Source of the DNA: an uncultured Bacteroides sp. | GTDB lineage: Bacteria; Bacteroidota; Bacteroidia; Bacteroidales; Muribaculaceae | Assembly (NCBI GenBank): GCA_964508865.1 | Contig: CAZDVP010000001.1 | Span: 626-64,625, forward strand | Length of the DNA stretch: 64,000 nucleotides | Direction: 5' to 3' | In this document: piece after piece, positions 1 through 64,000 of the stretch | Position numbering within the stretch: position 1 is the first letter of the stretch | Layout of the letters: the number at the start of each line of letters is the position of its first letter | The notes under the pieces: generated by a model | Databases searched by the model: none | What the model saw: the letters and a program-made list of their open reading frames with translations, nothing else | What the model was told of the DNA's origin: nothing | Position numbers and translations under genes: made by a program

Positions 1-399
1 ATAGAGTCTGGTACGGCTTTGGCCGTGTGAGCTGTGAATCAATTTATTCTGACAACTCTGACACATAAGAGGCATATTTGATTTTCCATGAAGAAGCGTA
101 TATTTAGAATATTCACCCACATGGCCGCAAGAGCATCGGCACTGCCAGTTGTAAATATATCCTACGGCATTGTTCCATTTTATTTTTGAACCTCTTCCAA
201 GTACCATGAGCTGACCAAATGTTTTTCCGGTTAGGTCAATACCAGACGTGAATCTGGCCTCCGCAATTTCGTGAAGGACATCATCTAATTCAACCAGACA
301 ATATTGGATGGTATTTTTGATGTCTTCCCGGTTCTGCAATGGTTCAAGCGCATGGCGGACCTGCGCAAGTCTATTCTTTATCTGTTGTTTTGTTGCCAT
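1..399 (-). CDS. hypothetical Cys-rich protein (N-terminal part; gene runs off left edge)
   Basis: The reverse-complement ATG at 399-397 reads MATKQQIKNRL...GKTFGQLMVLGRG...WQCRCSCGH...CQSCQ with no stop down to position 1. It is missing from the ORF track because it is truncated. Confidence 0.5.
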   Translation of the reverse strand, partial: MATKQQIKNRLAQVRHALEPLQNREDIKNTIQYCLVELDDVLHEIAEARFTSGIDLTGKTFGQLMVLGRGSKIKWNNAVGYIYNWQCRCSCGHVGEYSKYTLLHGKSNMPLMCQSCQNKLIHSSHGQSRTRLY

Positions 400-400
400 G

Positions 401-796
401 TTATTTGTTTCCAAAATCTGCCGGAGTCTCACCCCATCTTCGATTGTCCCAATGTCTCACCTCAATCGTGTCAACATCGGCAGACAGAACTTTTAGGAAC
501 AATTCTGCTTTGATGAGATCCTTGTTCTTTTTACTTGATGCGGTAGACTTGGCATTAAACCATGCGATAGCCGTTTTGGAATCAGTGTAAATGATTCTGG
601 GGTGATAATCATTCTCAATGATGTATTTGACAGCCTCAACGACTGCTAAAAACTCACCAATGTTTACAGTCTGGTTTCCCAGATTACGATAGAAAATTCG
701 ATTACCTGTATTGAGATCAATAGCCTGATATTCGGTTATGCACGATTTAGTCGAATGAGCCGCATCAGTAGCGATGCCTTCAGTGGGCCGCTTCAT
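401..796 (-). CDS. RNase H (type 1)-like protein
   Basis: The 131-aa ORF has a DEDD-like pattern: ATDAAHS, NIGEFLAVVEA, IYTDSKTAI, HWDNRRWGETPADFGNK. Confidence 0.6.
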   Translation of the reverse strand: MKRPTEGIATDAAHSTKSCITEYQAIDLNTGNRIFYRNLGNQTVNIGEFLAVVEAVKYIIENDYHPRIIYTDSKTAIAWFNAKSTASSKKNKDLIKAELFLKVLSADVDTIEVRHWDNRRWGETPADFGNK

Positions 797-1362
797 TTAC
801 GTTTACGGTTTTTCGTAAACCGATCGTTTTCCATGAGAGTCAAAATCTCGTTGGCAGCGTTTTTGAAATCATCTACAACCTGTAGGAGATTCACAACATC
901 CATGCGCTTTTCCAGTACAGACAGACATTCAGGGAGATTGCGTACTGAAGGTTTCTTTCCGGAGTAAGGGTCGAATAAGATGACTTTGTTGCCGAATCGG
1001 GCTTCAACCTGGTAGGTGCGGTTCTTGTCATATTTAGTAATCACCTGCGCCTTAAACTGAGTGGGGTCGGCTGCTATAACTACATATCCACTGAATGTTC
1101 CGTCTGGCTTTGTAGCCATCGGAATCAGAGTACAGTCATAAAGTACATTGGGGAAGATTTGGCCGGCAAGGAGTTTGTCGATGATACATACCTTTTTGGG
1201 GTACTGGGAGTCTTGTCGAACTCCGCAAATACGGCCTGTTTTGGGATTCTGAGAGACGAAGCTGATTAGTGCGCCCGTCTCCTCTGACTTAACGAATTTG
1301 AGTTTCGTATAGACTCGCGTTGTTTTGCTCTGTTCGGGCGTGTTATTTGTTACGCTTTTCAT
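793..1362 (-). CDS. hypothetical protein
   Basis: A 189-aa ORF whose stop overlaps the downstream start. A TAACTTTG promoter box lies about 80 nt upstream. Confidence 0.6.
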   Translation of the reverse strand: MKSVTNNTPEQSKTTRVYTKLKFVKSEETGALISFVSQNPKTGRICGVRQDSQYPKKVCIIDKLLAGQIFPNVLYDCTLIPMATKPDGTFSGYVVIAADPTQFKAQVITKYDKNRTYQVEARFGNKVILFDPYSGKKPSVRNLPECLSVLEKRMDVVNLLQVVDDFKNAANEILTLMENDRFTKNRKRK

Positions 1363-1440
1363 GTGTTGAAAATGTTTAGATATTTCAATTGTTCTTAATG
1401 TAGTTACTAATTACACTCCTAAAAGTGCGGAACTGCTATG

Positions 1441-1448
1441 CAAAGTTA
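1441..1448 (-). promoter_or_regulatory. Bacteroidota-type -7 promoter box (TAACTTTG, within CTAACTTTGC)
   Basis: The reverse complement of caaagtta matches the TAnnTTTG consensus. The same 10-mer recurs at 3336, 21990 and 29049. Confidence 0.45.
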
Positions 1449-1474
1449 GCTCTAAAAACTGTGTTTTCCAAATA

Positions 1475-1527
1475 AAAAATCGACTTAATGCGTTGGTTAT
1501 CAGCCATTTCGCATTAAGTCGATTTTT
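1475..1527 (-). terminator. intrinsic terminator hairpin
   Basis: An 18-bp perfect stem (aaaaatcgacttaatgcg / cgcattaagtcgattttt) is followed by a T-run on the minus strand. It lies downstream of 1608..1919. Confidence 0.65.
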
Positions 1528-1607
1528 AGAATTTGATATGCTAACTATAAGATAGTCAGATGAATATTCGTTGTTATGAAATTATTTCATCGTTATAGAA
1601 AGATTTT

Positions 1608-1919
1608 TCAATAATCTGCCTCTTTTTCTTCCTCCAGACGCTTAACATCAGGATAATCGAACACATTTTCATCATTCCTCACCGATATTGTTTGGACTTC
1701 ATATCCATCATCAGCAAGTTTAGTAATGTATTCCAAACATCCTTTTGGAAACGATACTTTTGGTACAGCATCATTGATTAGAGTTAATGATAACGATGCG
1801 GCCACTTTTTTGGAATCTTCAAAGAGTGCGACATATTCGTCACCTACTCTGAAGAGAAGAATGGCCGTCGGGCACAACCGTTTGTAATGGTTGTATGCGT
1901 CAATTTGATTCTTACTCAT
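1608..1919 (-). CDS. MutS domain I-like small protein
   Basis: 103 aa. The segment YKRLCPTAILLFRVGDEYVALFEDSKKVAASLSLTL parallels the MutS N-terminal LK..[21 protein letters not shown]...s..L.i.LT. There are no other MutS domains. Confidence 0.5.
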   Translation of the reverse strand: MSKNQIDAYNHYKRLCPTAILLFRVGDEYVALFEDSKKVAASLSLTLINDAVPKVSFPKGCLEYITKLADDGYEVQTISVRNDENVFDYPDVKRLEEEKEADY

Positions 1920-1931
1920 AGTTCCGAGGTA

Positions 1932-2288
1932 TTATAGTTTAATAGCAGCTGCGGCACATTTGTCGCAGAGGCCGTTATTTCTTGTATAGACACGTTTTGC
2001 AATACGCCGATCGCACTGCTCGCAATAGTAGTACCTCTTTGCTTTGCAGTATGCGGCATTACGTACTTTCTCCTCGCTAACTGCATAATGTTCACTCAGT
2101 CTTGCAATAATATGAGCGGCTCTGAACTTATCTTTATGCCTGAGCCGTTTGAAGTCTTGCTTTATTAGTAAATCTAACGCGACCGAATCGTTAAGCAGCT
2201 GCATGGAGTATAGTTTTTGAAGATCAAATTGTGAAACACCGGTAACTTCTGCCAACTTTTCAAAGTCTGATTCTTTCAGTCGGATCAT
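1932..2288 (-). CDS. hypothetical protein with C-terminal Cys4 zinc ribbon
   Basis: 118-aa ORF with CEQCDRR...GLCDKC at the C-terminus. Confidence 0.55.
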   Translation of the reverse strand: MIRLKESDFEKLAEVTGVSQFDLQKLYSMQLLNDSVALDLLIKQDFKRLRHKDKFRAAHIIARLSEHYAVSEEKVRNAAYCKAKRYYYCEQCDRRIAKRVYTRNNGLCDKCAAAAIKL

Positions 2289-2533
2289 TCATTCTTGTTT
2301 TTTCGGTATTTTTTGATACTGAGAATCGCCCACCCAATAAGGCAGCACAATCCAATGCCCAGAATACCAAAAATGAACATCCCAGGCTCACAATTACGAG
2401 TTAGCCAAGACACTAAAGCAAGCAGTCCAATGATTACCCATAGTGCCGCTACAAATACGAATAGGAGTGCAAATCCATATATTGTTTTGTAGACAGATGG
2501 CTCTTTATGTAGTAATTTCTTAAACAAGTTCAT
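2285..2533 (-). CDS. small membrane protein
   Basis: Two hydrophobic helices. The likely start is MNLFKK at 2533; the track ORF extends to 2572. Confidence 0.5.
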   Translation of the reverse strand: MNLFKKLLHKEPSVYKTIYGFALLFVFVAALWVIIGLLALVSWLTRNCEPGMFIFGILGIGLCCLIGWAILSIKKYRKNKNE

Positions 2534-2894
2534 GCTGGTATAGGAAATAAATGATGTAAATAGATGTTGCAAATGACAATATGGCCGAAAATATGGCTAT
2601 AAACGGTCGGCATAATTTGCTGATATTCTCATCCGTGTCAAATTCATTCCTGTGATAAAGCCAGTAAGCTACCAATAGGCTCAATCCTGTTACTATGCCG
2701 CCAATAATCAAAAAAGAAACCCCTATGATAAATTGTGACATGAGACTTTCAGACTTGAAGAATGTAAAAACTGCCGTCAGTAATGATGCAACTTCCCCAA
2801 ATAGAAATCCCTCTATTACAAGGAATAAGCCAGTATAGAAAAGCCCCATCATTATTGTCTGCTGCATTACGATTTTAGATACTTTGCTGTTCAT
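2520..2894 (-). CDS. membrane protein
   Basis: 124 aa with about four hydrophobic segments. Confidence 0.55.
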   Translation of the reverse strand: MNSKVSKIVMQQTIMMGLFYTGLFLVIEGFLFGEVASLLTAVFTFFKSESLMSQFIIGVSFLIIGGIVTGLSLLVAYWLYHRNEFDTDENISKLCRPFIAIFSAILSFATSIYIIYFLYQHELV

Positions 2895-2897
2895 ACA

Positions 2898-3320
2898 TTA
2901 TTTAGGTTTAATGTTAATATTACACTCATAAGCCTGACACAATGACAAAAACAAGTCAATCGTAATTACTTGACGCTTATTAACCACATTGCAGATTGAA
3001 GTGGGCGAAAATCCGGTCATTTCCGCTAATGTGGCTACTGTCCAGTTTGATTCTTTATGCTTAGTCAGAAACCATTTTAACAAGTCATCGTAATGCTCGA
3101 TTTTAACCGATCTCCCAGGACCTTTCCCTTGAATGTACACACAAAATCCTAATGCGTCCAGATACTTAATGGCAAGTTCCATTTTATAATTATTGAACGC
3201 TGTTTCAAGACGTTGCAACTGGTTAAAATTGAACCCTGCTTGACGGCACAATTCATTCTTACCCAGGCCAACATTTTCTCGTGTTGCTCCTAATTTAGTG
3301 CTAAATTCTATTCTGTTCAT
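2898..3320 (-). CDS. XRE-family HTH transcriptional regulator (repressor-like)
   Basis: 140 aa with two HTH-like segments (GKNELCRQAGFNFNQLQRLE; TLAEMTGFSPTSICNVVN). It is divergent from 3397..3702 and a palindromic operator lies between them. Confidence 0.65.
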   Translation of the reverse strand: MNRIEFSTKLGATRENVGLGKNELCRQAGFNFNQLQRLETAFNNYKMELAIKYLDALGFCVYIQGKGPGRSVKIEHYDDLLKWFLTKHKESNWTVATLAEMTGFSPTSICNVVNKRQVITIDLFLSLCQAYECNINIKPK

Positions 3321-3336
3321 TGTAAATTATTTGATG

Positions 3337-3344
3337 CAAAGTTA
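3337..3344 (-). promoter_or_regulatory. -7 promoter box TAACTTTG for repressor-like gene
   Basis: Matches TAnnTTTG and lies 17 nt upstream of the ATG at 3320. Confidence 0.45.
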
Positions 3345-3352
3345 GCCATAAA

Positions 3353-3369
3353 ATTTGGTAGTTACAAAT
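3353..3369. promoter_or_regulatory. candidate operator ATTTGGTAGTTACAAAT (ATTTG-N7-CAAAT)
   Basis: It sits between the divergent promoters. An exact reverse-complement copy is at 22443..22459 and a copy with one mismatch is at 22007..22023. Confidence 0.5.
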
Positions 3370-3377
3370 ATAAAACA

Positions 3378-3385
3378 TAACTTTG
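3378..3385 (+). promoter_or_regulatory. -7 promoter box TAACTTTG
   Basis: Matches TAnnTTTG and lies 12 nt upstream of the ATG at 3397. Confidence 0.45.
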
Positions 3386-3396
3386 CAGAAAAAAGT

Positions 3397-3702
3397 ATGG
3401 GAAACGTAATGAAATGTCGGCTTTGTAGTTATGTGGGCCAAAAATTAAAGAAACTGTATGCTCATCAACTTATCCATTTCCCGGAACTTGCTCCCGAAGA
3501 ACTGGAGAGGAATATGAGCAAATACTATTCCGTGTATCATAGGTCCAAACGAGCTACTGAACCGACATCTCATCCAGTAAAGAATGATCCAATGTCAATC
3601 CACATTGCCTCCTCACGGGTAAAACAAGTTTATCCGAAATTCAGCACTGAGGGCGGCATGGCAAACGATGACTACCAATATGGTCTCAGTGAAAAAGATT
3701 AG
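3397..3702 (+). CDS. small C2H2-like zinc-finger protein
   Basis: MGNVMKCRLCSYVGQKLKKLYAHQLIH. The first ATG follows the promoter box; the track ORF starts at 3355. Confidence 0.5.
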   Translation: MGNVMKCRLCSYVGQKLKKLYAHQLIHFPELAPEELERNMSKYYSVYHRSKRATEPTSHPVKNDPMSIHIASSRVKQVYPKFSTEGGMANDDYQYGLSEKD

Positions 3703-3859
3703 CCAGATTCATCTCTTTATCAACAGCGTCATTGATAGTTATTTGACTTGACTCAGACATCACACCGACATCAACAAGCCCTTGCGCGGCGTTCTTGATC
3801 AACTGGAGGCGTTCCTTGGTCTTCCAGTCTTCATTGATAGTTATAACCTGTTCGTTCAT
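3686..3859 (-). CDS. hypothetical protein
   Basis: The internal start MNEQVITIN at 3859 abuts the stop of 3861..4115. The upstream part of the track ORF overlaps that gene. Confidence 0.4.
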   Translation of the reverse strand: MNEQVITINEDWKTKERLQLIKNAAQGLVDVGVMSESSQITINDAVDKEMNLANLFH

Positions 3860-3860
3860 A

Positions 3861-4115
3861 CTATTTTGGTTTAGGTTTTCTTTTCGGTGTAGCAAAATCC
3901 TCGATGCCATTGCGAAGTTTGTCGATCTCATTCTCAAACCAGTCCATTTCCTCAATGGCACTTTGCATTGCCTCCCCGGTTTTGGAACATTGGAGACCAT
4001 CGGGCAAATTGTCGTATGCTTCCTGTTCTTCATCTCGAATCTCCCGAAGTCTGGACGTGGCATCGTCGATAAGTGAGCAAACTTCCAGTAATTCTTCTCG
4101 TCTTTGTTTGTTCAT
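3861..4115 (-). CDS. hypothetical acidic coiled-coil protein
   Basis: 84-aa ORF preceded by a terminator and intergenic gap. Confidence 0.55.
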   Translation of the reverse strand: MNKQRREELLEVCSLIDDATSRLREIRDEEQEAYDNLPDGLQCSKTGEAMQSAIEEMDWFENEIDKLRNGIEDFATPKRKPKPK

Positions 4116-4150
4116 ATCAAAATAAAGTAGTAAATTTGCGGAGTAAAAAA

Positions 4151-4186
4151 GATGGTGGTCAGAGTTTGCGGCCCCAAACCACCATC
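4151..4186 (-). terminator. intrinsic terminator hairpin
   Basis: A 9-bp stem (gatggtggt / accaccatc) with a T-run after it on the minus strand. It lies downstream of 4214..4429. Confidence 0.55.
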
Positions 4187-4213
4187 TGAGTTCCGAGTAT
4201 TAGACTGTGCTTA

Positions 4214-4429
4214 TTACGCCAGCTCCAAGTCTGAATCCCTTGCAATTCCTTTTAGAACAGTGCCATCAACTTCAACGCGATAGTACGACTCGTGTTCGTC
4301 CGTATCGTTCTCGCTGAAAGAGGTGTAGACTTTCTTTATCTTGCCGACCTTGCCACGATATTGAGGCTGTAGGTCGTTGCTCAGGATTTTTACCCGGTCG
4401 TTATTTTTGAATTTACTTGCTTTCATCAA
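4214..4429 (-). CDS. hypothetical protein
   Basis: 71-aa ORF whose start overlaps the stop of the upstream gene. Confidence 0.5.
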   Translation of the reverse strand: MMKASKFKNNDRVKILSNDLQPQYRGKVGKIKKVYTSFSENDTDEHESYYRVEVDGTVLKGIARDSDLELA

Positions 4430-4701
4430 TTCTTTATACGTTTAAGAGTTGATTTTTCTTTCCATGCCAGATAATCAGTTCTGGCCTGTGACAAAAACTC
4501 AGTGGGTTTGATTTTAAGGTCTTCCACCCTAACAATGGGTATTCCATCGTAGGAAATGTAGATGCGACCGTCAAATTCAGTCACATTGATGTTTTCACGA
4601 GCGGTCAAATCATTGTAAGCGACACGCATTGCTTCATCATTTTTGCGAATGGACTCGCGCTTCTTTGCGACCCACTGACAGATGTTGTTAAATAAGTTCA
4701 T
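4426..4701 (-). CDS. hypothetical protein
   Basis: 91-aa ORF in a tightly packed minus-strand operon. Confidence 0.5.
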   Translation of the reverse strand: MNLFNNICQWVAKKRESIRKNDEAMRVAYNDLTARENINVTEFDGRIYISYDGIPIVRVEDLKIKPTEFLSQARTDYLAWKEKSTLKRIKN

Positions 4702-4750
4702 TTCATAACTGTTGAAATTTAAGTGGATAATGTACGGTATAACCGCTATT

Positions 4751-4948
4751 TCAATTATGTGTGACAGTATCTCCGATTCGGTTGATACTTACATCTTGTA
4801 TTTGTAAGCCACCTTCAGACTCATCGTTAAGTTCAAGATGAGTGTTGATACGCTTCTTGATTTCTTCAAGAGCAGACGTATCATCCATAGCATCAGGAAC
4901 AACGACTTCGATAGTGGCCGTAACATCAACGGATATTGTTCGTGACAT
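4751..4948 (-). CDS. hypothetical acidic protein
   Basis: 65-aa ORF adjacent to 4951. Confidence 0.45.
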   Translation of the reverse strand: MSRTISVDVTATIEVVVPDAMDDTSALEEIKKRINTHLELNDESEGGLQIQDVSINRIGDTVTHN

Positions 4949-4950
4949 AG

Positions 4951-5724
4951 CTATCGTGTTTCAAAGTCAAACATATTTTCCTGACAGTTGGGGCAATACC
5001 ATTTATAGTCCATCTCAGTCTCGTGAATCTCTGGGAGTAATTCACCGTGACAATGAGGGCAATATTTCTCTTGTCCGATCGGGAGTACCGGATAGAGCCA
5101 GTCTATAGGAACTTCGTCGGGCAGTTCGCCTGTTTGATCGTCGAATAGAATATAGGGGGTAAGGCCAAGCCCGGCTTGACCATCTACACATGGCCCCTCC
5201 CCAATGTATTGAGTAACCTTGAAAATTCCCAATGGTTCATCACCTTCAGCAACGACATAGACTGTTTTATCAGGCTCCAATTCATCAATAAACTGTGCCT
5301 TACGACAACGAATGATATTCTCATCAACAGTGCGGAGATTATCCCAGGCATTAAAATATTCGAGACTTATCCCGGCAGCTGTTAATTCATCCTCGGCCAC
5401 ATCTTCCCAGTCATGATAGCCATAGTCAAGAATTTCAATGAAGTTCTTACCGTCAAAATCAAGAAGTTTGTCCACGAGAATGGTGCCGAAGAAATTAACA
5501 GTCACATTCTCTTCAATAGTGGAAAGCTGGCCGGTGTCTTCATCAGAGTGGCGAATGTCATATCCTATCCATTTTGCCGGAAGAGTTGATTTGTCTATCC
5601 GTCCTTCGATTAGCATTGCAGTTACAATCTCTGTCCTGCTATTGTCAAATCGGGAAGGGATTGTGAGGTCGATAAACTGAGGCTTAAACTCTTTATCATC
5701 TATTAGTTGTTTCCACGTTTTCAT
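4951..5724 (-). CDS. hypothetical protein with C-terminal zinc ribbon
   Basis: The likely start is MKTWKQ at 5724. The C-terminus reads CPHCHGE...YCPNCQ. Confidence 0.55.
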   Translation of the reverse strand: MKTWKQLIDDKEFKPQFIDLTIPSRFDNSRTEIVTAMLIEGRIDKSTLPAKWIGYDIRHSDEDTGQLSTIEENVTVNFFGTILVDKLLDFDGKNFIEILDYGYHDWEDVAEDELTAAGISLEYFNAWDNLRTVDENIIRCRKAQFIDELEPDKTVYVVAEGDEPLGIFKVTQYIGEGPCVDGQAGLGLTPYILFDDQTGELPDEVPIDWLYPVLPIGQEKYCPHCHGELLPEIHETEMDYKWYCPNCQENMFDFETR

Positions 5725-5989
5725 ACTGTCGAACTGTTGGTTTATAAGTCCATTTATAGATTGCGGATTTCTTAGGGGTTGGTACACCATCCCAAATGAG
5801 ATATTCCATAACACGAGGCTTTTCAGATAGAACTATGCCTGGAGTATACTCGTGAGCATAGGTTATCAATTCGTGCAAAGAATCTCCCCAGACTTTGAAC
5901 TCACGGAGTTTATGGTGACTGCCGTCCTCACAATCCAAAGCGGTCATTTGAAGGAATAATTTATTCCATTGAGGTTTTGTATGAATCAT
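5696..5989 (-). CDS. hypothetical protein
   Basis: 97-aa ORF whose start overlaps the upstream stop. Confidence 0.5.
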   Translation of the reverse strand: MIHTKPQWNKLFLQMTALDCEDGSHHKLREFKVWGDSLHELITYAHEYTPGIVLSEKPRVMEYLIWDGVPTPKKSAIYKWTYKPTVRQYENVETTNR

Positions 5990-6288
5990 TTACGTTTCTT
6001 TTTAGGATTTAACTTCCCAGCCTCAAACAGCTGCTGTTTTCTGTTGCGATATTCACGCTTTTTCTGCGCCCAGTATTCAGCAGTACGCTTCGGCTGTTTT
6101 GATCTTGGTTGGGGGTGGAGGATGTTTTGAACGCTACGTTTACTACACCCAAACATCTCAGCCAATTTACGATGGCTAAAACCATCTTCATGCAGGAGCT
6201 TAATTGCTTCTTTCTGTTCTTTCGATAGTTTACATCTCCGGTCCAGTTTGGTTCCTGCGATTTTTATTTTTTCGCTCTTGTAGGGCAT
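5986..6288 (-). CDS. small HTH DNA-binding protein
   Basis: The segment SKEQKEAIKLLHEDGFSHRKLAEMFGCSKRSVQNIL is a resolvase/IS-type HTH pattern. The C-terminus is basic. Confidence 0.5.
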   Translation of the reverse strand: MPYKSEKIKIAGTKLDRRCKLSKEQKEAIKLLHEDGFSHRKLAEMFGCSKRSVQNILHPQPRSKQPKRTAEYWAQKKREYRNRKQQLFEAGKLNPKKKRK

Positions 6289-6365
6289 TTATCTATTTTT
6301 CATACACTAAAAATTAAAGCCGACCTTCTGAATTTGGAGTGATTCTATAAAATGATCAATGTGTT

Positions 6366-6448
6366 GATCCAGAAAGGTGTCTTCTGAAAGAAGACAAATG
6401 TGCCTCCTCCTCTGGAAAGTGGAGGAGGCAATGATTCGTTTCTGGATC
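6366..6448 (+). ncRNA. structured module A1 (three-way junction)
   Basis: P1 is GATCCAGAAA/TTTCTGGATC, P2 is GTCTTC-tgaaa-GAAGAC, and P3 is GCCTCCTCC/GGAGGAGGC. A TCTATAAAATG box lies 14 nt upstream. The strand is inferred from other family members. Confidence 0.4.
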
Positions 6449-6549
6449 TGCTGAACTTAATTCATCAAGTACGGCAAGTTCACTCAAACTGTTTATTATT
6501 TCCCATAGTCAATCAGATACGGAGCGTTTCTATAAATTGTTCATATCAG

Positions 6550-6633
6550 TCCTGCCTACGAAGGATGCTCTGACCACAGAGGTTGGCCGGGAAGGGCCAT
6601 ATCTGTTGGTCCGAGCATCGTGTCTAAGCAGGA
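6550..6633 (+). ncRNA. structured module A2 (long interrupted hairpin)
   Basis: Nested stems TCCTGC/GCAGGA, GATGCTC/GAGCATC, GACC.ACAGA/TCTGT.GGTC and TGGCC/GGCCA. It is preceded by TCTATAAATTGTTCATA. Confidence 0.4.
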
Positions 6634-6716
6634 GCGATTAAATTCATCTGTCTAACTATGTAAATCCGCTCTATTTAGCCATCTTACAAGCCGAGGTGTT
6701 TATCTAATTTGTTCAT

Positions 6717-6808
6717 ATCTGGCGGAATTTGCATTTGTCATGTCATCCGAAAGATGATCTGACAGAGATCAATGTCGGATGACATGGCGAAGATCAAAGC
6801 CGCTGGAT
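6717..6808 (+). ncRNA. structured module A3 (long hairpin)
   Basis: The outer stem ATCTGGCGG/CCGCTGGAT has 2 G.U pairs that work only on the plus strand. The inner 12-bp stem is CATGTCATCCGA/TCGGATGACATG. It is preceded by TAATTTGTTCATA. Confidence 0.45.
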
Positions 6809-6858
6809 TGAATAACGCTTGTCTGATGGCTCACTGACTCACCCAAGTCTTGTTTCAA

Positions 6859-8049
6859 TTATCGACGAGGACGGCGATTCTTATTGATTTCACGCATCAG
6901 TTTTCGTGCCTCGCTCTGCTTGGCCCACTCACGCTTGGTCTCTTCGTAGTTGAAGTTGTTATACTTCAAGAACTCTTTCAGGAGGCCGAGCATTTCGTAA
7001 CCATAGTCGTTCACACCACGATTGACAAGTTCAGTAGCCTTGCGCTCCAGTGCGGCAAGCGACTCTTCCTGCTGAATGAAGTGACGTACATCTCGGTAGG
7101 AGCGGATGCAAGTGTCACCACTTGCGTTGACTTGCAACAGGCAGTTCTCGAAGAGGATTAAGTCCTTGATTGTGTAGTATGCGCCGGCAGCTTTGTATGC
7201 GTTCATAAACGAAGGACACATTTCCGGATAGTAGACGATACCTCGACGAAGTGCACTGAACTTCTGAACCGCAGCATAAAGAGTCTTAGGGAGTTTGGAG
7301 ACGGATATTGTCCGGATTGCAGTTTCAAGCGTTTTGTAGAATGAGAGAAGTTCATCGGTATGGATGCCTTTGCCATTGTTCATCCAATTGCAACGCAGTT
7401 TGACATATTTGCGACCCTTGTGATTACGTTGAGGCATATTCTCGATATACTTCTTCAGACTGCTGAGGAAGTGGTTTGCCATATCAAGAGCGATGGTCTT
7501 GTTGTACCAGCGATTACGGTCTTCGTAACCCTCGGTGTCGTTGTCAGCCGCCATCTTCTGCTGACGCTTCAGGTCGTTGAGAAGAACATCCCAGCTGTAG
7601 TCGTAGCCCTTGCGCTTCAGCATATCGTGAAAACCGACTGTGAGATTGCGACGGCCCTCCTTGTAGAAGAGCATCTGGAGACACTGTGAAGGAATCCAGC
7701 GGCGGACAATGCCCTCGACTTCGATGTAGCCGTCTGCCTCGATTTTATCAATGAGGCCGGCGATGATACGAGCGGCATTAGGAGACGAGAGGGCGGCAGA
7801 GAGTGTCTCCTCAATGCTTGATGCTCCAGAGACAGGAACACGATCGGTGCAGTGAACCGAGGTACAAGCGAGACCGCTGGGTTCAGTGGGAAGCACGACC
7901 GTTCCGAGGCCGCTATCCTTGCCGATAGCCATACCAGACACCGGGTGCTGGTTAGCCGGGATGATGATTTCTGCGCCACAGTTGGAGCAGATTACTTTGG
8001 TTGTAGACTGAGTGTTGTTCATACGATTTGATGATTTCTTTGTTGCCAT
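6859..8049 (-). CDS. hypothetical protein with N-terminal zinc ribbon
   Basis: 396-aa ORF with CSNCGAEIIIP near the N-terminus and a basic C-terminal tail. I recognise no family. Confidence 0.65.
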   Translation of the reverse strand: MATKKSSNRMNNTQSTTKVICSNCGAEIIIPANQHPVSGMAIGKDSGLGTVVLPTEPSGLACTSVHCTDRVPVSGASSIEETLSAALSSPNAARIIAGLIDKIEADGYIEVEGIVRRWIPSQCLQMLFYKEGRRNLTVGFHDMLKRKGYDYSWDVLLNDLKRQQKMAADNDTEGYEDRNRWYNKTIALDMANHFLSSLKKYIENMPQRNHKGRKYVKLRCNWMNNGKGIHTDELLSFYKTLETAIRTISVSKLPKTLYAAVQKFSALRRGIVYYPEMCPSFMNAYKAAGAYYTIKDLILFENCLLQVNASGDTCIRSYRDVRHFIQQEESLAALERKATELVNRGVNDYGYEMLGLLKEFLKYNNFNYEETKREWAKQSEARKLMREINKNRRPRR

Positions 8050-8091
8050 TTCTGTAATTATTATGAGTTTGTAAATTGATTGTTTGTTTTT

Positions 8092-8544
8092 TTAGAACCA
8101 GTCCTTTCTGAGGATGAAGGATTTGTCAGTTCCCTGATAGAACCAGTCCTTTGCGAAGAGTTCTTCCGGATTGAACGATCCGTTCAGAAGTGAAAGGAGA
8201 ATGAAGACCTCCAGTTCGGCCTGAGCGACATCTCTTGACTTGGGGTTGTTGAGGGCATCGTGGCCGCACTCCTTTATGAGTTCCGACACTGACAATGCTT
8301 TGAATTTTGCAGTTCGCTCTTTGGCCATTGATGATTTAGTCGGTCGGCTGTACTTGTATGTGTCATACAGATTTTCAACCTCATCCAGCCAAACATCTAA
8401 ATCCGGATGCACAGGGATTCCATACGGTGTTTTGGTTAGATCCACCACCTTTCCGTCGATTATTAGACTTCGTTTCTTGAAGTCTACCCGAAAGCGAGAA
8501 CCTTTGCTCACTTTCTCAATTACATTTTCGTATATTGTGCTCAT
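8092..8544 (-). CDS. hypothetical protein
   Basis: 150-aa ORF with no recognisable motif. Confidence 0.6.
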   Translation of the reverse strand: MSTIYENVIEKVSKGSRFRVDFKKRSLIIDGKVVDLTKTPYGIPVHPDLDVWLDEVENLYDTYKYSRPTKSSMAKERTAKFKALSVSELIKECGHDALNNPKSRDVAQAELEVFILLSLLNGSFNPEELFAKDWFYQGTDKSFILRKDWF

Positions 8545-8604
8545 TGTTAAGAAGTTTTCAAATTAGTTGCTCATCCCGTCGTCACATAAATTTAATTCTT
8601 CCAT

Positions 8605-8699
8605 GATATACCGGCTGAGGTCAGGTCCCGAAGTGTGCAGGACTCGAAAGTCATTCGAGTCGAAACACTTCGTGTCCCTGAGTTGAAAGCCGGTAGATC
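8605..8699 (+). ncRNA. structured module B1 (long interrupted hairpin)
   Basis: Stems GAT.TACCGGCT/AGCCGGTA.ATC, TCAGG/CCTGA, CGAAGTGT/ACACTTCG and GACTCGAA-agtca-TTCGAGTC. A CATAAA box lies 14 nt upstream. Confidence 0.4.
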
Positions 8700-8785
8700 T
8701 AAATAGTCGGGCCTTGCAACTGTTTAGGCTGTGCTACCGTTTGGACTTTCGCACTGGATTGTACGTCACTGTAAATTTGCCAATT

Positions 8786-8874
8786 CATACTGTAGGAGCA
8801 AGCTCCGGCGGCTGAAGGCTTCCAGGAAGTAAGTCCTGGAAGGCGGGGCCGAGGAGCTGGATTGCAACAGTATG
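8786..8874 (+). ncRNA. structured module B2 (long interrupted hairpin)
   Basis: Stems CATACTGT/ACAGTATG, AGCTCC/GGAGCT and GGCTTCCAGGA/TCCTGGAAGGC. It is preceded by TAAATTTG (an exact TAnnTTTG match) and TTCATA. Confidence 0.4.
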
Positions 8875-8957
8875 ACTAAAGTTTCCAGTCTTGATAGCCC
8901 TCTTCGTATGTTCTTGATTTCTCATAGTTTGTAACGCATTTATATAATCTTGTAAAT

Positions 8958-9014
8958 CTATTACCTGTAAGACCACGGTAATATCTCCCACTACCTGTGT
9001 ATTACAGGTAATAG
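8958..9014 (+). ncRNA. structured module B3
   Basis: An 11-bp stem CTATTACCTGT/ACAGGTAATAG, or alternatively two sub-hairpins. It is preceded by TATATAATCTTGT. Confidence 0.3.
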
Positions 9015-9110
9015 TAAAAAGGGAAACTCTTTGAAATCAAGTGCTGCATTGCATAACATTGATTGTTAATGGTGTCACAAACATGGCGCATTGATATAAT
9101 CTGTTCATAG

Positions 9111-9188
9111 GATCCAGTTTAAGAACTTCTGAAGGGCTGGTAGTCATCCAGCCATTCAGAAGTATCTCAGTACACGGCGAACTGGATC
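9111..9188 (+). ncRNA. structured module B4 (paralog of A1)
   Basis: Stems GATCCAGTT/AACTGGATC, ACTTCTGAA/TTCAGAAGT and GGCTGG-tagtcat-CCAGCC. It shares GATCCAG-N8-CTTCTGAA with A1 and is preceded by GATATAATCTGTTCATA. Confidence 0.45.
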
Positions 9189-9290
9189 TTAAATTGAAGT
9201 TTGCCCTCACCATTGTTCATGCGCTTGATAAAGATGGTTCAATTTACGGACTTGGCACGTTGCTGAAATCATCTCATGTGGCCACGAGAA

Positions 9291-9354
9291 GTCTGAATCG
9301 ACGGGACTTGGAACGCCGACAGCAATCGGCGTGGAACGTCCCGTCGATTTGGAT
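9291..9354 (+). ncRNA. structured module B5 (could double as RT terminator)
   Basis: A 12-bp stem AATCGACGGGAC/GTCCCGTCGATT and a 7-bp stem ACGCCGA/TCGGCGT. The outer extension GTCTG/TTGGA(T) needs G.U pairs that work only on the plus strand. Confidence 0.35.
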
Positions 9355-9401
9355 TATTCTCGTGTACCTAAATGTGTCCGTCTCATCTGAACCTGTCGTG
9401 C

Positions 9402-10721
9402 TTAAATATCTCTGACAATTGAATCGTAAAGGTCACGGCCATACAAGAGATTGTTTCTCATACACCCAAGAGAATAAAAGCCTTCGATACGTTCTCCAGT
9501 CTTTTCTCTTAAAGTGCGAATCTTTCGACCCTTACCACGAGCAATGCAACCCTCTTTGCTGGTCTTTACCCAACCGAGACCGCCGATGTCGTTCATGCCT
9601 ACTGATTTCCCAACCTTCACTGCCCTCAGACAGTCAAGTACAAATCCGTTCAATGTGTCAATGTCAGACTTTACATTGATAGTCTTCAGAACACCGGTAG
9701 CCCAGGAGTATTGTCCGTCTCCATAATAGAGCCAAGACTGAACTGAGTGCAAAGCAGTCTGGAATTTGATACCAGTTCGTATTTTTGAGATAGTACGTGA
9801 TGTAACCTCCTTGACGAATGATTTTATTCGATTACTGCTCAGACTGATATTGGCTCCCTTGATTGAGAAGCCGAGGAACTTGAACCAATGGTCATTGTCT
9901 ATGTACTCGACCTTTTTGGGATTGAGTCTCATATCCATTTCCTCCAGTGTTGAAACCAAGACCTCCATTGCTTTCTCATATTCCTTTCCGATGAATAAAA
10001 TGTCATCTGAATACCGGACATAATACCCTCCAGCCTTGCCTCCGTAATTATCGTTAATGACCTTATCGAGGTGGTAAAGAATCGTATCGGCCAACCAGGA
10101 GGCAACAGCGCACCCTTGTTTAAGGCTCTGATAGTGTGTCACCTCTTCTTTAAGTTCGCTGTCATAGAAGAGGTCGAGGTGGTAATACTCCCGGACAATA
10201 TCAATTATTAGGGATTTCCCATATACTTTTTCAATAGCGTCAAACTTAGAGTCAATGTAGCGAATAGGAACCGAGTCAAAATATTTACTCAGGTCGGCTT
10301 TCCATCCGATTATATTATGAGAGACCCCACTTAACTTGTCAATCATCTGACTGGCGTGGGTCACGATTTTGGCACACCCAATTCCTTTTTGATAAGATGT
10401 ACACTGAGGGTGAATCCAACCTCCAGTGGAAGCGGTGAGATCAAAAAGTAGATCGTTGACGATAGAGAGAAACACCCTGTCTCTATCGTTGTTGATGAAT
10501 ACAGTGCGAAACTCGCCCGGAACATCTTTGGGGATTTTGGCGGTGTGAGGACGTTCAATATGATAATTGCCGGACACAATCTCTGCCAGCAAATTCTTAC
10601 GCCCATTGGGAGACATAAGGTCTCTAAGCACCGCCTGACTGATTCCTTTGAAAGCCCCTTTGTTGAGAGCATCCTCCCAACGTTTCTTTTCAAAGAACAT
10701 TTCTAATATCTTGTCTTCCAT
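9402..10721 (-). CDS. reverse transcriptase, non-DGR type (class unassigned)
   Basis: 439 aa with RT motifs IPKDVPGEFRTVF, KADLSKYFDSV, LKQGCAVASWLAD, YVRYSDDILFIG (YxDD), LNPKK and FKFLGFSI. It lacks the DGR-type [LIV]GxxxSQ signature. Confidence 0.85.
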   Translation of the reverse strand: MEDKILEMFFEKKRWEDALNKGAFKGISQAVLRDLMSPNGRKNLLAEIVSGNYHIERPHTAKIPKDVPGEFRTVFINNDRDRVFLSIVNDLLFDLTASTGGWIHPQCTSYQKGIGCAKIVTHASQMIDKLSGVSHNIIGWKADLSKYFDSVPIRYIDSKFDAIEKVYGKSLIIDIVREYYHLDLFYDSELKEEVTHYQSLKQGCAVASWLADTILYHLDKVINDNYGGKAGGYYVRYSDDILFIGKEYEKAMEVLVSTLEEMDMRLNPKKVEYIDNDHWFKFLGFSIKGANISLSSNRIKSFVKEVTSRTISKIRTGIKFQTALHSVQSWLYYGDGQYSWATGVLKTINVKSDIDTLNGFVLDCLRAVKVGKSVGMNDIGGLGWVKTSKEGCIARGKGRKIRTLREKTGERIEGFYSLGCMRNNLLYGRDLYDSIVRDI

Positions 10722-10722
10722 A

Positions 10723-10944
10723 TTAGCCTAATACTAAATAATTATTGATTGCGTCTTCTTCTGATACTCCGAATGGAAGTGGCAACATACCTTCATCTTC
10801 TCCCATTTTTGTGAAAAGTTGAAATAATTCGTGAGTACCATTTGCTTCATCGTCAGAAGTAATGAGGATTTTCTTGTCTCCATAACCGACTTTTACAAGA
10901 CGAGCCGATTCCTCAGCAAGTTGCTTAATCGTGATTGCTTCCAT
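10723..10944 (-). CDS. small acidic hypothetical protein
   Basis: 73 aa. Its stop lies 1 nt from the RT start, so translational coupling is likely. It is not Avd-like, being acidic rather than basic. Confidence 0.55.
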   Translation of the reverse strand: MEAITIKQLAEESARLVKVGYGDKKILITSDDEANGTHELFQLFTKMGEDEGMLPLPFGVSEEDAINNYLVLG

Positions 10945-10985
10945 TGTGAAATTGAGTATCGTTCATAATTCAATTTGGTATATTA

Positions 10986-11009
10986 GCCGGGCCAGAAAAC
11001 TGGCCCGGC
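10986..11009 (-). promoter_or_regulatory. GC-rich hairpin 3' of VR2 (DGR target-recognition-type element and/or terminator)
   Basis: A 10-bp stem gccgggccag/ctggcccggc with a 4-nt loop (TTTT on the gene strand), 34 nt after the end of VR2. Confidence 0.6.
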
Positions 11010-11031
11010 AGTAAAGAATGAAGAATGAGGA

Positions 11032-11715
11032 TTAAGCCTCACACGCTACAGAGGGACGAACCGTATAGTTGGTATACTTGTTGAAGTAGTTGCCCGTGAT
11101 ACCAGTACCGAAATACACGTACCAGGAGTCGTAGCTACTGTACTCGCTACTCGACCAATGGTTCCCAGCTTGGAGTTCGTCACCACCAGCAGCAACTAAT
11201 GCCTTGTTGACTTCATTGATGAAGAGGAGGATGAGGTGCAGCTGGGCCACACTGGGGATGTACTCGTTGTCCTTCAAACCAATCTTGGGATTGAGATAAG
11301 GACGAAGACGAGCGGTGTTGCCTTCACCATCCCAGTCTGCCATAGCAGCGTTGAATGATTTACGGTATGCTTCCGGGGTTTCGGAACACTCTTTGTCCTC
11401 GTCGATGAGAGCCACATCGTTGCCGTTTGCAGCATCATGGAGGGCAACTGTGGCCACATGGCCCATAGCCTTGACTGCGACACCTACGATTGCCTCCTTT
11501 TTGACGAGACCGATGTTCTCAACTGGCATCAGAGTCTTGTCGGTCATCACATAGTAGATGCCATCACTGGTGGGCTTTACGTTGATGTTCATTGTAGAGG
11601 TGGGTTTGTCGCTTTCAAGCACAAAGTCACACACCTCTTTTGCCTTGTTTACGTCGAAACCGACGGCACCGACTACTGCGGCGCGAAACTCTTGGATTTC
11701 TGTAAGATTTCCCAT
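11032..11715 (-). CDS. DGR target protein 2 (DUF1566/C-type-lectin-like variable C-terminus)
   Basis: 227 aa with C-terminus GNHWSSSEYSSYDSWYVYFGTGITGNYFNKYTNYTVRPSVACEA. This stretch is encoded by VR2, which matches the TR at 62075..62201. Confidence 0.85.
   Translation of the reverse strand: MGNLTEIQEFRAAVVGAVGFDVNKAKEVCDFVLESDKPTSTMNINVKPTSDGIYYVMTDKTLMPVENIGLVKKEAIVGVAVKAMGHVATVALHDAANGNDVALIDEDKECSETPEAYRKSFNAAMADWDGEGNTARLRPYLNPKIGLKDNEYIPSVAQLHLILLFINEVNKALVAAGGDELQAGNHWSSSEYSSYDSWYVYFGTGITGNYFNKYTNYTVRPSVACEA
11044..11170 (-). repeat. DGR variable repeat VR2
   Basis: Hand alignment of 127 nt against TR 62075..62201 gives 14 differences, and every one is at an adenine of the TR. Confidence 0.9.
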
Positions 11716-11731
11716 TTTGTTAATTGTTTTA

Positions 11732-13378
11732 TTATGCGGTTAATTGAAGTTGGTTAGCGATATATTCCATCTCAGAGTAAGCGATGGAGTGGCACCCTGC
11801 GGTGAGGATGTCATTGCGATAAGAAGTGATCGTCCAGTGATCGTCAACTGCACGGCAAATTTCACGAGTGAACTCGGCAGCGTTTTCATGCCATCTCTTG
11901 ACAAGAGACCATAGACGTTTACATTCTTCGATAGTGATTTTGATGCCCTTAGAGGTTTCTACGATAGCACCCTTGATGCGGAGTAAAACATTGCCTCCAT
12001 AGAAGACACTGGGGCTTCCTGTGTTGTAGAGTTTGAAACCTTCGTGATACAACTGACGGACACCTTCCGGGGTCTTTTTCAGTTCGTCGATGTATTCTCG
12101 CTTAGATGCTTCAAGTTCTTCGTAACGTCTCCGTTCTTCTTCGACCTCTCTCCAGTGCTGATCCCAATGAGCACGAGCTTCTTCATGCTGGCGTGTCTCT
12201 TCCTGGAAGCCTTCCAGAACCTCTTGACGCTTGTTGATGACCCACTGACGCTGCTGTTCGAGCGGAAGAGAACAATATGTCTGATACTCTTCATAAGTCA
12301 GACGTTTTTCTCTGTGCCATGAGCAGAAGTGGAAAACGGTGCCGTTGAAGTTGAAGGAAGTTGGCAGATTGTTACGGAATGGACTGAGAGAATCATGTGG
12401 CATCCAGCCTCTCATTCCCAGATGTTTCTCCAGCCGCTCTTTCGCTTTCTCACAAGCAACTTGACGAGCTGCTACTAAGTTAGCGGTGTAGGCTGATTTA
12501 ACATTGGTCTGGCGAAGATTGTACAGCCATTGTATGTAATCACCCTTCTTTTTGTGCTGAGTGATAGATTTCTTGTTGATTGGGTTGTCGGTCACAACTG
12601 GAGAAACCATTCCATGAACAGTCGGCCTTACCATTTCTCCCCTCCAGCCTGGACCCTTAACAAATACCAATGAGCGGAGGCGGCGAGTCTTCTCTGCGTT
12701 TTTCAGAGGCTCGATGCGTTTTTGATAATCGGCCCATGTACCCTCTCCGTTAACCATGTCAACGATAGCCTCAATCGGATCGTTGTCAAGCATCATCTGG
12801 AGGAATTTGCGAACTCGCTTATCTACCTGCTTGTAGGTGCAGTTAATACTCCGCATATATGGAATATGCGTCCTGAAGTCATCGAACTTCATTCGGAGAA
12901 GTTTCTTGACAGTCATGCACCCAGTGACGTTAAACCAGCGGACCATTTCCTCATAACCCTTACGAGAGAAAGGGTGACTGAGAGCATTGCAATCGGGAAC
13001 GAGTAGACAATGACTGTATTCCTCCATCAGGTATCTCATTCCGAACTCTATCAAAGCCTTATTGCGTTGTTCTTTAGTCTGTCCGTGATAGAAGGAGATA
13101 ATACGATACGAACCTCTTTCGTGGCCTTTGAAATTGAATATCTCCTTAGCTATGTCGTTGGGAATCGCGCTTCTGACCCAACCTTGATGGCCAGAGGTCG
13201 TATTGCTGTAACTTGCAGTGTCCAGCAGAAATAGTACCTTGCCGTTGATCTCAATTCGCTGTCCGATGCAGGTGCTGTATGAATATATACAGCCATCATC
13301 GTGACTCATGTGAGACGAGTTGTGCGCCTTGTCGAGATTGTGCGCCCAAGCATGGGCAACCGATGAATAATCACTCAT
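11732..13378 (-). CDS. hypothetical protein
   Basis: 548-aa ORF. The N-terminus reads AHAWAHN...SYSTCIG...SNTTSGHQGW and the centre is a charged coiled-coil. I cannot name a family with confidence. Confidence 0.65.
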   Translation of the reverse strand: MSDYSSVAHAWAHNLDKAHNSSHMSHDDGCIYSYSTCIGQRIEINGKVLFLLDTASYSNTTSGHQGWVRSAIPNDIAKEIFNFKGHERGSYRIISFYHGQTKEQRNKALIEFGMRYLMEEYSHCLLVPDCNALSHPFSRKGYEEMVRWFNVTGCMTVKKLLRMKFDDFRTHIPYMRSINCTYKQVDKRVRKFLQMMLDNDPIEAIVDMVNGEGTWADYQKRIEPLKNAEKTRRLRSLVFVKGPGWRGEMVRPTVHGMVSPVVTDNPINKKSITQHKKKGDYIQWLYNLRQTNVKSAYTANLVAARQVACEKAKERLEKHLGMRGWMPHDSLSPFRNNLPTSFNFNGTVFHFCSWHREKRLTYEEYQTYCSLPLEQQRQWVINKRQEVLEGFQEETRQHEEARAHWDQHWREVEEERRRYEELEASKREYIDELKKTPEGVRQLYHEGFKLYNTGSPSVFYGGNVLLRIKGAIVETSKGIKITIEECKRLWSLVKRWHENAAEFTREICRAVDDHWTITSYRNDILTAGCHSIAYSEMEYIANQLQLTA

Positions 13379-13526
13379 TTTGTATGCTGTTGTTTTGTTG
13401 TTGTGTTTACGAATAGTGAAATTGCATCTGTGTGGAGTGAAAAGTTGTCCAAAAAAATGAAAGGAACCACGATTTAGGTATCGTAGTCCCTTTCATTGGC
13501 GGACAAATCAGCAAACCGCCACACAG

Positions 13527-13766
13527 CTACAAAATGTTATTGTCTTCTTCAGGAATGATGAACACATCGAGATAACCCTCCGCGTCTTCAATCCCTTGGA
13601 TATATGCTTTGCGTTCCGCTTCTGTTTCAAACTCTCGCACCATCAGTCCTTCCTCACGAACTTCTTCAATAAATTCGCGTTTCGCCTCTTCGGTGCCGTC
13701 TTCGTACCAGACTCTAATTGCTGGCTTGTAAAGGTTGGCACCTCCAATAGTCGCCACCTTATACAT
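13527..13766 (-). CDS. hypothetical protein
   Basis: The likely start is MYKVATIGG at 13766; the alternative is MTKKRM at 13781. The track ORF extends into the upstream gene. Confidence 0.5.
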   Translation of the reverse strand: MYKVATIGGANLYKPAIRVWYEDGTEEAKREFIEEVREEGLMVREFETEAERKAYIQGIEDAEGYLDVFIIPEEDNNIL

Positions 13767-14343
13767 CCTCTTCTTCGTCATCGTCGATCTTTTTAGGGAT
13801 TTCAAGATGGTCTGCGATGATTTCAAGGTCAATCCAGAACCCGTTCTCAACATAAGCGTCACCGAGTCGTCGGGCAACCTGGCGCATCTGAGCATCGGTT
13901 ACATTGGATGTATCATAACCCTTCGCTTCGAGATCTTCACGAGAAACACTGGCGATTTCAAAGAACTCCTGCGGCAGAGAAACATCGGACACTTCCTCAG
14001 TTTCTGGAATTTCATCCATAAGAAAATCCAGATGAGCAACGAAAGCGTCATAGGGATCGAACTCAGCAATGTCACCGGAATCGTCGTTGTAACGGCCAAC
14101 TATAGTGACTCCGCCGTCTTCATTTACAGACGCTTGGTAGACTATGACATCCACCGGTCCACTGTCAAGGTTGAAACCGATACACGGTATATTATCGCTT
14201 TCTTCGATTTCGTCATCGTCATTATCGGCATCGGGGTTCTTCCATGTGTATGAACCACCATGCGCTTTAAGAGCAGCAGCCAGCTCTCTTATACTCTTTT
14301 CTTTGATTTCACGAGCTTGCTTATAATAATCAGTATGTTTCAT
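13759..14343 (-). CDS. hypothetical acidic protein
   Basis: The likely start is MKHTDYYKQ at 14343, immediately after the stop of 14348..14569. Confidence 0.55.
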   Translation of the reverse strand: MKHTDYYKQAREIKEKSIRELAAALKAHGGSYTWKNPDADNDDDEIEESDNIPCIGFNLDSGPVDVIVYQASVNEDGGVTIVGRYNDDSGDIAEFDPYDAFVAHLDFLMDEIPETEEVSDVSLPQEFFEIASVSREDLEAKGYDTSNVTDAQMRQVARRLGDAYVENGFWIDLEIIADHLEIPKKIDDDEEEDV

Positions 14344-14347
14344 TTGC

Positions 14348-14569
14348 TTAATATATTGATAGTTGTAGGATTTTACACCAAGTTTTAATTGAGGCATCCC
14401 AGTATCTATGCCGAACTTCATCTTCAGTGATCCGTAATCGGACCGCTGCGATTTTGACAAGTTCGACATAGATCTGTATGGGAGGCCAATAATCAGCAAA
14501 ATGGTGTTCTTTTAAGAATTGTAGAGGACAGATAACATCAATCCTCGAAACATGGAGAGAGAATCCCAT
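14348..14569 (-). CDS. hypothetical protein
   Basis: 73 aa. Its ATG overlaps the upstream TAA (TAATG), which suggests coupling. Confidence 0.45.
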   Translation of the reverse strand: MGFSLHVSRIDVICPLQFLKEHHFADYWPPIQIYVELVKIAAVRLRITEDEVRHRYWDASIKTWCKILQLSIY

Positions 14570-14949
14570 TAGTCAATTTTCCATGAGTTGTCCTGCAATG
14601 CCGCATACTCTTCTGGGGAGAGGAGAATCAGAGGCATATACATATTTCCGTCAGACTGGAATCCACCCTTGTTGATATTCCCTTCGCTCTTGACGAAATT
14701 GCCTTTCATCTCGTAGAGGATAGCGTTCACAGCATCAAGCAGTCTTTCGTTGATTCGGATAACTCGTGTGCAAGAGCAAGAGAAGTCATCATCTGTGAAC
14801 TCAACGCCGTCATACTCTTGGAATATGGTTTCATCGGAAACAATTTCGTCAGAACTTGCCATATCTCCCCAGGACGGATTACCATTCTCGCATAAGTAGC
14901 GTTGCTTCAACTCTATGAGTTGGTCACGCTGGAGTTCGTGTACATTCAT
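14569..14949 (-). CDS. hypothetical protein
   Basis: 126-aa ORF with overlapping start and stop junctions. Confidence 0.55.
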   Translation of the reverse strand: MNVHELQRDQLIELKQRYLCENGNPSWGDMASSDEIVSDETIFQEYDGVEFTDDDFSCSCTRVIRINERLLDAVNAILYEMKGNFVKSEGNINKGGFQSDGNMYMPLILLSPEEYAALQDNSWKID

Positions 14950-15656
14950 TGCAGATGACGTTTTGTGTTAATACGATTGATCAGTCTCTGGCGATTATTA
15001 GAATCAAGAGATTTGAAGAATTGAGGGAAAGCGTCGCTATTGCCCTCAGACATTTGCAGGTATCGTTCCCAAAAATGGGATAGATGTTCTTCCGGGAACA
15101 CTTCTTTACATTCGTTTTCGTTCCAATCGAATCGAATGTAGTCTAATATGCCAGAAATATAGTACCCGGTTTTCGGCAGGTCACGAGGTTCGCCCTCTTT
15201 ACGAGCTGCACATTCGAGGTCGGTTTCGACCATCACATAACTACGATGAGTCCCCAGGTCAGTAGCACACCACACCCAGCAGTCGAGCTTGGGGGAGTAT
15301 GCAAAGGCAAAGTCTGTGAAGTGCTTGCACATATAGTCCACTTCTTCTTCGGTCATATTGGTGATGAAGAACTGGTAGAAGTCGTAATCGGGGTATTCGT
15401 CTTCATCTTCTTCTTTCTCCCACTCGTGACCGCAATCGTGACAGTAGTAGGAACCGTCACCATCGTTATCAACGTCATCGCTACCACACTCCGGGCATAC
15501 GACATCTTCTTCCACTTCTTTGCCTAATGTTGACCATCGAACATCATCAAAGAGTTCTTCGTCAATCTTCGGAAGGTCGTTGCAAAGCACATAGTCTTTG
15601 CCAAGCCAGTCAAGTGCGGTTGCTTTGTTTGTTAGATATAATTTCTTTTCTTCCAT
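14946..15656 (-). CDS. hypothetical protein with zinc ribbon
   Basis: 236 aa with CPECGSDD...YYCHDCGHEW. Confidence 0.6.
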   Translation of the reverse strand: MEEKKLYLTNKATALDWLGKDYVLCNDLPKIDEELFDDVRWSTLGKEVEEDVVCPECGSDDVDNDGDGSYYCHDCGHEWEKEEDEDEYPDYDFYQFFITNMTEEEVDYMCKHFTDFAFAYSPKLDCWVWCATDLGTHRSYVMVETDLECAARKEGEPRDLPKTGYYISGILDYIRFDWNENECKEVFPEEHLSHFWERYLQMSEGNSDAFPQFFKSLDSNNRQRLINRINTKRHLQ

Positions 15657-15675
15657 TTTGCTAATTTTATTGTTA

Positions 15676-15906
15676 TTATGGTTCGTAGAAGTCTACGGTC
15701 GTAGTGTTACAGGCTTTTCCCCAAAGGGGCCTGTGAGTAAACGATTCATCGTTGTGATACTCACAAACATATCCCCTGGGGAAATTGTCGTGTAGCCATT
15801 CGTCCATCTCTTCAATTTCCTCTTCGGAGAGACCGGACGGATCACCATATTCCAGATACGGTATGGCCCATGTTGGCACCTGTTCGGTGGTGATTAACTG
15901 AGGCAT
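15676..15906 (-). CDS. hypothetical protein
   Basis: The likely start is MPQLITTEQ at 15906, next to the stop of 15908..16189. Confidence 0.5.
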   Translation of the reverse strand: MPQLITTEQVPTWAIPYLEYGDPSGLSEEEIEEMDEWLHDNFPRGYVCEYHNDESFTHRPLWGKACNTTTVDFYEP

Positions 15907-15907
15907 A

Positions 15908-16189
15908 TCAGAGTTCAAATATTTGTACACCTTTGTCTCGCACGGCTTGGCAGTAATAACCACCAGCACAGTTCTGACTGCAACTCAGATTATAGAATGA
16001 CTTGGGCAATTCGCCACAGTTAATCAGTTCACACAACGCCTCTGATTGAAACCCTCTCATTGACCCAGTATTACCTTTGCGAGTGGCTACGAGTCGCGGT
16101 TTATTGTTTTTCACTCGATAGATATTCAAAGTGAAGTTAGAACAATAACTTGCTCTCGTGTACTTTACGGTGAATATGTAAGTTTTCAT
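15908..16189 (-). CDS. hypothetical protein
   Basis: 93-aa ORF in the operon. Confidence 0.5.
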   Translation of the reverse strand: MKTYIFTVKYTRASYCSNFTLNIYRVKNNKPRLVATRKGNTGSMRGFQSEALCELINCGELPKSFYNLSCSQNCAGGYYCQAVRDKGVQIFEL

Positions 16190-16638
16190 TTCTTTTCGAT
16201 GTATAATTTAGCAACGTTACATTCAATCTTCACTCTGATTTCTTCAATGTCATAAAAACTCTCCTGATTGTGGAACTTCAATCGCTCTCCAACTGTACGG
16301 TTATCCCCACGAAATTCACTAAAGATTTGGAGGTAGGCATTGTATTTGTCTATCAGCGCAAAGAACTCTTCGTCAAATTCTTTGCGGATATTGTGCTCTT
16401 TGTTATGGTTGTACGCCTTAATGATAGCAGAAAACTCCTCATTGACAGGTAATTTGATTTCCGGATTGTTAACCACAAGAGTCTTATTGGTATCCAGATG
16501 TACGCTAAAATTAGCCGGGAACATTGTCGATAACTCATCTAATTTCTGCACATACGAGTCACCACCACTAATTAGCTTACCTGTTTGTGCATTGGTAATT
16601 AACCAATGCAACTTAAAAATTGCTATTCTGTTTTCCAT
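16186..16638 (-). CDS. hypothetical protein
   Basis: 150-aa ORF. Confidence 0.55.
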   Translation of the reverse strand: MENRIAIFKLHWLITNAQTGKLISGGDSYVQKLDELSTMFPANFSVHLDTNKTLVVNNPEIKLPVNEEFSAIIKAYNHNKEHNIRKEFDEEFFALIDKYNAYLQIFSEFRGDNRTVGERLKFHNQESFYDIEEIRVKIECNVAKLYIEKK

Positions 16639-16647
16639 GCCCGTAAA

Positions 16648-17094
16648 TTAAGTGTGGGTTGACCAGCCATATCCGGCAGTAAGTTGAACACTTCCGTTTT
16701 GCTTATATCCGGTTTCCGGGAATCCGTGAAAAATGATACCGCCACAGAGACCTTGACGGCCATCAGCACGGTGTTCCCCGAAACTGAGACAGTGTTCTCC
16801 GTATTCGCTTCCGATTACGTAATAGTTGTCTTCGTCTTGTGTCTGAGAGTTGAGTTCAAACATCAGGATTCGCATAATGCAATCCTGAAACGAATTGTAT
16901 GGATGCGGCTCGTACTGATTGAACTCTTTGTTGAGGTCATCGAGTGCTTGCGCAATCTCGTCAGTCATTACTTCCTGTGGAATAACCTCGCACAGTTTAT
17001 ACACCAGAGCCGACATTTGGCTAAGGTGATGTTGTTTCTGTTCCATAGCATACTTCATTGCCTCCTGGAACTTCTTTGTAGCTGTAATTTTCAT
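16648..17094 (-). CDS. hypothetical protein
   Basis: 148-aa ORF. Confidence 0.55.
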   Translation of the reverse strand: MKITATKKFQEAMKYAMEQKQHHLSQMSALVYKLCEVIPQEVMTDEIAQALDDLNKEFNQYEPHPYNSFQDCIMRILMFELNSQTQDEDNYYVIGSEYGEHCLSFGEHRADGRQGLCGGIIFHGFPETGYKQNGSVQLTAGYGWSTHT

Positions 17095-17097
17095 GTC

Positions 17098-17460
17098 TTA
17101 ATCTGTTGTTGCTAAGAAATAGTTGAGGTCTTCACCTTTCAGATTTTCCATTGCCCAAGCATCGGTCTCTTTCCACAGTCGATCATAAACCTGAGCAAGT
17201 TCAAGATGGTCGTGGTAATGCTGATAGATTTTCCAGTTCAGCACCATGATGTATTCAGTAAGACCTTCGATGCCGAGCGACTTTTCCTTCATCTGAGGCC
17301 ATGAGCGTCGATGAGTGTCAAGCACTGCATCAGGTTCCTGACCATTCAGGACAAATACGTCAGCAATGCTAAAGTCCTGCCAGAATGTAGTGCAGGGCTT
17401 GTAACCGGTCATTTCCTCAATGGGCCATGCCGGTAAATTTGCGAAAAAGCCTGGATTCAT
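17098..17460 (-). CDS. hypothetical protein
   Basis: 120-aa ORF. Confidence 0.55.
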   Translation of the reverse strand: MNPGFFANLPAWPIEEMTGYKPCTTFWQDFSIADVFVLNGQEPDAVLDTHRRSWPQMKEKSLGIEGLTEYIMVLNWKIYQHYHDHLELAQVYDRLWKETDAWAMENLKGEDLNYFLATTD

Positions 17461-18032
17461 GTCGTTGCGATATAGTAGTTATTGTTGATTTTGAATATCC
17501 ACCAGAAGTTTTCGTGAAACCGATAAGCCTTCTTGCCATTGACATCGACCTCTGCCCAATCGACCTTACCAGTTTGATCAAGTTCGACGAACATATCACA
17601 GTTGTAGGTTGATACCATGAGTACGTCTCGCTCGCCTTCTTTGAAGTTGGTGTGATTGAGTTTGGGACAGCCGTTGGCTTCTATCCATTCCATGACCGCG
17701 ATTGTGCCACAGCCGATGCCAGTGAGTTGGATTGTTTTCATTGCGTAATCCGGTTGTTCTGGATCATGTTTTACCATAACCATTATGCGACCTGTGAACT
17801 CACGACTTAGACCGGCAACGAAGCCTTGCGCTTGGATGATATACTTATCCGTTTCCAGCGTCTTTGTCATAAGTTCACACATTTTCGACAAGTCTTGTGG
17901 CGCATACACGAACCTGCCGCTAAAGCCATAGATTGCGGCGAACTTAGCACGGCCTTCTTCGTTCATTTGGAGTTCTCTGAACTCGCTGCCCTCCATCATT
18001 AGAGCGGAGGGGATAATGTCTGTTAATTCCAT
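17457..18032 (-). CDS. hypothetical protein
   Basis: The likely start is MELTDIIPS at 18032; the track ORF starts at 18158. Confidence 0.55.
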   Translation of the reverse strand: MELTDIIPSALMMEGSEFRELQMNEEGRAKFAAIYGFSGRFVYAPQDLSKMCELMTKTLETDKYIIQAQGFVAGLSREFTGRIMVMVKHDPEQPDYAMKTIQLTGIGCGTIAVMEWIEANGCPKLNHTNFKEGERDVLMVSTYNCDMFVELDQTGKVDWAEVDVNGKKAYRFHENFWWIFKINNNYYIATT

Positions 18033-18194
18033 ATTTTGCTGATTTTGTTGTGTTAGTGGAGAAGGCGACCACGATGATCGCAACTGTTTGTTGATTGCTC
18101 CCACTTTGCAGGTTCTTGACCATCCGGATTGGTACTGCGATCTGGCAAAGCAATTCACTGGCAGCGTTTCCCAGTGAGTTTCATCTCCTAATTT

Positions 18195-19040
18195 TTATGC
18201 GGATTCTTTTAGGTTGTACTCAGAGATAACTTCGTCTATCAACTCTTCGGTTTCCATATAGAATCCCCAACAAGAGCCGACCTCTTCCCATTCCACATCC
18301 TCTTCATCTTCACGGTCTTCATCTTCATATACTTTTGTGAATGGGACTTTCTTTTCAAGGACGTAGCCTTTGACATCGCCCCACATCCACATCCCGATTT
18401 CTTTGACTTCCAAGTCAATCAGATGCTCTGCGTGTTCTTTCCAAGGCTTGTCAGTATTACCGACCATCTTGTCATATCGTTCCTTGGACATATATGCCAC
18501 GCCTCTCACCAAGTCTCCTTGGGAATATCCGGTGGCGCTCCATTCTTTGAGGACGAAATCTTTGGCACACTCTTGGATAAGGGCGATCAACTCGTCTTTA
18601 TCCAAATGCTCAATCAACTCAGAACGACAATCATGTTTTTTCAATTCATGCGGCTCGACCCAATATTGAGTCTCCCATGTTGCGTTTTTGCCTCTCCAAG
18701 ATTGCCAGATTTGTAATTCCCATTCGTGCTCGTGTTGATTGTAAACAAAGCGAAGATTTTTCACCTTTCCGGCCTTGTAATAAGCAATGATGTCTTTTTG
18801 CGTCACTACATCTGCGGCCATATAGCGCAAAGCGTCTTCCAGAGAATGTCCTCGGTTTTCACAAAACCAGTCCTTCCAATTACATTCCTCGTGAAGAATA
18901 TGGTGGTAACAGTCATTGTACTCAAAGAGGTATCGCGCTGCCATGTCCCAGTTAGTGACAGGACATTGGTTACACGAATCGTAATAAATATTGATACGAT
19001 GATCACCGATTTCCTTGGATTCTATTAAGTAATCGTTCAT
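18195..19040 (-). CDS. hypothetical protein
   Basis: The likely start is MNDYLIESK at 19040. The protein is rich in Trp, His and Cys. Confidence 0.6.
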   Translation of the reverse strand: MNDYLIESKEIGDHRINIYYDSCNQCPVTNWDMAARYLFEYNDCYHHILHEECNWKDWFCENRGHSLEDALRYMAADVVTQKDIIAYYKAGKVKNLRFVYNQHEHEWELQIWQSWRGKNATWETQYWVEPHELKKHDCRSELIEHLDKDELIALIQECAKDFVLKEWSATGYSQGDLVRGVAYMSKERYDKMVGNTDKPWKEHAEHLIDLEVKEIGMWMWGDVKGYVLEKKVPFTKVYEDEDREDEEDVEWEEVGSCWGFYMETEELIDEVISEYNLKESA

Positions 19041-19127
19041 ATTTTCTTGCTTTGTTGTGTTTACGAATAGAGAAAGCGAGTGTCCAAAGTTGTACACTCG
19101 CTCACTTTTAACTATTGTTAAGGCGTT

Positions 19128-19304
19128 TTACAGACCTTGCTCAGAAAAAGCAAACTCCCATTTCTTACCTTGAAGCCAAGGTAAATGCTCCATGATAAAG
19201 TCGTAGACCTCATTCAGTTGGATGGGCCACAAAGGGCAGAAGGTGTATCGCAGTTGGCGATAGAAACGACCCTTGACCATTATGTCGAGAAATATTGTTT
19301 TCAT
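19128..19304 (-). CDS. small hypothetical protein (58 aa, below ORF-track cutoff)
   Basis: Hand translation gives MKTIFLDIMVKGRFYRQLRYTFCPLWPIQLNEVYDFIMEHLPWLQGKKWEFAFSEQGL. It fills an otherwise empty gap in the operon. Confidence 0.4.
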   Translation of the reverse strand: MKTIFLDIMVKGRFYRQLRYTFCPLWPIQLNEVYDFIMEHLPWLQGKKWEFAFSEQGL

Positions 19305-19310
19305 ATCACT

Positions 19311-19544
19311 TCAGTTTAATACAAATCCGTAGTTTCCGTGTGCTCTATCCAGTTTGCGCTGCATGGATTTGGCGTAATTTCGGTGCCAGCACCGGTACAG
19401 AGGCGTTTCGATTTGAAGATATTTCTTGATGATTTTGCGGTCGATCCACAATTGGAATCTTACCGCTTTCCCGATGATGAGGACAAGTATGTCACAGAGA
19501 AGGTGGAGAGTTTTCTCACCGATAGATTGCTCTTTCGTTGCCAT
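19311..19544 (-). CDS. hypothetical protein
   Basis: 77-aa ORF. Confidence 0.45.
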   Translation of the reverse strand: MATKEQSIGEKTLHLLCDILVLIIGKAVRFQLWIDRKIIKKYLQIETPLYRCWHRNYAKSMQRKLDRAHGNYGFVLN

Positions 19545-19551
19545 AGCGGTG

Positions 19552-19965
19552 TTAGTTTAAGGGTGTTAATGAATAGAGAGGCAGGATGCAGCTTTTAGTC
19601 TCCACCTCCAGCACATACTCCACACTTTCGTACTCTTGTGTGGCTTTGAGCGTACCGGTCAGTGGCTTATGCAACCTTTGGGCTTCGATGATTGCGTCAT
19701 GTGTGCGCTTGTCGAGGCGAATGACTTCGTAGTCCATTCCAGCGTCCGGGTCATCATAGACCATATACCACGCTGTTTCATTGTAGCCGAAAGTTTCGAC
19801 CACACCCTGCACATCGAAAAACATTCCATCGTGTGAGGTATTGATGGTTGGCTCAACGGTTTCTACAACCGGAGCATTGTTTGTCGTTGCCGAGGTTTGG
19901 GCAACGATAAGGTGTGCCCCTATCCCCACGGCGAGGAGGGCACAAAATGCGGTTACTGATTTCAT
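19552..19965 (-). CDS. secreted/exported hypothetical protein
   Basis: The N-terminal signal-like segment MKSVTAFCALLAVGIGAHLIVAQTSA leads a 137-aa ORF. Confidence 0.55.
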   Translation of the reverse strand: MKSVTAFCALLAVGIGAHLIVAQTSATTNNAPVVETVEPTINTSHDGMFFDVQGVVETFGYNETAWYMVYDDPDAGMDYEVIRLDKRTHDAIIEAQRLHKPLTGTLKATQEYESVEYVLEVETKSCILPLYSLTPLN

Positions 19966-19982
19966 TTTGCTGGTTTTATGAA

Positions 19983-20330
19983 TTAGATTGCAAGATTGAT
20001 TGGGTACGCTTTAGTAGATTTATTACACTTTCGTCGTACTTCGTTGATTTCGTTATTACTCAGTTGACGAACAAAGATGCCACGTTCACGCTTATGCGGA
20101 GTATGTCCGTGCTTTTTGCACCAGTCAAGCACCATTTGGGGGTGCTTCATGTCCTTGTACGCAAACTCATAGTCCCACGCTTTGCAAGGCTTTGACGGAG
20201 CCGGGTCTTCATAGGGCACCGGGTCTTCAGGTCGCTCTTTGGGGGTATAACTCAGAGCGTGGAAGAGCTGTGCCACGTTCCGCTTCATTTGTTCGTCTGT
20301 CATACGCTTTGTAGGTTTACACGATTGCAT
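19983..20330 (-). CDS. hypothetical protein
   Basis: 115-aa ORF; an alternative start MTDEQ lies at 20303. Confidence 0.5.
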   Translation of the reverse strand: MQSCKPTKRMTDEQMKRNVAQLFHALSYTPKERPEDPVPYEDPAPSKPCKAWDYEFAYKDMKHPQMVLDWCKKHGHTPHKRERGIFVRQLSNNEINEVRRKCNKSTKAYPINLAI

Positions 20331-20487
20331 ACATTTCGCTCACGCCTATCAGAGCGTCTAAATTGTCCGCCTCTTCCGGGAAATACAGATGGATGGTCGC
20401 GCCTCGGACTACCACGTAAACGTCCAGGCCGTCACGCAACGCCTCTTTGACCTGCGCTGCGGTCGTAAAATTCACTTTCTTGCTCAT
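20317..20487 (-). CDS. small hypothetical protein
   Basis: The likely start is MSKKVNFTT at 20487. The upstream part of the track ORF covers the tRNA-like element. Confidence 0.45.
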   Translation of the reverse strand: MSKKVNFTTAAQVKEALRDGLDVYVVVRGATIHLYFPEEADNLDALIGVSEMYAIV

Positions 20488-20505
20488 TTTGCTGATTTTT
20501 TGGTT

Positions 20506-20574
20506 TGGTTGTCCCGGTGTGAGTCGAACACACAGACCTCGCACATTTAGCACGGGGTCGGCCAGTTCGGGACA
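20506..20574 (-). ncRNA. tRNA-like element with encoded CCA (non-canonical; no D arm or anticodon arm)
   Basis: The minus strand reads TGTCCCG-AACTGGCC-[GACCCCG..CGAGGTC hairpin]-T-GTGTG TTCGACT CACAC-CGGGACA-A-CCA. It has a 7-bp acceptor stem and a canonical T arm but is only 69 nt long. Confidence 0.4.
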
Positions 20575-20632
20575 TAAGGGCACAGCCCACGCTTCAAGGT
20601 CGGAGCATGGGCTGTGTGGGGTTCGGGGGAAA

Positions 20633-21193
20633 TTATTCCTCACTCTCAGAGCGGTTCACGGCGCAACATGTTTCGGTAGTTTCCGGAACACGCTCACCAG
20701 AGAGCGCATCGGTATCGTCAAACTTTGCACGGAAGTTGAGCGCATCAAAGGACGCTTTTGTAGCTTTGTGCATTTTCTTTTTGTAGTCACGAGCGCAGTC
20801 CTCCATATCGCGCTTTGTCGGCACAAGACCGATACGCGACCAGATAGACGCTGCTACGTCCCAGCGTTCAGCGTGTTTGCCGTCCAGAGTGCGGACGATG
20901 ATTGCCGCCGGGGTTGAAGAGCGCAGTTTCGTGGCTATGCCACCGTTATCCGCTTTGAGTGATGCTTCCAGAATTTTCACGTTCCAGAACGTGCTTACGA
21001 CGTTCTTCCACACGCGGAAGATTTCGTCCTGCTTGCGGTTGGTCGGGGTGTACTCCTCGCCTGAGAAGTTCACGGCGGACTCGTGGGTTTCGCCGTCGCG
21101 GTTGGTGCTGCGATACACGAGGGTAACGCCGGGCAGGTTGTTCACGTTGAGGTTCTCGAACTGGGTTGCAGAAAATTTAGTGATAGTTCCCAT
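20633..21193 (-). CDS. hypothetical protein
   Basis: The likely start is MGTITKFSATQ at 21193. The track ORF begins with GTG at 21313, inside the tRNA-like sequence. Confidence 0.55.
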   Translation of the reverse strand: MGTITKFSATQFENLNVNNLPGVTLVYRSTNRDGETHESAVNFSGEEYTPTNRKQDEIFRVWKNVVSTFWNVKILEASLKADNGGIATKLRSSTPAAIIVRTLDGKHAERWDVAASIWSRIGLVPTKRDMEDCARDYKKKMHKATKASFDALNFRAKFDDTDALSGERVPETTETCCAVNRSESEE

Positions 21194-21235
21194 TTTGTAC
21201 TGATTTTTGGGGTTGCTACGCAAAATCGCGTATTG

Positions 21236-21330
21236 TAGGCAGTGAGGGAGTCGAACCCTCACCCCACCTAAGTAGAGAACCGCTTCCAATACGCACGAGG
21301 TCAGACCACGCACGTTGCGGTAAATGCCTA
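21236..21330 (-). ncRNA. second tRNA-like acceptor/T-arm mimic
   Basis: The T arm (GT)GAGGG TTCGACT CCCTC(AC) is flanked by a TAGGCA...TGCCTA pairing. I could fold no anticodon or D arm, and there is no CCA. Confidence 0.3.
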
Positions 21331-21985
21331 TAGTCCACGCCTCCAGATTTCACCCTCTGAAGACGTGGTACTCAAATACGGTTTTTGCGCTTTTCGTACC
21401 TTTTCCTTACTCTTAGACATAACTCAAACCAATTGGAAATGCCTATTTTTTCGCTACGGGTCTGGGTATAACATTGGCTGTCATCCTCCCTGTGGGACTA
21501 CCCTGCGAGCGTCCGCTTCCATACGGGCATAGTAAGGGCTAACTAATTCGGAAAGTCGTACTTCAAGAACTTTTTTGCATAGGGTCCCCCCTACGGCCAC
21601 CGAAACACTGGGGCTTCGATAACAGGTACAGTTCGGACTCAGGGCGTTTAGACGTTCCTCCAATAGCGGCGGATTTAACACCTCACAATTCGGGCTGTTA
21701 CACTTCGCGCAAGGGCGAAATTAACCTTTTTGTGTCCTTTTTGGGTATAGCACAGCCTACCCTATAATCGGTTTTTACACCTACTTTGTGCTATGTTTCA
21801 GGCGTTTAGGGGTTGTGTCGTTGTGTCTGTCTGTGTCGTTGTTTGGGGTTGTTTTTAAGGGGTTAAAAATTGGGGTTGTTTAACTCTGTTTGTTCCTGTG
21901 ACCTTTGGCGTTATATGTAGGATAATTCTCACAGGTGAAAGTGACCTTTAATTTGTTGTTGGTCGTTGTTGTTGTTTCAACTTGA
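21236..21985 (-). ncRNA. candidate large structured ncRNA (promoter at 21991, tRNA-like 3' end)
   Basis: About 750 nt with no credible ORF. The tract is GC-rich and contains local stems such as TTCGC/GCGAA, ATAGCAC/GTGCTAT and CCTGTGA/TCACAGG. A CTAACTTTGC promoter box lies just upstream. Confidence 0.3.
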
Positions 21986-21990
21986 CGATG

Positions 21991-21998
21991 CAAAGTTA
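21991..21998 (-). promoter_or_regulatory. -7 promoter box TAACTTTG (CTAACTTTGC)
   Basis: It has the same 10-mer as the other early promoters and points into the ORF-free tract. Confidence 0.45.
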
Positions 21999-22006
21999 GG
22001 CACAAT

Positions 22007-22023
22007 ATTTGAAACTACCAAAT
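22007..22023. promoter_or_regulatory. operator copy (ATTTGAAACTACCAAAT)
   Basis: It has one mismatch to the reverse complement of 3353..3369 and the same flanking ATAAAAC. Confidence 0.45.
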
Positions 22024-22099
22024 ATAAAACGTTAAGAAATGTTAACGAGATTTTCAAAATAGGTCTATCTAATTGATAATCAGTTAGAAAAAATTTTTG

Positions 22100-22530
22100 A
22101 TTGATAGGGGGCAAAATTGCACCGGTGCAAAGGGGGTAAATTGCGCCAAAATAGGTTAATTGGCTGATATATAGATATTTAACTAAATTTGGGGTTGTTA
22201 GCTGCTCAAAGGGTAATTATAGACTATATAAGGGGCAAATTTGGGGGGCAATATCCGGCAAAGGATAGGGGGGCAAATTGGGGGTAAAAATAGATTCTAT
22301 ATAATAGACTATATAAGGGGGCAAAGTAAGGATAACAAAGGGGCAAAGGATAACAACGTAACAAATTGCACAAATAGGGGCAAAGTGTGCAAAGATAGGG
22401 GCAAAGGGTATGAAAATAGATATAAGTAATTGAAAATCATATATTTGTAACTACCAAATAGGGAATAAATAACTTAATTGATTGATATGCAAATATTTAT
22501 GCAAAGATAGGGGCAAAATAGGGGTTAAGA
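22100..22530. repeat. iteron cluster, about 9 copies of (ATA)GGGGCAAA plus a 17-nt direct repeat ATAGACTATATAAGGGG
   Basis: Copies lie near 22107, 22232, 22245, 22268, 22317, 22340, 22377, 22397 and 22509. The region is AT-rich and ORF-free, which suggests an origin or partition site. Confidence 0.6.
22443..22459. promoter_or_regulatory. operator copy (exact reverse complement of 3353..3369)
   Basis: A 17/17 match: atttgtaactaccaaat. Confidence 0.5.
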
Positions 22531-22952
22531 TGTTTCACTTTTACACAAAGTGAAACTATCTAACTAATTGATGATTAAGGATATAACTAATTGAAAAATA
22601 GGGCGGAGGGTATGCAAGTCGGAGCGGAGACCGTATATATGCTCCGCCCCAAAATTTTGAGTTTCACTTTTGGATTTTCAATACAATGAAAATTCACTGG
22701 AGACCACCAGCCATTCTCCCACTTGATTTAACAGCAATCCTGGGAATCCCTTCCAGTTCCGAACTCGTTAAGTCCTTCCCCAACTTCCATAGCCCCTCTC
22801 CGAATCTCGTTAAGTCAAATTTTACATCTGTACCACAAAAACCGCTAAATATCTTTTCCCAAAATTTTCCCCGGCCCCAAATTTTCAAGTCTCAATTTCC
22901 AGACCGATCACAAAAATTATCGTATTATGAGACTACTTTCAAAAATTATGTC

Positions 22953-22960
22953 TATCTTTG
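22953..22960 (+). promoter_or_regulatory. -7 promoter box TATCTTTG
   Basis: Matches TAnnTTTG and lies 35 nt upstream of the ATG at 22995. Confidence 0.4.
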
Positions 22961-22994
22961 CACCACAAATTGACCTCGTACAAATTCAACTCAA

Positions 22995-23969
22995 ATGAAA
23001 TCACAGTTTCAGACCCTCTCTTTCCTCTCCCACTATACACCAAAATCCGACCTTGATCGTGAATTTATCGTCAGCTTTTTGGAGAAGAGATTCCGCATTA
23101 CCCCAAAAACGCTCATATTCGCTCCAGAATCGACGAAAATAACCTTAGATACACAATCCTTCATCCAATGGTTTGAAAGCGGCCAGAGCGCAGGAAAAGT
23201 GGCAAAAATGGGCACTGATGTGATAATGATCGGAGACTGTAACATCACAGAAGCCAAAATCATCGGAAAATTGACCAAATCAGGCATCGAAACGTGCTGT
23301 ACTTCCGTAAACCACTCTGACATCTCTGAAGCCTCTGAAGAGGAGATTCGCAAATTTCAACTCGAACTTCTGAAGGCGCACCTCCAATTCAGTCCCGACA
23401 CCCTTACCCTCACTCCCAAATACGTTCCCCAAAATGGCGAAAAAGTTGTCTTCTACAATTCCGACCGTTCCATGAGGGGCCTGGGAATTATCCGCAACAT
23501 TGACCCCGATTCACAAGACGTAGAGTTTTTCTGCTATTTCATTTACCCTGGCCCTAACTGTCAGCGCAAAGTCGGCTACAATATGCACGAGTGTGGAATT
23601 GCAAACCTGATCGAGCATACTTTTGAACCAATGCTTGACGATGAGAAACGTTGTACCGAAGGGAATGGTATTGCGTGTTACCGTAGACTAAAGCGTGAAC
23701 TGGAAGCAGAAGGTAAAATCTGGAAAGATAAGCTCAGAAGGGTGGAGCCGGCCCAACCATGTGTCGAAAAAGGACAGATCTACTACTACATCAACGACAA
23801 ACTGGAAGTGATTCAGGAAACGGAGAAGGGAACTCCTACCGGAAAGTTTCGTTACTATGCCGGCAATTACTTCCTTACCAGGGAAGCAGCTCTGAAGATG
23901 TTGAGCCGATGGAATGATTGTATTTGCGATTACTTGGCTTCTCCTACATGGCCCAATGTAGCAGACTAA
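22995..23969 (+). CDS. hypothetical protein
   Basis: 324-aa ORF. It is a lone plus-strand gene next to the iterons. Confidence 0.65.
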   Translation: MKSQFQTLSFLSHYTPKSDLDREFIVSFLEKRFRITPKTLIFAPESTKITLDTQSFIQWFESGQSAGKVAKMGTDVIMIGDCNITEAKIIGKLTKSGIETCCTSVNHSDISEASEEEIRKFQLELLKAHLQFSPDTLTLTPKYVPQNGEKVVFYNSDRSMRGLGIIRNIDPDSQDVEFFCYFIYPGPNCQRKVGYNMHECGIANLIEHTFEPMLDDEKRCTEGNGIACYRRLKRELEAEGKIWKDKLRRVEPAQPCVEKGQIYYYINDKLEVIQETEKGTPTGKFRYYAGNYFLTREAALKMLSRWNDCICDYLASPTWPNVAD

Positions 23970-23990
23970 CCTAAACTTCCGGATATACTG

Positions 23991-24023
23991 CGCCCCCTAC
24001 AGGATTGATTCTTGCAGGGGGCG
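23991..24023. terminator. bidirectional terminator hairpin between convergent genes
   Basis: An 8-bp GC stem, cgccccct / agggggcg. Confidence 0.5.
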
Positions 24024-24029
24024 TAACAT

Positions 24030-26018
24030 TTATTTGAATTGGGAGATCGTATCGCTGGCTAAGGAATCGTCATAGCCATGAGCGACATTCCAACGATGAA
24101 CTTTTCGAGCAGAGAAAAGGTTCTTAGTCATCTTCACATCTGAGCCTTGAATCTGACGTTCCGTTTGCGATAAGGTAGCAAGAAATTCTTCGACTGGTAT
24201 CTCTTGCTCGTTGCACCACATCACTACCGAGCCTTTGTAGATATATCCTGGGAGAGAGCGGCCTTCTACTCGCTGTTGTTCGGTATTGGTGAAATACTCC
24301 GGTCGATACTCTGAGTCAAATCCAACGAAGGTCTGGTAAAATCTACGGATAATCGTTTCGATGGGAGTCAACCTCTCTTCGGCTCCATTCTCCATGAGAT
24401 TTTTAGTAAACGCTCTGTCAAGTCGGGTCTCGGCTGCAATCTCTGAACGAGTCTTGGGAACTGGAGTGTTCTCAATAACCGTAGCCTCGATGTTCCGAAA
24501 GCGTTTCAAAGAGACCTTTAACCCACGCTTGCCATCGACCTCAGCCTCTTCCCAATCGAAGATGAAATGAGGTTGGAGATCTTCGATGGATGTGAAGCCA
24601 AGTTTGTAGGTGCCGTATGAATCCTCATACACCCCCTTCTCAACGGCACCGGCCATATCGTCATAGATTTGCTCGGCCAGTTTCAAAAGGTCTTCTACTG
24701 GAAGTACAGCATCAATCATTTTGAGGTCGTTGATAGAGTCGCTTTCAATCGGATCTCCATTCTCGTCATAATCCCTCGTATCGTAGTTCTCGGCATAGAG
24801 ATCCCAGCAACCCCACCAAAACAGATTGATGAATAATTTAACTGGAGAATCGTATGTGACAGCCGGATCAAGAGATGCAGTTATTTTCTGTGCTTCCGAT
24901 TCAGTGAAGTAAGGCTTGGTCTTATAGGGATTGTTGATTTTAGGTTTAACCTGGGAAATACGAGTGGAACGTTTTCCAAAGGGTTCTTCACCATTCAATT
25001 CAACAATTCCCAGAGAATCCTCAAATTCTTCAGAATCCGAAGAAGGCTGGAAGCCTTCCACATTGGATAGGGGTTTAAGGGGGAAGTCCTCTTCCCCCTT
25101 TTCAACAGGCGAAGCTGGTTTATTATTTATTTTATTATATATATTATTACTGTTGTGCAGAAATGCACAGCTTTTTGGCCCTTCGGTGTGCATTTCTGCA
25201 CACCCCCCTGTGTAAAAATGCACAGCCAGTTGAGCCAAAGTGCAGAGCAAATTCTGGTCAATTTTGGTGTTTTCTGAGAAACTCCCAGTGTAAAATGACT
25301 CTTTCATGGATTCGTACTCATCGTTGTGCATTTCTGCACAGGGAGTGGTAGAAAATACCATATCAAAAGTGGTTTTGTCTGTGCATTTTTGCACAATCTC
25401 TGCGAACTGCTGAAGAAATCTGTGCATTTTTACACCGGTGTGTGTGCTTTTACACATAGTTGTGTATTTCTGCACACCGTTGTGTATTTCTGCACAACTT
25501 TCGCTTTCTGAATCGTTTTGCTGTGCATTTTTACACACCTCTGTGTATTTTTGCACAGGGTTGAGCATAATTGACGATCCTTGTAGGCCGGCAAGTTCTT
25601 TTCGACACCCTTGCTCTATGGCTCCTTCCAGTGCTGAGATTCCTTCTTTTTTGAATCGCTGGGTGAAAGAGTTCTGTTCTGTGTAATCAAGGGACTCGAA
25701 GTGTTTGACAAGACTGACAAATTCATCGCCATTAAAGATGATGGCATTGGGCCGCGTCTTAATTAGTCCAAGACCTTCCAGTTTCGCAAGAGAAGCGGTA
25801 ACTGTTCGCCGGTTGAGACCGAGAATTTCACTTATACGTTTTTGGCTTACAAATATTGTTTGCTCCAGTAATGAAGTCTTCATTTGCTGACGATACTCAT
25901 CCGCCAGATAGATGAGTATGATTTTGTCCGGAGCGGATTCTGCCAACTGAAAAATCGCTTTGTAGTATAATCCGTACCGAACTGTTTTTGGTTCAGGATT
26001 TGACATAGCGCATTTCAA
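24030..26018 (-). CDS. wHTH replication-initiator-like protein with internal repeat region
   Basis: 662 aa. The N-terminus is winged-helix-like (VSQKRISEILGLNRRTVTASLAKLEGLGLIK). The central CAEMHN/VQKYT peptide repeats are encoded by the palindrome array. Confidence 0.6.
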   Translation of the reverse strand: MKCAMSNPEPKTVRYGLYYKAIFQLAESAPDKIILIYLADEYRQQMKTSLLEQTIFVSQKRISEILGLNRRTVTASLAKLEGLGLIKTRPNAIIFNGDEFVSLVKHFESLDYTEQNSFTQRFKKEGISALEGAIEQGCRKELAGLQGSSIMLNPVQKYTEVCKNAQQNDSESESCAEIHNGVQKYTTMCKSTHTGVKMHRFLQQFAEIVQKCTDKTTFDMVFSTTPCAEMHNDEYESMKESFYTGSFSENTKIDQNLLCTLAQLAVHFYTGGCAEMHTEGPKSCAFLHNSNNIYNKINNKPASPVEKGEEDFPLKPLSNVEGFQPSSDSEEFEDSLGIVELNGEEPFGKRSTRISQVKPKINNPYKTKPYFTESEAQKITASLDPAVTYDSPVKLFINLFWWGCWDLYAENYDTRDYDENGDPIESDSINDLKMIDAVLPVEDLLKLAEQIYDDMAGAVEKGVYEDSYGTYKLGFTSIEDLQPHFIFDWEEAEVDGKRGLKVSLKRFRNIEATVIENTPVPKTRSEIAAETRLDRAFTKNLMENGAEERLTPIETIIRRFYQTFVGFDSEYRPEYFTNTEQQRVEGRSLPGYIYKGSVVMWCNEQEIPVEEFLATLSQTERQIQGSDVKMTKNLFSARKVHRWNVAHGYDDSLASDTISQFK
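25154..25557. repeat. array of 11 copies of 16-bp palindrome TGTG[CT]A-N4-T[GA]CACA
   Basis: Copies start at 25154, 25187, 25209, 25325, 25380, 25421, 25441, 25461, 25481, 25522 and 25542, all inside the CDS. Confidence 0.75.
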
Positions 26019-26169
26019 TTTTTCGGTTGATCATCTGTTTTATTTTGGTATAGCCATGCTTTTTGGCATACCGGCCCACATTGGTGTTGTTCGGGACAAG
26101 CCAGGGGTTGTCTTCGGAAAATGCTTTTGCCATTTCATCGAAGGTCATCTGTGATTTAAGTTTATCCAT
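25993..26169 (-). CDS. small hypothetical protein (58 aa, below track cutoff)
   Basis: Hand translation gives MDKLKSQMTFDEMAKAFSEDNPWLVPNNTNVGRYAKKHGYTKIKQMINRKIEMRYVKS. It overlaps the start of 24030..26018. Confidence 0.4.
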   Translation of the reverse strand: MDKLKSQMTFDEMAKAFSEDNPWLVPNNTNVGRYAKKHGYTKIKQMINRKIEMRYVKS

Positions 26170-26250
26170 TTTGAGGAGTTTCTGCTGTATATGAATAGTT
26201 GAAGTTTACCATGTAGGTTTCAGTTAACCGAGTTTTTATTCGATTAAAAA

Positions 26251-26272
26251 TGGCCGGCCATAAGACCGGCCA
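26251..26272 (-). terminator. intrinsic terminator hairpin
   Basis: A 7-bp stem tggccgg/ccggcca followed by TTTTT on the minus strand. It lies downstream of 26286..26864. Confidence 0.5.
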
Positions 26273-26285
26273 CCCAATAGTCAAG

Positions 26286-26864
26286 TTATCGGACTTTGCC
26301 TATTTTATAGATAATACCTCCGATGAAATTTCCCACTACTGTTCCGATATAGGCTAATGCAGCTGACCAGGATAACGCCTCCCAACCAACGGAGTAGTAG
26401 AAGGCATCAGCGACTGAGTGGGTAAATCCGCAAAGCACAAATGCCGGGATTCCGATAAGCAATGGCCAAGGGGTTTTCTTCCAAGTGCTGACGGCCAATG
26501 TCATTATGTAACCGCAACCGGCACCTCTCGCCATACATTCCAGGAATCCCCAATCTGTACGTTGCTCGACGATGGATTGACAACTGCTGATAATGTCCGG
26601 ATTGAATGAAGTCCAGAATGACATCAAGATACAGCCGATAATATTTCCGATAAGGACGATGAGTGAGAGCAGTACGTCTGAAAATTCCTTTGTACGTTTG
26701 ATTGCTCCAGTGTAGAGCACGAAACTGAACGTGCATACCGACATGAGACCGATGCTGAATAGGACTGCTCCTAATGGGCCGGGGTACTGGAGGCTCATAT
26801 AAGCCCCCAGCGATATTGCGGCCCCGCCCAGCATAAGGTTTAGGATTTGTTTAATGATTTTCAT
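26286..26864 (-). CDS. formate/nitrite transporter (FNT)-like membrane protein, short form
   Basis: 192 aa and multi-pass. LCGFTHSVADAFY resembles the FNT signature GFEHSIAN. Confidence 0.5.
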   Translation of the reverse strand: MKIIKQILNLMLGGAAISLGAYMSLQYPGPLGAVLFSIGLMSVCTFSFVLYTGAIKRTKEFSDVLLSLIVLIGNIIGCILMSFWTSFNPDIISSCQSIVEQRTDWGFLECMARGAGCGYIMTLAVSTWKKTPWPLLIGIPAFVLCGFTHSVADAFYYSVGWEALSWSAALAYIGTVVGNFIGGIIYKIGKVR

Positions 26865-26875
26865 ATATTTCGTTG

Positions 26876-27241
26876 TTAGATGAATATTGCTACTACGATG
26901 ATGATGCTGATGCTTGGGAGTTCCATGTCACTCACTGGTTCGAGGATCTGTGCCCTTGTGCGTTTCCAAAATGCAGCACGTTTATGGGCACTATGGAGTT
27001 TAGCCATTTCTGTGTGCCATTCTTCGATTTCTTTGAATGGGTTACGGTTGTTTCGGACCGGATATGGAGATTCAACTGAATCTTGTATTTGCCGATTGAG
27101 AGCTTCGAGTTGAACGGTAAGCGTTTCAATTGATTGTTGTTGTGCGGCTATTACTTCGTTGAGCTGATCAACGGCTTCAACAACTGCGCAACACGACTGA
27201 CCAAAGGCCAGTGCAATGGCTGTGAGGACGGAAGACATCAT
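26876..27241 (-). CDS. membrane-anchored coiled-coil protein
   Basis: 121 aa with hydrophobic N- and C-termini around a central coiled coil. Confidence 0.5.
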   Translation of the reverse strand: MMSSVLTAIALAFGQSCCAVVEAVDQLNEVIAAQQQSIETLTVQLEALNRQIQDSVESPYPVRNNRNPFKEIEEWHTEMAKLHSAHKRAAFWKRTRAQILEPVSDMELPSISIIIVVAIFI

Positions 27242-27447
27242 AACTGGAAGGGATTTGGATTTATTAGTGTGAAGTAATCTTTAATACACTTGGGAGTGTA
27301 CTTCTTGTCATTTGCATGAGCCTCACATTCTTTGCGAATTGGGCATTGTTTACACTTTTCTTCGTGTAGTGCAATGATCACGCGAAACATTGCGTATAGC
27401 ACTCCCAGTAGAAAGAGGACTGCTACAATTCCGATGAGTATTTTCAT
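27238..27447 (-). CDS. small single-pass membrane protein
   Basis: 69 aa with an N-terminal TM segment and a Cys-rich tail. Confidence 0.5.
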   Translation of the reverse strand: MKILIGIVAVLFLLGVLYAMFRVIIALHEEKCKQCPIRKECEAHANDKKYTPKCIKDYFTLINPNPFQL

Positions 27448-27809
27448 TTTGGTTTGATTTTGGTAAAGTCGGTTTTGATAAGAAGGTCAATATTGCGAAT
27501 CATCTCCTGGCAAACGGCGGCATCTTCATAGTGTTCACTACGAACTGCCGTTTCAAGGACATTAAAGAGATAGGGTCTAAGAGCTGCCAGGATATAATGT
27601 AGACACGCGGAATCGTGATTGGCCCGGATATTCCATGTCTCGTATATCTCCTTTTGAAAGTTTGCGATGTCGGAATACTGTTTGCTGACTTTTTTAGCAA
27701 GTCTTTCCATTGTTTTTCTTTGGGCTATTCGAGTTTCACGAATCTCGATAAGCAACCTAATGATTGCTAACGCCAGCAGACCCATAAGTCCGAGATTAAA
27801 AATTGACAT
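27444..27809 (-). CDS. N-terminally anchored membrane protein
   Basis: 121 aa with an N-terminal TM helix. Confidence 0.5.
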   Translation of the reverse strand: MSIFNLGLMGLLALAIIRLLIEIRETRIAQRKTMERLAKKVSKQYSDIANFQKEIYETWNIRANHDSACLHYILAALRPYLFNVLETAVRSEHYEDAAVCQEMIRNIDLLIKTDFTKIKPK

Positions 27810-28353
27810 ACATTTCCTCTTTGTTGATAAAACTTTCGCACATTTCGCTTCCTATGGTATATTTTTTGGGTATGCGGTTCCACGGCCCATTGGGTTCTGA
27901 TATTTCTGGGCGGTACCAAAAACAGTGGTAACGGTCGAAACAGCCTTTGGAATTGCAATATGGAGCGCAATATTCTTTTATCCGGAAGTAGGTTTCAGCG
28001 GATATGAAGCGATATTGGTCTGGCAATAGCTGAGAGAAAGCTGCCGGCACCCTTGCTTTGAAGACTGGAGCAATGCAAGTGACGATTTCTTTGTTCGTCA
28101 TATCATACGCAAACGTGATACCTCTTCTCCGAATGTTACGGCGGTCTATCTCCCTACGGTCAGGCGCAAAAGCATATAACGCCCCTGAAACGATGGCCGT
28201 TCCTGGAGTCGGGTCTTCGATATAACCCTTCCAGTACGCGCAATCGAAACAAAGGCGTTCTGCTCTCATCCTTTTACTGATACCTTTGTAGGCACAGTAA
28301 AGGTCGAGATCAAATATTTGTCCGCAATGTGTGCAATGAATTTGCTGCGCCAT
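27796..28353 (-). CDS. Cys-rich hypothetical protein
   Basis: 185 aa with CTHCGQ...CFDCAYW. Confidence 0.55.
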   Translation of the reverse strand: MAQQIHCTHCGQIFDLDLYCAYKGISKRMRAERLCFDCAYWKGYIEDPTPGTAIVSGALYAFAPDRREIDRRNIRRRGITFAYDMTNKEIVTCIAPVFKARVPAAFSQLLPDQYRFISAETYFRIKEYCAPYCNSKGCFDRYHCFWYRPEISEPNGPWNRIPKKYTIGSEMCESFINKEEMYVNF

Positions 28354-28441
28354 GCCCTTGCCAAACTATTACCATAGTCGGTATTGTGCTTAATGTGAAG
28401 ATGCAAGGGCGCATAATGCGCTTCAATTTGTGGGTGACGAG

Positions 28442-29029
28442 TTAAACGTCTATAGAGTTGAAGATATTGTTAATCTCCGATTGAGTGATCCCAATATAGG
28501 TTTTTGTGGTCTGAATACTGGTATGATTCAGAATCTTATTAAGCAGAATGAGGCTTTCAGCACTTCTATTTTGTGACTCATACACATATCGGCCGAATGT
28601 TTTTCGGAATGTGTGGGTGGAGAAATGATCAATCTTCAGTTTGTATTTGGTCTTAAAGGCTTTTAACCGCTGATTGATATACTGGATGGTAACAGGCTTT
28701 TCCGGATCGAAACTTGGAAGAATAAAATCTTTCATGTCGGGTCGGCCACATAATTCATAAAGTTCTCTGAATTTTTTCTGAACTGACGGGTTCAGGGGAA
28801 TATTTCGAGCCTTTTTGGTTTTTTTCTCCACTACGTTAATGGAAGTCTTGTTTAACAGATCCTTCCATCTGAACTGGATAACGTCACTCACACGGCAAGC
28901 GGTACAAAATGAGACACGAGCATACATCTCCCATTTGTATTTACCATCAGCGTGAAGACAGTCCAAAAATCTCTTATACTCTTCGTGATCAAGATGTTCG
29001 CTGGTTGTTAATTGACTTTTCTTTGCCAT
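28442..29029 (-). CDS. tyrosine recombinase (catalytic domain only, 195 aa)
   Basis: Contains ARNIPL (Arg I), HTFRKTFG (HxxR) and LNHTSIQTTKTYI (catalytic Tyr). There is no separate N-terminal DNA-binding domain. Confidence 0.7.
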   Translation of the reverse strand: MAKKSQLTTSEHLDHEEYKRFLDCLHADGKYKWEMYARVSFCTACRVSDVIQFRWKDLLNKTSINVVEKKTKKARNIPLNPSVQKKFRELYELCGRPDMKDFILPSFDPEKPVTIQYINQRLKAFKTKYKLKIDHFSTHTFRKTFGRYVYESQNRSAESLILLNKILNHTSIQTTKTYIGITQSEINNIFNSIDV

Positions 29030-29049
29030 AGTGTTTCAGTTTTATATTG

Positions 29050-29057
29050 CAAAGTTA
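29050..29057 (-). promoter_or_regulatory. -7 promoter box TAACTTTG (CTAACTTTGC)
   Basis: It lies 21 nt upstream of the recombinase ATG. Confidence 0.45.
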
Positions 29058-29152
29058 GAAAAAGAAACTGATATAACAAAGAAATAGCACGAAAAAATGT
29101 GCTTTTGAGGCAATATTTTTCGCGCTATAATTTTAGATGAAATGATGTCTGA

Positions 29153-31084
29153 TTACAAATCTTTGAATTGATCAAGCGTAAGTATTGAAATTCCAAGCGA
29201 TTTAGCCTTTGCCATCTTGGATGATGTGGAGTTCATGTCAGCCACGATGAGATGCGTGGTTTTCTTAGAAACTCCACTGACAATTTCTCCACCGTTAGCA
29301 ACGATGTCCCCCTCCAGCTCTTTGTCACGGACTCCAGTGAAGCATACTTTCATTCCTTGATATTTTGTACCAGTCGGCTGGGCCGGTTTTTCACGAGGGA
29401 GAATGACAAGTCTGTTTTCTGTGATGAAATCATAAAATTTTTGGATCCCTTTGAAGAACGATTGCCAGGTCTTAGACAGGGTAGCCAAATCTTCAGACGT
29501 TAGGTTATCAGTCCTTGCTCTGCCGATGATAAACTTGAACTCGTCTTCTGGACTTAGTTCCTCCAGAATCTTTTTGGCTTTGACCTGTCCGATGCCCTCG
29601 AAACAGTCTGAAGCGTGCATGAGTTTTGTTACCTCAACACCTTCTCTGATTTTGGAGTTTGTGGTGAGGATAACGTTGGCGATACTGTCTCCGATTCCTT
29701 CAATGTCCGTTAGCTCTTCGTATGTTATGTCGAGAAATTCTCGTAACGAGCGATAACCGGCATTGAAGATTCTTGTTAGGGTTTCCTCCCCCATGTTCTC
29801 GGCTTCAAGTATTGAATAGAAGAATATGATTTTGGAGAGGGTGCGGCCACGACATTCGAGATTAGGACATCGCAACTCTACCTTAGATTCATTCCATGTA
29901 AGAGAGGATCCACAATGCGGACACACTTGTAAGCCATTCCACATCGCCAGGATGGATTCTTTGGCGGCTGGCTCAATCGTATGGAGTATTTTGGGTATCA
30001 CCCCACCGGATCTTGTGACTTCCACGATGGCTCCCGGTGCGATTCGGTTTTCTTGAATGTATCGAGCATTATATCCGGTCGGATTCTCCATCTCACAATC
30101 TCCAGTGTCAACCATGTCGATTTTAACTACTGGTTTAAGGGCACCGATTTTGCTTATAGCCCAATTTACTTCTTTAACCTTGGTCGTAAAGGTGTCAGTA
30201 AAACTGGGGTGTTTGTACGCTATTGCATAGTTGGGATTGCCACTGGTGGCTTTGCGCCCAAGCCTTTCCCATTGCTCCAGGTCATTGACATATATGACAA
30301 GGCCGTCGATGAAGTATTTGTTAGACCACTCTTGGAAGAGGTTGTACAGGATTTCTTGCGTGAGTTTGTCGGCAGTTGTAGTCAAAGCCAGACATTCCTG
30401 ATTGTAGGTACCTGTGAGTAATTTGTACAACTCATAGTATGTGTCAAATTCATGCAGCGATTGTTCATCTACACCATATCGCACGAAAGATGTGTGTTGC
30501 AGTTCATCTGCTGGCGTGTCTCTGTTGAGGAAACCGGCCACAGTGTTGCGTGGAGATTTGTATTTCTCCTGAGAGTATGGGGAAATCTTTCCGGCAAAAA
30601 ATGTGTCCCAGGCAAAGCGGCTGAAGACCAATTCGCCATAGGTGTAGCGAATATCTTTCGGTAAGCTGTTCTGCATGATGTTTCCGATTTTCCGTGCGTG
30701 TAAGGTACAGTCTTGTCCTTCGTTTTCCGCACCTCCTCTGGAAAATGCTTGTTTGGTCTTCTGGTCAAAGAGCAGAGAAAGACCATCATACTTGGGAGTA
30801 ATCACCAGAGAGGGGTTTTTGATACCCAATGATTTTACCCAATTCTGAAGGTCATCTAAGTTCTTTACTTTATCGAGTGATTTCATGGGCACCGGCAGCT
30901 TGGTTTTTCTGTTGATGCTTACTGTAACCGGCTCAATTTGTGAGAACCAAGAGTTATTGGGGTCAAGTGCTCGGAGTTCGTCAACGAGTTTGTCGTATTC
31001 GCCATCTGAAATCTTGGGACAACCACGACGATACAGGTTGTTGTGATACTTGATGCTTTCAAGTAGTTTATCAATCTTATTCAT
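29153..31084 (-). CDS. ligA: NAD-dependent DNA ligase
   Basis: 643 aa with the adenylation motif KYDGLS, the Zn finger CPHCGS...CPNLEC, HhH repeats, and a C-terminal BRCT domain (VCFTGVRDKELE...HLIVAD). Confidence 0.9.
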   Translation of the reverse strand: MNKIDKLLESIKYHNNLYRRGCPKISDGEYDKLVDELRALDPNNSWFSQIEPVTVSINRKTKLPVPMKSLDKVKNLDDLQNWVKSLGIKNPSLVITPKYDGLSLLFDQKTKQAFSRGGAENEGQDCTLHARKIGNIMQNSLPKDIRYTYGELVFSRFAWDTFFAGKISPYSQEKYKSPRNTVAGFLNRDTPADELQHTSFVRYGVDEQSLHEFDTYYELYKLLTGTYNQECLALTTTADKLTQEILYNLFQEWSNKYFIDGLVIYVNDLEQWERLGRKATSGNPNYAIAYKHPSFTDTFTTKVKEVNWAISKIGALKPVVKIDMVDTGDCEMENPTGYNARYIQENRIAPGAIVEVTRSGGVIPKILHTIEPAAKESILAMWNGLQVCPHCGSSLTWNESKVELRCPNLECRGRTLSKIIFFYSILEAENMGEETLTRIFNAGYRSLREFLDITYEELTDIEGIGDSIANVILTTNSKIREGVEVTKLMHASDCFEGIGQVKAKKILEELSPEDEFKFIIGRARTDNLTSEDLATLSKTWQSFFKGIQKFYDFITENRLVILPREKPAQPTGTKYQGMKVCFTGVRDKELEGDIVANGGEIVSGVSKKTTHLIVADMNSTSSKMAKAKSLGISILTLDQFKDL

Positions 31085-31436
31085 GTGATGTAGGTGCTAA
31101 AACATTGATAGTTGCCTCAACGAGGTAGAAATTACTATCGTAATCATGGTCTCTTACTTCACACTCAACAACATCTTCCCAGTTAGCTTCTTCGATTAGT
31201 CGATTTTTTACATTTCGGATAATTGTTTGGAGCATTTGGTCTCTTTCGGATTCAATGATTCCGTCAATGATGTGTTTTGGCACCATCTGTGAGAAACGTG
31301 CTTTCCTTACATCATATCGACGTTCATGTAGCGATGAGAAGTCGAGTTGATTTGTATCTGGAGCAAAGGCATCCGAAGATAGTTTTTTGGCTATCTTCAT
31401 AAGCCATTTGGCAATGAAATCTTTGATTTTTTTCAT
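31077..31436 (-). CDS. hypothetical protein
   Basis: 119-aa ORF that overlaps the ligase start. Confidence 0.55.
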   Translation of the reverse strand: MKKIKDFIAKWLMKIAKKLSSDAFAPDTNQLDFSSLHERRYDVRKARFSQMVPKHIIDGIIESERDQMLQTIIRNVKNRLIEEANWEDVVECEVRDHDYDSNFYLVEATINVLAPTSHE

Positions 31437-31483
31437 AAGGCATGATTATGGAGCGTGGATTTTTCCACGCTCCGTTGTTCGGT

Positions 31484-31942
31484 TTAGTTGATTCCGGTGT
31501 GGCTGTAGGCTCCTTCGCCTCGCTCTGTTGAGTTGAGTTCTGAGGCTTCTTCCCATTCAATTTGAGTGTATTCTTTGATTACCAGCTGTGCGACTCGCAT
31601 ACCTGAAGTGATGTGGAACGTCTCAACGCTGTGGTTGATTAAGATGATTCCAATCTCGCCGCGATAGTCAGCGTCTACGGTGCCGGGAGTGTTTAGGACG
31701 GTTATTCCCTGCTTCAGTGCGAGGCCACCACGAGGGCGTACCTGACATTCGTAGCCGTGAGGCAGCTGGATGTAGAGGCCGGTGGGGATAAGGACACGGC
31801 CACCAGGGGGAAGGTCTACCGGGCCTCCGGGCAGATATGCGCGGACATCCATGCCGGCAGCTTCGGCTGTTTCATACTTGGGAAGGGGGTTGTCCGATTT
31901 ATTGATGATGCGGACGTTTACAGGTTCATTCTGGGTTTTCAT
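31484..31942 (-). CDS. dut: dUTP diphosphatase
   Basis: Contains AAGMDVRA, VRPRGGLALKQGI, GTVDADYRGEIGIILIN and ERGEGAYSHTG. Confidence 0.9.
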   Translation of the reverse strand: MKTQNEPVNVRIINKSDNPLPKYETAEAAGMDVRAYLPGGPVDLPPGGRVLIPTGLYIQLPHGYECQVRPRGGLALKQGITVLNTPGTVDADYRGEIGIILINHSVETFHITSGMRVAQLVIKEYTQIEWEEASELNSTERGEGAYSHTGIN

Positions 31943-32285
31943 TGTTTGAAGATTTTTTATTGGTGTTGTATTTCATGCCTTTTCGACACATTGCTTTGGT
32001 CGGGTAATATTTTCGTTCCACTCCACAGAGTCGATCATATTCTTCAAGACGCAATACGCCTTCGTCTTCTTCACCCAATTCTATCTTTGGGTCAAGATGT
32101 CGGAAATAGAATCCGCAACAGGATATGCTATTACCGTTACAGGCCAATGTAATATTGGCTGGAGATGTGTGGAACATCTCAGCGGCAGCATTAACCGAGC
32201 AGATTTTAGAAATGTATCTTTTAAGTGGATTGAAGACGAGAACTCGTTTAGATAGTTTGTTATTCAGTGTTCCTTTCATGCTCAA
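31926..32285 (-). CDS. putative DNA-binding protein (NUMOD1/IENR-like HTH)
   Basis: 119 aa. SVNAAAEMFHTSPANITLACNGNSISCCGFYFR resembles the DNA-binding modules associated with homing endonucleases. Confidence 0.4.
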   Translation of the reverse strand: MSMKGTLNNKLSKRVLVFNPLKRYISKICSVNAAAEMFHTSPANITLACNGNSISCCGFYFRHLDPKIELGEEDEGVLRLEEYDRLCGVERKYYPTKAMCRKGMKYNTNKKSSNNENPE

Positions 32286-32718
32286 TTATCTGTTTTAAGA
32301 CCTCCGATGACAGTCTGTTACGAACAGACTGGACCAGATATGTATCTGAAACCGATATGCCCTGAGTGAGAATTTCGTGAGTTCGGTCACACATATAGGC
32401 CAGGAAGTCAGGTTCGACAAATGAGATGAAAAGGTAAACGAAATTACCGTCAATTAGAGAATGTCCTTCTTCATTGATTTTACATACATCTTCAGCTGCT
32501 ATATGATATGCGTTGCACAACGCTATAATTTGTGGCCGATACTGATTCCAAAAATGGGTAAGCGGCCTCGAAGGACTGAGTTGCTGAAGATATGAGGTAG
32601 CATCAAAATATGTTTTGTTGCTTGCCTCGTCTGTACCGAATAATATTTGCGGAAATTCTGCTAAGGCGACTTCGGTACATTTTAGTCTGATTTCGCCTTT
32701 AGCCGGCTGGCCAAGCAT
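32260..32718 (-). CDS. hypothetical protein
   Basis: 152-aa ORF. Confidence 0.55.
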   Translation of the reverse strand: MLGQPAKGEIRLKCTEVALAEFPQILFGTDEASNKTYFDATSYLQQLSPSRPLTHFWNQYRPQIIALCNAYHIAAEDVCKINEEGHSLIDGNFVYLFISFVEPDFLAYMCDRTHEILTQGISVSDTYLVQSVRNRLSSEVLKQIIEHERNTE

Positions 32719-33272
32719 TACTGCTTGTCATATTCCTGCGTCTTGCTCCGATGTACTTCAGTTGGCCAATAGATTGCTTCGGCCCTGTCAAATTTGGCAT
32801 CGCGGATAACGTAGTCCGACATTGTGTCGCGGAGATGCTCGATGATACGGTTGTTTGCATCAGCGTTAGAGGTTGCTGGCGTGTAGAAGGTCTCCGTAGT
32901 CTTTTTCTCTTTCGCTGTCTTTTCATCAATGGTGAAAAAGTCGGTTTTGACAGAATACAGACCCGTTCCACTGTTTTCGCTCTCAGAGAAGAAATTCCCG
33001 ATCATGCCGCACACCTGGTCTTCGTCTTGTTCCAGGATGTTGTTGTAAAGAACATCTGTGATTTTGGTTTTGATGATCTCAATGCTGATGTTTGAGAATC
33101 GGGTGCGGTCGTAAATTTCAGCCAATTTGTAGGCCACTTTCTCCGCTTCAGTGTAACTGGTAGCAAGCACCAGTTCCTCAATTTTGGTTTTTTGCAGAGT
33201 TCCATTCTCTTGCTCCTTAGTGTATTCCGTTTTGATTCGGAAGTAACTAAGACCTGTTTGGTTCTGTTCCAT
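32718..33272 (-). CDS. hypothetical protein (DUF4494-like pattern)
   Basis: 184 aa. YFRIKTEYTKEQENGTLQKTKIEELVLATSYTEAEKVA resembles the Bacteroidota DUF4494 family as I recall it, and this is not verified. It is the first gene of the minus-strand block. Confidence 0.5.
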   Translation of the reverse strand: MEQNQTGLSYFRIKTEYTKEQENGTLQKTKIEELVLATSYTEAEKVAYKLAEIYDRTRFSNISIEIIKTKITDVLYNNILEQDEDQVCGMIGNFFSESENSGTGLYSVKTDFFTIDEKTAKEKKTTETFYTPATSNADANNRIIEHLRDTMSDYVIRDAKFDRAEAIYWPTEVHRSKTQEYDKQ

Positions 33273-33310
33273 AAGGCTTGTTTTAGAAATTAAACTTGTA
33301 TTTGTCGCTG

Positions 33311-33318
33311 CAAAGATA
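33311..33318 (-). promoter_or_regulatory. -7 promoter box TATCTTTG
   Basis: Matches TAnnTTTG and lies about 40 nt upstream of the start at 33272, in the divergent control region. Confidence 0.4.
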
Positions 33319-33350
33319 CAAAATATTTCATTAACACACTAATAAAACTA

Positions 33351-33358
33351 TACTTTTG
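33351..33358 (+). promoter_or_regulatory. -7 promoter box TACTTTTG (late/structural block)
   Basis: Matches TAnnTTTG upstream of the portal gene. Confidence 0.35.
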
Positions 33359-33518
33359 TTTTAATAAAATATCTACAATATTGATATTAAGAGTGTTACA
33401 AAATAATAAAAAGAGGTTCGTTATTAAGCCATCTTAAACACTCTGGTCTTAAAAATGTGCCTGGGTGAAACAATGCTCCAGCAGTTTCTCTATTCTTCAG
33501 AAAACAAGGCTGTTTACA

Positions 33519-34841
33519 ATGATAACATCCACTAAAGACGAAAAATTACTGGAGTTGCTGGAAAGTATTTATCGTACCAGCAAGCGCACCATACAGGATT
33601 ATACGCATGAAATCGACAGACACTGCCGATTCAAATCTTCGTATCGACATCTCAAAAATGGAACAGTGCTCGATGATAGGGCGCGGTTAATTGATCTTTT
33701 CGATGCTTGTGTGCAACAGGACGCACACCTTGCAGCTGTACTTGAAACGCTGTACTCTCAAATTTTAGGGGAGCGTTATATGCTGGCAAGACAAAATGAA
33801 AAGGGTCGTTATGTAAAAGATGTTGAAGCAACTAAGAAAGTGCAGGGTACTCAGTTTATTAAAATTATCCGAGGTATCGTAGAATCGAAGTTATATGGTT
33901 ACACCGGCATTTATATCTCTCCAGAGATTGATCCTCGAACTGGTAAACTGAAGGAAGTAACTCTGATAGAGCGTCGTAATATTTTACCTGACCAGCGTCG
34001 TATTGTTCAGAGGCAGAGTATCTGGTCTCCGGGTTGGGATTTGGATGACCCAAAATATTCCGACTATTATATTTTGATTAACAATGGTGATTTGGGTTGC
34101 TTCTCTGCTACCACGCCATTGATTCTGGCAAAGAAGTTTACAATGGCTAACTATGTGAACTTTTCCCATACTTACGGACAGCCTATTATTCATGGGAAGA
34201 CAGAATCAGATAATAGTAATGACAGAAAACGCTTGGCAAATGATATAGCCGGTGCCGCTCAGAATAAGGTTATTGTAACCGGGCTTAACGACAGCGTGGA
34301 TATTAAAACCTTCACAATGTCTAATTCAGAGCGCATTTTTACCGGTTTGATAGGTCTGGTTGATAAGGATGTTTCCAACCTTATTCTTGGTTCTGAGTCA
34401 ATGGCCGGTGCCACTCAATCTTATGTAGGTGCCACTCGTGCTCACGAAAATATATTCCGAGATCGAGTAGAGGTGTACCGGGATTACATTGAACTTGTGA
34501 TGAATGAGGAAGTTATACCTCGTTTAGTCAAAATGGGCTACATTGAGGCCGGTTTGGAGTTCAAATATACCAAGCGAATTGAAATGTCAGACGATGACCG
34601 TATTAAACTCTTCCAGGTTATTGGCACACAATGGGAAATGGAGCCTGACACTATCGAACAGGAATTTGGCATCAAGGTGAAGCGTCAGTTGAATGTTGAT
34701 ACTGGAGTTGGTGCTGGTGGTGATGTTTCCGGAGATGGGTACGATAGACATAGCACTCGACACCTGACAGATGAAGAGTATTATCGTCGATACGGTCATG
34801 CTCGTGGTACGAAAAATTTTCTAATGGAGAGGGAGCTTTAA
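33519..34841 (+). CDS. portal protein (Mu gp29/DUF935-like)
   Basis: About 440 aa, first gene of the structural block and followed by a Mu-F-like gene. The ATG is at 33519; the track ORF starts with GTG at 33465. Confidence 0.6.
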   Translation: MITSTKDEKLLELLESIYRTSKRTIQDYTHEIDRHCRFKSSYRHLKNGTVLDDRARLIDLFDACVQQDAHLAAVLETLYSQILGERYMLARQNEKGRYVKDVEATKKVQGTQFIKIIRGIVESKLYGYTGIYISPEIDPRTGKLKEVTLIERRNILPDQRRIVQRQSIWSPGWDLDDPKYSDYYILINNGDLGCFSATTPLILAKKFTMANYVNFSHTYGQPIIHGKTESDNSNDRKRLANDIAGAAQNKVIVTGLNDSVDIKTFTMSNSERIFTGLIGLVDKDVSNLILGSESMAGATQSYVGATRAHENIFRDRVEVYRDYIELVMNEEVIPRLVKMGYIEAGLEFKYTKRIEMSDDDRIKLFQVIGTQWEMEPDTIEQEFGIKVKRQLNVDTGVGAGGDVSGDGYDRHSTRHLTDEEYYRRYGHARGTKNFLMEREL

Positions 34842-34864
34842 GTCCGGTTCGCCTCTCCGAAGTA

Positions 34865-35722
34865 TTGGCTCAAAGAAAGCCTGAAAAGGACGAAGAAAAG
34901 CATAAAGAAGAAGTAGCAGCTCTGGTTGTTTTGTTCCGTCAGCTCATTGAATCCATGCGTGAAGAGGATGGTGAACTGGAGAACTTAGAAGAACTTATGG
35001 AGGCTCGTGCTGATTTTGCAATTCGTCATGCTCTTAATGGTTTCGGACTTTCTTATGATGAAGCCATAAAACTCATTCAGAATGAAGATGATCTTCCTGA
35101 TGAATTGAAAGTGCAGCGTGATATAGTAATTGCAGCTGTTGATAATCTGGTTGACTTTGCTGTAGCGGAAGAGTACCAAATGACCAATGACCTCCCAGAC
35201 ATTGAGGAACTATCAGAGGATGGTATGTCTGAAGATGAAATTTGGGAGGAATTAGAAGTCGTGTTTAGTAAATACAATGACCGATATGCTATGGTTGAGA
35301 ATATGGATATTGAGTATGCGATGATAGTCGCTGCTTATCTCTCGGCCATGAAAGAGCAGACAGTTCTGACTTATATGACAATGGGCGATGAACGTGTGCG
35401 CCCTTGGCACTTGCAATATGAAGGATTCACAGCACCAAAATCATCATTCCCTGAATGGTTGATTCCTCCGATTGAGCATGGGTGCAGATGTTTCCTTGTA
35501 GAAGACACCGTTGGCAATATGTCCTCTGGCATCATGGCATCATCTGGTGAAATTCCAGTTCGTCCGGATTGGTTTAATCCTACATTCAAAGAAAGCGTCG
35601 CAAAGGGTGGCAGAATCTTTTCTGATGAACATCCCTATTTCCAAATTGATGAGAAGCATTTGAAAAAGCTGACAAAGATAGCCAATCGCATCAAACAAAA
35701 GTATTTGAATGGCACGAAGTAG
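34865..35722 (+). CDS. head morphogenesis protein (Mu F / SPP1 gp7 family)
   Basis: MGDERVRPWHLQYEGF...WLIPPIEHGCRCFLVE matches the Mu-F motif (R..H...PP..CRC). The track start is TTG, so the true start is uncertain. Confidence 0.75.
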   Translation: MAQRKPEKDEEKHKEEVAALVVLFRQLIESMREEDGELENLEELMEARADFAIRHALNGFGLSYDEAIKLIQNEDDLPDELKVQRDIVIAAVDNLVDFAVAEEYQMTNDLPDIEELSEDGMSEDEIWEELEVVFSKYNDRYAMVENMDIEYAMIVAAYLSAMKEQTVLTYMTMGDERVRPWHLQYEGFTAPKSSFPEWLIPPIEHGCRCFLVEDTVGNMSSGIMASSGEIPVRPDWFNPTFKESVAKGGRIFSDEHPYFQIDEKHLKKLTKIANRIKQKYLNGTK

Positions 35723-36224
35723 AAGTGGTATTCAGCTTACTCCTCAACAATTCAATCTTATGTGGATTAACGCTCCACACAGATTGAACTTGGCCTTATG
35801 GAATTTTGAGGTAGAGGTTGGTAAGTCAGTAGTCTCAATTTTCAAAGATAGCTTCACTAAGAAGGCGTGGAAAGGCAAAGCGTGGGCACCGAGATCAAAG
35901 AATACTCGTGGTTCACACCCATTGCTGGATGAAACCGGAACGCTTAAAAATTCTATCAAATGGAAACTGTTGGGGAGCGGCGTTGGCAAATCTAAAGGAG
36001 TCCGCATTTACACCGACCCTTCAGCTTTTGGGGGCGCGGCAAGGCATCCTGGTTTTTGCTATGCCGCAGTTCATAATCAAGGATTACCATTTTTGGCATT
36101 TGGGAAACACCCCATGAATATGCCTCAAAGACAATTCATGGGAGATGATAGTGGAGAAGTCAATTTGCAAATTAGGACTTTGACAAATAAGTATTTACAC
36201 ATTAGACATATCGCTCATAAATGA
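35709..36224 (+). CDS. virion morphogenesis protein (Mu G-like)
   Basis: 171 aa. The call rests on its position after the Mu-F gene and on the pattern WAPRSKNTRGSHPLLDETGTLKNSI. Confidence 0.45.
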   Translation: MARSRSGIQLTPQQFNLMWINAPHRLNLALWNFEVEVGKSVVSIFKDSFTKKAWKGKAWAPRSKNTRGSHPLLDETGTLKNSIKWKLLGSGVGKSKGVRIYTDPSAFGGAARHPGFCYAAVHNQGLPFLAFGKHPMNMPQRQFMGDDSGEVNLQIRTLTNKYLHIRHIAHK

Positions 36225-36958
36225 TTATTGATAAACATTCACCTCAGAAGCCGGTTAAGCCCGAAGTAGAAGAAACTGTTCCTGTTGAGGTAACAGAAGA
36301 GCCGGTTTTGTCTGAAATTCAAGAGTTGGTAAGAACTAACCCTATGATTGAAGCGTATAAGGCCGTCCGGAAAATTCTCGAAGGTATTAAACGAAATCCT
36401 GACGATCCCAACAGCCCCCCATTATTTCGTACTATCAAGTTGGACAATGGGCAACTTGCTCGTATCAAGGGTTCAAAACTAAATAGAGAATATGGCATTG
36501 CGTTTCCGGCAGTCTTTATTCACTATATAAATGTGTATTATAACGTAGGTACCTCAAAAATATCTGAGGGTAAAGGTACTATGCGAATACACTATGTACT
36601 TAATCGCCTGAACAACAGTGATGATGAAGACGAAACAGAAGGCTTGCGTGTGTATGACCAAATCGTATCTGCTATTGAGGCCAATAAGAGTCAATTCCCA
36701 GCATTAGTTCAGAGATTCCAACTGGAATACTGGGACCAGCCTTTGTCTTTTGATGATGGACTTCAGCCATACTGGATTGACTATCAAATATGGTTCCAGA
36801 ACTTTTCGGCTTATCAGTATAAAGATTATGTCGATGTTTATGTTACTGCTCCGCCGTTTACGCAACCCAGTGACCAGAATGAAATCGCCAATCCGAATAA
36901 TACTCCGAATTATGAAGATCCCAAATTTGAGGATTTGGTTGGCTTTGATGAGCCGTAG
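36221..36958 (+). CDS. hypothetical structural-module protein
   Basis: 245-aa ORF. Confidence 0.55.
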   Translation: MIIDKHSPQKPVKPEVEETVPVEVTEEPVLSEIQELVRTNPMIEAYKAVRKILEGIKRNPDDPNSPPLFRTIKLDNGQLARIKGSKLNREYGIAFPAVFIHYINVYYNVGTSKISEGKGTMRIHYVLNRLNNSDDEDETEGLRVYDQIVSAIEANKSQFPALVQRFQLEYWDQPLSFDDGLQPYWIDYQIWFQNFSAYQYKDYVDVYVTAPPFTQPSDQNEIANPNNTPNYEDPKFEDLVGFDEP

Positions 36959-37011
36959 TTTACCCCTTTGCAAAATCAAATTATCTATTCTTTGAAAAAG
37001 CAATGATGTAA

Positions 37012-38280
37012 ATGGAAAAAGAACAACTGAAACATATTGTCGGCAGCTATGAATCTGGTAAGCCGGCTGTGATTCGCTTCTTTGGCTCCGTAAATTCAGA
37101 ATCTGTACAGCAGTTTAATGCGGAGTTTTCATATCTGGTAGATTATGTTAAGCCTTCAAAAATAATCGTGATGATCAATTCTGAAGGTGGTAGCGTGATT
37201 TACGGAATGAGCGTCTTTTCCCTCATCCAGTCTTGTCCTATTGAGGTAGATTGTATTGTTGAGGGTATTGCGGCTTCTATGGGAAGCATCATTTGGGCTG
37301 CTGGTGATAATCTATTCATGCACGATTATTCGCTTTTGATGATCCACAATCCCTTTAATAGTTGGTCATCTGATGAAAGCGAAAATACAAAAGTAACAGT
37401 AGAGGCTTTCCGTAGCCAATTGGAGACCATCTACAGAAAACGCTTTGGCATGACTAAAGAGCAGGTCAAGGACATTATGGATGGTGCCGAAGGCGTAGAT
37501 GGCTCTTGGTTCACTGCCAAAGATGCTATTAAGGCTGGATTTCTCAGCTCTGAGAATGTAATCAAGACCTCTAAGCAGGTTCGTGATAAAGTTAAAAATC
37601 AAATTGACGGAGTAAGCAATGCTTCTTCCCTACGTGACATTATGACGGCTGTTTCGGCTGAGATTGATGAAAATAAACTTCTCGGTGAAGTTATGGCTAT
37701 TCATAATCGAACAGATAATAAAACCCAAACAGAACCAAAAGTAATGGAAAAAGAGAACGAAACTCCCATTTTCGATGCTATTTCCGCACAGCTTGGATTC
37801 TCGAAGGATGCTCAGATGACAGCCGTTTCTGCGAGAATTGCAGAACTGCTCAAAGCCGAAACCGAACTTGCTTCAGTAAAGGCTGATTACGATGCTCTGA
37901 AGATTGACTTCAAGGCAAAGGAAGCAGAGCTAACTAACGTCAACAGCAAACTCACAGAAACCGAAGCCTCGCTCAAAAAGTATCAGGACGCAGAAGCTGC
38001 TGCGTTTGAGGCCAAAATTGTAGCCCTCGTTGAAGAGGCTATCAAGGCCGGTAAAATTGAGGATTCTGCAAAGGCCGACTGGATTGAAATGGCCCGTGGC
38101 AATTTCGACCGTGTTCAGTCAGTCCTTGCATCAATTCATGGCCGCGATGACATTGCTGCTAAGATTGCCGATGATCCTGAAAACAAGGAGCAGATCGACG
38201 CAACCCTCAAAACCGTTGAGGAGCAGGCAAAGGAAAAGATTAAAGCGGTACTCGGCGATTTCAAACTTCAGAAATTTTAA
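37012..38280 (+). CDS. ClpP-family prohead protease fused to scaffold-like coiled coil
   Basis: The N-terminus has INSEGGSVIYGMSVFSLI...AASMGSII (S14 ClpP pattern). The C-terminal 200 aa are Ala/Glu/Lys-rich coiled coil. Confidence 0.8.
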   Translation: MEKEQLKHIVGSYESGKPAVIRFFGSVNSESVQQFNAEFSYLVDYVKPSKIIVMINSEGGSVIYGMSVFSLIQSCPIEVDCIVEGIAASMGSIIWAAGDNLFMHDYSLLMIHNPFNSWSSDESENTKVTVEAFRSQLETIYRKRFGMTKEQVKDIMDGAEGVDGSWFTAKDAIKAGFLSSENVIKTSKQVRDKVKNQIDGVSNASSLRDIMTAVSAEIDENKLLGEVMAIHNRTDNKTQTEPKVMEKENETPIFDAISAQLGFSKDAQMTAVSARIAELLKAETELASVKADYDALKIDFKAKEAELTNVNSKLTETEASLKKYQDAEAAAFEAKIVALVEEAIKAGKIEDSAKADWIEMARGNFDRVQSVLASIHGRDDIAAKIADDPENKEQIDATLKTVEEQAKEKIKAVLGDFKLQKF

Positions 38281-38292
38281 TCTTGACCAATA

Positions 38293-39408
38293 ATGGCAAC
38301 AATTCATTTCGCAAGTAACACTTATGCCGGTGAAGTCCTTGAAGATCTGCTTCTTTATACAGCTCATGGCAATGACACCTATGAAGAGGGACTTATCCAT
38401 ATTAAGCCCGGCATCCAGAAACGTCTTGTGCTTCCCCACATCGAGCTGGGCGACATCGTACAGGACAATGTAGCAACCCCTAAATCTCCCGGCAGTGTCG
38501 GTGCAGAAGGTGCAGCCGACGATGAAACCGGTTTCAACCAGTATAAACATTCCGAGCGTTATCTCGACCCCCAGGATTTTATGATCTATGTCGAGTTCAA
38601 TCCTCGTGACTATGAGGAATACTGGCGACCCTTCCAGCCCGAAGGCCCTCTGGTTTTCCGTGAGCTGGCTCCGGAAGTACAGGCAAAGATGCTCCATCTA
38701 CTCATCGACAAAAAGGATCAGTACATCAACGACTCTATCTGGGGTTCTCGTAAGGGTGGTGCAGATACCACTAAAGTCACCGGTCCCACTAATGGCACAG
38801 TTCTTGGTGGCCGCACTTCCGGTGGTAAGATGAAGTATTTCGATGGCGCGGTTATGCGTGTGCTTAACAACATCGCTACAAATGCTTCCAAAGAGGAAAA
38901 GGCTTCGGGTCAGGTTGTTCTGGCCGGTAACACTGAGATTACCACCGGTGCTCAGGTAGAAGCCGCTCTTTATGCCATTTGGATGAAATGTCCTAAGCAC
39001 GTCCGCAAATCGAAGAAACTGAAATTCGTCATGGGCTGGGATCTATGGGATCTTTACGACCAGTATCTCACCGCCAAAGACGTGAAGTACACCGAGAATA
39101 CCGACGTTAACCGCCGTCGTTTCAAGGGCAAGCAGATTGTCGTAATTGACGGTATGCCGGAATCTACCATCTTCCTTGGCCGTTTCAGTAAAGAGATGGA
39201 TTCCTGCCTGTGGATGTCGGTTGACTATGCAACTGATCAGGAATCAGTGAAAGTAGCTCCCCTTCAAAACAACTCTGAGCTGTGGTTCTTCCAGATGCGA
39301 ATGAAGATGGACGTGAACATTGTTCTGCCCTCTGAAATCGTTTGCTGGACAGCGTATAAAAACGTTGAGACCGTTCAGGGTGGAGACCAGGGCGGTGGTC
39401 AAGGCTAA
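38293..39408 (+). CDS. major capsid protein
   Basis: 371 aa, immediately after the protease/scaffold gene and followed by a strong terminator. Confidence 0.7.
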   Translation: MATIHFASNTYAGEVLEDLLLYTAHGNDTYEEGLIHIKPGIQKRLVLPHIELGDIVQDNVATPKSPGSVGAEGAADDETGFNQYKHSERYLDPQDFMIYVEFNPRDYEEYWRPFQPEGPLVFRELAPEVQAKMLHLLIDKKDQYINDSIWGSRKGGADTTKVTGPTNGTVLGGRTSGGKMKYFDGAVMRVLNNIATNASKEEKASGQVVLAGNTEITTGAQVEAALYAIWMKCPKHVRKSKKLKFVMGWDLWDLYDQYLTAKDVKYTENTDVNRRRFKGKQIVVIDGMPESTIFLGRFSKEMDSCLWMSVDYATDQESVKVAPLQNNSELWFFQMRMKMDVNIVLPSEIVCWTAYKNVETVQGGDQGGGQG

Positions 39409-39448
39409 GGCGGCGGAGACTAATTCAATCTGCTACTAATGTATAACC

Positions 39449-39474
39449 GGGGAGTGGAGATGGACTCCGCTCCC
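39449..39474 (+). terminator. intrinsic terminator after capsid gene
   Basis: A gggagtggag/ctccgctccc stem with one mismatch, followed by tatttt. Confidence 0.55.
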
Positions 39475-39494
39475 TATTTTAATTTCAATCCGTT

Positions 39495-39764
39495 ATGGCA
39501 AAAGTAAAGTCTGAAAAAATTGCCGAGGAACAGAATGTTCCGAGTGCAACTGAACAAGGTGAAGAGACCCCCAAAGCTCCGGAGGTTGCTTCGGAAGATA
39601 AAGTTGAAGTTGAGATTCCTGAAACTGTAAAACAGATCTTGAAGCTCTACCCGAATATGAAAGAGTTGTATATTGACACAAAGGGAGGTGTGTACACCAA
39701 ATCTGCCCCTGCCCAGATTGTCAAAGGATTGACTCTTTATAAGAATCCGTATTTCAAACAGTAA
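39495..39764 (+). CDS. hypothetical head-associated protein
   Basis: 89-aa ORF with an acidic N-terminus. Confidence 0.5.
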   Translation: MAKVKSEKIAEEQNVPSATEQGEETPKAPEVASEDKVEVEIPETVKQILKLYPNMKELYIDTKGGVYTKSAPAQIVKGLTLYKNPYFKQ

Positions 39765-39778
39765 TTCTATAAACGATA

Positions 39779-41110
39779 ATGGCTTTAGGAAATGTTTTTA
39801 TGAAGGACACAGACGGTAACATTGGTTCTCAGATTGTGAACCTTACCGAAAAAGTCTGTGGTCTGGTCTTTGACATTTCAGCTCAGTCTAACTTCTGGAC
39901 AACTGGACAGGGTGCTGAAATCTCTGAAACTTGGAAAGACCAAATTATCGAACTGAATAGCCTGAAAGATGCAGAGGATCTCGGCATTACTCCTTATACC
40001 GGAGAGGTGTCGGAAGAGGACAGTACCAGTAAAGATCTCCTTGCTGGAATCCCTTACTATCACATCAAGCAGTTCTTCGGTCAGGCCGGTGGCAGCGGAC
40101 GTTTGTTCGTCATGTTTGCTGATTGTTCTTCAAACTGGAACGCTATTTTGGATATGCAACGTGCTGCCAATGGCATAATCAACCAGTTTGGCGTTTGGAC
40201 TGAACAGTGCCTCTGGAAGAAGATGGATGCTTCAGCAACCACTTACACTTGTGCAATTGTTGGCGATCTCCAGTCAATTGCAGAACAGATGGCTAATGAT
40301 TACTTTGCTCCTGCTTGTATTCTGCTGAGTGCAAATACTTCTAAGGTAATCACCGCTTCGGGTAAGTCGGACAAGATTGTGTTCAGCGAGATCCCCACCT
40401 GTATTCTCGATGCTCGCTATGTGAGTGTATTGCTCTCTCAGTCTATGGACACAGAGGTTAAACAAATGCAAGCCTCTCTGACTTCCACTACCCCTGTTGG
40501 TGTGGTCGGCCTTGCACTTGGCACACTCACTACTATCAGTGTTGGCGAGAGTCTTGCATGGGTTGAACGATGTGACATCGTAAACTATGTGCCGGCTGTC
40601 GAGATGGGCTTCGGGGATTCTACTATTGAAAATGGCGTACTCAAAAACGCCACTTCATACTCGGCACTTACCCGTTATCAGCTGGATGACCTTGATGATA
40701 AGGGCTATATCTTCATGCGTACCTACGAGGGCCTTGAAGGTCATGTGTACTTTACCAAAGACCGCTCTTGCTCTAACGGTGACTATTGCACCATAGCTCG
40801 CAACCGTGCAATCAATAAGTCTCGCCGTCTTGTTCGTACTGCACTTTTGCCTCGTGTGAACTCGCCTATCAAAGTGGATCCGGCAAACGGCAATCTTTCT
40901 GCCGCTCAGGTGACGGTGTTCACCAATCTCATAACTGATGCTCTTCAGACTATGGCAACTGCTGAAGAGATTAGCAGCATTGGCACAGTTACAGTACCGG
41001 CTGCACAGAATATTCTACGCACTAAGACGCTAAAGCTCTATTATACGCTCATTCCTCTTGGCTGTGCCGAGGAAATTCGCGTTGAGGAAGGTCTGGCTAT
41101 CAGTCGCTAA
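39779..41110 (+). CDS. tail sheath protein (by position and size)
   Basis: 443 aa, directly upstream of the tube-sized gene, the chaperone and the tape measure. Confidence 0.55.
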   Translation: MALGNVFMKDTDGNIGSQIVNLTEKVCGLVFDISAQSNFWTTGQGAEISETWKDQIIELNSLKDAEDLGITPYTGEVSEEDSTSKDLLAGIPYYHIKQFFGQAGGSGRLFVMFADCSSNWNAILDMQRAANGIINQFGVWTEQCLWKKMDASATTYTCAIVGDLQSIAEQMANDYFAPACILLSANTSKVITASGKSDKIVFSEIPTCILDARYVSVLLSQSMDTEVKQMQASLTSTTPVGVVGLALGTLTTISVGESLAWVERCDIVNYVPAVEMGFGDSTIENGVLKNATSYSALTRYQLDDLDDKGYIFMRTYEGLEGHVYFTKDRSCSNGDYCTIARNRAINKSRRLVRTALLPRVNSPIKVDPANGNLSAAQVTVFTNLITDALQTMATAEEISSIGTVTVPAAQNILRTKTLKLYYTLIPLGCAEEIRVEEGLAISR

Positions 41111-41122
41111 ATACGTATCACA

Positions 41123-41578
41123 ATGATTATCAATAACATCGCTTACTCCTGGTCAATGGTTGAGTTGACCGCAAAAGCACTTTCCGGATCGGATAACCCC
41201 AATCCCGAAATCCTTATGGGTGTTTCCGCACTCAAATGGAACATCGAGAAGAAAACTGAAGTGAACTACGGTCTTGGGGGTGAACCTGTCAATCGAGGCT
41301 TTGGTAACACTGTCTATACAGCCTCAATCACAATGGACTACAACACTCAGGTTCAGCTTCGTGCTCTTCGTGGCACTCTTCGCAACCTTGGTGAGTTTGA
41401 CATGGTGATTTCGTTTGCCAACGACCTGAAGGCAGATGAGATGTTTACTGAGACTATCACCCTCAAAGGCTGTTACTTTAACGAAGACGGCATGGAGGTG
41501 TCTCAGGACGATACCAACATCACTAAGGAGTTCAACCTCAACCCCTTCAAGATTGAGCTTACTACTTCTGCTGCTTAA
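41123..41578 (+). CDS. tail tube protein (by position and size)
   Basis: 151 aa, followed by a terminator hairpin. Confidence 0.5.
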   Translation: MIINNIAYSWSMVELTAKALSGSDNPNPEILMGVSALKWNIEKKTEVNYGLGGEPVNRGFGNTVYTASITMDYNTQVQLRALRGTLRNLGEFDMVISFANDLKADEMFTETITLKGCYFNEDGMEVSQDDTNITKEFNLNPFKIELTTSAA

Positions 41579-41599
41579 TCTCCATAATGGTTTGTGTCG

Positions 41600-41629
41600 G
41601 ATGCCGGGGTCAAAAATGATTCCGGCATC
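41600..41629 (+). terminator. intrinsic terminator after tube gene
   Basis: An 8-bp stem gatgccgg/ccggcatc followed by tattttatttt. Confidence 0.55.
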
Positions 41630-41711
41630 TATTTTATTTTCCAATTTTCAACCAAATCAAAAGTCAAACCTCTATTCGTAAACGTAACACTAAACTCAAA
41701 ATAACAACATT

Positions 41712-42113
41712 ATGGACACTCCTGAAGTAGACAAGATCGAAATGGGCGAAGAAATCACTCCCGAACTTCGCGCAACAATCGAGCAGACCGTAAAGGAACT
41801 CAAAGAAAAAGACTCAAAACTCAAAGCTGTTTTCCCCATCGTCATAGATGGTGATGAAGACTTCGGTGATAAGCCTCAGTATGTAGGTTACTTCCGCCGT
41901 CCTTCATATACCGCTATGAGCAAGTTTATGACTTTCGCTCAGAAAGACAACACCGCTGCTATGCGACAGCTTGCAAAGGATTGTTTCCTTGCTGGCGATC
42001 GTGAACTTGTTGATGATGACGATCTCTTCCTCTTTGGCCTGATGGGTCAGTTTAACAAAATCATAGAGATGCGTCATGGCCGTCTCATAAATTTATCGAA
42101 ACCTGGAAAGTAG
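41712..42113 (+). CDS. tail assembly chaperone (G-like, frame 0 product)
   Basis: 133 aa and acidic, immediately upstream of the tape measure. It contains the slippery heptamer. Confidence 0.6.
   Translation: MDTPEVDKIEMGEEITPELRATIEQTVKELKEKDSKLKAVFPIVIDGDEDFGDKPQYVGYFRRPSYTAMSKFMTFAQKDNTAAMRQLAKDCFLAGDRELVDDDDLFLFGLMGQFNKIIEMRHGRLINLSKPGK
42089..42095 (+). promoter_or_regulatory. -1 programmed frameshift heptamer A AAT TTA
   Basis: The X XXY YYZ pattern is in the correct register (ata aat tta). The -1 frame is open from 42056 to 42289. Confidence 0.5.
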
Positions 42114-42289
42114 ACGAAAAAGACGGTTTTCGTCAACAGTTGATTTTCATTAGGTACTACTTTCCAGGAATAGACGTTGACAGCCTATCGGATGAAGAAT
42201 TTGCCCGAATAGCTAATGATGCCGAATGGCTCCATGAGCAAGGGTTAATGTTCAAACAAGCCAATGCACTTGGTTCAATCGCTAAATGA
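42095..42289 (+). CDS. -1 frame extension of tail chaperone (GT-like product)
   Basis: Hand translation gives ...IETWKVDEKDGFRQQLIFIRYYFPGIDVDSLSDEEFARIANDAEWLHEQGLMFKQANALGSIAK*. Confidence 0.45.
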   Translation: METWKVDEKDGFRQQLIFIRYYFPGIDVDSLSDEEFARIANDAEWLHEQGLMFKQANALGSIAK

Positions 42290-42379
42290 TTAAGCCCCAT
42301 CGCCTAAAACAACGGTGATGGGGCTTTGGCTTACCCACCGTGTTTAAGGATTCTCTATTCTTTATAAAGCTCTTACAGA

Positions 42380-45300
42380 ATGTCCCAAACATTTGATGTC
42401 AATTATAATCTAAATGTCCAAGCGCAAACAGGCATAGATGCGATCAACCGTTTCAAACGTGCTGTTAATTCTTTGACTAAAGTCACTCAGAATCTATCGG
42501 ATATTGAGCGACGTATCCGTGGCGTTTCACAAACTATGACTTCGTTGACTAAATCAACGAACCAAATAAAAATTAACGTGCAACCGGCCACACAATCGTT
42601 AGGTAAACTAATACGTGGTATTCAGAAAGCGAGAACCGAACTTACTCAGCTGCAAACACAAGCTGCCAAGGGAGCCAATGTAAAAACCAATGTCTCCCAG
42701 GCTCGAAATCGCACGGCTTCTACTGCACCTGCCTCTCCTCGAAAATCATCTTATAATCGACCTATTCCGACAACACGTTCAGGAATACCGTTAGTACGAA
42801 ATACTAACGCACTTGGCTATAAACTTTTTGGACCTACGCCCTTACCTAATAATGGTGGGATGGCGATTGATATGCTGAAAGGTATGGGTATCGCATACGG
42901 TATCGCTGGCCTTGGCAGTATGGTTTCCAATATTGTTCAGCAATCTGCTGAATATGACAATATTATGAAAACCGTCGAGAACATCTTGAAAGTTCACGAC
43001 GAGAAGGGTGACTTTGGAAATAGATTCTCTTCCATGTCACAGACAATTCGTAATGTCGGTATGGAGACCAAGTTCAAGGTTACAGAAGTGGCTGATGCAG
43101 CAAAGTTCCTTGCAATGGCAGGTCTGGGCCTGGAAGAGATTCAGCAAGCGATTCGACCAATTGCCGATATTGCGTTGATTGGTGACACAGCTCTTGGTGA
43201 AACTGCTGATATGGTGACTAACATTATGACTGGCTATGGCATCTCGTCTAAAAAGATGAGACACGCTGTGGATGTTATGACCAATACCTTCACCATGTCA
43301 AATACAACCTTGGCAGAAATTGCAGAATCATACAAGTATGCCAACTTGCTTTCGCTTGCTGGAGTTCCGTTTGAGGAAACAACAGCGGCAATTGGTGTGT
43401 TAGGTGATGCTGGTATTAAAGGTTCTCAAGCTGGTACCACTCTTCGTATGATTATGAACAACATTAGTAATCCTACGACATCACAGGCACGAGCTTGGGC
43501 CGCTTTGGGAATCAATACGAAAGACCAAAACGGTAAAACCAGAGATTTGTTGGATATATTCCAAGAACTGAAAGATAAGGGTGCGCAACTTACAGACATT
43601 CAGAAACTATTTAGGATTACAGCCTCTTCAGGTGCTGCCGCCCTTCTTGATCGTGTAGACAAATGGGATAAAGTGTACACTGAGAATTTCTTGTCTCAGG
43701 GGCTATCGTCTCGTTTGGCCGATGAAAAGAAAAATACACTTCAAGGTCTTTGGGCACAGCTAACATCAGTTTTCACAGACAAGGGTGTTACGGCTTTTGG
43801 TGGCATACAGGGTACGATTCGTGGTTTGATGCAACAGTCTATCGCATGGTTGAAAACTGATAAGGTGACTATGCTCTTTAAGCAAGCAGCAAATACAATT
43901 ATGGAATTTATCCGACTAATCATAGATGCAACTAAGAAGTTCTATGATTTCTTCCAGTTGTTTGCTCCGCTTATCAAAACATGGGTTAAGTTCCAGTTGT
44001 TAATATGGCCCATTGTAAAGGCTGTCACTGCTTTCAAGAGCGTATTTTTAGGATTGCTCGGATTACAGAAGGTTTCTTACGTTATTTTTGGTCTCGGCAA
44101 GAGCATTAGATCATTAGGAGCAAGTATGGGCGTTATGAATATGTCCACATCAGGCACTGCCGCAGGTTCAACTGCCGGTGCTATAGGAGGTGGCCGTGTA
44201 ATGTCTCCCTATGGTTTTGCCACTGGATTGCCTTGGCTTGCACCTTTGAGCGAAAGTCAACTTCAAAAAGCCGCATCCGGTTTGAAGAATTTGAAGAAAC
44301 CGCTCCCCTGGAATAGTCAGATGACCCCTGCTATTCAGCAACACTTAAAGCAGAGGACTATTGACTATTATAAATATAACGCTGAAGAGCAGAAGATTTA
44401 CAATCGTCGTGTGCGAAATATGCAACTTCGCGCCGGAGCTTCAAGTCTTGGCAAAATGGGACTCGGTGCGGCTGGAGCATACGTAGGTATGACACAGATG
44501 ACAAAAGAAAATGCAAATGGTTGGGATATAGCTTCTGGTGGTTTGTTCACAGCTGCTGGTATGGCTGCTATGGTTGGTGGCCCGGTTGGTTGGATTGCCG
44601 GAGCTGCACTTGCTATAGGCGGTTTAGCGGCTTCTTTCGCAAGTTTTCAATCTAACCTCAGTGCATTATCGAGTTTTGTGCAATCGTTTTCGTCGTCGCA
44701 TCAGCTTCTTGATGGCGTGTTGTTGAATGGTAGCACTAAAACAGAAAGATACTTGGAATTTGTATGGCGAAAAAATTATGACATCAATGATTTGATTCAA
44801 CGTCGTATAGAACTAACAAAAGAACTTCTTGGAATAGAAACTCCAAATGCAACAACCACTAAGGACGTTGGAAATGAGATTTACAGTCAGATGTATGAGA
44901 GATTCTATGCAGCTGACTCAATTTGGGGGAGTAATGGTGCGGCAAAAAAAGCAGCTGAGTTATTTAATAACTATGGCTCTAAATATGGCATAAAGGTCTT
45001 CAAATCTGATGGTGATTGGGCTTATCAAGATGTTAATGGAAACATTTATAAGTTTAAGAACCCCGACGGCACCACTGATACTAACGATGCTGTCATGTAT
45101 GATGTGGCTGCTGCTCTTGAATTACTTCATGGAAGCTATCGTTCCAAGATTATTGATGAAAACCAGCATCGTCTGGCACAAATGCTTTACGGTCGAGCAA
45201 CCGCAGAAGATGTACGAAATTGGAGAGATACATTTGCGGCTCAATATGGCCCAGCAAGTTGGACATCACTCATCCGTCCAGATCAATGGAATGAAGATAC

Positions 45301-46531
45301 CGATGTTGCAAAATTTTGGAGTGGTGAAGACATCGCTAAGTCTTATATGGGTGCTCAATTACTCTGGAAGAGTATGTTTCAGATGGTGGAGGCTCAAAAC
45401 GCCATTGCCGATTTCAAAACGAAGTTAGAGGCAGGGCAGTTAACAGAAAATGATGTAGTAAAAGCATTGCGCTGGGGTGATTACGATATTCTCGGCCAGA
45501 CTCTTGCTGATTATAATCCCAGTGATGTATACGGTTGGTTCCGAAATATGGGTTATTATGGTGATGGTATATGGCGAGACCCAAGTGGAAGAGAGACTCC
45601 AGAGGTAATGGCTCAAACTGCTGCTGGCCAAATGCAGAGGCTTTTGGAATCTATCCAAAAACTTGGTTTGGAAGCAGACCCATCAACACAGGCTCTTCAG
45701 ACCTATGCCAATACATTACTTACGCTTGCAGAATCTTTTCTCGGACAAAATGAGGCCATTTCTGGTTCGCATGATGGAGAAAAAAAGGTAATTAACGGTC
45801 AAACATGGCGTTGGAACGCAAGCACTCAGCAATGGGAATTATTGGATGATAATAATCAGCCGGCTCAGATTTCTCAGGGGCTTGTTGATATGTCTAACAA
45901 TATGACTAATTTGCTTAATACTGTCCAAACAGTTAATTCTGAATGGCCTACATCATTCCTTGATATAGCCCAAATGACCAGACCGGTAGCGACATCTTGT
46001 GACAATTTGTCACTATATAATTGGAGTAATTTACCTACTTGTGACAATTCGTCACCATATAATTTATCAACTTTATGGAACTTACCTTCATCACAACCAA
46101 GATTTATGGACTGGATGAACTTTGGACCCTCAAATAATGAGCAAAGTGGATCTGGTAAAAATAATTTCTTAGCACGGGCTATGGGTCTCACGACTAAAGG
46201 TGTAACAATGACCCCTCAGCAAATGGGTAATGTTATTAAAAATACCACAACTACTACGCCCATTACTACTACGCCTACAGGCACAACAACCCATCCTCAT
46301 AATGGTCAAGATGGTGCGGATCCTTCTAAATATCGTAACCATTATAATCAAGGGAACGCTGCTCCCAAACAGATCAATGTCACCATTAAAAACTTAATGG
46401 CAGTAGATAAAATTGACCTCAGTAATCCTAATAATATTGCTGTGATTAACAATCTCAAAGAACAATTGGCGCAGGCTCTCGTTGACGTTGTAGCAGATAG
46501 TGATGTCATGTTAGCCGGTCTCACAACATAG
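42380..46531 (+). CDS. tail tape measure protein
   Basis: 1383 aa. It has the conserved TMP core (AKFLAMAGLGLEEIQQAIRPIADIALIGDTALGETADMVTNIMTGYGI), Gly-rich TM-like segments, and sits after the chaperone. Confidence 0.85.
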   Translation: MSQTFDVNYNLNVQAQTGIDAINRFKRAVNSLTKVTQNLSDIERRIRGVSQTMTSLTKSTNQIKINVQPATQSLGKLIRGIQKARTELTQLQTQAAKGANVKTNVSQARNRTASTAPASPRKSSYNRPIPTTRSGIPLVRNTNALGYKLFGPTPLPNNGGMAIDMLKGMGIAYGIAGLGSMVSNIVQQSAEYDNIMKTVENILKVHDEKGDFGNRFSSMSQTIRNVGMETKFKVTEVADAAKFLAMAGLGLEEIQQAIRPIADIALIGDTALGETADMVTNIMTGYGISSKKMRHAVDVMTNTFTMSNTTLAEIAESYKYANLLSLAGVPFEETTAAIGVLGDAGIKGSQAGTTLRMIMNNISNPTTSQARAWAALGINTKDQNGKTRDLLDIFQELKDKGAQLTDIQKLFRITASSGAAALLDRVDKWDKVYTENFLSQGLSSRLADEKKNTLQGLWAQLTSVFTDKGVTAFGGIQGTIRGLMQQSIAWLKTDKVTMLFKQAANTIMEFIRLIIDATKKFYDFFQLFAPLIKTWVKFQLLIWPIVKAVTAFKSVFLGLLGLQKVSYVIFGLGKSIRSLGASMGVMNMSTSGTAAGSTAGAIGGGRVMSPYGFATGLPWLAPLSESQLQKAASGLKNLKKPLPWNSQMTPAIQQHLKQRTIDYYKYNAEEQKIYNRRVRNMQLRAGASSLGKMGLGAAGAYVGMTQMTKENANGWDIASGGLFTAAGMAAMVGGPVGWIAGAALAIGGLAASFASFQSNLSALSSFVQSFSSSHQLLDGVLLNGSTKTERYLEFVWRKNYDINDLIQRRIELTKELLGIETPNATTTKDVGNEIYSQMYERFYAADSIWGSNGAAKKAAELFNNYGSKYGIKVFKSDGDWAYQDVNGNIYKFKNPDGTTDTNDAVMYDVAAALELLHGSYRSKIIDENQHRLAQMLYGRATAEDVRNWRDTFAAQYGPASWTSLIRPDQWNEDTDVAKFWSGEDIAKSYMGAQLLWKSMFQMVEAQNAIADFKTKLEAGQLTENDVVKALRWGDYDILGQTLADYNPSDVYGWFRNMGYYGDGIWRDPSGRETPEVMAQTAAGQMQRLLESIQKLGLEADPSTQALQTYANTLLTLAESFLGQNEAISGSHDGEKKVINGQTWRWNASTQQWELLDDNNQPAQISQGLVDMSNNMTNLLNTVQTVNSEWPTSFLDIAQMTRPVATSCDNLSLYNWSNLPTCDNSSPYNLSTLWNLPSSQPRFMDWMNFGPSNNEQSGSGKNNFLARAMGLTTKGVTMTPQQMGNVIKNTTTTTPITTTPTGTTTHPHNGQDGADPSKYRNHYNQGNAAPKQINVTIKNLMAVDKIDLSNPNNIAVINNLKEQLAQALVDVVADSDVMLAGLTT

Positions 46532-46540
46532 GAAATTGCA

Positions 46541-47584
46541 ATGAGTTATTTTGGCCCAATTTGGAGTTCGTTGAAATTTAGCACCGGCAAAGCTCTTCTT
46601 GATTTTGCCGGTGGCTATAATCAACGTCTCCCTTATAGAAGTGATAACGTTGAATACAAAAATGTTCGTCATAAAAGTGCGTTAGTACATATTGCCAAAC
46701 AGCTGGCCATGTCTACACTGGAGGGCGAACTAAACCTTCTTGTTCCCAGATACAGAAGATATTTGGAAAAGACGTTACGCGATGTAGTTCTTGAACAGCA
46801 GAAAAATAACCAAAATTTTGTTCAACTTATTAAAGATGAACAGATAAGCAATAATGAATGGGGTAAAGTAACTACCGAGGATGAAGGGCGAACTATTCAG
46901 GCTGTAGACAGGTATGGCACCCCAGTTCCTGAAGCGTTAATTCTATACATAGAGGACACTGAAACTCATACTGTTTCAAAAAAGACGAATGATCCAGTCT
47001 CAGGAGCAGTAATTGAGACTCCAGAAGAAACTAAGGTAGTGGATCATATTGACCTATCCCCTCAAATATCAGTTAATAGTAGCAAAAATATTGTCTTAAC
47101 ACAAGTTCAAGGTCGTGATTATACACGAAAAGAATTGGTATCTGGTGGTGATATTTCTTTTTCAGTAAATGGTTCTATTGTTTCACACAATGAAGGAGAG
47201 TACCCGGAAAATGCTGTAAAGAAGTTCATCCAGATTATGCAGTATAATGGTATAGTCCATGTGAAATCCATGTTGTTCGACCAATTTAATGTTGACAAGA
47301 TTGTAATCAAGGATTTTTCATTAAGTAATCCCGAATACAAAAACATTCAGCCATATTCTTTTTCCTGTGTAGCAATAGAACCGGACGAAGATGTCAAGAT
47401 CACACAGGACACCATCTCTGTTCTTAACCGAGAATTGCAAATCAGTCCGATGAGCAAATGGTATAACTTTATACTTAATAGCAAGTGGGGTGACATGGCA
47501 ACCTCAGCAGTAGTAAACACAGCGTCAAGCATGGCTACGCAAGCCGCCGGAAGCGGTTTGGACGCACTAATTCCTAATATTTAA
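46541..47584 (+). CDS. tail/baseplate protein
   Basis: 347 aa, called from its position after the tape measure. Confidence 0.45.
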   Translation: MSYFGPIWSSLKFSTGKALLDFAGGYNQRLPYRSDNVEYKNVRHKSALVHIAKQLAMSTLEGELNLLVPRYRRYLEKTLRDVVLEQQKNNQNFVQLIKDEQISNNEWGKVTTEDEGRTIQAVDRYGTPVPEALILYIEDTETHTVSKKTNDPVSGAVIETPEETKVVDHIDLSPQISVNSSKNIVLTQVQGRDYTRKELVSGGDISFSVNGSIVSHNEGEYPENAVKKFIQIMQYNGIVHVKSMLFDQFNVDKIVIKDFSLSNPEYKNIQPYSFSCVAIEPDEDVKITQDTISVLNRELQISPMSKWYNFILNSKWGDMATSAVVNTASSMATQAAGSGLDALIPNI

Positions 47585-49083
47585 TGGCTTACAATTCTGA
47601 ACAACCCAGCTTCCAGATCTTGATATGTTGCATCAAGATCTGGAATGTCAAGGACTCGGCAAATGTCATGTCGGTACCTGATGACGCAATGCTTATCAGT
47701 GAAGTATCTGAAATTGAAATCGAGGAATCGTATAAAAAATTGATATGGAACGCTTCAGTCAAATTCCCTCGTGGTACTGTTGTTCGCAAAACTATTACAC
47801 CGGAGAACCAAAACGAGATAGCTGATGACCCTTCACTCGGCGTATCGACAAATAATTCCGGTGTTATCGAAGAGGTACGTAAGAACTCTTCAGTAGCCAC
47901 AAATGAGATGTTTAAGCCGGGGCAGCGTATTCGGATATATTTAGGTTATACCGATGACCCAGAGATTGCCCGAATTGCAAAAACTAATGCCACCGGCAAA
48001 ACCATATTTAACGATAAACAGACATTAACCAAATACACGGAGGACGCTCAATATCTGGCAGAGAAAGCTATGCACATTATGTTTGATGGGTATATCACAA
48101 AAGTAAGTGTTGATACACCCATTGAATTATATTGCGAAAATCTTCTTTCCAGCTTAAAGTCCATCACCTGCCCTAAAAAGACTTTGACAAAAGCCACTAT
48201 CAATGACATTATTGGGCCTGATGGCAAACTCAAATTGCTGGAGGGCACCGGTCTAAAACTTCATTCAGATACCGTGGCTACTGAGTTTAGCATTGGCAAG
48301 ATAGAATTGGTGCCGGACTTAACATTGGCTGATGTGTTGACAGAATGGGCCAAATACGGAATATACTGCTATTACTGTGACGATAATGGGGAGCCGGCCA
48401 TTCAAATCGCTCGTGCCTATTTTTCCAGCAAAAACAATGACCCGAAACTTAAAGGTTCAATTATGAACGCTAATTCGGAAGTTGTTACGCCTATCAAAAT
48501 ATTATTTGATTATCATGTGGCTCAAAATGGTTTATCGGCCACTATTGCTGAAAAAGATTTTATAGGTGTTGAGGCTGAGGGTTTGGCGAATGAAGGGGGT
48601 AAAGATAAGTTCATTCACATGACTATCTTGAAAAATCCTAAGTACAAAGAAGGAGATCCTCCAGATGACAAGTACCGTGTCGTAAATGAATCGACATTAT
48701 CAAAAAAAGCCATGAAACTTGGATGCCGTCCACTGTCAAAGGCAAAGGATCATGTGGATATGAAATTATACACCAAGATACCATACCATTCTCGAAAAAT
48801 ACCGGTTACGCGAGACGAACTTTTGGAGGAAGCCATTCAGTATCTTGAAGGGTACAATGTCAATGGCATTGAAGGCTCTCTCACTCTGTTTGGCGATTTG
48901 CACCTCCATACAGCAACCAAAGTAGAACTCGTAGATAACCGTTATCCGGGTAAGAATGGCTATTATTTGGTAGAGGAAGTCAATACGACATTTGGTGTAG
49001 ACGGCTACCGTCAGACAATTAAAATGCCGTATTGTATAAAACGAATAGGTAAAACTGATTCAGAGAACAATGAGCAACAATAG
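47584..49083 (+). CDS. baseplate hub protein (gpD / Mu P-like)
   Basis: The C-terminus reads GSLTLFGDLHLHTATKVELVDNRYPGKNGYYLVEEVNTTFGVDGYRQTIKM, which is a gpD-like pattern. Confidence 0.55.
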   Translation: MAYNSEQPSFQILICCIKIWNVKDSANVMSVPDDAMLISEVSEIEIEESYKKLIWNASVKFPRGTVVRKTITPENQNEIADDPSLGVSTNNSGVIEEVRKNSSVATNEMFKPGQRIRIYLGYTDDPEIARIAKTNATGKTIFNDKQTLTKYTEDAQYLAEKAMHIMFDGYITKVSVDTPIELYCENLLSSLKSITCPKKTLTKATINDIIGPDGKLKLLEGTGLKLHSDTVATEFSIGKIELVPDLTLADVLTEWAKYGIYCYYCDDNGEPAIQIARAYFSSKNNDPKLKGSIMNANSEVVTPIKILFDYHVAQNGLSATIAEKDFIGVEAEGLANEGGKDKFIHMTILKNPKYKEGDPPDDKYRVVNESTLSKKAMKLGCRPLSKAKDHVDMKLYTKIPYHSRKIPVTRDELLEEAIQYLEGYNVNGIEGSLTLFGDLHLHTATKVELVDNRYPGKNGYYLVEEVNTTFGVDGYRQTIKMPYCIKRIGKTDSENNEQQ

Positions 49084-50038
49084 GCCACATACAAGTTTGA
49101 ACTCAAACGCAATCATTAGAGATGCGATTCGTAGGATTGCTCTGAAAGGTATTGTAAATAACGCTACCGGTGCCGTAAGAGGTACTGGTAGAGTTAGTGG
49201 TTATGTCGCTAAAATTCACGATGATGAAAGCGATGAACTTTTCGGTACCATTGATGTCCAGGAGTACGTTCAGCTTGCCGTTGATGAAAACGATGAGATG
49301 CAGATGGGTTATCACGAAGGTGTGTTGCTCAGTGCTATTCAAGATAACTCGAAAGGCTATGTCATTGTACCGAAACTTTATTCTGAAGTTTTGGTTAGTC
49401 ATGATTCGGATTCCGGAACGGAATATGTGTCAATGTACTCGCACGTTGACCTTATCCAGTTGGACGCTCACGAAACGATTTCTATTGGAGTAAAAGAGCG
49501 TGAGGAATGGGAAGACAGTGAAGACTCCCCAGATATTGATGAACTCGAAGAAACCGGGGTTTTCTCCAATACCACATACCTCAAAGATTCAATCACCAGT
49601 GAGGTTCATAAAGAGAAGGGTTCCCATATATCGAAAACAGAATTGACTGGCGAGAAACTGACCGCCAGTATTGATGATGGCCAAACTACTGTAGAAATGG
49701 ATAAACAGCAAATTCACATGAAGCGTGAAAATGCTGAAGTCACCATAACTTCTGATAAAATTGAAGAAAAGGTTGGAAGTACAACAATCACTACAGAGAA
49801 TGGCAAAGTTCATCTGGGAAGCACTTCAGGAACAGACAATGCAGTGCTTGGTAAAGAGTTGGCTGGAGTCCTTTCAGAATTGGTGCAGTATTTGGGTCAA
49901 ATGATGACCCCGACGATGATGGGGCCTCAGCCCCCGGCCAATGTTGTTGCCAGCTTTATTTCACTCAAAGCAAAAATTGATGCTTTCAAGGCAAGTCAAA
50001 GTGGATTCTTAACCCAAAAGGTAATGGTTCAGAAATAA
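49070..50038 (+). CDS. baseplate spike/assembly protein (gpV-like, tentative)
   Basis: 322 aa, called from position. Confidence 0.4.
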   Translation: MSNNRPHTSLNSNAIIRDAIRRIALKGIVNNATGAVRGTGRVSGYVAKIHDDESDELFGTIDVQEYVQLAVDENDEMQMGYHEGVLLSAIQDNSKGYVIVPKLYSEVLVSHDSDSGTEYVSMYSHVDLIQLDAHETISIGVKEREEWEDSEDSPDIDELEETGVFSNTTYLKDSITSEVHKEKGSHISKTELTGEKLTASIDDGQTTVEMDKQQIHMKRENAEVTITSDKIEEKVGSTTITTENGKVHLGSTSGTDNAVLGKELAGVLSELVQYLGQMMTPTMMGPQPPANVVASFISLKAKIDAFKASQSGFLTQKVMVQK

Positions 50039-51900
50039 TGTCAGAAGCCAAATTAAATTTTAACCCCGATACCCTCGATCCTTCATCTGCATTATACGAC
50101 CTTTATTCAAGGTTGTATCAGGGTATGCACGATGCAAATGAAGTAGATGTTCCGGATTTTACTTCCAATCCACCATATCTAACCAATAGTGATGGCTCTA
50201 TAAAGAAAGATGATTTGGGTGTACCCCAAGTCGATCATGGTGCCATCGCTACGAAATTATCAGAGTTCTCAGATATTTTGATGAAGAACTCAGCCTATCT
50301 TTTTGCCAGTGCTATATTAACAGTAGTTGGTGGTAATTCCGGTGGCGGTGGAACTGCTGGGGTTGGCTTTGTTTCTCGTAATGGTGATTCAATGGTAGGC
50401 AAATTATCTGCCAATTATGGGTTTGAATCTGGTATGAATGGTACAAAGATTTTCGAGACCATAATTGATGCGGATTCAAACTCTTGGGCCATTGTTACCG
50501 GAAGCCTTAGAGTAACTGATGATGCGACTGTGGGTGGCCAGCTAAATCTTTCTGAAAAGGGCATTTATTTCGGAGGCAATCAGGTCATCAGTTATGGCAA
50601 TTCTACGCTTAATATAGTAAATCAGAATATTGCTTTCAAAGGCGATATTACTGTCGATGGTTCATTTGAATTAGGTCAGGTCACAATAAATCAGAACGGC
50701 ATATTCTGGGATGGTAAAGAGTTTTATCATAGTGGAAATAGCAATAAGTCTGATGTGGATTGGACTATGAAGGATGCCAATGTATATGGCAACTTGGAGG
50801 TCAAAGGCTCCGCTACACTTGATGGAAGACTGACTGCTTTGAAAGGATTTGACCTTGGAGAATTAGGTCAAAAGCTGTTCTACAGTGAAGTTAAAGATGT
50901 TACAGCAGATGACGGCACCGTTACCCAGGTTCCATATATTACATTAGCGACCGATCTCTCTATTGTCGATGGGTACGGAATTAAGTTTGATGATTTGTAT
51001 ATCGTCAAGACAAGAACCGGAAGCACCAAGGTAGTCTCATTCTCCGCCCCAGGAATGGTAATGAATCTCGGTGATTCAAATGAAAGAGATGCAGACGGGA
51101 ATCCCATAACGCCTACTCAATATATTGCTCTTCAGGCGAATATTAAGAATTATAACGGAGCCTATGATATGGTCTCTTATAATGGCGATGGTAACTTCCC
51201 CAACTCTTTTAGTGCTGGCTGTTATAATTCCGGTCCCACCGTTATACGCACATTTGCGACAGATGCAGATAATTGTGGAATTGTGGTGCCTCGTCAGGTA
51301 AGGTTCGGTTCGGTTTCCGGCCCGATGCTCTATGGAGATGGGGCGGCGTTGAAAGGCACAATGCCTTATACGGTCAATACAGGTGGATCTTCGACCATAT
51401 ATTCAATCCCCTTCTCGGCCTACTATGGAGAGACAACTTCCTTGTTTAAGGCACAGAACTCTACATGGTCTGCCACCCTCAGATTGGACACTGATGCAGA
51501 GTTCTTTGGGTTTGAGAAGCCTATTGAAGCAATTTTTTTCTCAGTAAAAAGTGAGCAGTATAAAACTCGCTTACAGGAAAATGCTCTATTCTTTGATGAC
51601 GGCAAGTTCTTAGAAGGGGTAACTGACGGCATTAGACATACCGGAAATTCTTACTTCGACGGAAGCCTCTCGTCTTTTGACCCAGATAACGGCACTCCCA
51701 GTTTTTCAAGTGGGTTTGCCGGAAAAGGTTGGGCGATTATGGAAGATGAAACGTATGGCGGTATTCATGCCACCTTCGATACAATCACCATTCGCAAAAA
51801 GGCGAGATTCTATGAGCTTGAAGTTCAAAAAATATCAGTAACCAATGGATCTCTCTGGGTAAGCGACTCTTGCTCTGGAGATGAAGTAAGAGAATTATAA
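50038..51900 (+). CDS. baseplate/tail fibre protein
   Basis: 620 aa, Gly/Ser/Asn-rich with beta-like repeats. Confidence 0.45.
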   Translation: MSEAKLNFNPDTLDPSSALYDLYSRLYQGMHDANEVDVPDFTSNPPYLTNSDGSIKKDDLGVPQVDHGAIATKLSEFSDILMKNSAYLFASAILTVVGGNSGGGGTAGVGFVSRNGDSMVGKLSANYGFESGMNGTKIFETIIDADSNSWAIVTGSLRVTDDATVGGQLNLSEKGIYFGGNQVISYGNSTLNIVNQNIAFKGDITVDGSFELGQVTINQNGIFWDGKEFYHSGNSNKSDVDWTMKDANVYGNLEVKGSATLDGRLTALKGFDLGELGQKLFYSEVKDVTADDGTVTQVPYITLATDLSIVDGYGIKFDDLYIVKTRTGSTKVVSFSAPGMVMNLGDSNERDADGNPITPTQYIALQANIKNYNGAYDMVSYNGDGNFPNSFSAGCYNSGPTVIRTFATDADNCGIVVPRQVRFGSVSGPMLYGDGAALKGTMPYTVNTGGSSTIYSIPFSAYYGETTSLFKAQNSTWSATLRLDTDAEFFGFEKPIEAIFFSVKSEQYKTRLQENALFFDDGKFLEGVTDGIRHTGNSYFDGSLSSFDPDNGTPSFSSGFAGKGWAIMEDETYGGIHATFDTITIRKKARFYELEVQKISVTNGSLWVSDSCSGDEVREL

Positions 51901-51901
51901 C

Positions 51902-54343
51902 ATGGCAGTAATTGATTACTCTAAATATCAAATCTTGTTGTTTCCTGATACCAAGAAAGTTCAGGGATTACAGACAGGTGATATTGTGCGCCGCCAATAT
52001 TTTGACGGCTCTAATATTATATATTCTCTTATGGCCGTTTTGGATTACGGCGTGGAAAGAAAGCAGAACCCCACGACATCGCTTTATGAAGAACGTCCGT
52101 ATTTTATTGGGGCTTTACTTGAAGGCGATGTACCAAAACAGAATGAGCTGCTGGATTTTGCCAGAATTACAAATCTATTCAATGTCGATAGATCCGGAGC
52201 ATTGTATCTCACTGCTTCAGATGACCAATCGCCTTTTATGGATGTTGTTGATGGTATAGGTCGCAACGAAAGTTTGTCATGGCCGGAGAATATAGCCTCG
52301 GATGATTTTGAAGATCCTAAATCCCAGTATATCGTAGATGGGAAAGGGCAGCTTCATACTGCATACACACCTTACAGTCTGGGAAATAATCGTGTTTTAA
52401 CCGTTACTCGATTGGCTGCAAAATCCAATGATTTTGAAGGGTTAAGACAGGATTTTTATCAATTTATTAAAAAGCCTAATGAGGTTTTAGTGTCATATAA
52501 GATTCGTGCTTCAAAAGCAATACAACTTCAAACCTCTTTAGGGTATCAAAGTGATTTACGAATAGACGCGGAATGGACGGAATCTGTAACGACTGAATGG
52601 CGATATATATTTCGAGTAGCCACAGTTGAATATTCCGGTAGGCATTTAAGAACCTTCAAAATAAACATGGGGGATTTGGCAATCGGAGACGAGGTTCAAA
52701 TTGCAGATTTCAATATCATACTACTGTCGAGCGTTGCCAACTTTGCCGCAGCCAGTGCCACCAGAATCGGCAAGTTAGATGGTATTGTTGATCCTGTTTT
52801 TGGACGTTTGACCGGCTATGGGGCATACCTTCAGAAATTATATGCCGCCAATGCTGCGCACGTTTCCGGTACTCTTACAGCCGGAGATGAAAATGGATTT
52901 GGAGCAACTTTTTATGCTGGTAAAATCCACAGGAACTGTTTTATCAATTCTTTGGATGTGAACTTCCAGGGTAGTGTTACTTTGGCAGACACGGCTGTAA
53001 TTAACCCAACAGGTGTAGGCCATGTGTATTCAATCAGTTCACTGCAAAAAATGTTTGCCCAGACTAATGAATGGCTGGTTAACCATCTCGGTAAAAGATA
53101 TTGTTTCTCGTTTTGGGCTTACTCTAAATGCCCTGGAACGATTGGAATCAAGCAGAATGATAAAGTAGTTGGCTCTATCCATATTGCTTCCGACCAAACG
53201 CATGAATGGCGTAGGGTTCATGTTTATTTTGATTTACTCTTAGGTGACGTAACAGATGCAGACTTAATTCTCAGTATTGTACCCAGTTTTGAAACTTCAG
53301 AATTTGATTCGATTTCTGGTGGAACTCAAAATATTGATGCGCATCTTTTATATTTCACCGCCCCTCAATTAGAGTCAGGTGAGAATGTAACTCAATACCA
53401 GCCTACTGACAGTGAACTCAATTACACTGATGAGTATGGTGCGTGGCTGGCACGAGGTGGTATTGGAGGTACTATACAGAACCCACTCCTTCAGCTGAAT
53501 ATGAAGGATATTGATGAAAATGGGGTTGAACATCAAGGAACTATCGGCACAAGAACTAAGTCGTTTGCATTACGTACAGATGGTTCCGGATATTTAGCAA
53601 ATCATAACATTAAGTGGGATTCAGATGGTAAAGTCACCTTTGGTCAAGACGTAACTCTTAATTGGGAAAATCTATCTGATAGTGCGCACGACAATATGGC
53701 TAACCGCTATATGAGAATTGTCGGAGATGATACATTTACAATTATCGGGCAAGAAAATACGACTGTTGGTAAAACCTACAGTCCGGCTTCTATAAAATTG
53801 TCCCTGGAAGAAGTAGGATTTCAATCTACTTCCAGTCAACGCCAATGGTATTACCGATATGGGGGTGAGTTTGTTCCCATTGAGGGTGCAAATGGTTCCT
53901 TCATTGAAATCACACCGGATTCCCCTTGGTGGAGTGGTGAGAGTGCAGTTACCTTCCAATGTGTGATAGTATTAAATGCCTCACGCACTTATACAGACAC
54001 ATTTACAGTTAAGAAACAATACGTTCAAGGATATACTGTTGAAGTAACGTCTTCTAAGGGACTTGCCTTTCAGAATGGAAAATGTCAGACCATATTAACT
54101 GCACGGGTTTACTATCAGGGTAAATTGGTTGATAGAGAGTATGCTTTGAACAACTTTGTATTCAATTGGTATCGGTACAAAACGAGCGATCTGGAAAACC
54201 CAGTATTATTTACTGATTTAGATGATCCAGACAATCCCGATACTATTACTCTTGACTACGATTTAGACGGCAGCGAGATATTTGTCTGCGAATTGGCCAC
54301 TGCGGACTATTTTGATTATACATTCCCCATTTTATTTTTATAA
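51902..54343 (+). CDS. tail fibre/baseplate protein
   Basis: 813-aa ORF. Confidence 0.45.
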   Translation: MAVIDYSKYQILLFPDTKKVQGLQTGDIVRRQYFDGSNIIYSLMAVLDYGVERKQNPTTSLYEERPYFIGALLEGDVPKQNELLDFARITNLFNVDRSGALYLTASDDQSPFMDVVDGIGRNESLSWPENIASDDFEDPKSQYIVDGKGQLHTAYTPYSLGNNRVLTVTRLAAKSNDFEGLRQDFYQFIKKPNEVLVSYKIRASKAIQLQTSLGYQSDLRIDAEWTESVTTEWRYIFRVATVEYSGRHLRTFKINMGDLAIGDEVQIADFNIILLSSVANFAAASATRIGKLDGIVDPVFGRLTGYGAYLQKLYAANAAHVSGTLTAGDENGFGATFYAGKIHRNCFINSLDVNFQGSVTLADTAVINPTGVGHVYSISSLQKMFAQTNEWLVNHLGKRYCFSFWAYSKCPGTIGIKQNDKVVGSIHIASDQTHEWRRVHVYFDLLLGDVTDADLILSIVPSFETSEFDSISGGTQNIDAHLLYFTAPQLESGENVTQYQPTDSELNYTDEYGAWLARGGIGGTIQNPLLQLNMKDIDENGVEHQGTIGTRTKSFALRTDGSGYLANHNIKWDSDGKVTFGQDVTLNWENLSDSAHDNMANRYMRIVGDDTFTIIGQENTTVGKTYSPASIKLSLEEVGFQSTSSQRQWYYRYGGEFVPIEGANGSFIEITPDSPWWSGESAVTFQCVIVLNASRTYTDTFTVKKQYVQGYTVEVTSSKGLAFQNGKCQTILTARVYYQGKLVDREYALNNFVFNWYRYKTSDLENPVLFTDLDDPDNPDTITLDYDLDGSEIFVCELATADYFDYTFPILFL

Positions 54344-54345
54344 CA

Positions 54346-54567
54346 ATGAGTATCAGTCCATTAAATATAGAAACGAAGACTACCAATCAAGGTACGTCTT
54401 CGGCTGGTAAATTGACTGCACTGGAGTTCAACGCTTTAGTTAGCAAGGTCAATGAAATGATTGCCACCATGAACAAAACGGTTTATATCACACAAGATGA
54501 ATATGATGCACTGGTGGAGAGCAATTCTCTTGTTGATGATGTGGAATATAACATTTTCGAGGAATGA
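54346..54567 (+). CDS. small hypothetical tail-module protein
   Basis: 73-aa ORF. Confidence 0.45.
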   Translation: MSISPLNIETKTTNQGTSSAGKLTALEFNALVSKVNEMIATMNKTVYITQDEYDALVESNSLVDDVEYNIFEE

Positions 54568-54740
54568 TTACTCGTAACCAAATTGAACTTTCCGCACGAT
54601 ACTATGGCTCTAAGACAATCACTGCCGTGTATCGAGGAGCTAAATTGTTGTGGGAGGCCGTCAATAGCTGCTTCGGAAGCGGCTTTTGGATCCGAGAGAA
54701 GCCGTGGAGTCGTGCTGACGCTTGGAAGAGGAATATATAA
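54564..54740 (+). CDS. small hypothetical protein (58 aa, below track cutoff)
   Basis: Its start overlaps the upstream stop (ATGA). Hand translation gives MITRNQIELSARYYGSKTITAVYRGAKLLWEAVNSCFGSGFWIREKPWSRADAWKRNI. Confidence 0.4.
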   Translation: MITRNQIELSARYYGSKTITAVYRGAKLLWEAVNSCFGSGFWIREKPWSRADAWKRNI

Positions 54741-54755
54741 ATCAACCTTACAAAT

Positions 54756-57700
54756 ATGGCTAAAAAAGCAATTGCAGTAAAAGGTTACATCCCTGACATC
54801 AGCACTCCCTGGGAGTGGATAGATGAGAATGGGCAATTGAAAGCCTATGATGGAGAGTCTGTAGAGAACTTGCTACGGCGTGTTATTTCTGACTTGCAGA
54901 CCACCAAAGTAGGTTATTTCGTCATTCCTCAAAATAAGGAAACTGACGGATATTATCACTTATGGGGATTTGCCAGTCAAAGCGATTACAGCGATTATCT
55001 TACTGATCCTGTTAGTAACGCTTCGCTACGTCTGCTTAACACTGCAATTCCGATTTTGGAGGAGCAGGGAGGAGTCAGCAATATCGTTACTCTGACTCGA
55101 AACTCAGCGGCAAGTATCGTTACCAGCAAAGCAGAGGCAAGCGTAGAGGTATCATATCTGTGGCAACAGTACAATCCTATTACTAAGGAAACTACAGACC
55201 AGGATGAAGATGCCACTATCATTGTATCTTGCCGAACACAAAATGCAAATGGCACATGGGGAGCGTGGGATTCCAGTAAGGAGTTTACCGTCTCTATCCA
55301 ATCTGGACAGACTAAGACCATCGACCTAAGTAAATTGCTGACTTCTGACGCAACTTATCAGATTCGTTTGGTTGCAACCGGTGAAACAAGCGAGATTTCT
55401 GCCAGCCCTGTAACTGTAAGCATTGTGTATTCAAACGTGGCGGCAAAGTATGAAGGCCAGATTGCAACCGCTTATCAAGGCAGTAGCATCCAGCTTCCTT
55501 TCCGTATTTCAGGTAGCGTACAAAAGCAGCTTAGAATCAAAATTGGTAACTATACCAAAAACTTCACACTTGGCACTACGACTTATACCGATAATACGTA
55601 TGGTGCTACTTTGACTCAGGCTGAATTTGGACTAACTCGTGGGGCTGTCAAGGCTGAAGCATGGATCGCGTTTGGTGAAGGATATGCTGCTGAAACGGAG
55701 CATCAAGAGTTTCAGTTTATTTACCTCCCTGAGAATGACACCATCACTACTCCTATTTTGGCTGTCACGGACATCATGGAGGAATTTCAGAACTGGACCC
55801 GTGCAACGATTTTCAGATATGCCATATACAATCCGCAGTCTGACGAAACATTCTTACGCATAACCCTTCAGGATCGCACAACAGGTCAAATCTACATCCA
55901 AAAGGATATAACCTGTATGAATGGTGAAAGTTATGAGTTTGACGAGAACTTCGGCATGGAGTATGAAGGAGATGAGCAGCCTACTACTATTCAGGCCCAG
56001 GCTACCTTTGTCAACGCCTCCGGCCTGACTTATGGTAACAATATTAACTTCACTGTTGACAATTCAGAGAACTTTGCTCCAACAAAAGGCGCAAATTTGA
56101 TTCTTTCGCCTGAAAAACATAGTCTTGTTATTGATGGCGAGGATTACGACGTTGCTGATCTTATCACTGACAAAGATGATACCAACAGCGGATGGAAGAC
56201 AAATACTGAGTTTGATTCAACCGGAGCGCAAGTCAATGTACCTGTCCTCAGTATTGCTGCCGGCAACAAACTGACGATTCCGTATGAACTTTTCAATTCA
56301 AATACCGGCCACAACAACAATGGTGTCGAAGGTTCGATTACGATAGAATTTGACATAAAAGTAAAAAATATCGTAAGTAACGCTCCAATCATTGACGCTT
56401 CAGCACCCTTTGACAAGGCGTACACCGGATTGAAGTTCTACCCGACAAGAGCAGTGTGTCTTAGCCAGAATAATAATTCAGAGGATATTTGCGATGCGAC
56501 TTTCTGTGAAGAGACACGTGAGCACATAGCGATTAACATTATCCGCAATCTTCGTGGTGAAGGATTGAATCTGGTTCGTTTCTACATCAATGGTAAATCG
56601 AACCGTTCATACATTTACACTGATGAGGATAATTTCATACCTATCGGTGCAAATGGCGCACAAAATCTTGTTATTGGCTCTGATGATGCCGATATTGATA
56701 TTTATGGATTGCGTGTTTATAAAGATCAGCAGCTTGGCTCCGTTCAGATTCAGAATGACTATATGGCTGGTATGCCGACCATTGAAGATAAGAAAAAGTT
56801 CAAACGTTTCAATTCAATCTACAACGGTACGGAAATCAGTTACGACCAGTGTAATGCGATGGGTCTTAACACGATTCTTCGTAAAATTCCACAGGGCGGT
56901 CATTATCCTTCTCGTGAAAATCAGGACAAACAGAAGAACGTTACCATAGATGTTCGTATCTTCAAAGAACGTGGTAATGCTGAAAGTCTTGACCGTAAGC
57001 ATAGTGGCACATTTGTAGGTATGACCGATAAAGGTCAGGGAACCAGCGCGAAAGGTTACTATTGGTGGAATATCTCTGATGGCTTTGAAGATGACGTAGA
57101 GATAGCTGCCGACGCATACGACCCCTCAGATCCTACCCATTACACAGCTGATGGTAAATATTTCAAAAAGATTTCGTACTTCAATTCATTAGACGGTATC
57201 AGTCAGGTTTATGCAAGCAAGTATGAAATCGAGGATGGCCGAGGGGGAATAACTAAACTGGTTGGTAAGTGTAATTACGCTTCTCCCATGCAGAGCCATA
57301 AATTAGGAGGCGTTTGGGCTTACGATGAACTTTGGCAACTTCTTGTTAACGATGGTTCCGGCGGTCGTACCGTGCTTCAAGATACTCATGCCGCTTGTTA
57401 TGAACTGCCCTTCCTTTGCTTTTATCAAATAGGCAATGGTACTCCTATATTCTGTGGATTCCAGACTTGGGGTAGCGGCAAAGGCGATAAAAAGACCTTT
57501 GGCTACGACAAGAAGAAATCCCCAGGATATATGTGTGTGTCCGGAGCGGATAATGGTGCCGTTGCTGCTCTATTCCAAATGCCTTGGTTGGTAAGCAAAA
57601 ACACTCAGGGCGCATGGAGCGGCAATGTCTACGCTAAGAGCGTGACAATCAATACCGGTGACGTTAAGAATGGATATTGTTATAAGAGCGGTGTCAGTGA

Positions 57701-60700
57701 CAACCTTGCGTTTGAGGTTGAGATAGGTAGCAAATATGATGGCGGAGAGACCGATAAAGGGGTTCTCCGAATCGCAGATGAAGCAAAAGGAGAAACCGAG
57801 ACAACTCTTTATACTCATTTTGCTGATTTCTGTAATTTCATCTGCTCTTGTTCACCGTTACTGAAACCGTATGCAGGCACTGAGGCTCAACTCATTGCTG
57901 ATAGTGCCAATCTTAAAAATGATCATCAGTATTGGTTGTTTAATACCGGGCCGGATCGTTATAAAGTTTACTACTACAATCCTCTGACCGCTAAGTTTGA
58001 ACAGCTTCCAAAGGTTGCTACAAAATGGGGCGCAGATGGTCGTGCGTCTCAATTTGGTTCTCCTACTTTAACGTCACAGTTGGCTGGTGTAACCGTTACC
58101 ATTGACTCTGTTGAAGGTAAGACAAGCATGACATTAGAAGAGGCAATGGACACGCTTGGTACGTCAGATATGAATGTAGTTAACGACCTCTTCTGTAAGG
58201 CTCGTGTAGCATACTTCAAAGCTCATGCTGATAGTTACCTCGATGTTGTCGATGTAATCTTCCACCAGTGCTTCTGTAAATTGTTCGGAGCGACTGATAA
58301 TCGCACCAAGAATACTTATTACTGGATAGACCCGGCAATAGATAAACTTGTACGTCTGAAGCAGGATGACCTTGACACAATTCTGGCTACCGATAACCAG
58401 GGCCGTCAGACTAAGCCTTACTATGTGCTCGAACATACTAAGGATAGTAACGGCAGCAACTACTGGAATGGTGAAAACAATATCCTGTACACTCTGATTG
58501 AACGTGCATATCCTGATCGTATGCGTAACATGATGCGTGATATATTCTCCAGAATGTCTCAGATTGCAGGCAGCGTGGAGGAATATATGCAGAAGCGTTT
58601 CTACTGGGTGCAGGAATATTTCCCTGCTGTAGCCTACAACGAGACCAGTCGTGTACTTTATGAGGTGGCTCAGGTGAAATTGATGAACGGCCTCATTGAT
58701 GTCAGTCAAGACCCGATTACTCAGGCTGTGGGAGATCAGCTGGAGTGCGAAAAGCAGTTCATGTCACAGCGTCTTCCTATGCTGATGTCATGGTGTGAAT
58801 ATGAAACGGGTGGTGATGGAACCCTATCTTTCCGTTCCGTAGACACACTTGATGGCTCTCAGGCGGTTTACGACCTCGAATATACGGCTTATCAATACAT
58901 TTATCCGAAAATGTCTCTTGGTGGCGCAATGCCTTCAATTTATGCCAAGGTAAATGGAGAATGGGTTTTACAGGACGGTAGTGAACCATATCTATGCGCT
59001 CCTGGTGAAACGGTGCGAATGGTGGTTACAGCCAGTGTGTCCAATCAGCAATTTACCTTACGTTGGCTGCATTATGCACAACGGATTGGTAATATTGGAG
59101 CACTCTCTTGTGGAGATGAGGGTTCTATTACGATTGTTGGTAAAAGACTTCGTAAACTGGAATGTTGGTCTCCTGATGGCACTCCTATTGAGTTTCATCC
59201 TAAAGGCATTTCAATTTTGAACTGTCGCAATCTGGAAGAAGTCAACTTGACCAACGCTTCTTCTTTCTCCGGCGGCTTTTCTTTTGATTTGCCTCGACTA
59301 AAGAAACTGTTGCTCAAAGGGTCTGCCTACACCAGCGTAACATTGCCTAAAACCTCTACCTTAACACAAGTCTCATATCCGGCATCTATTAACTCGATTA
59401 TCGTAAATGGTCAGCCGAACCTGAGTAGTATTTCTGTAGAGAGCATGGCGAATGTTCGTACACTGAGGGTGATCGGACAGCACAAGATTCAGACCCAGAC
59501 TCAGCCTCTCGTGCAACTTGCATATTCTCAGGGGCAGAATGTTAATTCTGTAACTATGGAGAATATCGCATGGGTCGGTATGTCTGTGAACGTATTGATT
59601 TGGCTTCAGAATATGAAGGCGAGTCTTACCGGGTCAATTGGTTTGTCTGATAATTTGACTTATGCGACAAAGGCATCGTTGGTAGAAACTTATGGTGATA
59701 TTGACAGTCAGACTAATGATTTGTATGTAACTTACAATAAATACAACATCACCGGCTTCAATATTAAGGGTAACACCTATATGTCTCAACTTGGATTATA
59801 TCCCTATACGATTGCTCCTGTGCCGACACGAGGTAACGATGTGGCTATCAAAAATGGCAAACTCGATATAGAATGGTCAATAGAAGAAGGTGGTCAAATA
59901 TATGCAACCTTTGAAGATGCAGTGGCCGGCTTGTTGAAAGTCTCACAGCTGGATGCAAGTGGTACCGACACTCGCTATGCTATCACTTGTAAATTGACCC
60001 GAACTAATGGCCAGACTATTACCAATTCTGTTCAAGTTGGATTCTACCTTCGAGTTCCTAAAATCGGAGACTTTGCTTATGCAGATGGTACCTTCGATGA
60101 CCAGTTCCAGCGAGACAAGACGGTTGTAGGCGTGGTGTACAAGATCGACCCGATGTATCAAGGCGAAGGTGATGAAGCACCTACCACTTACTCCGGTTAT
60201 AACAAGCCTACAAATGCAGTGCTTGAAAATAAGCAGCTTGTTGGCTATAGAGTGCTGATTGACAGCAAAGAAGATGCGGTAATTAAAAGCACTGATTCTT
60301 TCATCAATACAGCAAGTAATGCTTGGGGTCTTTATAATGAAGGCTCAACTGGAGTACATGGAACGAATGGTTTTACTACTGAGATGGGCAATAAGATTCA
60401 GGCTCAAATAGGTAGTAATGCTTTCGACACTCCGATTCCGAATATTGGAAACACGAGCGAATGGTCATCCGGTTGGTATTTGCATCGAGGCACCTACTTC
60501 AATAGTGAGGAATCCGATGGGTTCAAACAGTTCTCATCTGGTGCCCCAGCAGACTGGGATGGTAAAAACAAAACCCGGAAGATTGTACGTCACATGGAAA
60601 GTATCTTCAATGGTTATCTGATGGGTGAGTTCAACGAGGACATTCTTACAGAATGGGTTGAAGAGACTGAGAATGGCAATATCGTTCATCAGATTACTGA

Positions 60701-61358
60701 ACTTCCTACAAATCTGGAAGAGTTAGGCAATATGATGGAGATCCTTCAGAAAGCAAATGGAAATCTTTCTATTTTCCGTCAGTTTGCTTTCCCTGCTGCC
60801 TACTCCTGCTATCTCTATGAACCTGTGCTGAAAGAAGGCGAAACACTTGATCCTCAGTTTGCACGTAACAACTGGTACCTCCCGGCAGAGGGTGAATTGA
60901 TGCGTCAATTCTCTTTCTATGGTGTATCTCGCACTGGTGGCTTAGGAACGGCGCAAGCAACCGGTCAGAACACTCAGCCAAATAGAAGTGTGATTGACGC
61001 AATGATTCAGGCGGCGCACGACTCATCGGAAAGCAATCCGATTAAGCAGACTGTTAAGCAATCAAGTATTGATGCTTCCAGTTATTCTGCTGCTGAAATG
61101 TCTGCTATCAATCAGTATTTCCAGACATTGACTGAATGTGAAATGCCGATTTACTCTCTTGTGCTATGGAGAGCATTGGTTGGGGGCAATTCTTCGCCCT
61201 TTATCAATCATACAGCTGGGTACCATTGGTCGAGTAGCGAGAACAGTAGCAACGGCTCCTGGTACGTGAGTTTCGGTACTGGTAACACGTACTACTACAA
61301 CAACAAGTATGGCTACTATACGGTTCGTCCCTCTGTAGCGTATGTTTTCATGCTTTAA
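54756..61358 (+). CDS. giant tail fibre / receptor-binding protein, DGR target 1
   Basis: 2200 aa. The C-terminal DUF1566/C-type-lectin-like module (NNWYLPAEGELMRQF...GYHWSSSENSSNGSWYVSFGTGNTYYYNNKYGYYTVRPSVA) is encoded by VR1. Confidence 0.85.
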   Translation: MAKKAIAVKGYIPDISTPWEWIDENGQLKAYDGESVENLLRRVISDLQTTKVGYFVIPQNKETDGYYHLWGFASQSDYSDYLTDPVSNASLRLLNTAIPILEEQGGVSNIVTLTRNSAASIVTSKAEASVEVSYLWQQYNPITKETTDQDEDATIIVSCRTQNANGTWGAWDSSKEFTVSIQSGQTKTIDLSKLLTSDATYQIRLVATGETSEISASPVTVSIVYSNVAAKYEGQIATAYQGSSIQLPFRISGSVQKQLRIKIGNYTKNFTLGTTTYTDNTYGATLTQAEFGLTRGAVKAEAWIAFGEGYAAETEHQEFQFIYLPENDTITTPILAVTDIMEEFQNWTRATIFRYAIYNPQSDETFLRITLQDRTTGQIYIQKDITCMNGESYEFDENFGMEYEGDEQPTTIQAQATFVNASGLTYGNNINFTVDNSENFAPTKGANLILSPEKHSLVIDGEDYDVADLITDKDDTNSGWKTNTEFDSTGAQVNVPVLSIAAGNKLTIPYELFNSNTGHNNNGVEGSITIEFDIKVKNIVSNAPIIDASAPFDKAYTGLKFYPTRAVCLSQNNNSEDICDATFCEETREHIAINIIRNLRGEGLNLVRFYINGKSNRSYIYTDEDNFIPIGANGAQNLVIGSDDADIDIYGLRVYKDQQLGSVQIQNDYMAGMPTIEDKKKFKRFNSIYNGTEISYDQCNAMGLNTILRKIPQGGHYPSRENQDKQKNVTIDVRIFKERGNAESLDRKHSGTFVGMTDKGQGTSAKGYYWWNISDGFEDDVEIAADAYDPSDPTHYTADGKYFKKISYFNSLDGISQVYASKYEIEDGRGGITKLVGKCNYASPMQSHKLGGVWAYDELWQLLVNDGSGGRTVLQDTHAACYELPFLCFYQIGNGTPIFCGFQTWGSGKGDKKTFGYDKKKSPGYMCVSGADNGAVAALFQMPWLVSKNTQGAWSGNVYAKSVTINTGDVKNGYCYKSGVSDNLAFEVEIGSKYDGGETDKGVLRIADEAKGETETTLYTHFADFCNFICSCSPLLKPYAGTEAQLIADSANLKNDHQYWLFNTGPDRYKVYYYNPLTAKFEQLPKVATKWGADGRASQFGSPTLTSQLAGVTVTIDSVEGKTSMTLEEAMDTLGTSDMNVVNDLFCKARVAYFKAHADSYLDVVDVIFHQCFCKLFGATDNRTKNTYYWIDPAIDKLVRLKQDDLDTILATDNQGRQTKPYYVLEHTKDSNGSNYWNGENNILYTLIERAYPDRMRNMMRDIFSRMSQIAGSVEEYMQKRFYWVQEYFPAVAYNETSRVLYEVAQVKLMNGLIDVSQDPITQAVGDQLECEKQFMSQRLPMLMSWCEYETGGDGTLSFRSVDTLDGSQAVYDLEYTAYQYIYPKMSLGGAMPSIYAKVNGEWVLQDGSEPYLCAPGETVRMVVTASVSNQQFTLRWLHYAQRIGNIGALSCGDEGSITIVGKRLRKLECWSPDGTPIEFHPKGISILNCRNLEEVNLTNASSFSGGFSFDLPRLKKLLLKGSAYTSVTLPKTSTLTQVSYPASINSIIVNGQPNLSSISVESMANVRTLRVIGQHKIQTQTQPLVQLAYSQGQNVNSVTMENIAWVGMSVNVLIWLQNMKASLTGSIGLSDNLTYATKASLVETYGDIDSQTNDLYVTYNKYNITGFNIKGNTYMSQLGLYPYTIAPVPTRGNDVAIKNGKLDIEWSIEEGGQIYATFEDAVAGLLKVSQLDASGTDTRYAITCKLTRTNGQTITNSVQVGFYLRVPKIGDFAYADGTFDDQFQRDKTVVGVVYKIDPMYQGEGDEAPTTYSGYNKPTNAVLENKQLVGYRVLIDSKEDAVIKSTDSFINTASNAWGLYNEGSTGVHGTNGFTTEMGNKIQAQIGSNAFDTPIPNIGNTSEWSSGWYLHRGTYFNSEESDGFKQFSSGAPADWDGKNKTRKIVRHMESIFNGYLMGEFNEDILTEWVEETENGNIVHQITELPTNLEELGNMMEILQKANGNLSIFRQFAFPAAYSCYLYEPVLKEGETLDPQFARNNWYLPAEGELMRQFSFYGVSRTGGLGTAQATGQNTQPNRSVIDAMIQAAHDSSESNPIKQTVKQSSIDASSYSAAEMSAINQYFQTLTECEMPIYSLVLWRALVGGNSSPFINHTAGYHWSSSENSSNGSWYVSFGTGNTYYYNNKYGYYTVRPSVAYVFML
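61209..61340 (+). repeat. DGR variable repeat VR1
   Basis: Hand alignment of 132 nt against TR 62070..62201 gives 14 differences, all at adenines of the TR. Confidence 0.9.
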
Positions 61359-61366
61359 TCCTCTCT

Positions 61367-61392
61367 GGCGAGTTGCCTTTTGGCAACTCGCC
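61367..61392 (+). promoter_or_regulatory. GC-rich hairpin 3' of VR1 (DGR target-recognition-type element and/or terminator)
   Basis: An 11-bp stem ggcgagttgcc/ggcaactcgcc with loop TTTT, 26 nt after the end of VR1. Confidence 0.6.
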
Positions 61393-61417
61393 TATAACCC
61401 TTAAAATAAATTTAATA

Positions 61418-61963
61418 ATGTTAAATAAATCAAACGAAAAGTCTCCTACGGAGAAGGCTTTAGAGTCTCACGCATCTATAACCGGAATATTTGAAGAGGT
61501 AGAATTTCTTCCCTCTGAAGATACAGTTGTGCTTACACAGGCAGAAATTGACGCTGCCAAAAAGAATAAACGAGATATGCGTAAAAAGGCTAAAACCTTT
61601 GTAAATGCCCCAATATATCGAACATTCCACAACGCTACATCTCTACTTATGCAAATCATCACACTCATGCCTAAAAAGACGGTCAAACTGAGTGATGTAA
61701 TGCTGATAAAATTGAATGATGCGATTCAATGGACTGCATCGGCTTATGAACAAAAAGATCCGATTCATAAACATTATTCGCTCTGTGAGGCTATATCTTT
61801 AATGTACAGCATTAAGGTGTACGCAAATTCAGCTTCAAGTCTAAATCTCATCGGCAAGAGCAAGTCTACTCAACTGAGCAAAGCGATTGACGCTATTTTA
61901 CGCCAACTTGTAGCATGGCGAGGCTCATTGATAGATAAGGGCGATAATGCTTGCGATCAATAA
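61418..61963 (+). CDS. avd: Avd-like DGR accessory protein with N-terminal extension
   Basis: The helical basic C-terminal half (LMPKKTVKLSDV...AIDAILRQLVAWRGS) fits the four-helix-bundle Avd pattern. It sits between the target gene and the TR/RT. The ATG is at 61418; the track's TTG at 61373 lies inside the hairpin. Confidence 0.6.
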   Translation: MLNKSNEKSPTEKALESHASITGIFEEVEFLPSEDTVVLTQAEIDAAKKNKRDMRKKAKTFVNAPIYRTFHNATSLLMQIITLMPKKTVKLSDVMLIKLNDAIQWTASAYEQKDPIHKHYSLCEAISLMYSIKVYANSASSLNLIGKSKSTQLSKAIDAILRQLVAWRGSLIDKGDNACDQ

Positions 61964-63431
61964 TCAATACATTATCGGAATGTCTGAGTTTCTGATTTCA
62001 TACGGGCGGCATACTCCGTATCATAATGTCAATATGGTTAGGAGTTACGAAGATGCAATGCCGCAAACACAAACAGCTGGGAACCATTGGTCGAGTAGCG
62101 AGAACAGTAGCAACAACTCCTGGAACGTGAATTTCGGAACTGGTAACACGAACAACAACAACAACAAGTATAACAACTATACGGTTCGTCCCTCTGTAGC
62201 ACATGAGTCAGATGAGTGGATAGCTCTCAGGGAAACCCTGCAAATTGCTTTTAAGGATTGCTGTAGAGGAAAAACAAGCAGCAAGCAATGCCAGGAATAT
62301 ATCCCTATTGCCGATGAGGACTTGGATGCTTTAACAACAGAACTACTTGAAAGGCGATATAAGCCGGACACATCTACTTGTTTTCTTGTCAAGTTTCCCA
62401 AATTACGAGAAGTCTTTGCCGCTGCTTTTCGTGATCGCATTATCCATCATTGGCTTTGCCTCAGATTAGAACCACTATTTGAACGTCTTTGCCGTCAACA
62501 AGGTAATGTGACACATAATTGCCGGAAAGGGTATGGCACTAAGACCGCTGTTGAGCAAGCTGCCAAAGGGATTAAAAAAGTCACTGGAAATTATCATAAG
62601 GAAGGCTGGATTTTCAAGGGTGATTTGGTCGGTTTCTTTATGTCGATCGACCAATATAAGATGTGTAAACGGTTATTGAAATTTGCCGAGACACATTATA
62701 ATGGCGATTTTAAGGAGTTACTATTGTGGCTTCTTGAAGTAGTAGTGATGCACCGGCCCGAAAAGAATTGCCTTCTCAATTCCGACCCTCGTGATTTCAT
62801 CTTTCTCCAGGCTAATAAATCTCTTCATCGTTGCGCTCCCGGAAAAGGTATGCCAATTGGAAACTTGACCACACAGTTATTCGCTAATTTCTATATGGCG
62901 GAATTTGATGGGTTTGTCGTAAAGTGCCTCAGAGCCTATCAGCGTAAGAATCGTGGTTTCAAATGGTCATACACCAGGTTTGTGGATGATTACATTATTA
63001 CTTGCAATGATAAAAAGTTCCTGTTGTGGTTTATTGAGCAGTGTGCCGCTAAACTTAACGAGATGGGCTTGAAACAGCACAAGAATAAACGGTATATCCA
63101 ACCTGCTAATCATGGAGTTATGTTTGTCGGGAAATATATACACAACGGAAGAATTTATTTGAGCAACAGAACACTTTCGAGGTTTAGAGAGAAAGTTCAT
63201 GGATATACCTTGTACCTCCAGAAACCTGAAGAAGAGATTACCTTTATGGAGTTGGATCATATTCGAGCCACCATCAACTCATATTTGGGTTTTTGTAAAG
63301 GTTGTCAGACATACAAATTTCGTAGGGAGATTCTCCGTGAGTTCTTTCTAAAATGCGAGAAATATTTTTACCATGATAAAAACTGGTCTAAAATCAAACT
63401 GAGAAGAAAATACACCACTATTTGTAAATAA
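61947..63431 (+). CDS. DGR reverse transcriptase (ORF includes the TR in its 5' part)
   Basis: Contains FPKLREVFAAAFRDRIIHHWL, GDLVGFFMSID, PIGNLTTQLFANFY (the DGR signature IGxxxSQ-like motif) and YTRFVDDYII. There is no in-frame ATG, GTG or TTG between the TR end and the conserved RT N-terminus. Confidence 0.85.
   Translation: MLAINNQYIIGMSEFLISYGRHTPYHNVNMVRSYEDAMPQTQTAGNHWSSSENSSNNSWNVNFGTGNTNNNNNKYNNYTVRPSVAHESDEWIALRETLQIAFKDCCRGKTSSKQCQEYIPIADEDLDALTTELLERRYKPDTSTCFLVKFPKLREVFAAAFRDRIIHHWLCLRLEPLFERLCRQQGNVTHNCRKGYGTKTAVEQAAKGIKKVTGNYHKEGWIFKGDLVGFFMSIDQYKMCKRLLKFAETHYNGDFKELLLWLLEVVVMHRPEKNCLLNSDPRDFIFLQANKSLHRCAPGKGMPIGNLTTQLFANFYMAEFDGFVVKCLRAYQRKNRGFKWSYTRFVDDYIITCNDKKFLLWFIEQCAAKLNEMGLKQHKNKRYIQPANHGVMFVGKYIHNGRIYLSNRTLSRFREKVHGYTLYLQKPEEEITFMELDHIRATINSYLGFCKGCQTYKFRREILREFFLKCEKYFYHDKNWSKIKLRRKYTTICK
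62070..62201 (+). repeat. DGR template repeat (TR)
   Basis: In the frame matching the VRs it carries 13 AAC codons and 1 AAT codon. It is the donor sequence for both VR1 and VR2. Confidence 0.9.
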
Positions 63432-63444
63432 AGGAACTACTGTA

Positions 63445-64000
63445 ATGATAACAAATCTCCATATCATAAAACCCGATACTATACAAATCGGAACAAACCG
63501 AAAGGGCCGTCGTATTGCCTTCATCAATTTCAATCCGCAGCAACTTTCTGATGAAGAGCGGCAAAATGGATTTGAATGGAAAGCCTCCGGGAATAGATAT
63601 GTCCTCGATGATTTTTCTGTTAAAAGTTTGATGTCAGTGATGGAGCCAGACTTGCTTTTGGAGGCATCAGAAGAGGAAATTGTGGCAGTAATTAGTGCTT
63701 TTAATGAGCAAGATATGGTAGATACCTGGAAATTGGTACGCAAGGCTCAAATCATGGCTTACGATTCCAGTAGTTCTGTCAACCTGTTTTTCCTGAATGG
63801 AGAAGGTATGTGGCTTGACAAGGCTACTCGCGTAGGCTTAACCAATTCTATACAAGTTGAGAAAAATTTTGGCCGTAAAATAACGACGCTATGGTACAAC
63901 TACGGCCAGTTCCAATTACCTGTTGATACAGCACTCGGACTGCTTGCTCAGTTGGAAATCTATGCTCTGGATTGCTATAATGTGACGGCTAAACATCTTG
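63445..64000 (+). CDS. hypothetical protein (5' part; runs off right edge)
   Basis: ATG at 63445. Hand translation gives MITNLHIIKPDTIQIGTNRKGRRIAF...LEIYALDCYNVTAKHL with no stop before 64000. Confidence 0.5.
   Translation, partial: MITNLHIIKPDTIQIGTNRKGRRIAFINFNPQQLSDEERQNGFEWKASGNRYVLDDFSVKSLMSVMEPDLLLEASEEEIVAVISAFNEQDMVDTWKLVRKAQIMAYDSSSSVNLFFLNGEGMWLDKATRVGLTNSIQVEKNFGRKITTLWYNYGQFQLPVDTALGLLAQLEIYALDCYNVTAKHL

Follow-up and report, generated by a model that had tools for sequence, protein, structure and literature searches.

The window analysed here is a 64,000-nt stretch of DNA. Its source contig is 96,956 bp long, and the host element is a Bacteroidota phage of ~97 kb. Bacteroidota promoters, a DGR, relatives in IMG/VR and a cultured relative on Bacteroides salyersiae identified it as a phage of gut Bacteroidota, and a megablast search against GenBank phages returned no match. 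A 44-nt element was found three times (1437–1480, 3333–3376 on the minus strand, and 21987–22030), each time with a perfect Bacteroidota-type promoter (TTTG-N20-TAACTTTG), which points to a Bacteroidota host and to transcription units driven by the host RNA polymerase. The DGR was complete, with a TR at 62070–62205, VR1 at 61209–61344, VR2 at 11038–11170 (minus strand) and a reverse transcriptase (RT) at 61947–63431, and its 62-kb copy had an A wherever the two other copies vary. VR1 formed the end of a 2,200-aa ORF (54756–61358), and VR2 the end of a 227-aa ORF (11032–11715) located ~50 kb away. At 25169–25600, at least 5–8 copies of the palindromic TGTGCA(T)TTTCTGCACA were spaced by 20–138 nt; this iteron- or operator-like cluster may be a replication origin or a regulatory region.

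Close downstream of VR2 lies the operon of a UG27-class RT. Together with the complete DGR, this operon gives the phage two unrelated RT systems. The genes flanking array A were all on the minus strand, and the order was RT, array B, cluster 346, cluster 337, array A and a small HTH gene (Table 1). Residues 1–438 of the RT aligned to positions 1–419 of the 420 in the RT_UG27 profile, so that the protein is full length. UG17 and Drt9 were among its next-best PADLOC matches, and the nearest solved structure by sequence was that of DRT2 (9c0i). The RT fell outside the retron clade, and a retron was rejected, with E-values of about 1e-9 to 1e-12 for retron models compared to 5e-174 for UG27. For the cluster 346 protein, the AF2 model had a pLDDT of 90.6 and Foldseek found no PDB fold match; the cluster 337 protein had no PDB match either by a profile search of PDB sequences or by fold (predicted structure and Foldseek). 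The two accessory proteins had no detectable structural relatives and thus gave no clue to their function. A gene for a sigma-70 region-4/HTH protein lay no more than a few kb from the UG27 genes in L001–L006, L055, L062, L063 and L081–L088, though not in all lineages, and its product could be a candidate regulator of the box elements described below. Both arrays belong to the UG27 RT operon, and this membership changes the most likely identity of the elements.

Table 1 Features of the UG27 operon and of array A in the window.
Feature	Position	Strand	Description
Small sigma-70 region-4/HTH protein, 100 aa	5986..6288	-	Pfam Sigma70_r4_2, E 4.5e-7; abuts array A
Array A	6289..6858	+	Three ~177-nt units; from cluster-337 gene stop to HTH gene start
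Box of unit A1	6336..6358	+	GGAGTGATTCTATAAAATGATCA; promoter-like; box HMM match; almost invariant between lineages
Module A1	6366..6448	+	Three-way junction; closing stem GATCCAGAA / TTCTGGATC
Linker 1	6449..6520	+	Degenerate tail CTTAAT at 6456-6461
Box of unit A2	6521..6543	+	GGAGCGTTTCTATAAATTGTTCA; top-scoring box match in the window
Module A2	6550..6633	+	Long bulged hairpin; stem extendable outward to 6545-6638
Tail of A2	6638..6643	+	TTAAAT, a YTAAAY motif; immediately follows the closing stem
Box of unit A3	6693..6715	+	GAGGTGTTTATCTAATTTGTTCA
Module A3	6717..6808	+	Long hairpin; closing stem ATCTGGCGG / CCGCTGGAT with invariant tandem U.G / G.U
UG27 accessory protein, cluster 337	6859..8049	-	PADLOC RTas337, E 1.2e-60; N-terminal CxxC motif
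UG27 accessory protein, cluster 346	8092..8544	-	PADLOC RTas346, E 1.6e-31
Array B	8545..9401	+	Five units in the RT-to-cluster-346 spacer
UG27-class reverse transcriptase	9402..10721	-	PADLOC RT_UG27, E 5.2e-174; Pfam RVT_1

UG27 is a class 2 UG/Abi RT that always occurs with clusters 346 and 337, and among the UG/Abi RTs it is the only group that resides mainly in phages and not in the defence islands of bacteria (Mestre et al. 2022, NAR, PMC9226505). After dereplication, more than 1,400 gut viral genomes were reported to carry it, with no enrichment in defence islands, and one ncRNA "with three long stem-loops" was predicted in the RT-346 spacer, for which validation was called for (Mestre et al. 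2022, PMC9226505). That spacer is the location of array B, which in our phage was 857 nt long, free of ORFs and kept in relatives, with five structured units whose boxes lie at about 8579, 8763, 8935, 9085 and about 9250. The tract after cluster 337, the position of array A, is not mentioned in Mestre et al. 2022 (PMC9226505). The system described there and ours share RT_UG27 with clusters 346 and 337, a gut phage background and stem-loops in a conserved non-coding spacer, which in both cases are predictions. In contrast to the single ncRNA confined to the RT-346 spacer in PMC9226505, the phage studied here also has the tract after cluster 337, and its eight ~177-nt units, each with a box and a tail, lie antisense to the operon.

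Array A was free of conserved ORFs, as the initial annotation had proposed, with just two mechanical ORFs of 43 and 57 aa. Linker 1, in which frames are open, differed in close relatives by indels of 1, 4 and 7 nt and is therefore non-coding; these frameshifts ruled out a small ORF in the linker. A tract of 553–570 nt matching array A was kept in five related lineages. The three modules that had been proposed were recovered at the same positions, and folding likewise returned the three-way junction claimed for A1. Compared to dinucleotide shuffles, the minimum free energies (MFEs) were -44.5 kcal/mol for A1 (z -7.5), -46.6 kcal/mol for A2 (z -6.1) and -49.6 kcal/mol for A3 on the plus strand (z -8.2), the last being -33.8 on the minus strand.

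Several familiar classes of element did not account for the tract. ARAGORN found no tRNA or tmRNA genes, and no Rfam family reached its gathering score, with only chance-level matches up to an E-value of 10. The array did not qualify as a CRISPR array, given that the repeated box is degenerate and the units are ~177 nt long; unlike the unrelated spacers of CRISPR arrays, its "spacers" are structured modules whose orthologues are kept from phage to phage. None of the modules had a second copy in the window, and the DGR has its own TR and its own RT, which ruled out the modules as a DGR template repeat. Direct repeats specific to each unit around the modules were also rejected: the likeness between box and tail was generic (a TAAA core), and by eye there was no covariation per unit. 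Complementarity of the kind expected of guides was absent between the modules and the remaining window apart from one 16-mer, in which 8814–8829 (the stem of module B2) was perfectly complementary over 16 nt to 12199–12214 within the coding part of the ORF 11732–13378. This match had a blastn-short E-value of 0.001 for one of 11 queries and may be due to chance.

The two tracts were built alike, as tandem units of ~177 nt with a 23-nt box, a module of 85–95 nt, a YTAAAY tail and a conserved linker of ~60 nt. After profile convergence the box consensus was GGCGCGTTTCTATAATTTTTTCA. Within array A the boxes were 185 and 175 nt apart, and the clustering of box-to-box distances at a mode of 171–191 nt shows tandem repetition of ~177-nt units in both tracts. 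The closing stem began 0–8 nt past the box. A box upstream of each module had been noted before, and the profile bore this out: a search of the 64-kb window with the box HMM placed four of five matches at modules (6337, 6521, 6693 and 9085), and GCGTTTCTATAAWTTGTTCAT with up to three mismatches matched only at 6524 and 6696, where 0.00 matches were expected. TTCATA before A2 and A3 was likewise present as described. Being confined to the modules, the box is specific to these units and does not represent a general class of phage promoter.

At the 3' side of the modules, the YTAAAY tail peaked 90–99 nt after the box, where it was found in 11 of 43 units compared to about 1 expected (~11-fold), and the tracts held 66 such motifs on the plus strand and 21 on the minus strand. 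The motif CTGGAT(Y)(K) stood at the 3' end of five of the eight units, always on the plus strand, and five of its 14 copies in the window fell inside the 1.4 kb of both tracts. This 3' motif is the feature that the units really have in common. The proposal of the initial annotation that A1 is a paralog of B4 did not hold: whole-module similarity between the two was at the level of chance (z about 0.2 or less), and the best pairs were A2–A3 (z 3.5) and A1–A3 (z 3.0). The 5' CTTCTGAA cited as common to A1 and B4 is in B4 a covarying stem arm, with CAGCTGAG or GATTCATG in its place in close relatives, which makes the match to A1 specific to this lineage.

The extended box logo had a TATAAT-like hexamer, a gap of 6 nt and CA at the base of the stem, with a conserved TGGnGCG immediately upstream; a -35-like TCA was weakly visible ~17 nt 5' of the hexamer. 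In a scan for a sigma-70-like consensus, two boxes of array B scored 10 of 12, with overall counts no higher than in shuffled sequences. The array boxes do not resemble the host-type promoters of Bacteroidota (TTTG-N20-TAnnTTTG) present at other places in the window. Judged by its layout, the box is a predicted promoter for transcription of the plus strand. Since it is unlike host-type promoters and confined to these units, it could instead be a recognition site for RNA or protein. No intrinsic terminator was found 3' of any module.

To compare the constraints on different parts of the tract, we aligned array A among six lineages. Boxes, closing stems and a large part of the linkers did not vary, and the module interiors, though heavily substituted, folded alike in every one of these lineages. 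Relative to the window sequence, identity in the five related lineages was 0.85–0.96 for the leader, 0.77–0.84 for linker 1, 0.71–0.91 for the genes of 337, 346 and the RT, and 0.36–0.98 for the module interiors. In four more distant lineages, the interiors were 36–71% identical compared to 71–80% for the flanking genes. The identity of linker 1 equalled or exceeded that of coding DNA in more distant lineages, and a core of at least 30 nt, ATTCATCAAGTACGGC[A/G]AGTTCACTCAAACT, was nearly invariant.

Helices outlasted these changes in sequence. In A1, seven of 29 pairs were altered on both sides, 92.5% of cells remained paired compared to 36–52% with slid partners, and the covariation score lay above all 500 of 500 shuffles; in A2, 12 of 24 pairs were altered on both sides. 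Selection thus acts on structure in the modules and on sequence in the stems, boxes and linkers, in agreement with the earlier suggestion of a diverging family under structural constraint at two loci. The reading of A3 has to be amended. Its arms ATCTGG and CTGGAT do pair on the plus strand through a tandem of U.G and G.U, but this wobble is the same in all six lineages and therefore records no compensatory change, contrary to what had been claimed.

Conserved helices of this kind could also belong to DNA elements, such as a replication origin, a packaging site or an array of protein-binding sites, with only a positional link to the RT. The regular ~177-nt spacing, the conserved linkers and the strand-symmetric, almost purely Watson-Crick pairing are what such elements would be expected to show. 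However, the conserved bulges, internal loops and three-way junction are ill-suited to cruciforms, the loop bases are strongly asymmetric between strands, and the arrays travel with the UG27 genes over unrelated phage backbones. The cluster at 25.2–25.6 kb is moreover a separate and more typical iteron-like region. We consider an identity as DNA elements very improbable.

Which strand folds was assessed by several measures. MFE favoured the plus strand in 93 of 119 domains (compared to 26 for the minus strand), but nearly the same bias was seen in shuffled sequences because the strand is rich in G+T, and after correction with shuffles the plus advantage was -0.6 kcal/mol (p about 0.04). In A3, with its invariant tandem U.G / G.U, the plus strand was more stable by 7–16 kcal/mol in six of six lineages. 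For pairs predicted on both strands, G.U and A.C counts were neutral (16 and 12), as was the polarity of polymorphism events (28 and 33). Hairpin loops gave a clear signal that does not depend on base composition: with close lineages collapsed to one, 26 loops were of the G..A type and two of the mirror T..C type (p 3e-6), and there were 16 GNNA tetraloops and none of the mirror type. The box profile matched 54 times on the window-plus strand and once on the opposite strand in 46 dereplicated tracts, and over whole 11-kb loci 55 of 57 matches were on the window-plus strand. The orientation of box and tail and the loop asymmetry together indicate that the folded strand has window-plus polarity. 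The constraint on the plus strand put forward in the initial annotation is hence probably right, on account of the boxes and G..A loops; its argument from wobble pairs fails, and the corresponding tests are neutral. To judge from these signals, the units probably run antisense to the RT operon. The polarity fits RNA or plus-sense single-stranded DNA (cDNA) alike, two products that sequence cannot separate.

An antisense direction within operon spacers and a promoter-like box for each unit would also be expected of cis-antisense regulatory RNAs, or of processing sites, that control how the mRNA of the RT operon is expressed or cleaved and are not substrates of the RT. However, pairing with an mRNA requires no conserved fold, and the folds here were kept by compensatory change. 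Eight units with individually conserved identities would be excessive for such a role, and the arrays co-occur with the RT in hundreds of phages. A cis-antisense function therefore appears improbable.

Relatives of the system were collected through the cluster 337 protein, the search for which gave graded relatives from 94% down to 27% identity. A further 80 loci with 28–51% identity were obtained from IMG/VR with an alignment as query; a single-protein query gave none. In contigs L081–L089 (337 identity of 68–100%) both spacers were kept, with array B at ~850 nt and array A at ~553–570 nt. The order RT, gap, 346 and 337 was constant in all loci that carried the RT, across 337 identities of 28–100%, and the RT-346 gap that holds array B varied from about 210 to 1,410 nt. 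Most of the lineages sampled had one or more structured domains after the 337 gene, which makes array A a regular part of the system. The cultured Bacteroides phage BS-TP1 (L090, PQ571274.1), whose host is Bacteroides salyersiae, carried the UG27 system in the same gene order, and its unannotated RT-346 gap of 1,350 nt had boxes ~170 nt apart on the antisense strand. The UG27 RT of BS-TP1 (5001–6263) is labelled "tail protein" in GenBank, and an additional 133-aa gene lies between its 346 and 337 homologues.

Array A is best regarded as one more cluster of ncRNA units associated with UG27, and the literature we read contains no earlier report of it. A bioRxiv preprint of September 2026 (10.64898/2026.09.22.753630) may already cover UG27 ncRNAs, and perhaps array A among them, to judge from word counts in its text (74 for UG27, 53 for ncRNA and 24 for cDNA). 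Dependence on structured ncRNAs is a trait of class 2 UG RTs, according to statements quoted from Tang 2024, Wilkinson 2024 and others.

On balance we favour, with moderate confidence, the reading that the tract is the second of two arrays of small structured ncRNA units of the UG27 RT system, which partner the RT. Each box would act as a promoter, with the TATAAT-like hexamer, the 6-nt gap and the CA setting the start of transcription at the base of the closing stem, and each unit would yield its own plus-sense RNA of about 90–100 nt. These RNAs may bind the UG27 RT and the two accessory proteins and, by analogy with DRT2, DRT9 and DRT10, could serve as scaffold and/or template for cDNA synthesis. 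From eight distinct units (three in array A and five in array B), a set of differing RNA or cDNA products would result. Several observations weigh against this model, namely the lack of an intrinsic terminator after the modules, the neutral outcome of the wobble-based strand tests and the strand-symmetric pairing.

The RTs with which the analogy is drawn resemble the present system in part. DRT2 (UG2) is a class 2 UG/Abi RT whose structured ncRNA, with stem-loops inside a closing stem, is a rolling-circle template. It has a single ncRNA located upstream of the RT on the same strand, and in contrast to the phage-borne UG27 it is a bacterial defence system without accessory proteins. The DRT2 concatemer carries a stop-free ORF. 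We looked for a Neo-like ORF in module concatemers, an approximate test given that the template boundaries were assumed, and found stop-free frames in some modules that were lost in close relatives; as these frames are not conserved, a coding concatemer of the DRT2 style is unlikely. DRT9 (UG28) and DRT10 (UG17) also belong to the class 2 RTs, require a structured ncRNA and make repeated copies of a short template, but they have one ncRNA per system and a bacterial defence context with effectors such as SLATT, and their short template motif has no identifiable counterpart in the arrays. Neither a template nor a priming site was identifiable in the units. Retron msr-msd elements share with the units an RT-linked RNA with terminal inverted repeats and internal hairpins, and their cDNA product also folds; the units here differ in being shorter, multiple, downstream of the RT and on the opposite strand, and in having no Rfam match.

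The main rival to the ncRNA reading assigns the function to the other strand. The functional RNA would be the minus-strand operon transcript, and the modules would be structured segments of the RT-346-337 mRNA that are copied by the RT. The start site of copying would be the complement of the box, located 3' of each module in the transcript, and the plus-strand signals would reflect folded single-stranded cDNA, comparable to retron msDNA. The tracts do lie inside or at the end of the minus-strand operon, and since no host-type Bacteroidota promoter was found on the minus strand of this region, read-through of the operon is likely. To our knowledge, the class 2 ncRNAs described so far share the strand of their RT, which counts against an antisense model and in favour of an mRNA template. 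Loops closed by G..A, such as GNA, are stable in single-stranded DNA too. The repeated use of the term cDNA beside UG27 in the text of the above preprint (10.64898/2026.09.22.753630) points in the same direction.

The helices of both arrays were 92% Watson-Crick and less than 2% G.U across all lineages, counting pairs predicted on both strands. This share of G.U is unusually low for structured RNA and would fit folding of both an RNA and its complement (cDNA). Near-pure Watson-Crick, strand-symmetric helices are indeed expected if a template and its copy must both fold. We otherwise count the very low G.U as a feature explained by neither model, yet copying of the mRNA would be able to explain it. 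The strong conservation of linker 1 is accounted for by neither the ncRNA units nor the mRNA template. Against copying of the mRNA, the elements of the box are spaced as in a promoter (hexamer, 6 nt, CA and stem base), and we know of no precedent for a 23-nt priming signal repeated eight times. We therefore judge an mRNA template to be unlikely.

Under the favoured ncRNA reading, the non-coding partner of UG27 is two arrays of discrete units and not a single RNA. The conserved box and tail and the probable antisense direction specify what to clone and sequence, and on which strand, and the cultured carrier BS-TP1 makes tests of the UG27 arrays practical. A broader proposal, which we put forward only tentatively, is that a single RT in UG27 phages draws its various templates or scaffolds from a library of small structured RNAs, which evolve fast, are encoded antisense and have a promoter each. 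If such a library exists, eight RNAs in two clusters flanking the accessory genes would give rise to varied folded cDNAs or RNPs, which might act, for example, as decoys against host defences. No such multi-RNA architecture is seen in retrons, DRT2, DRT9 or DRT10.

Follow-up and report, generated by a model that had tools for sequence, protein, structure and literature searches.

A conserved chain of folded non-coding domains downstream of a phage UG27 reverse transcriptase

The locus and its genes

A reverse transcriptase (RT) of 439 residues, belonging to the UG27 group of UG/Abi RTs, is encoded at 9402..10721 on the minus strand of the window, the 64,000-nt stretch of DNA analysed here. It matches the PADLOC model RT_UG27 over its full length (E = 5.2e-174), the next-best PADLOC model being UG26 (E = 1e-25), and is also matched by Pfam RVT_1 (E = 8.6e-19). 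The catalytic YSDD is intact, and Y237, S238, D239, and D240 are invariant or nearly so among 24 homologues. The closest solved structure is that of DRT2 (E = 1.6e-5 over ~100 residues). Two further minus-strand genes encode UG27-associated proteins: 'cluster 346' (150 aa; 8092..8544; PADLOC RTas346, E = 1.6e-31) and 'cluster 337' (396 aa; 6859..8049; PADLOC RTas337, E = 1.2e-60), the latter with an N-terminal CxxC followed by a helical domain. AF2 models of the two proteins (pLDDT 92 and 74, respectively) have no structural neighbours in the PDB, and a sequence search of the PDB with cluster 337 returned nothing. A BFVD search with cluster 346 found one uncharacterised viral homologue only, and PHROGs and Pfam searches of the neighbouring genes gave nothing useful. 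The order RT, cluster 346, cluster 337 on one strand is also found in relatives.

UG27 RTs occur in gut phages of Bacteroidetes and Firmicutes and are common in human-gut phage genomes, without defence enrichment or association with defence islands, and a conserved ncRNA with three long stem-loops has been predicted in the gap that separates the RT from cluster 346 (Mestre et al. 2022, PMC9226505). The RT group, both downstream associated genes, the position of the intergenic ncRNA, and carriage by a gut phage are all the same here. The locus is a UG27 RT system, and its intergenic tract is probably a further case of the predicted ncRNA. The two differ in that the paper describes three stem-loops and gives no mechanism, whereas five hairpins are present in this clade. 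UG27 is of interest as the one large UG/Abi RT group that lives in phages and not in bacterial defence islands; roughly 1,400 UG27 loci have been published.

The window carries tailed-phage genes. A Megablast search with the locus found no match among 50,697 phage records, and relatives were gathered by an alignment-based scan, which was needed after a single-protein scan of viral contigs had found no close relative. They come from pig and human gut metagenomes. Bacteroides phage BS-TP1, which infects Bacteroides salyersiae, is a cultured relative, so the questions raised here can be tested by experiment; its RT is wrongly annotated as a 'tail protein'. Shine-Dalgarno sites are missing from the gene leaders in the window; with B. 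salyersiae as the host of BS-TP1, this makes the window phage's own host look like Bacteroides.

An ORF-free tract rich in structure

The RT stop codon (9402) and the start codon of the cluster 346 gene (8544) bound a tract of 0.86 kb, 8545..9401 on the minus strand, which the first-pass annotation had described as free of ORFs. Comparison with 11 relatives agrees with this description: no ORF is conserved, and the longest on the minus strand (9037-9213, 58 aa) is truncated or start-less in seven of them (L001, L167, L002, L169, L083-85). Fold z-scores and covariation mark the tract as structured. As a whole it folds with z = -8.6 on the minus and -8.9 on the plus strand. The five long hairpins previously proposed, B1 to B5, all form at the positions given for them, with MFEs of -22 to -49 kcal/mol and z-scores between -5.1 and -8.2; 200 dinucleotide shuffles yielded no fold as good, and this is true for both strands. 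The same annotation elsewhere spoke of 'eight modules', which is at odds with the five that it described. Its statement that the hairpins are not simple terminators holds, since a terminator-like site (GC-rich stem plus U run) is absent from both strands of 8545-9401. An Rfam scan of the tract at gathering and permissive thresholds found no credible family (best E = 0.37).

Domain architecture

Read on the minus strand, the tract is divided into five domains, D5 to D1, which were laid out in sense positions s (window coordinate = 9402 - s). Four of them (D4, D3, D2, and D1) share one plan. From 5' to 3', this consists of a pseudoknot strand, a closing strand, a long variable hairpin, a UUAnA(G) box, and the second pseudoknot and closing strands. 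The box, situated 3' of the hairpin, is conserved, single-stranded, and A/U-rich. Judged from the predicted pairing, each hairpin in D4-D1 would be clamped by two helices, a long-range closing one and a crossing pseudoknot, which could also be alternative folds instead of forming simultaneously. This repeated clamp, composed of closing helix, crossing pseudoknot, and UUAnA box, is a detail added by the present analysis to the description of Mestre et al., as is the variable number of domains.

D5 (9232..9401, minus strand) comprises an extended B5 at 9280-9368, wider than the 9291-9354 first assigned to it, inside the helix ACGGA 9377-9381 / UCCGU 9246-9250. Its helices 2-6 covary. The outer stem of B5 had been presented as strand evidence on account of three G.U pairs. 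These pairs are indeed specific to the plus strand in this sequence, but the stem is absent on either strand from the relatives L163 and L001, and B5 is extended instead by a covarying Watson-Crick helix, CACGAG/CUCGUG. The D5 stem ATCGACGGGAC/GTCCCGTCGAT also occurs in BS-TP1-like phages. The whole domain is missing from the 68% group of relatives, where the tract begins at D4.

D4 (9068..9224, minus strand) contains B4 (9111-9188), closed by a 5' strand at 9199-9214 and a 3' strand at 9068-9082. The pseudoknot pairs GCGCAU (PKa, 9219-9224) with AUGCGC (PKb, 9086-9091). The A/U box, AUUAUAU (9094-9100), is the reverse complement of a TATAAT at 9095-9100 that had been listed as a -10 element. 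Helices 1-3 of this domain are 97-99% paired, with changes on both sides in 12 of 19 pairs. D3 (8914..9050, minus strand) has the same arrangement around B3 (8958-9014): closing strands UUGAUUUC (9033-9040) and GAAAUCAA (8914-8921), PKa AAUGCA (9045-9050), PKb UGCGUU (8933-8938), and an A/U box at 8942-8948. It accounts for helices 4-5, and sense-strand U.G and G.U intermediates are seen in D3 of the window sequence and of L169.

In D2 (8754..8908, minus strand), B2 (8786-8874) is closed by CUGGA (8884-8888) and UCCAG (8754-8758), and UACG (PKa, 8905-8908) pairs with CGUA (PKb, 8762-8765) next to the A/U box AAAUUUA (8772-8778); both sides have changed in seven of the nine pairs of helices 6-7. 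D2 forms the core of the element and is the sole domain in the 206-nt minimal tract of L005/L006. D1 (8566..8733, minus strand) holds B1 (8609-8695) between the closing strands GUUGCAAGG (8712-8720) and GAUGAGCAAC (8566-8575), with PKa CACA (8730-8733), PKb UGUG (8583-8586), and the A/U box AAUUAAAUUUA (8587-8597). Helix 9 has both-side changes in five of nine pairs and one invariant sense-strand G.U, whereas the pseudoknot (helix 8) is invariant across relatives and hence beyond covariation. On its 3' side D1 stops 21 nt short of the cluster 346 start codon. Clades vary in how many hairpins they carry: L005/L006 have one, the 68% group has three or four, the window has five, and a human-gut group and BS-TP1 have eight or more.

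Two short motifs of the first-pass annotation were partly upheld. AGTCA is present in the loops of both B1 and B4 but is conserved in B1 only. CTGGATY does recur in the tract (four copies, plus TGGATT at 9349); as a distinct motif it does not stand, because it is at chance level within the window (21 copies against 19.3 expected) and the copies traced are helix strands, namely the base of B4 (9111 and 9182), the B2 closing helix (8754), and an arm of B2 (8857).

Covariation and conservation

Across 12 relatives, 87.1% of the cells of 187 consensus pairs can pair, against 34-40% in slid controls, and both sides have changed in 106 pairs against 24-39. The covariation score is 0.39, compared with at most 0.10 in controls, and none of 500 shuffles scored as high. 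For the 54 long-range pairs the contrast is sharper: 95.5% paired against 27-42%, and 30 pairs with both-side changes against 1-6. The first-pass annotation had let its proposal depend on pairing being conserved in homologous regions, and pairing in the 12 relatives is both kept and covarying. Close relatives keep the tract about as well as they keep its flanking genes (88 vs 90%; 81 vs 80%). These data show a conserved non-coding element in which five folded domains follow one another.

More widely, a junction motif occurs 275 times in 178 kb of tracts but only five times in 825 kb of same-strand flanks, and the distant 56% group has the same clamp architecture. A non-coding stretch lies 3' of the RT in the loci examined. 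The ORF-free gap measures ~200-880 nt where a cluster 346 homologue could be placed, and ~1300 nt or more in the 55-56% group and BS-TP1; these gaps bear out the link between tract and RT. The covariation-backed map of clamps, pseudoknots, UUAnA boxes, and variable hairpins tells experimenters which nucleotides to mutate.

The functional strand

The RT-sense (minus) strand is favoured as the functional one. All called genes from 400 to 21193 lie on the minus strand, the exception being one 101-aa ORF at 3397-3702, and the tract has no terminator; an RNA of the sense strand must therefore exist. On the plus strand the tract has no conserved Bacteroides-type promoter. In the long-range helices, G.U pairs of the sense strand occupy 13 pair columns, against five columns with A.C, which are at or beside helix ends. 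For pairs predicted on both strands the corresponding counts are 47 and 29, and the alifold energy is -231.5 for the sense and -220.3 for the antisense strand.

Other measures point elsewhere. In a human-gut group of 50 sequences, G.U and A.C columns are nearly balanced (55 vs 60 overall; 17 vs 16 long-range), and the antisense alifold energy is the lower (-677 vs -654). Among 126 non-redundant hairpins, 75 have the better z-score on the antisense strand (p = 0.05), and 555 of 842 hairpins have the lower MFE on that strand, an advantage that arises partly because the sense strand is A-rich. Wobble statistics, applied to the strand question in five ways, gave conflicting and weak results. Two earlier interpretations were dropped. 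One held that the stems are almost free of G.U, which suggested that RNA and cDNA must both fold; its figure of 1.4% G.U came from pairs selected as predicted on both strands, and unbiased folding gives 5.6-7.4%. The other, a split signature in which scaffold helices belong to the sense and hairpins to the antisense strand, is unsupported, as hairpins of the close group also lean to sense.

Proposed role of the tract

The tract is probably the structured non-coding partner of the UG27 RT. It would be transcribed together with the RT in one minus-strand operon, and its RNA would be bound by the RT. By analogy with DRT2, DRT9, and DRT10, this RNA may serve as scaffold and template for cDNA synthesis, although the RTs of these systems are only distantly similar to the present one (DRT2, E = 1.6e-5, ~100 residues). 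The family context favours the earlier suggestion of an RNA template or primer for the RT, again by analogy. The task of the clamps and UUAnA boxes, which are conserved, would be to place the RT, and what it copies would be the hairpins, which evolve fast; the product would probably be single-stranded DNA in hairpin form. The proteins of clusters 346 and 337 presumably cooperate with this DNA or have it as their target.

A more elaborate version is a speculation to which we give about one chance in four: the tract would be a tandem array of paralogous cassettes, in which each clamp offers one hairpin and the RT copies from the UUAnA box, yielding separate hairpin ssDNAs, from one to eight or more per phage. 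Phage lineages would gain and lose cassettes and trade them with one another, and in the infected cell the hairpins would be active, for instance as decoys that engage the nucleic-acid-sensing defences of the host, as primers, or as regulators. Exchange between lineages is suggested by the B5 stem, which is common to clades whose RTs are 53% identical. If true, the cassette array would be a phage-borne multi-unit analogue of retrons.

Alternative explanations

Instead of being copied by the RT, the tract might belong to the operon mRNA as a structured cis-acting element, for processing, stability, or control of translation of clusters 346 and 337. Its place inside a co-directional operon and the short distance between its last helix and the next start codon (21 nt) agree with this. 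We regard a cis role as unlikely, since 0.2-1.6 kb of clamped hairpins far exceeds the needs of known leaders and several phage families carry the element together with the RT (Mestre et al. 2022, PMC9226505). An adjacent ncRNA is reported to be the template for every characterised class 2 UG/Abi RT. Term counts for a 2026 bioRxiv preprint, 'Coevolutionary mining of prokaryotic non-coding elements with a genome language model' (10.64898/2026.09.22.753630), also point to cDNA, with UG27 mentioned 74 times, cDNA 24, hairpin 33, pseudoknot 12, and 'cDNA hairpin' twice.

The first-pass annotation read the tract as five promoter-plus-hairpin modules on the plus strand. In this model, the units are independent of one another, and from a -10/-35 promoter of its own each would express a short hairpin RNA opposite in sense to the operon. 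A/T boxes do precede four hairpins: CATAAA (8585-8590), TAAATTTG (8772-8779), and TATAAT at 8943-8948 and 9095-9100. The spacing of 9-14 nt given for them does not hold for TAAATTTG, which is 6 nt before B2, but an A/T-rich box at a fixed distance from the hairpins is a real repeated feature. Both TATAAT boxes belong to sigma-70-like sites scoring 10/12, directly before B3 and B4 on the plus strand, and the spacing [CG]TCA-N17-18-TATAAT is seen three times. For single hairpins, energies and z-scores tilt somewhat towards the plus strand, on which B2 and the outer stem of B5 have the greater stability in this sequence. However, three '-35'-like positions, two of them hexamers from the promoter scan, are strands of covarying long-range helices: GTCACAAAC (B4), TTTCTCA (B3), and TGCTCA (B1). 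Their partners sit beyond each hairpin, with compensatory changes, and since the '-35'-like element is itself a helix strand, an RNA initiated from such a promoter would lack one of the two partners. In both TATAAT boxes the second-position A, which is critical, is G in the closest relatives (TGTAAC/TGTAAT in L163-166), and more distant relatives have TCTAAT, CTATAT, and similar.

Promoters of Bacteroides are of the TTTG/TAnnTTTG type, not TTGACA/TATAAT, so a Bacteroides-like host would not use the proposed elements. TAnnTTTG boxes are not enriched, and those of the tract all lack conservation, including the only one on its plus strand, at 8772. With helix strands in place of '-35' elements, TATAAT altered in relatives, a Bacteroides-like host, and G.U pairs of B5 that relatives do not conserve, the promoter modules are unsupported and quite improbable; the "-10" boxes are the A/U boxes of the domains. 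For annotation, the 'empty' gap of 0.2-1.6 kb after UG27 RTs should be treated as a functional element, in which TATAAT-like boxes are not to be called promoters.

A signal at the DNA level, with the inverted repeats serving as a replication origin, a single-strand initiation site, or a packaging site, would be in keeping with mostly Watson-Crick stems, with wobble tolerance that lacks strand asymmetry in the large group, and with the equally good folding of both strands. It is nevertheless highly improbable. Covarying helices 130-190 nt apart and crossing pseudoknots argue for single-strand folding of a long molecule, and the constant place between RT and cluster 346 in unrelated phage backbones indicates a link to the RT and not to replication. 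Neither iterons nor long direct repeats were found. Decayed coding sequence, for which short ORFs of 39-68 aa might speak and which the first-pass annotation had raised against its own reading, is refuted for practical purposes because no frame is conserved: no ORF keeps its position or frame among relatives, each frame has 7-24 stops, indels are not multiples of three, and conservation is paired rather than triplet.

Comparison with known systems

As the probable non-coding partner of its RT, the tract can be set beside other RT-associated RNAs. The ncRNAs of DRT2, DRT9, and DRT10 are shorter single units, whereas the element here is modular and 0.2-1.6 kb long. DRT2 (UG2), DRT9 (UG28), and DRT10 (UG17) likewise have a single-domain class 2 RT and are reported to have a structured template ncRNA adjoining the RT gene (Mestre et al. 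2022). They are bacterial defence systems, unlike the phage-borne UG27, and the ncRNA of DRT2 and DRT9 is upstream of the RT, unlike the downstream UG27 tract (Mestre et al. 2022, PMC9226505). The present RT does not belong to UG2, UG28, or UG17, for which its scores (Drt2, E = 4e-13; Drt9, E = 8e-14; UG17, E = 1e-17) are far weaker than for UG27.

The msr-msd of retrons also has a long, fast-evolving, mostly Watson-Crick hairpin with a flanking-duplex clamp and a short conserved motif beside it, and its own hairpin is copied into hairpin ssDNA. The UG27 element differs in lying downstream of the RT and in having several units per locus, with no branching-G context identified in it. The RT is not a retron RT (best retron model E = 2.9e-9, against 5e-174 for UG27), nor is the element upstream of it. 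The likeness concerns the possible mode of action and not membership.

Diversity-generating retroelements (DGRs) resemble the locus in combining a phage RT with an adjacent non-coding sequence, which is the template in a DGR and may be one here. Unlike a DGR, the tract has no diverged second copy in the window, where no repeat of it beyond one 16-nt match was found, and the UG27 RT is a separate protein; membership was rejected. The 16-nt match, between B2 and a 548-aa gene, is probably due to chance because it is not kept in three relatives. A genuine DGR is present in the same window at 54756-63431, with its own RT at 61947-63431.

A three-gene UG27 locus in a gut phage

The RT gene (window 9402-10721, minus strand; PADLOC RT_UG27, E = 5e-174) encodes an intact YSDD motif and is followed on the same strand by a cluster 346 gene (8092-8544, start codon at 8544; RTas346, E = 1.6e-31) and a cluster 337 gene (6859-8049; RTas337, E = 1.2e-60). 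The arrangement is that of the three-gene UG27 system described by Mestre et al. (2022; PMC9226505), and every UG27 feature tested was found in it. According to that survey, UG27 carriers are mostly predicted gut phages, in Bacteroidetes and Firmicutes, enrichment in defence islands is absent, and the region separating the RT from the next cluster contains a putative conserved ncRNA "with three long stem-loops". The window is tailed-phage DNA and carries genes for portal, protease, tail sheath and tape measure; its host is Bacteroides-like, and its gene leaders lack Shine-Dalgarno sequences. For comparison, 170 related loci were retrieved, one of them from a cultured phage; relatives come from pig and human gut assemblies. 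The predicted model of the cluster 346 protein (pLDDT 92) has no PDB neighbour (best E = 1.5). The cluster 337 protein has an N-terminal CxxC, with C21 and C24 invariant, and a confidently modeled helical domain without structural neighbour. These models, confident or partly so, display no known fold and do not inform the mechanism.

A conserved non-coding element of clamped hairpins

The 857 bases between the RT gene and the next start codon (8545-9401) contain short ORFs only, in agreement with the first-pass annotation. The lone recurring candidate, a 58-aa ORF at 9037-9213, is truncated or startless in 7 of 11 relatives (L001, L167, L002, L169, and L083-85) and poorly conserved in those that have it. 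The five hairpins reported in this tract (B1-B5) fold as described on either strand, with z-scores of -5.1 to -8.2 and none of 200 dinucleotide shuffles folding as well; for the whole tract, z is -8.6 on the minus and -8.9 on the plus strand. The ORF-free gap after the RT measures 814-882 nt in the group with RT identity of 70% or more, about 536 nt in the 68% group, and about 206 nt in loci L005/L006, while the 55-56% human-gut group has about 1300 nt of non-coding sequence and up to about 1600 nt before the cluster 346 gene. Identities of tract and flanking genes are 88 versus 90% and 81 versus 80% in close relatives; further out, the tract diverges faster (50 versus 69%).

The RNAalifold consensus of a 12-sequence tract alignment, measured against slid controls, shows covariation: 87.1% of consensus cells are paired (34-40% in controls), 106 pairs have changes on both sides (24-39), and the covariation score is 0.39 (at most 0.10), values that none of 500 shuffles reached. 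Besides the hairpins, long-range helices are present in the linkers. Domains D4, D3, D2, and D1, each built around one hairpin, share a common order: 5' pseudoknot strand, 5' closing strand, hairpin, A/U box with an invariant UUAnA, 3' pseudoknot strand, and 3' closing strand. In this predicted fold, the pseudoknot helix crosses the closing helix. In D4 (RT-sense coordinates s, where the window position is 9402 - s), GCGCAU at s178-183 pairs with AUGCGC at s311-316, and the closing helix joins AAUGGUG..CAAAC (s188-203) to GUUUG..CACCAUU (s320-334). Counted alone, the 54 long-range pairs have 95.5% of cells paired (27-42% in controls), double-sided changes in 30 (1-6), and a covariation score of 0.418 (at most 0.077). 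The D1 pseudoknot, CACA/UGUG, is outside the reach of covariation because its strands are invariant. Pseudoknots and closing helices may form simultaneously or as alternatives.

Tracts totalling 178 kb contain 275 copies of the junction motif WTAKAKNNWYKCR, against 5 copies in 825 kb of same-strand flanking sequence. The distant human-gut group has the same clamp architecture in its first domain. The number of domains varies: D5 is missing from the 68% group, and a D2-type domain is the sole one kept in L005. The element is a conserved, modular set of clamped hairpins that accompanies an RT whose YSDD motif is intact. In L166, a pig-gut relative, a segment of ~35 nt just 3' of B2 (alignment columns about 741-772) has been replaced, deleting the 3' pseudoknot and closing strands of D2; the replacement could be natural variation or an artefact of chimeric assembly.

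Functional strand and the promoter interpretation

The functional strand is fairly likely to be the RT-sense (minus) one, a view that also draws on analogy with the adjacent template ncRNAs described for DRT2, DRT9, and DRT3 (Mestre et al., 2022; PMC9226505). Apart from a 101-aa ORF at 3397-3702, every gene called between 400 and 21193 lies on the minus strand, and the tract has no terminator sites, so sense RNA of the tract must be made. G.U outnumbers A.C in the long-range helices (13 versus 5 pair columns, the 5 with A.C lying at helix ends or beside them), among pairs that both strands are predicted to form (47 versus 29 columns), and in 1x1 mismatches (23 versus 14 distinct contexts), and the sense alifold energy is better in the close group. 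Other results are neutral or point the other way: 50 human-gut sequences have equal wobble classes and a lower antisense alifold energy; of 126 non-redundant hairpins, 75 have the better z-score on the antisense strand (p = 0.05); and 555 of 842 hairpins reach a lower MFE as antisense, a bias that the A-rich sense strand partly explains. Across the 170 tracts, wobble gives no strand signal consistent between clades: it favours sense in the close clade and stands near 1:1 in the large human-gut clade, and the z-scores of the hairpins tilt to antisense. Such a mixture is unusual for a single-stranded functional RNA.

The first-pass annotation read the tract as plus-strand promoter-plus-hairpin modules. 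Its A/T boxes, CTGGAT copies, and AGTCA loops are all present in the sequence, and the boxes preceding B3 and B4 score as sigma-70-like. The four A/T boxes occupy the exact positions of the four A/U boxes. Four points speak against promoters. In L163-166, the closest relatives (tract identity 88%), TGTAAC or TGTAAT stands in place of each of the two TATAAT boxes; more distant relatives have TCTAAT or CTATAT. The "-35"-like elements are strands of covarying closing helices, so a short transcript from a downstream start would lack the pairing partner. Bacteroides promoters follow a TTTG/TAnnTTTG consensus, different from the sigma-70 type; the single plus-strand TAnnTTTG in the tract (8772) is not conserved. 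The outer stem of B5, with its three plus-strand G.U pairs, is not kept in L163 or L001, and the B5 extension is a covarying Watson-Crick helix. The general idea of an RT-associated RNA is supported by the context; its promoter-and-plus-strand version is not. Intrinsic terminators do not explain a tract devoid of terminator sites.

Relation to known systems and a cultured relative

The locus does not fit retrons or DRT2/9/10, and the tract does not fit a DGR. The element is a further member, from a pig-gut clade and with five domains, of the kind predicted in 2022. It has probably been characterized further in 2026: a preprint of that year (bioRxiv 10.64898/2026.09.22.753630) mentions UG27 74 times, cDNA 24, hairpin 33, pseudoknot 12, and "cDNA hairpin" 2. 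The existence of a UG27 non-coding element is already in the literature. The repeated clamp-and-pseudoknot plan, the variable domain number, and the B5-stem sharing described below may or may not be new. In the most likely model, the operon transcript would fold, the RT would bind the clamps and UUAnA boxes, and the hairpins would be copied into DNA. These steps are suggested by the ncRNA-templated products of class 2 UG/Abi RTs, by DRT2 being the nearest solved structure to the UG27 RT, and by the preprint's term counts.

A cultured relative is the temperate phage BS-TP1 of Bacteroides salyersiae (PQ571274; PMC12694917), which is usable as an experimental model. Its locus (L170; PQ571274.1, 79351-81962) encodes gp79, annotated "tail protein," a UG27 RT 53% identical to that of the window, with a 1349-nt unannotated gap 3' of it containing eight or more long hairpins. 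The B5 stem ATCGACGGGAC...GTCCCGTCGAT (window 9296-9349) is identical in the window clade and in BS-TP1-like phages (5349-5398 in L170; also L174, L176, L178, and L181), although the RTs of the two are only 53% identical and the other hairpins are completely different; the large human-gut group lacks it. This sharing could reflect cassette exchange or a sequence-specific role.

Other features of the window

The 3' arm of B2 (8814-8829) exactly matches the reverse complement of 12199-12214, in a 548-aa gene, over 16 nt, making sense tract RNA a predicted complement of that mRNA. L163 retains the match as 17 nt; because it is gone in L001, L167, and L002, it is probably due to chance. The plus strand at 54756-63431 carries a complete diversity-generating retroelement that has no relation to the UG27 RT. 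It comprises a 2200-aa target gene (54756-61358) with an internal VR (61209-61344), a 181-aa ORF in the Avd position (61418-61963), a TR (62070-62205; 136 nt, 89% identical, 14 of 15 differences at TR adenines), and an RT ORF (61947-63431; RVT_1, E = 3e-10), so that the phage carries two RTs.

Follow-up and report, generated by a model that had tools for sequence, protein, structure and literature searches.

A UG27 reverse transcriptase system with repeated structured RNA modules adjoining a DGR target gene in a gut Bacteroidales phage

A 64,000-nucleotide stretch from an uncultured Bacteroides sp. (assembly GCA_964508865.1, contig CAZDVP010000001.1, positions 626 to 64,625; referred to here as the window) carries phage genes, including one for a 2,200-aa DGR-targeted fibre-like protein, and a canonical DGR at 54.7-63.4 kb with its reverse transcriptase (RT), Avd and template repeat (TR). 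A second RT gene lies 0.3 kb downstream of a gene bearing a further DGR variable region (VR2), on the same strand, which raises the question of whether this RT serves the DGR or belongs to a system of its own. The original prediction described it as an orphan RT in a DGR-like cassette position, wired next to VR2, and knew of no phage carrying a DGR together with a second RT. Here, the orphan RT in a DGR cassette dissolves into a textbook case of a family that was described in 2022: we assign with high confidence the identity and anatomy of a complete UG27 system at positions 6483-10721 on the minus strand, and the explanation that we strongly favor overall is that this system, comprising an RT, an ncRNA array and the proteins p150 and p396, adjoins the DGR target by chance.

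The second reverse transcriptase and its upstream neighbors

The features of the RT and of the DGR elements considered here are as follows.

9402..10721, minus strand: RT gene, 439 aa; UG27-group RT, Class 2 UG/Abi, YSDD intact
10723..10944, minus strand: acidic 73-aa ORF; strain-variable insert, a neighbor and not a UG27 component
11032..11715, minus strand: 227-aa DUF1566/Lcl_C-type protein with VR2; remote DGR target, not a UG27 component
11038-11170, minus strand: VR2, 88% identical to TR
61209-61344: VR1, a TR-like copy
62070-62205: TR, the canonical DGR template repeat

The predicted layout of a 439-aa RT, a 73-aa ORF and a VR2-bearing target was confirmed, as was the description of an RT with a full set of catalytic motifs and no DGR signature. 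The motifs seen are GWKADLSKYFDSV, LKQGCAVASWLAD, YVRYSDDILFIG and FKFLGFSI, with the YSDD aspartates invariant across 25 homologues (alignment A1); homologues of this RT number more than 4,700. Motif B reads QGCAVASWLAD (pattern QGxxxSxxLAD), which does not match the DGR-clade motif [LIV]GxxxSQ, and the window's DGR RT scores only 32 bits against the second RT in BLASTP. Pfam RVT_1 matches the 439-aa protein with E = 8.6e-19. The best family model is PADLOC RT_UG27 (E = 5.2e-174, 577 bits), which aligns residues 1-438 with profile positions 1-419 of 420; the runner-up is UG26 (88 bits, E = 1e-25), and other PADLOC Class 2 models are far weaker (UG17, 1e-17; Drt9, 8e-14; Drt2, 4e-13). With the group II intron model TIGR04416 the RT reaches 72 bits (cut-off 300), with the NCBIfam St85 family retron RT model NF038233 44 bits (1.2e-11; cut-off 235), and with the NCBIfam Drt2 model NF041746 46 bits (cut-off 390). 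PADLOC retron RT models all score 1e-9 or worse (RT_Ec107-like, 2.9e-9), and an Rfam search for group II introns gave none at the gathering threshold or at E ≤ 1. This family placement, run as a profile comparison, locates the RT in UG27 and outside the retron and group II models; judged by its sequence, the second RT is a full-length and typical member of an already known family.

The 73-aa ORF was expected to be acidic and unlike Avd, and it has a pI of 4.3 versus 9.9 for the Avd-like DGR accessory protein; it is not a basic accessory of the Avd type and has no match in Pfam, PHROG, PADLOC or phage databases. It occurs only in the window and in loci L162-164, whose RTs are 95% identical to that of the window, and is absent from L165 (RT 91% identical), L167 (90%) and L166 (85%). 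Of 202 related loci, 29 (14%) have a gene of the VR2-target family upstream of, and on the same strand as, the UG27 RT, at distances from 90 nt to 3.6 kb, and no UG27 locus in this survey of 13-kb loci has a DGR RT within 6 kb of the UG27 RT. The claim that the RT is wired next to VR2 does not survive these comparisons.

As predicted, there is no TR near the UG27 RT, since TR, VR1 and VR2 are the sole TR-like copies in the 64 kb. Differences between TR and VR2 fall at TR adenines in 15 of 16 cases, and because of this adenine specificity the canonical DGR RT and Avd, using the TR at 62070-62205, are predicted to diversify VR2 in trans, without a part for the UG27 RT. Remote targets are an established feature of DGRs. 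The UG27 system is, on sequence grounds, independent of the DGR, and the position of its RT adjoining the VR2 target is best read as conserved gene order.

The layout of the window recurs in BS-TP1, a cultured, temperate Bacteroides phage which has both a DGR and a UG27 RT (gp79), the latter 53% identical to the UG27 RT of the window. In BS-TP1 the DUF1566 protein gp76 carries a 112-nt VR, 90% TR-like, about 0.8 kb upstream of gp79. Together with the UG27 RTs reported in more than 1,400 gut-phage genomes (Mestre et al., 2022; PMC9226505), BS-TP1 contradicts the view that no known phage carries a DGR and a second RT. The UG27 RT of BS-TP1 is mis-annotated as a tail protein, and the phage's second DGR target had gone unnoticed.

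Partner proteins and gene order across UG27 loci

UG27 was defined by Mestre et al. (2022, Nucleic Acids Res; PMC9226505) as an RT with an associated protein of cluster 346, one of cluster 337 and a predicted ncRNA located between the RT and an associated gene; such systems were found in 1,447 dereplicated gut-phage genomes, and a single UG27 ncRNA with three long stem-loops was proposed (PMC9226505). Two genes downstream of the window's RT encode the corresponding proteins.

8092..8544, minus strand: p150, UG27-associated protein, cluster 346 of Mestre et al.
6859..8049, minus strand: p396, UG27-associated protein, cluster 337; N-terminal CxxC motif, helical core

Alignment of p150 with PADLOC RTas346 (1.6e-31) covers positions 2-144 of 147 in the profile, and that of p396 with RTas337 (1.2e-60) positions 2-316 of 316, such that all three proteins of the window fit their family models over the full length. 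The window further resembles the published description in having an ncRNA between the RT and the cluster-346 gene, in belonging to a gut Bacteroidales phage and in the lack of a known domain in the partners; the RT group, clusters 346 and 337, the intergenic ncRNA and carriage by a gut phage are all present, and no difference affects membership. Three details may go beyond the published description: an ncRNA organized as tandem ~190-nt paralogues, one more of which follows the cluster-337 gene; the frequent fusion of cluster 346 to the RT C-terminus; and a gene order that can be permuted.

AF2 models of p150 (pLDDT 91) and of the p396 core (residues 120-390, pLDDT mostly > 85) were used in structure searches: the p150 model has no match in the PDB and a sole match in BFVD, one uncharacterized phage homologue, while the p396 core has no PDB match (best E 0.5). 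PDB sequence-profile searches with both proteins were likewise empty. Because neither p150 nor p396 has a fold or domain recognizable in these sequence-profile and structure searches, their roles are guesses. In other phages the C-terminal ~100 aa of p150 is fused to the C-terminus of the RT; hhalign aligns p150 with residues 465-551 of one such RT (P0054) with a probability of 86% and E = 4.7e-6, and this RT::p150 fusion argues for a physical partnership of the two proteins.

Synteny was analyzed in 192 loci that extend 4.5 kb or more beyond the RT on its downstream side. The RT, p150 and p396 genes cluster jointly in about 190 of these. The order RT-p150-p396 is found in 183, with an RT::p150 fusion in 16 of them, and the order is permuted in seven; one locus has p150 downstream without p396 there, and one has neither partner. 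Overall p150 is found in 184 loci, and p396 lies downstream of the RT in 183 and upstream in six of the seven permuted loci (two truncated copies). The clustering of the three genes is thus near-obligatory, including in the fusions and permuted orders. In this survey downstream p150 and p396 are nearly constant, but the VR2 target and the 73-aa ORF upstream are not; the supposed orphan is accompanied by two conserved genes for partner proteins and by an ncRNA of its own, and its functional neighbors lie downstream, not upstream as a DGR-like cassette position would have it.

UG27 relatives come from IMG/VR gut viral contigs, pig and human gut metagenomes, Bacteroidales genomes and phage BS-TP1, the IMG/VR matches being obtained with an alignment-based query (a query with a single RT gave none). 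Many of the loci sit in chromosomes of Segatella, Alistipes, Bacteroides and Phocaeicola and, being inside bacterial chromosomes, are probably prophages. In the window the genes around the UG27 system are of early type, including an HTH/sigma-r4 protein and an LPD28 polyvalent-protein domain.

Repeated RNA structure downstream of the RT

A highly structured, ORF-free stretch was predicted to follow the RT, and this holds. The region folds with -293 kcal/mol compared with -215 +/- 9 for shuffles (z = -8.6) and comprises a set of related modules, with a further copy beyond p396.

8545..9401, minus strand: UG27 ncRNA region, 857 nt, ORF-free; tandem ~140-190-nt related modules in RT sense
9213..9402, minus strand: module M1, whose first base is the last base of the RT stop codon; model R1 25.4 bits, E = 2.8e-6, full model (filters off)
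9073..9209, minus strand: possible, weak module M2; R1 6.4 bits, E = 0.26, not significant alone
8723..8910, minus strand: module M3, best conserved and the seed of R1; covariation and pairing
8567..8717, minus strand: module M4; R1 19.5 bits, E = 9.6e-5; contains an 85-nt hairpin and closely precedes the p150 start
6483..6672, minus strand: module M5; R1 30.7 bits, E = 1.1e-7, 34 of 38 model pairs formed

Nucleotide identity of the region is 87-78% and confined to close relatives; its core reaches distant loci by nhmmer, and of 55 RNAalifold pairs, 41 show compensatory changes. No Rfam family matches the region; the covariance model published for the UG27 ncRNA of Mestre et al. is absent from Rfam, and the modules are defined here by our own model, R1. 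M3 is closed by stem P1 and has P2 (CAUACUGU/ACAGUAUG) as its inner stem; its other elements are a long hairpin and a 3' hairpin, the latter with AGCACA in the loop. Over 77 distinct matches to the M3 model, 89.3% of cells are paired versus 31-39% in slid controls, and the covariation score is 0.70 versus 0.06. Compensatory pairs also occur in M4 (alignment A5, columns 206-369). The M2 area contains a weak nhmmer repeat (9148-9075), and a fragment at 8932-9018 has an R1 score that is not significant alone. M5 occupies the 570-nt gap separating p396 from the next gene. The window has at least three modules between the RT and p150 and one after p396.

Searches with the covariance model gave 161 matches in 131 loci, 159 of them on the RT strand. 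All 159 lie in the gap between RT and p150, in that between RT::p150 and p396, or in the sequence immediately following p396 or the RT, and none is upstream of the RT or inside a gene; structured ncRNA between the RT and an associated gene is represented by model matches in 99 of the 131 loci. Copies after p396, like M5, account for 23 of the 159 (L162, L166, L083, L058, L104, L235, L239, L227 and others). Two or more modules are present in at least 46 loci, counts per locus being lower bounds with the seed-limited R1. The post-p396 copies, too divergent to be aligned without a model, gave no consensus with MAFFT/RNAalifold, and the covariance-model alignment was used. In the modules, G-U cells outnumber A-C cells by 38 to 13 in a MAFFT alignment and by 98 to 63 in a model-fitted one, a strand test which favors RNA only mildly. 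The modules also contain conserved asymmetric single-stranded motifs (UUA-AG, the AGCACA loop) and multi-stem junctions with compensatory changes. The RNA structure that these loci carry, in RT sense, covaries and recurs within each locus.

A search of the window for sequences complementary to the ncRNA gave only chance-level matches of 12-16 nt, and scans for sigma-70 promoters and terminators gave no clear signal. A conserved TAATTTG just upstream of p150 was considered as a Bacteroidetes -7 box (TAnnTTTG) and rejected, being one base short in the window.

Proposed activity and alternative roles

In the mechanism we propose, transcription would run through the RT gene into the modules, and the RT complexed with p150 would bind them, with part of the RNA serving as template, and possibly primer, for cDNA or ssDNA; p396 may act downstream of this as an effector or product-handling factor, and the product would serve the phage in infection or lysogeny through counter-defence or superinfection exclusion. 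Synthesis templated by ncRNA is described for Class 2 DRTs (PMC13174585). Because other Class 2 UG/Abi RTs (DRT2, DRT9, DRT10, Drt3a) polymerize ncRNA-templated products, the UG27 RT with p150 most likely reverse transcribes its own ncRNA; as a statement about the enzyme, ncRNA-templated cDNA synthesis has, by this analogy, about an even chance of being correct. Our confidence in any specific biological role is low. Of the roles offered by the original prediction, a DRT-like element using nearby structured RNAs was essentially correct.

Like DRT2 (UG2), DRT9 (UG28), DRT10 (UG17) and Drt3a (UG3), UG27 has a Class 2 single-domain RT and an adjacent structured ncRNA, and the analogy suggests that ncRNA-templated DNA synthesis is likely common to them. 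In contrast to the single upstream ncRNA copy of those systems, the UG27 ncRNA is downstream and repeated, and UG27 differs further in its two dedicated accessory proteins, its carriage by phages and its lack of association with defence islands. The combination of an RT, an ncRNA whose closing stem encloses a long hairpin, and accessory or effector proteins also recalls retrons, and the general logic may be similar. However, the UG27 RNA lies downstream of the RT in several copies and has no Rfam msr match.

The proximity of the RT to VR2 could mean that it is an auxiliary or alternative DGR RT acting locally at VR2, for example by making cDNA or by helping retrohoming. The RT is phage-encoded, as in DGRs, and adjoins a gene with a DGR variable region; this arrangement is kept in BS-TP1 despite the divergence of the two UG27 RTs, and the target family recurs upstream, on the same strand, in the 29 loci noted above. 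Yet in 86% of UG27 loci the 4.5-6 kb upstream contain no such gene, and where one is present its distance varies over the range given, with unrelated ORFs between. The RT belongs to another clade with another motif and only a weak BLASTP score to the DGR RT, lacks a TR or Avd, and has its own conserved ncRNA and partner proteins; the adenine-specific differences between TR and VR2 are already explained by the canonical DGR in trans, and a layout common to two related ~100-kb temperate Bacteroides phages is expected from descent. We consider this reading barely credible. A different objection concerns the RNA itself, since the 0.86-kb region might be a regulatory element of DNA or transcript (a replication origin, packaging site, or terminator/antiterminator array) that accompanies the RT operon and is no RT substrate. 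Its long hairpins are near-palindromic and would also fold as DNA, the model also recognizes their reverse complements, G-U cells exceed A-C cells only modestly, and CRISPR spacers against the region reflect DNA targeting (Mestre et al., 2022; PMC9226505). Against this, the modules stay with the RT and its partners however the gene order is rearranged: where it is permuted they come after the RT, and where the fusion is present they come after RT::p150 or p396. Their single-stranded motifs and compensated junctions are typical of an RNA bound by protein, unlike those of an origin or terminator, and a scan for terminator-like sequences found no excess in the region. Such a regulatory element is very unlikely.

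If the modules are RT substrates, synthesis could proceed as in DRT2, by rolling-circle reverse transcription around a stem-closed loop to give concatemeric cDNA with a stop-free 'Neo'-type gene. UG2 and UG27 are both of Class 2 (PMC9226505), and the module stem (P2 or P1) closes a 90-150-nt loop, a topology similar to that of the DRT2 template. Stop-free circular frames, however, occur at the shuffle rate (P2, 23 versus 21.7 expected; P1b, 10 versus 10.8; P1a, 9 versus 9.9), so that there is no Neo-like stop-free repeat as in DRT2; this test covers coding concatemers, and rolling-circle synthesis of a non-coding repeat is compatible with its result. With a Drt2 model score far below the cut-off and an ncRNA that is multi-copy and downstream of the RT, unlike that of DRT2, we regard a DRT2-like coding concatemer as highly improbable. 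With respect to function, UG27 may instead be a phage- or prophage-borne anti-phage defence, acting by DRT-like abortive infection or superinfection exclusion to protect the lysogen or infected cell from competing phages, and not serving the phage's own replication or counter-defence. The characterized Class 2 UG/Abi members (DRT2, DRT9, DRT10, Drt3a) are defence systems, PADLOC places all three proteins under DRT, many loci are in bacterial chromosomes, probably as prophages, and BS-TP1 is temperate. But UG27 was not enriched in defence islands in the study of Mestre et al., who predicted a role outside defence (PMC9226505), and near-universal presence in several large phage families, including crAss-like phages, fits a core phage function better (PMC9226505); the early-type gene context in the window suits counter-defence equally well. 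We view a defence role as a tentative possibility, on balance unlikely. The evidence as a whole thus leaves us with the reading that we favor, a complete UG27 system beside a DGR target that it adjoins by chance.

A more speculative extension, to which we attach rather little probability, is that the UG27 ncRNA is not one RNA: each locus would hold 2-6 paralogous modules of ~190 nt, which flank the accessory genes and have distinct long hairpins, and the system would work as a multi-template ssDNA/cDNA factory. If each module is indeed a separate substrate, one RT::p150 enzyme would make several products, and such a multi-template organization would be unlike any characterized retron or DRT. 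As a weaker addition, the lineage of the window phage and BS-TP1 may keep this factory beside a remote DGR target for a functional reason.

UG27 is among the most abundant phage-encoded RT systems of the human and animal gut, and the present analysis gives it a sharper anatomy in the form of the module array, the RT-p150 fusion and the permuted gene orders. Bacteroides salyersiae BG8 and BS-TP1 are a cultured host and temperate phage pair carrying both UG27 and a DGR.

Identity of the second reverse transcriptase

The minus-strand order of a 227-aa ORF, a 73-aa ORF, a 439-aa reverse transcriptase (RT) and an ORF-free stretch was described correctly in the original prediction, and the RT motifs quoted there are all present in the 439-aa protein. 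The region comprises:

11032–11715, minus strand: 227-aa ORF, 5′ of the 73-aa ORF
11038–11170, minus strand: variable repeat VR2, at the C-terminus of the 227-aa protein
10723–10944, minus strand: 73-aa ORF, acidic as noted (pI 4.3)
9402–10721, minus strand: 439-aa ORF, RT
8545–9401, minus strand: structured stretch, 857 nt, without any credible ORF
8092–8544, minus strand: p150 (150 aa), full-length match to PADLOC RTas346 (1.6e-31)
6859–8049, minus strand: p396 (396 aa), full-length match to PADLOC RTas337 (1.2e-60)

The 439-aa protein matches Pfam RVT_1 (8.6e-19), and its catalytic aspartates are invariant across 25 homologues (alignment A1). Placement against reference families assigns it over its whole length to UG27 (PADLOC, E 5.2e-174); the runner-up, UG26, reaches only 88 bits, and the retron, group II intron, DRT2, DRT3 and DRT9 models are far weaker, lying under their curated cut-offs where such exist. 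It scores just 32 bits against the window's own diversity-generating retroelement (DGR) RT (BLASTP), in agreement with the proposal that it is not a DGR RT. Mestre et al. (2022; PMC9226505) describe UG27 as a Class 2 UG/Abi RT without defence-island enrichment. They found it in predicted phage genomes from the gut (1,447 after dereplication; Bacteroidetes and Firmicutes hosts), accompanied by two functionally uncharacterised proteins (clusters 346 and 337), and predicted an ncRNA in the space that separates the RT from its associated gene. The PADLOC RTas346 and RTas337 models derive from these clusters and are matched by the two ORFs after the structured region. The window element is thus complete and typical of a family that has been described before.

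Partner proteins of the UG27 RT

The synteny survey drew on 248 related loci, found in viral contigs, metagenomes and bacterial genomes or through exact-protein look-ups; counts refer to the 192 with at least 4.5 kb 3′ of the RT. The order RT, p150, p396 is found in 183/192; in 167 of these 183 the RT and p150 are separated by a gap (median 1,378 nt), and in the other 16 the RT is fused to the C-terminal ~100 residues of p150, a fusion backed by hhalign (probability 86%, E 4.7e-6) and also seen in A1. In seven of the 192 loci the gene order is permuted (p150-p396-RT or p396-RT-p150), and two of these seven keep only a truncated p396, 5′ of the RT; both partners are absent in one locus. Since they are kept together through fusion and permutation, the three genes, judged by synteny, are one functional unit, and the RT is not the orphan it was taken for. 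In p396 an N-terminal CxxC is nearly invariant, and the structure model confidently predicts a helical core with no known relative.

The survey thus places the conserved partners downstream, not among the upstream genes. The 73-aa ORF is limited to the window and contigs with a 95% identical RT; none of the libraries searched contains a homologue. Relatives with RT identities of 91%, 90% and 85% lack it, and in them the 227-aa gene abuts the RT directly. The 227-aa family lies 5′ of the RT in 29/202 loci, at spacings of 90 nt to 3.6 kb, and is absent in a relative with a 72% identical RT. The suggested cassette of target, small ORF and RT therefore does not hold.

Many rumen and animal-gut contigs encode RTs of 530–577 aa, the added length coming from the fused C-terminal part (~100 aa) of the cluster-346 protein (loci L005, L018, L093, L119, L122, L128, L130, L134, L136, L137 and L141; e.g. 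L005 5998–7659), and in these loci the ncRNA modules are relocated to before and after the cluster-337 gene. ENA OURN01000007 (164,547 bp; L158/L160), where the cluster-337 gene is truncated and upstream of the RT, carries the same UG27 locus twice, ~82 kb apart, which points to a circular or terminally redundant phage genome of ~82 kb assembled as a concatemer.

Structured RNA modules

The stretch 8545–9401 is highly structured, as had been noted, folding far better than shuffled copies (z = −8.6). BLASTN similarity is confined to close relatives (87–78%); a profile built from these detects a ~350-nt core (window 8556–8903) in distant loci, and where RT and p150 are fused this core follows p396 and not the RT. 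An RNAalifold consensus of 12 sequences has 55 predicted pairs, 41 with compensatory changes; this result rests on a MAFFT alignment and is free of model-fitting bias. From it we built R1, a covariance model of a single ~190-nt module (39 pairs) consisting of a closing stem P1, an inner stem P2 (CAUACUGU/ACAGUAUG) and a long hairpin, with the most conserved motif, UUA-AG--A-G, at the junction and an AGCACA loop in the 3′ hairpin.

Searching 131 loci with R1 gave 161 matches: 159 in RT orientation and two on the opposite strand, where palindromic hairpins are echoed in reverse complement. The 159 lie between RT and p150 (125), at most 1.6 kb after p396 (23), after the RT in permuted loci (8) or between RT::p150 and p396 (3); none in the 131 loci lies 5′ of the RT or within a gene. 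At least one module occurs in 99/131 loci, and two to four in 46/131. Pairing, assessed on 77 distinct matches, reaches 89.3% of cells, versus 31–39% with partners slid, and the covariation score is 0.70 versus 0.06, figures flattered by the model-fitted alignment. With filters off, R1 finds in the window:

9213–9402, minus strand: module M1, E 3e-6
9073–9209, minus strand: M2, doubtful, E 0.26
8932–9018, minus strand: module fragment, E 0.04
8723–8910, minus strand: M3, seed of R1
8567–8717, minus strand: M4, E 1e-4
6483–6672, minus strand: M5, E 1e-7

M5, with 34/38 model pairs formed, lies in a second ORF-free gap (570 nt, 6289–6858, minus strand) between p396 and an HTH gene, and many related loci have equivalent copies after p396. 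Rfam gave no match to the structured region, even at E ≤ 1. A 16-nt exact reverse-complement match between the M3 hairpin (8814–8829) and an upstream 548-aa gene (12199–12214; short-word BLAST, E 0.011) is probably due to chance.

The window holds other repeats. A 48-nt unit rich in TGTGCA/TACAC (family D2, 69–77% identity), with three copies within 150 nt (25420–25568, plus strand), may be iteron-like or regulatory. A 44-nt element (GATGCAAAGTTAGC...AAATATAAAAC) has three dispersed copies (1437–1480, 3333–3376 and 21987–22030; 73–82% identity). The Bacteroidetes −7 promoter consensus is TAnnTTTG; the reverse complement of the element contains TATATTTG, which fits it, and the element may thus be a repeated minus-strand phage promoter.

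Relation to the DGR and possible role

The same window carries a canonical DGR:

54756–61358: DGR target, 2,200 aa, with VR1 at 61209–61344
61373–61963: Avd-like ORF, basic
62070–62205: template repeat (TR)
within 61947–63431: DGR RT

No TR-like sequence beyond TR, VR1 and VR2 occurs in the 64 kb, which extends the earlier remark that the second RT has none nearby, and no DGR RT lies within ~6 kb of the UG27 RT in 249 loci, window included. The DGR RT reading frame runs 5′ through the TR (61947–62280, plus strand), and the translated TR weakly matches Lcl_C/DUF1566 (E 8e-4), confirming, at the level of domain prediction, DUF1566-type C-lectin-like domains for both variable regions.

The original prediction recognised no other phage that pairs a DGR with a second RT beside a remote VR; the same arrangement exists in BS-TP1, a cultured temperate Bacteroides phage (PQ571274.1; PMC12694917), whose DGR RT and UG27 RT are 59% and 53% identical to those of the window. 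In the BS-TP1 region L081 (PQ571274.1 72351–87610) the relevant genes are:

7001–8263: gp79, UG27 RT, annotated ‘tail protein’
5514–6185: gp76, DUF1566 protein, ~0.8 kb 5′ of gp79

After gp79 come a 1.35-kb gap with a module, gp80 (p150), gp81 and gp82 (p396). Because a 112-nt stretch at the 3′ end of gp76 matches the phage's TR with 90% identity (BS-TP1 region L249, 9080–9211), gp76 is a predicted second, remote DGR target; the BS-TP1 publication names gp27 as sole target and does not mention this second one (PMC12694917).

Two phages thus share a remote target beside the UG27 system. We read the adjacency as gene order inherited in one lineage, since the association is missing from 86% of loci, the spacing of target and RT is variable and, with TR–VR2 differences falling at TR adenines in 15/16 cases, the canonical DGR acting in trans accounts in full for VR2 on sequence grounds. 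A functional link between the target and the UG27 system is very improbable.

Among the roles originally offered, a DRT-like element using nearby structured RNAs stands as to the RT and its own ncRNA modules, the mechanism being drawn by analogy. The RT would bind the module RNAs and copy part of them into DNA, probably in a complex with p150, since their repeated fusion speaks for direct contact. Every characterised Class 2 UG/Abi RT works on an ncRNA of its own, and a 2026 paper (PMC13174585) describes the products that Class 2 DRTs polymerise as templated by ncRNA. For p396 the product would be target or partner. A DRT2-type stop-free concatemer mechanism was tested and rejected.

Two genes 3′ of the system are early or counter-defence-type:

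5986–6288, minus strand: HTH protein (Sigma70_r4_2/HTH_23), 100 aa
4951–5790, minus strand: LPD28 (large polyvalent protein associated) domain protein, 279 aa

The former recurs at the same position in relatives that range from close ones to L001 and L168 (RT 68–72% identical), the latter in close relatives only (RT 85–95% identical). Many UG27 copies lie within bacterial chromosomes, as probable prophages. Given these neighbours, the probable prophages and the addiction or anti-defence function suggested for UG27 (Mestre et al., 2022; PMC9226505), counter-defence and superinfection exclusion are both plausible. The tandem modules with their post-p396 copy, the fusion of RT to the cluster-346 protein and the permuted orders may add to the published description of UG27.
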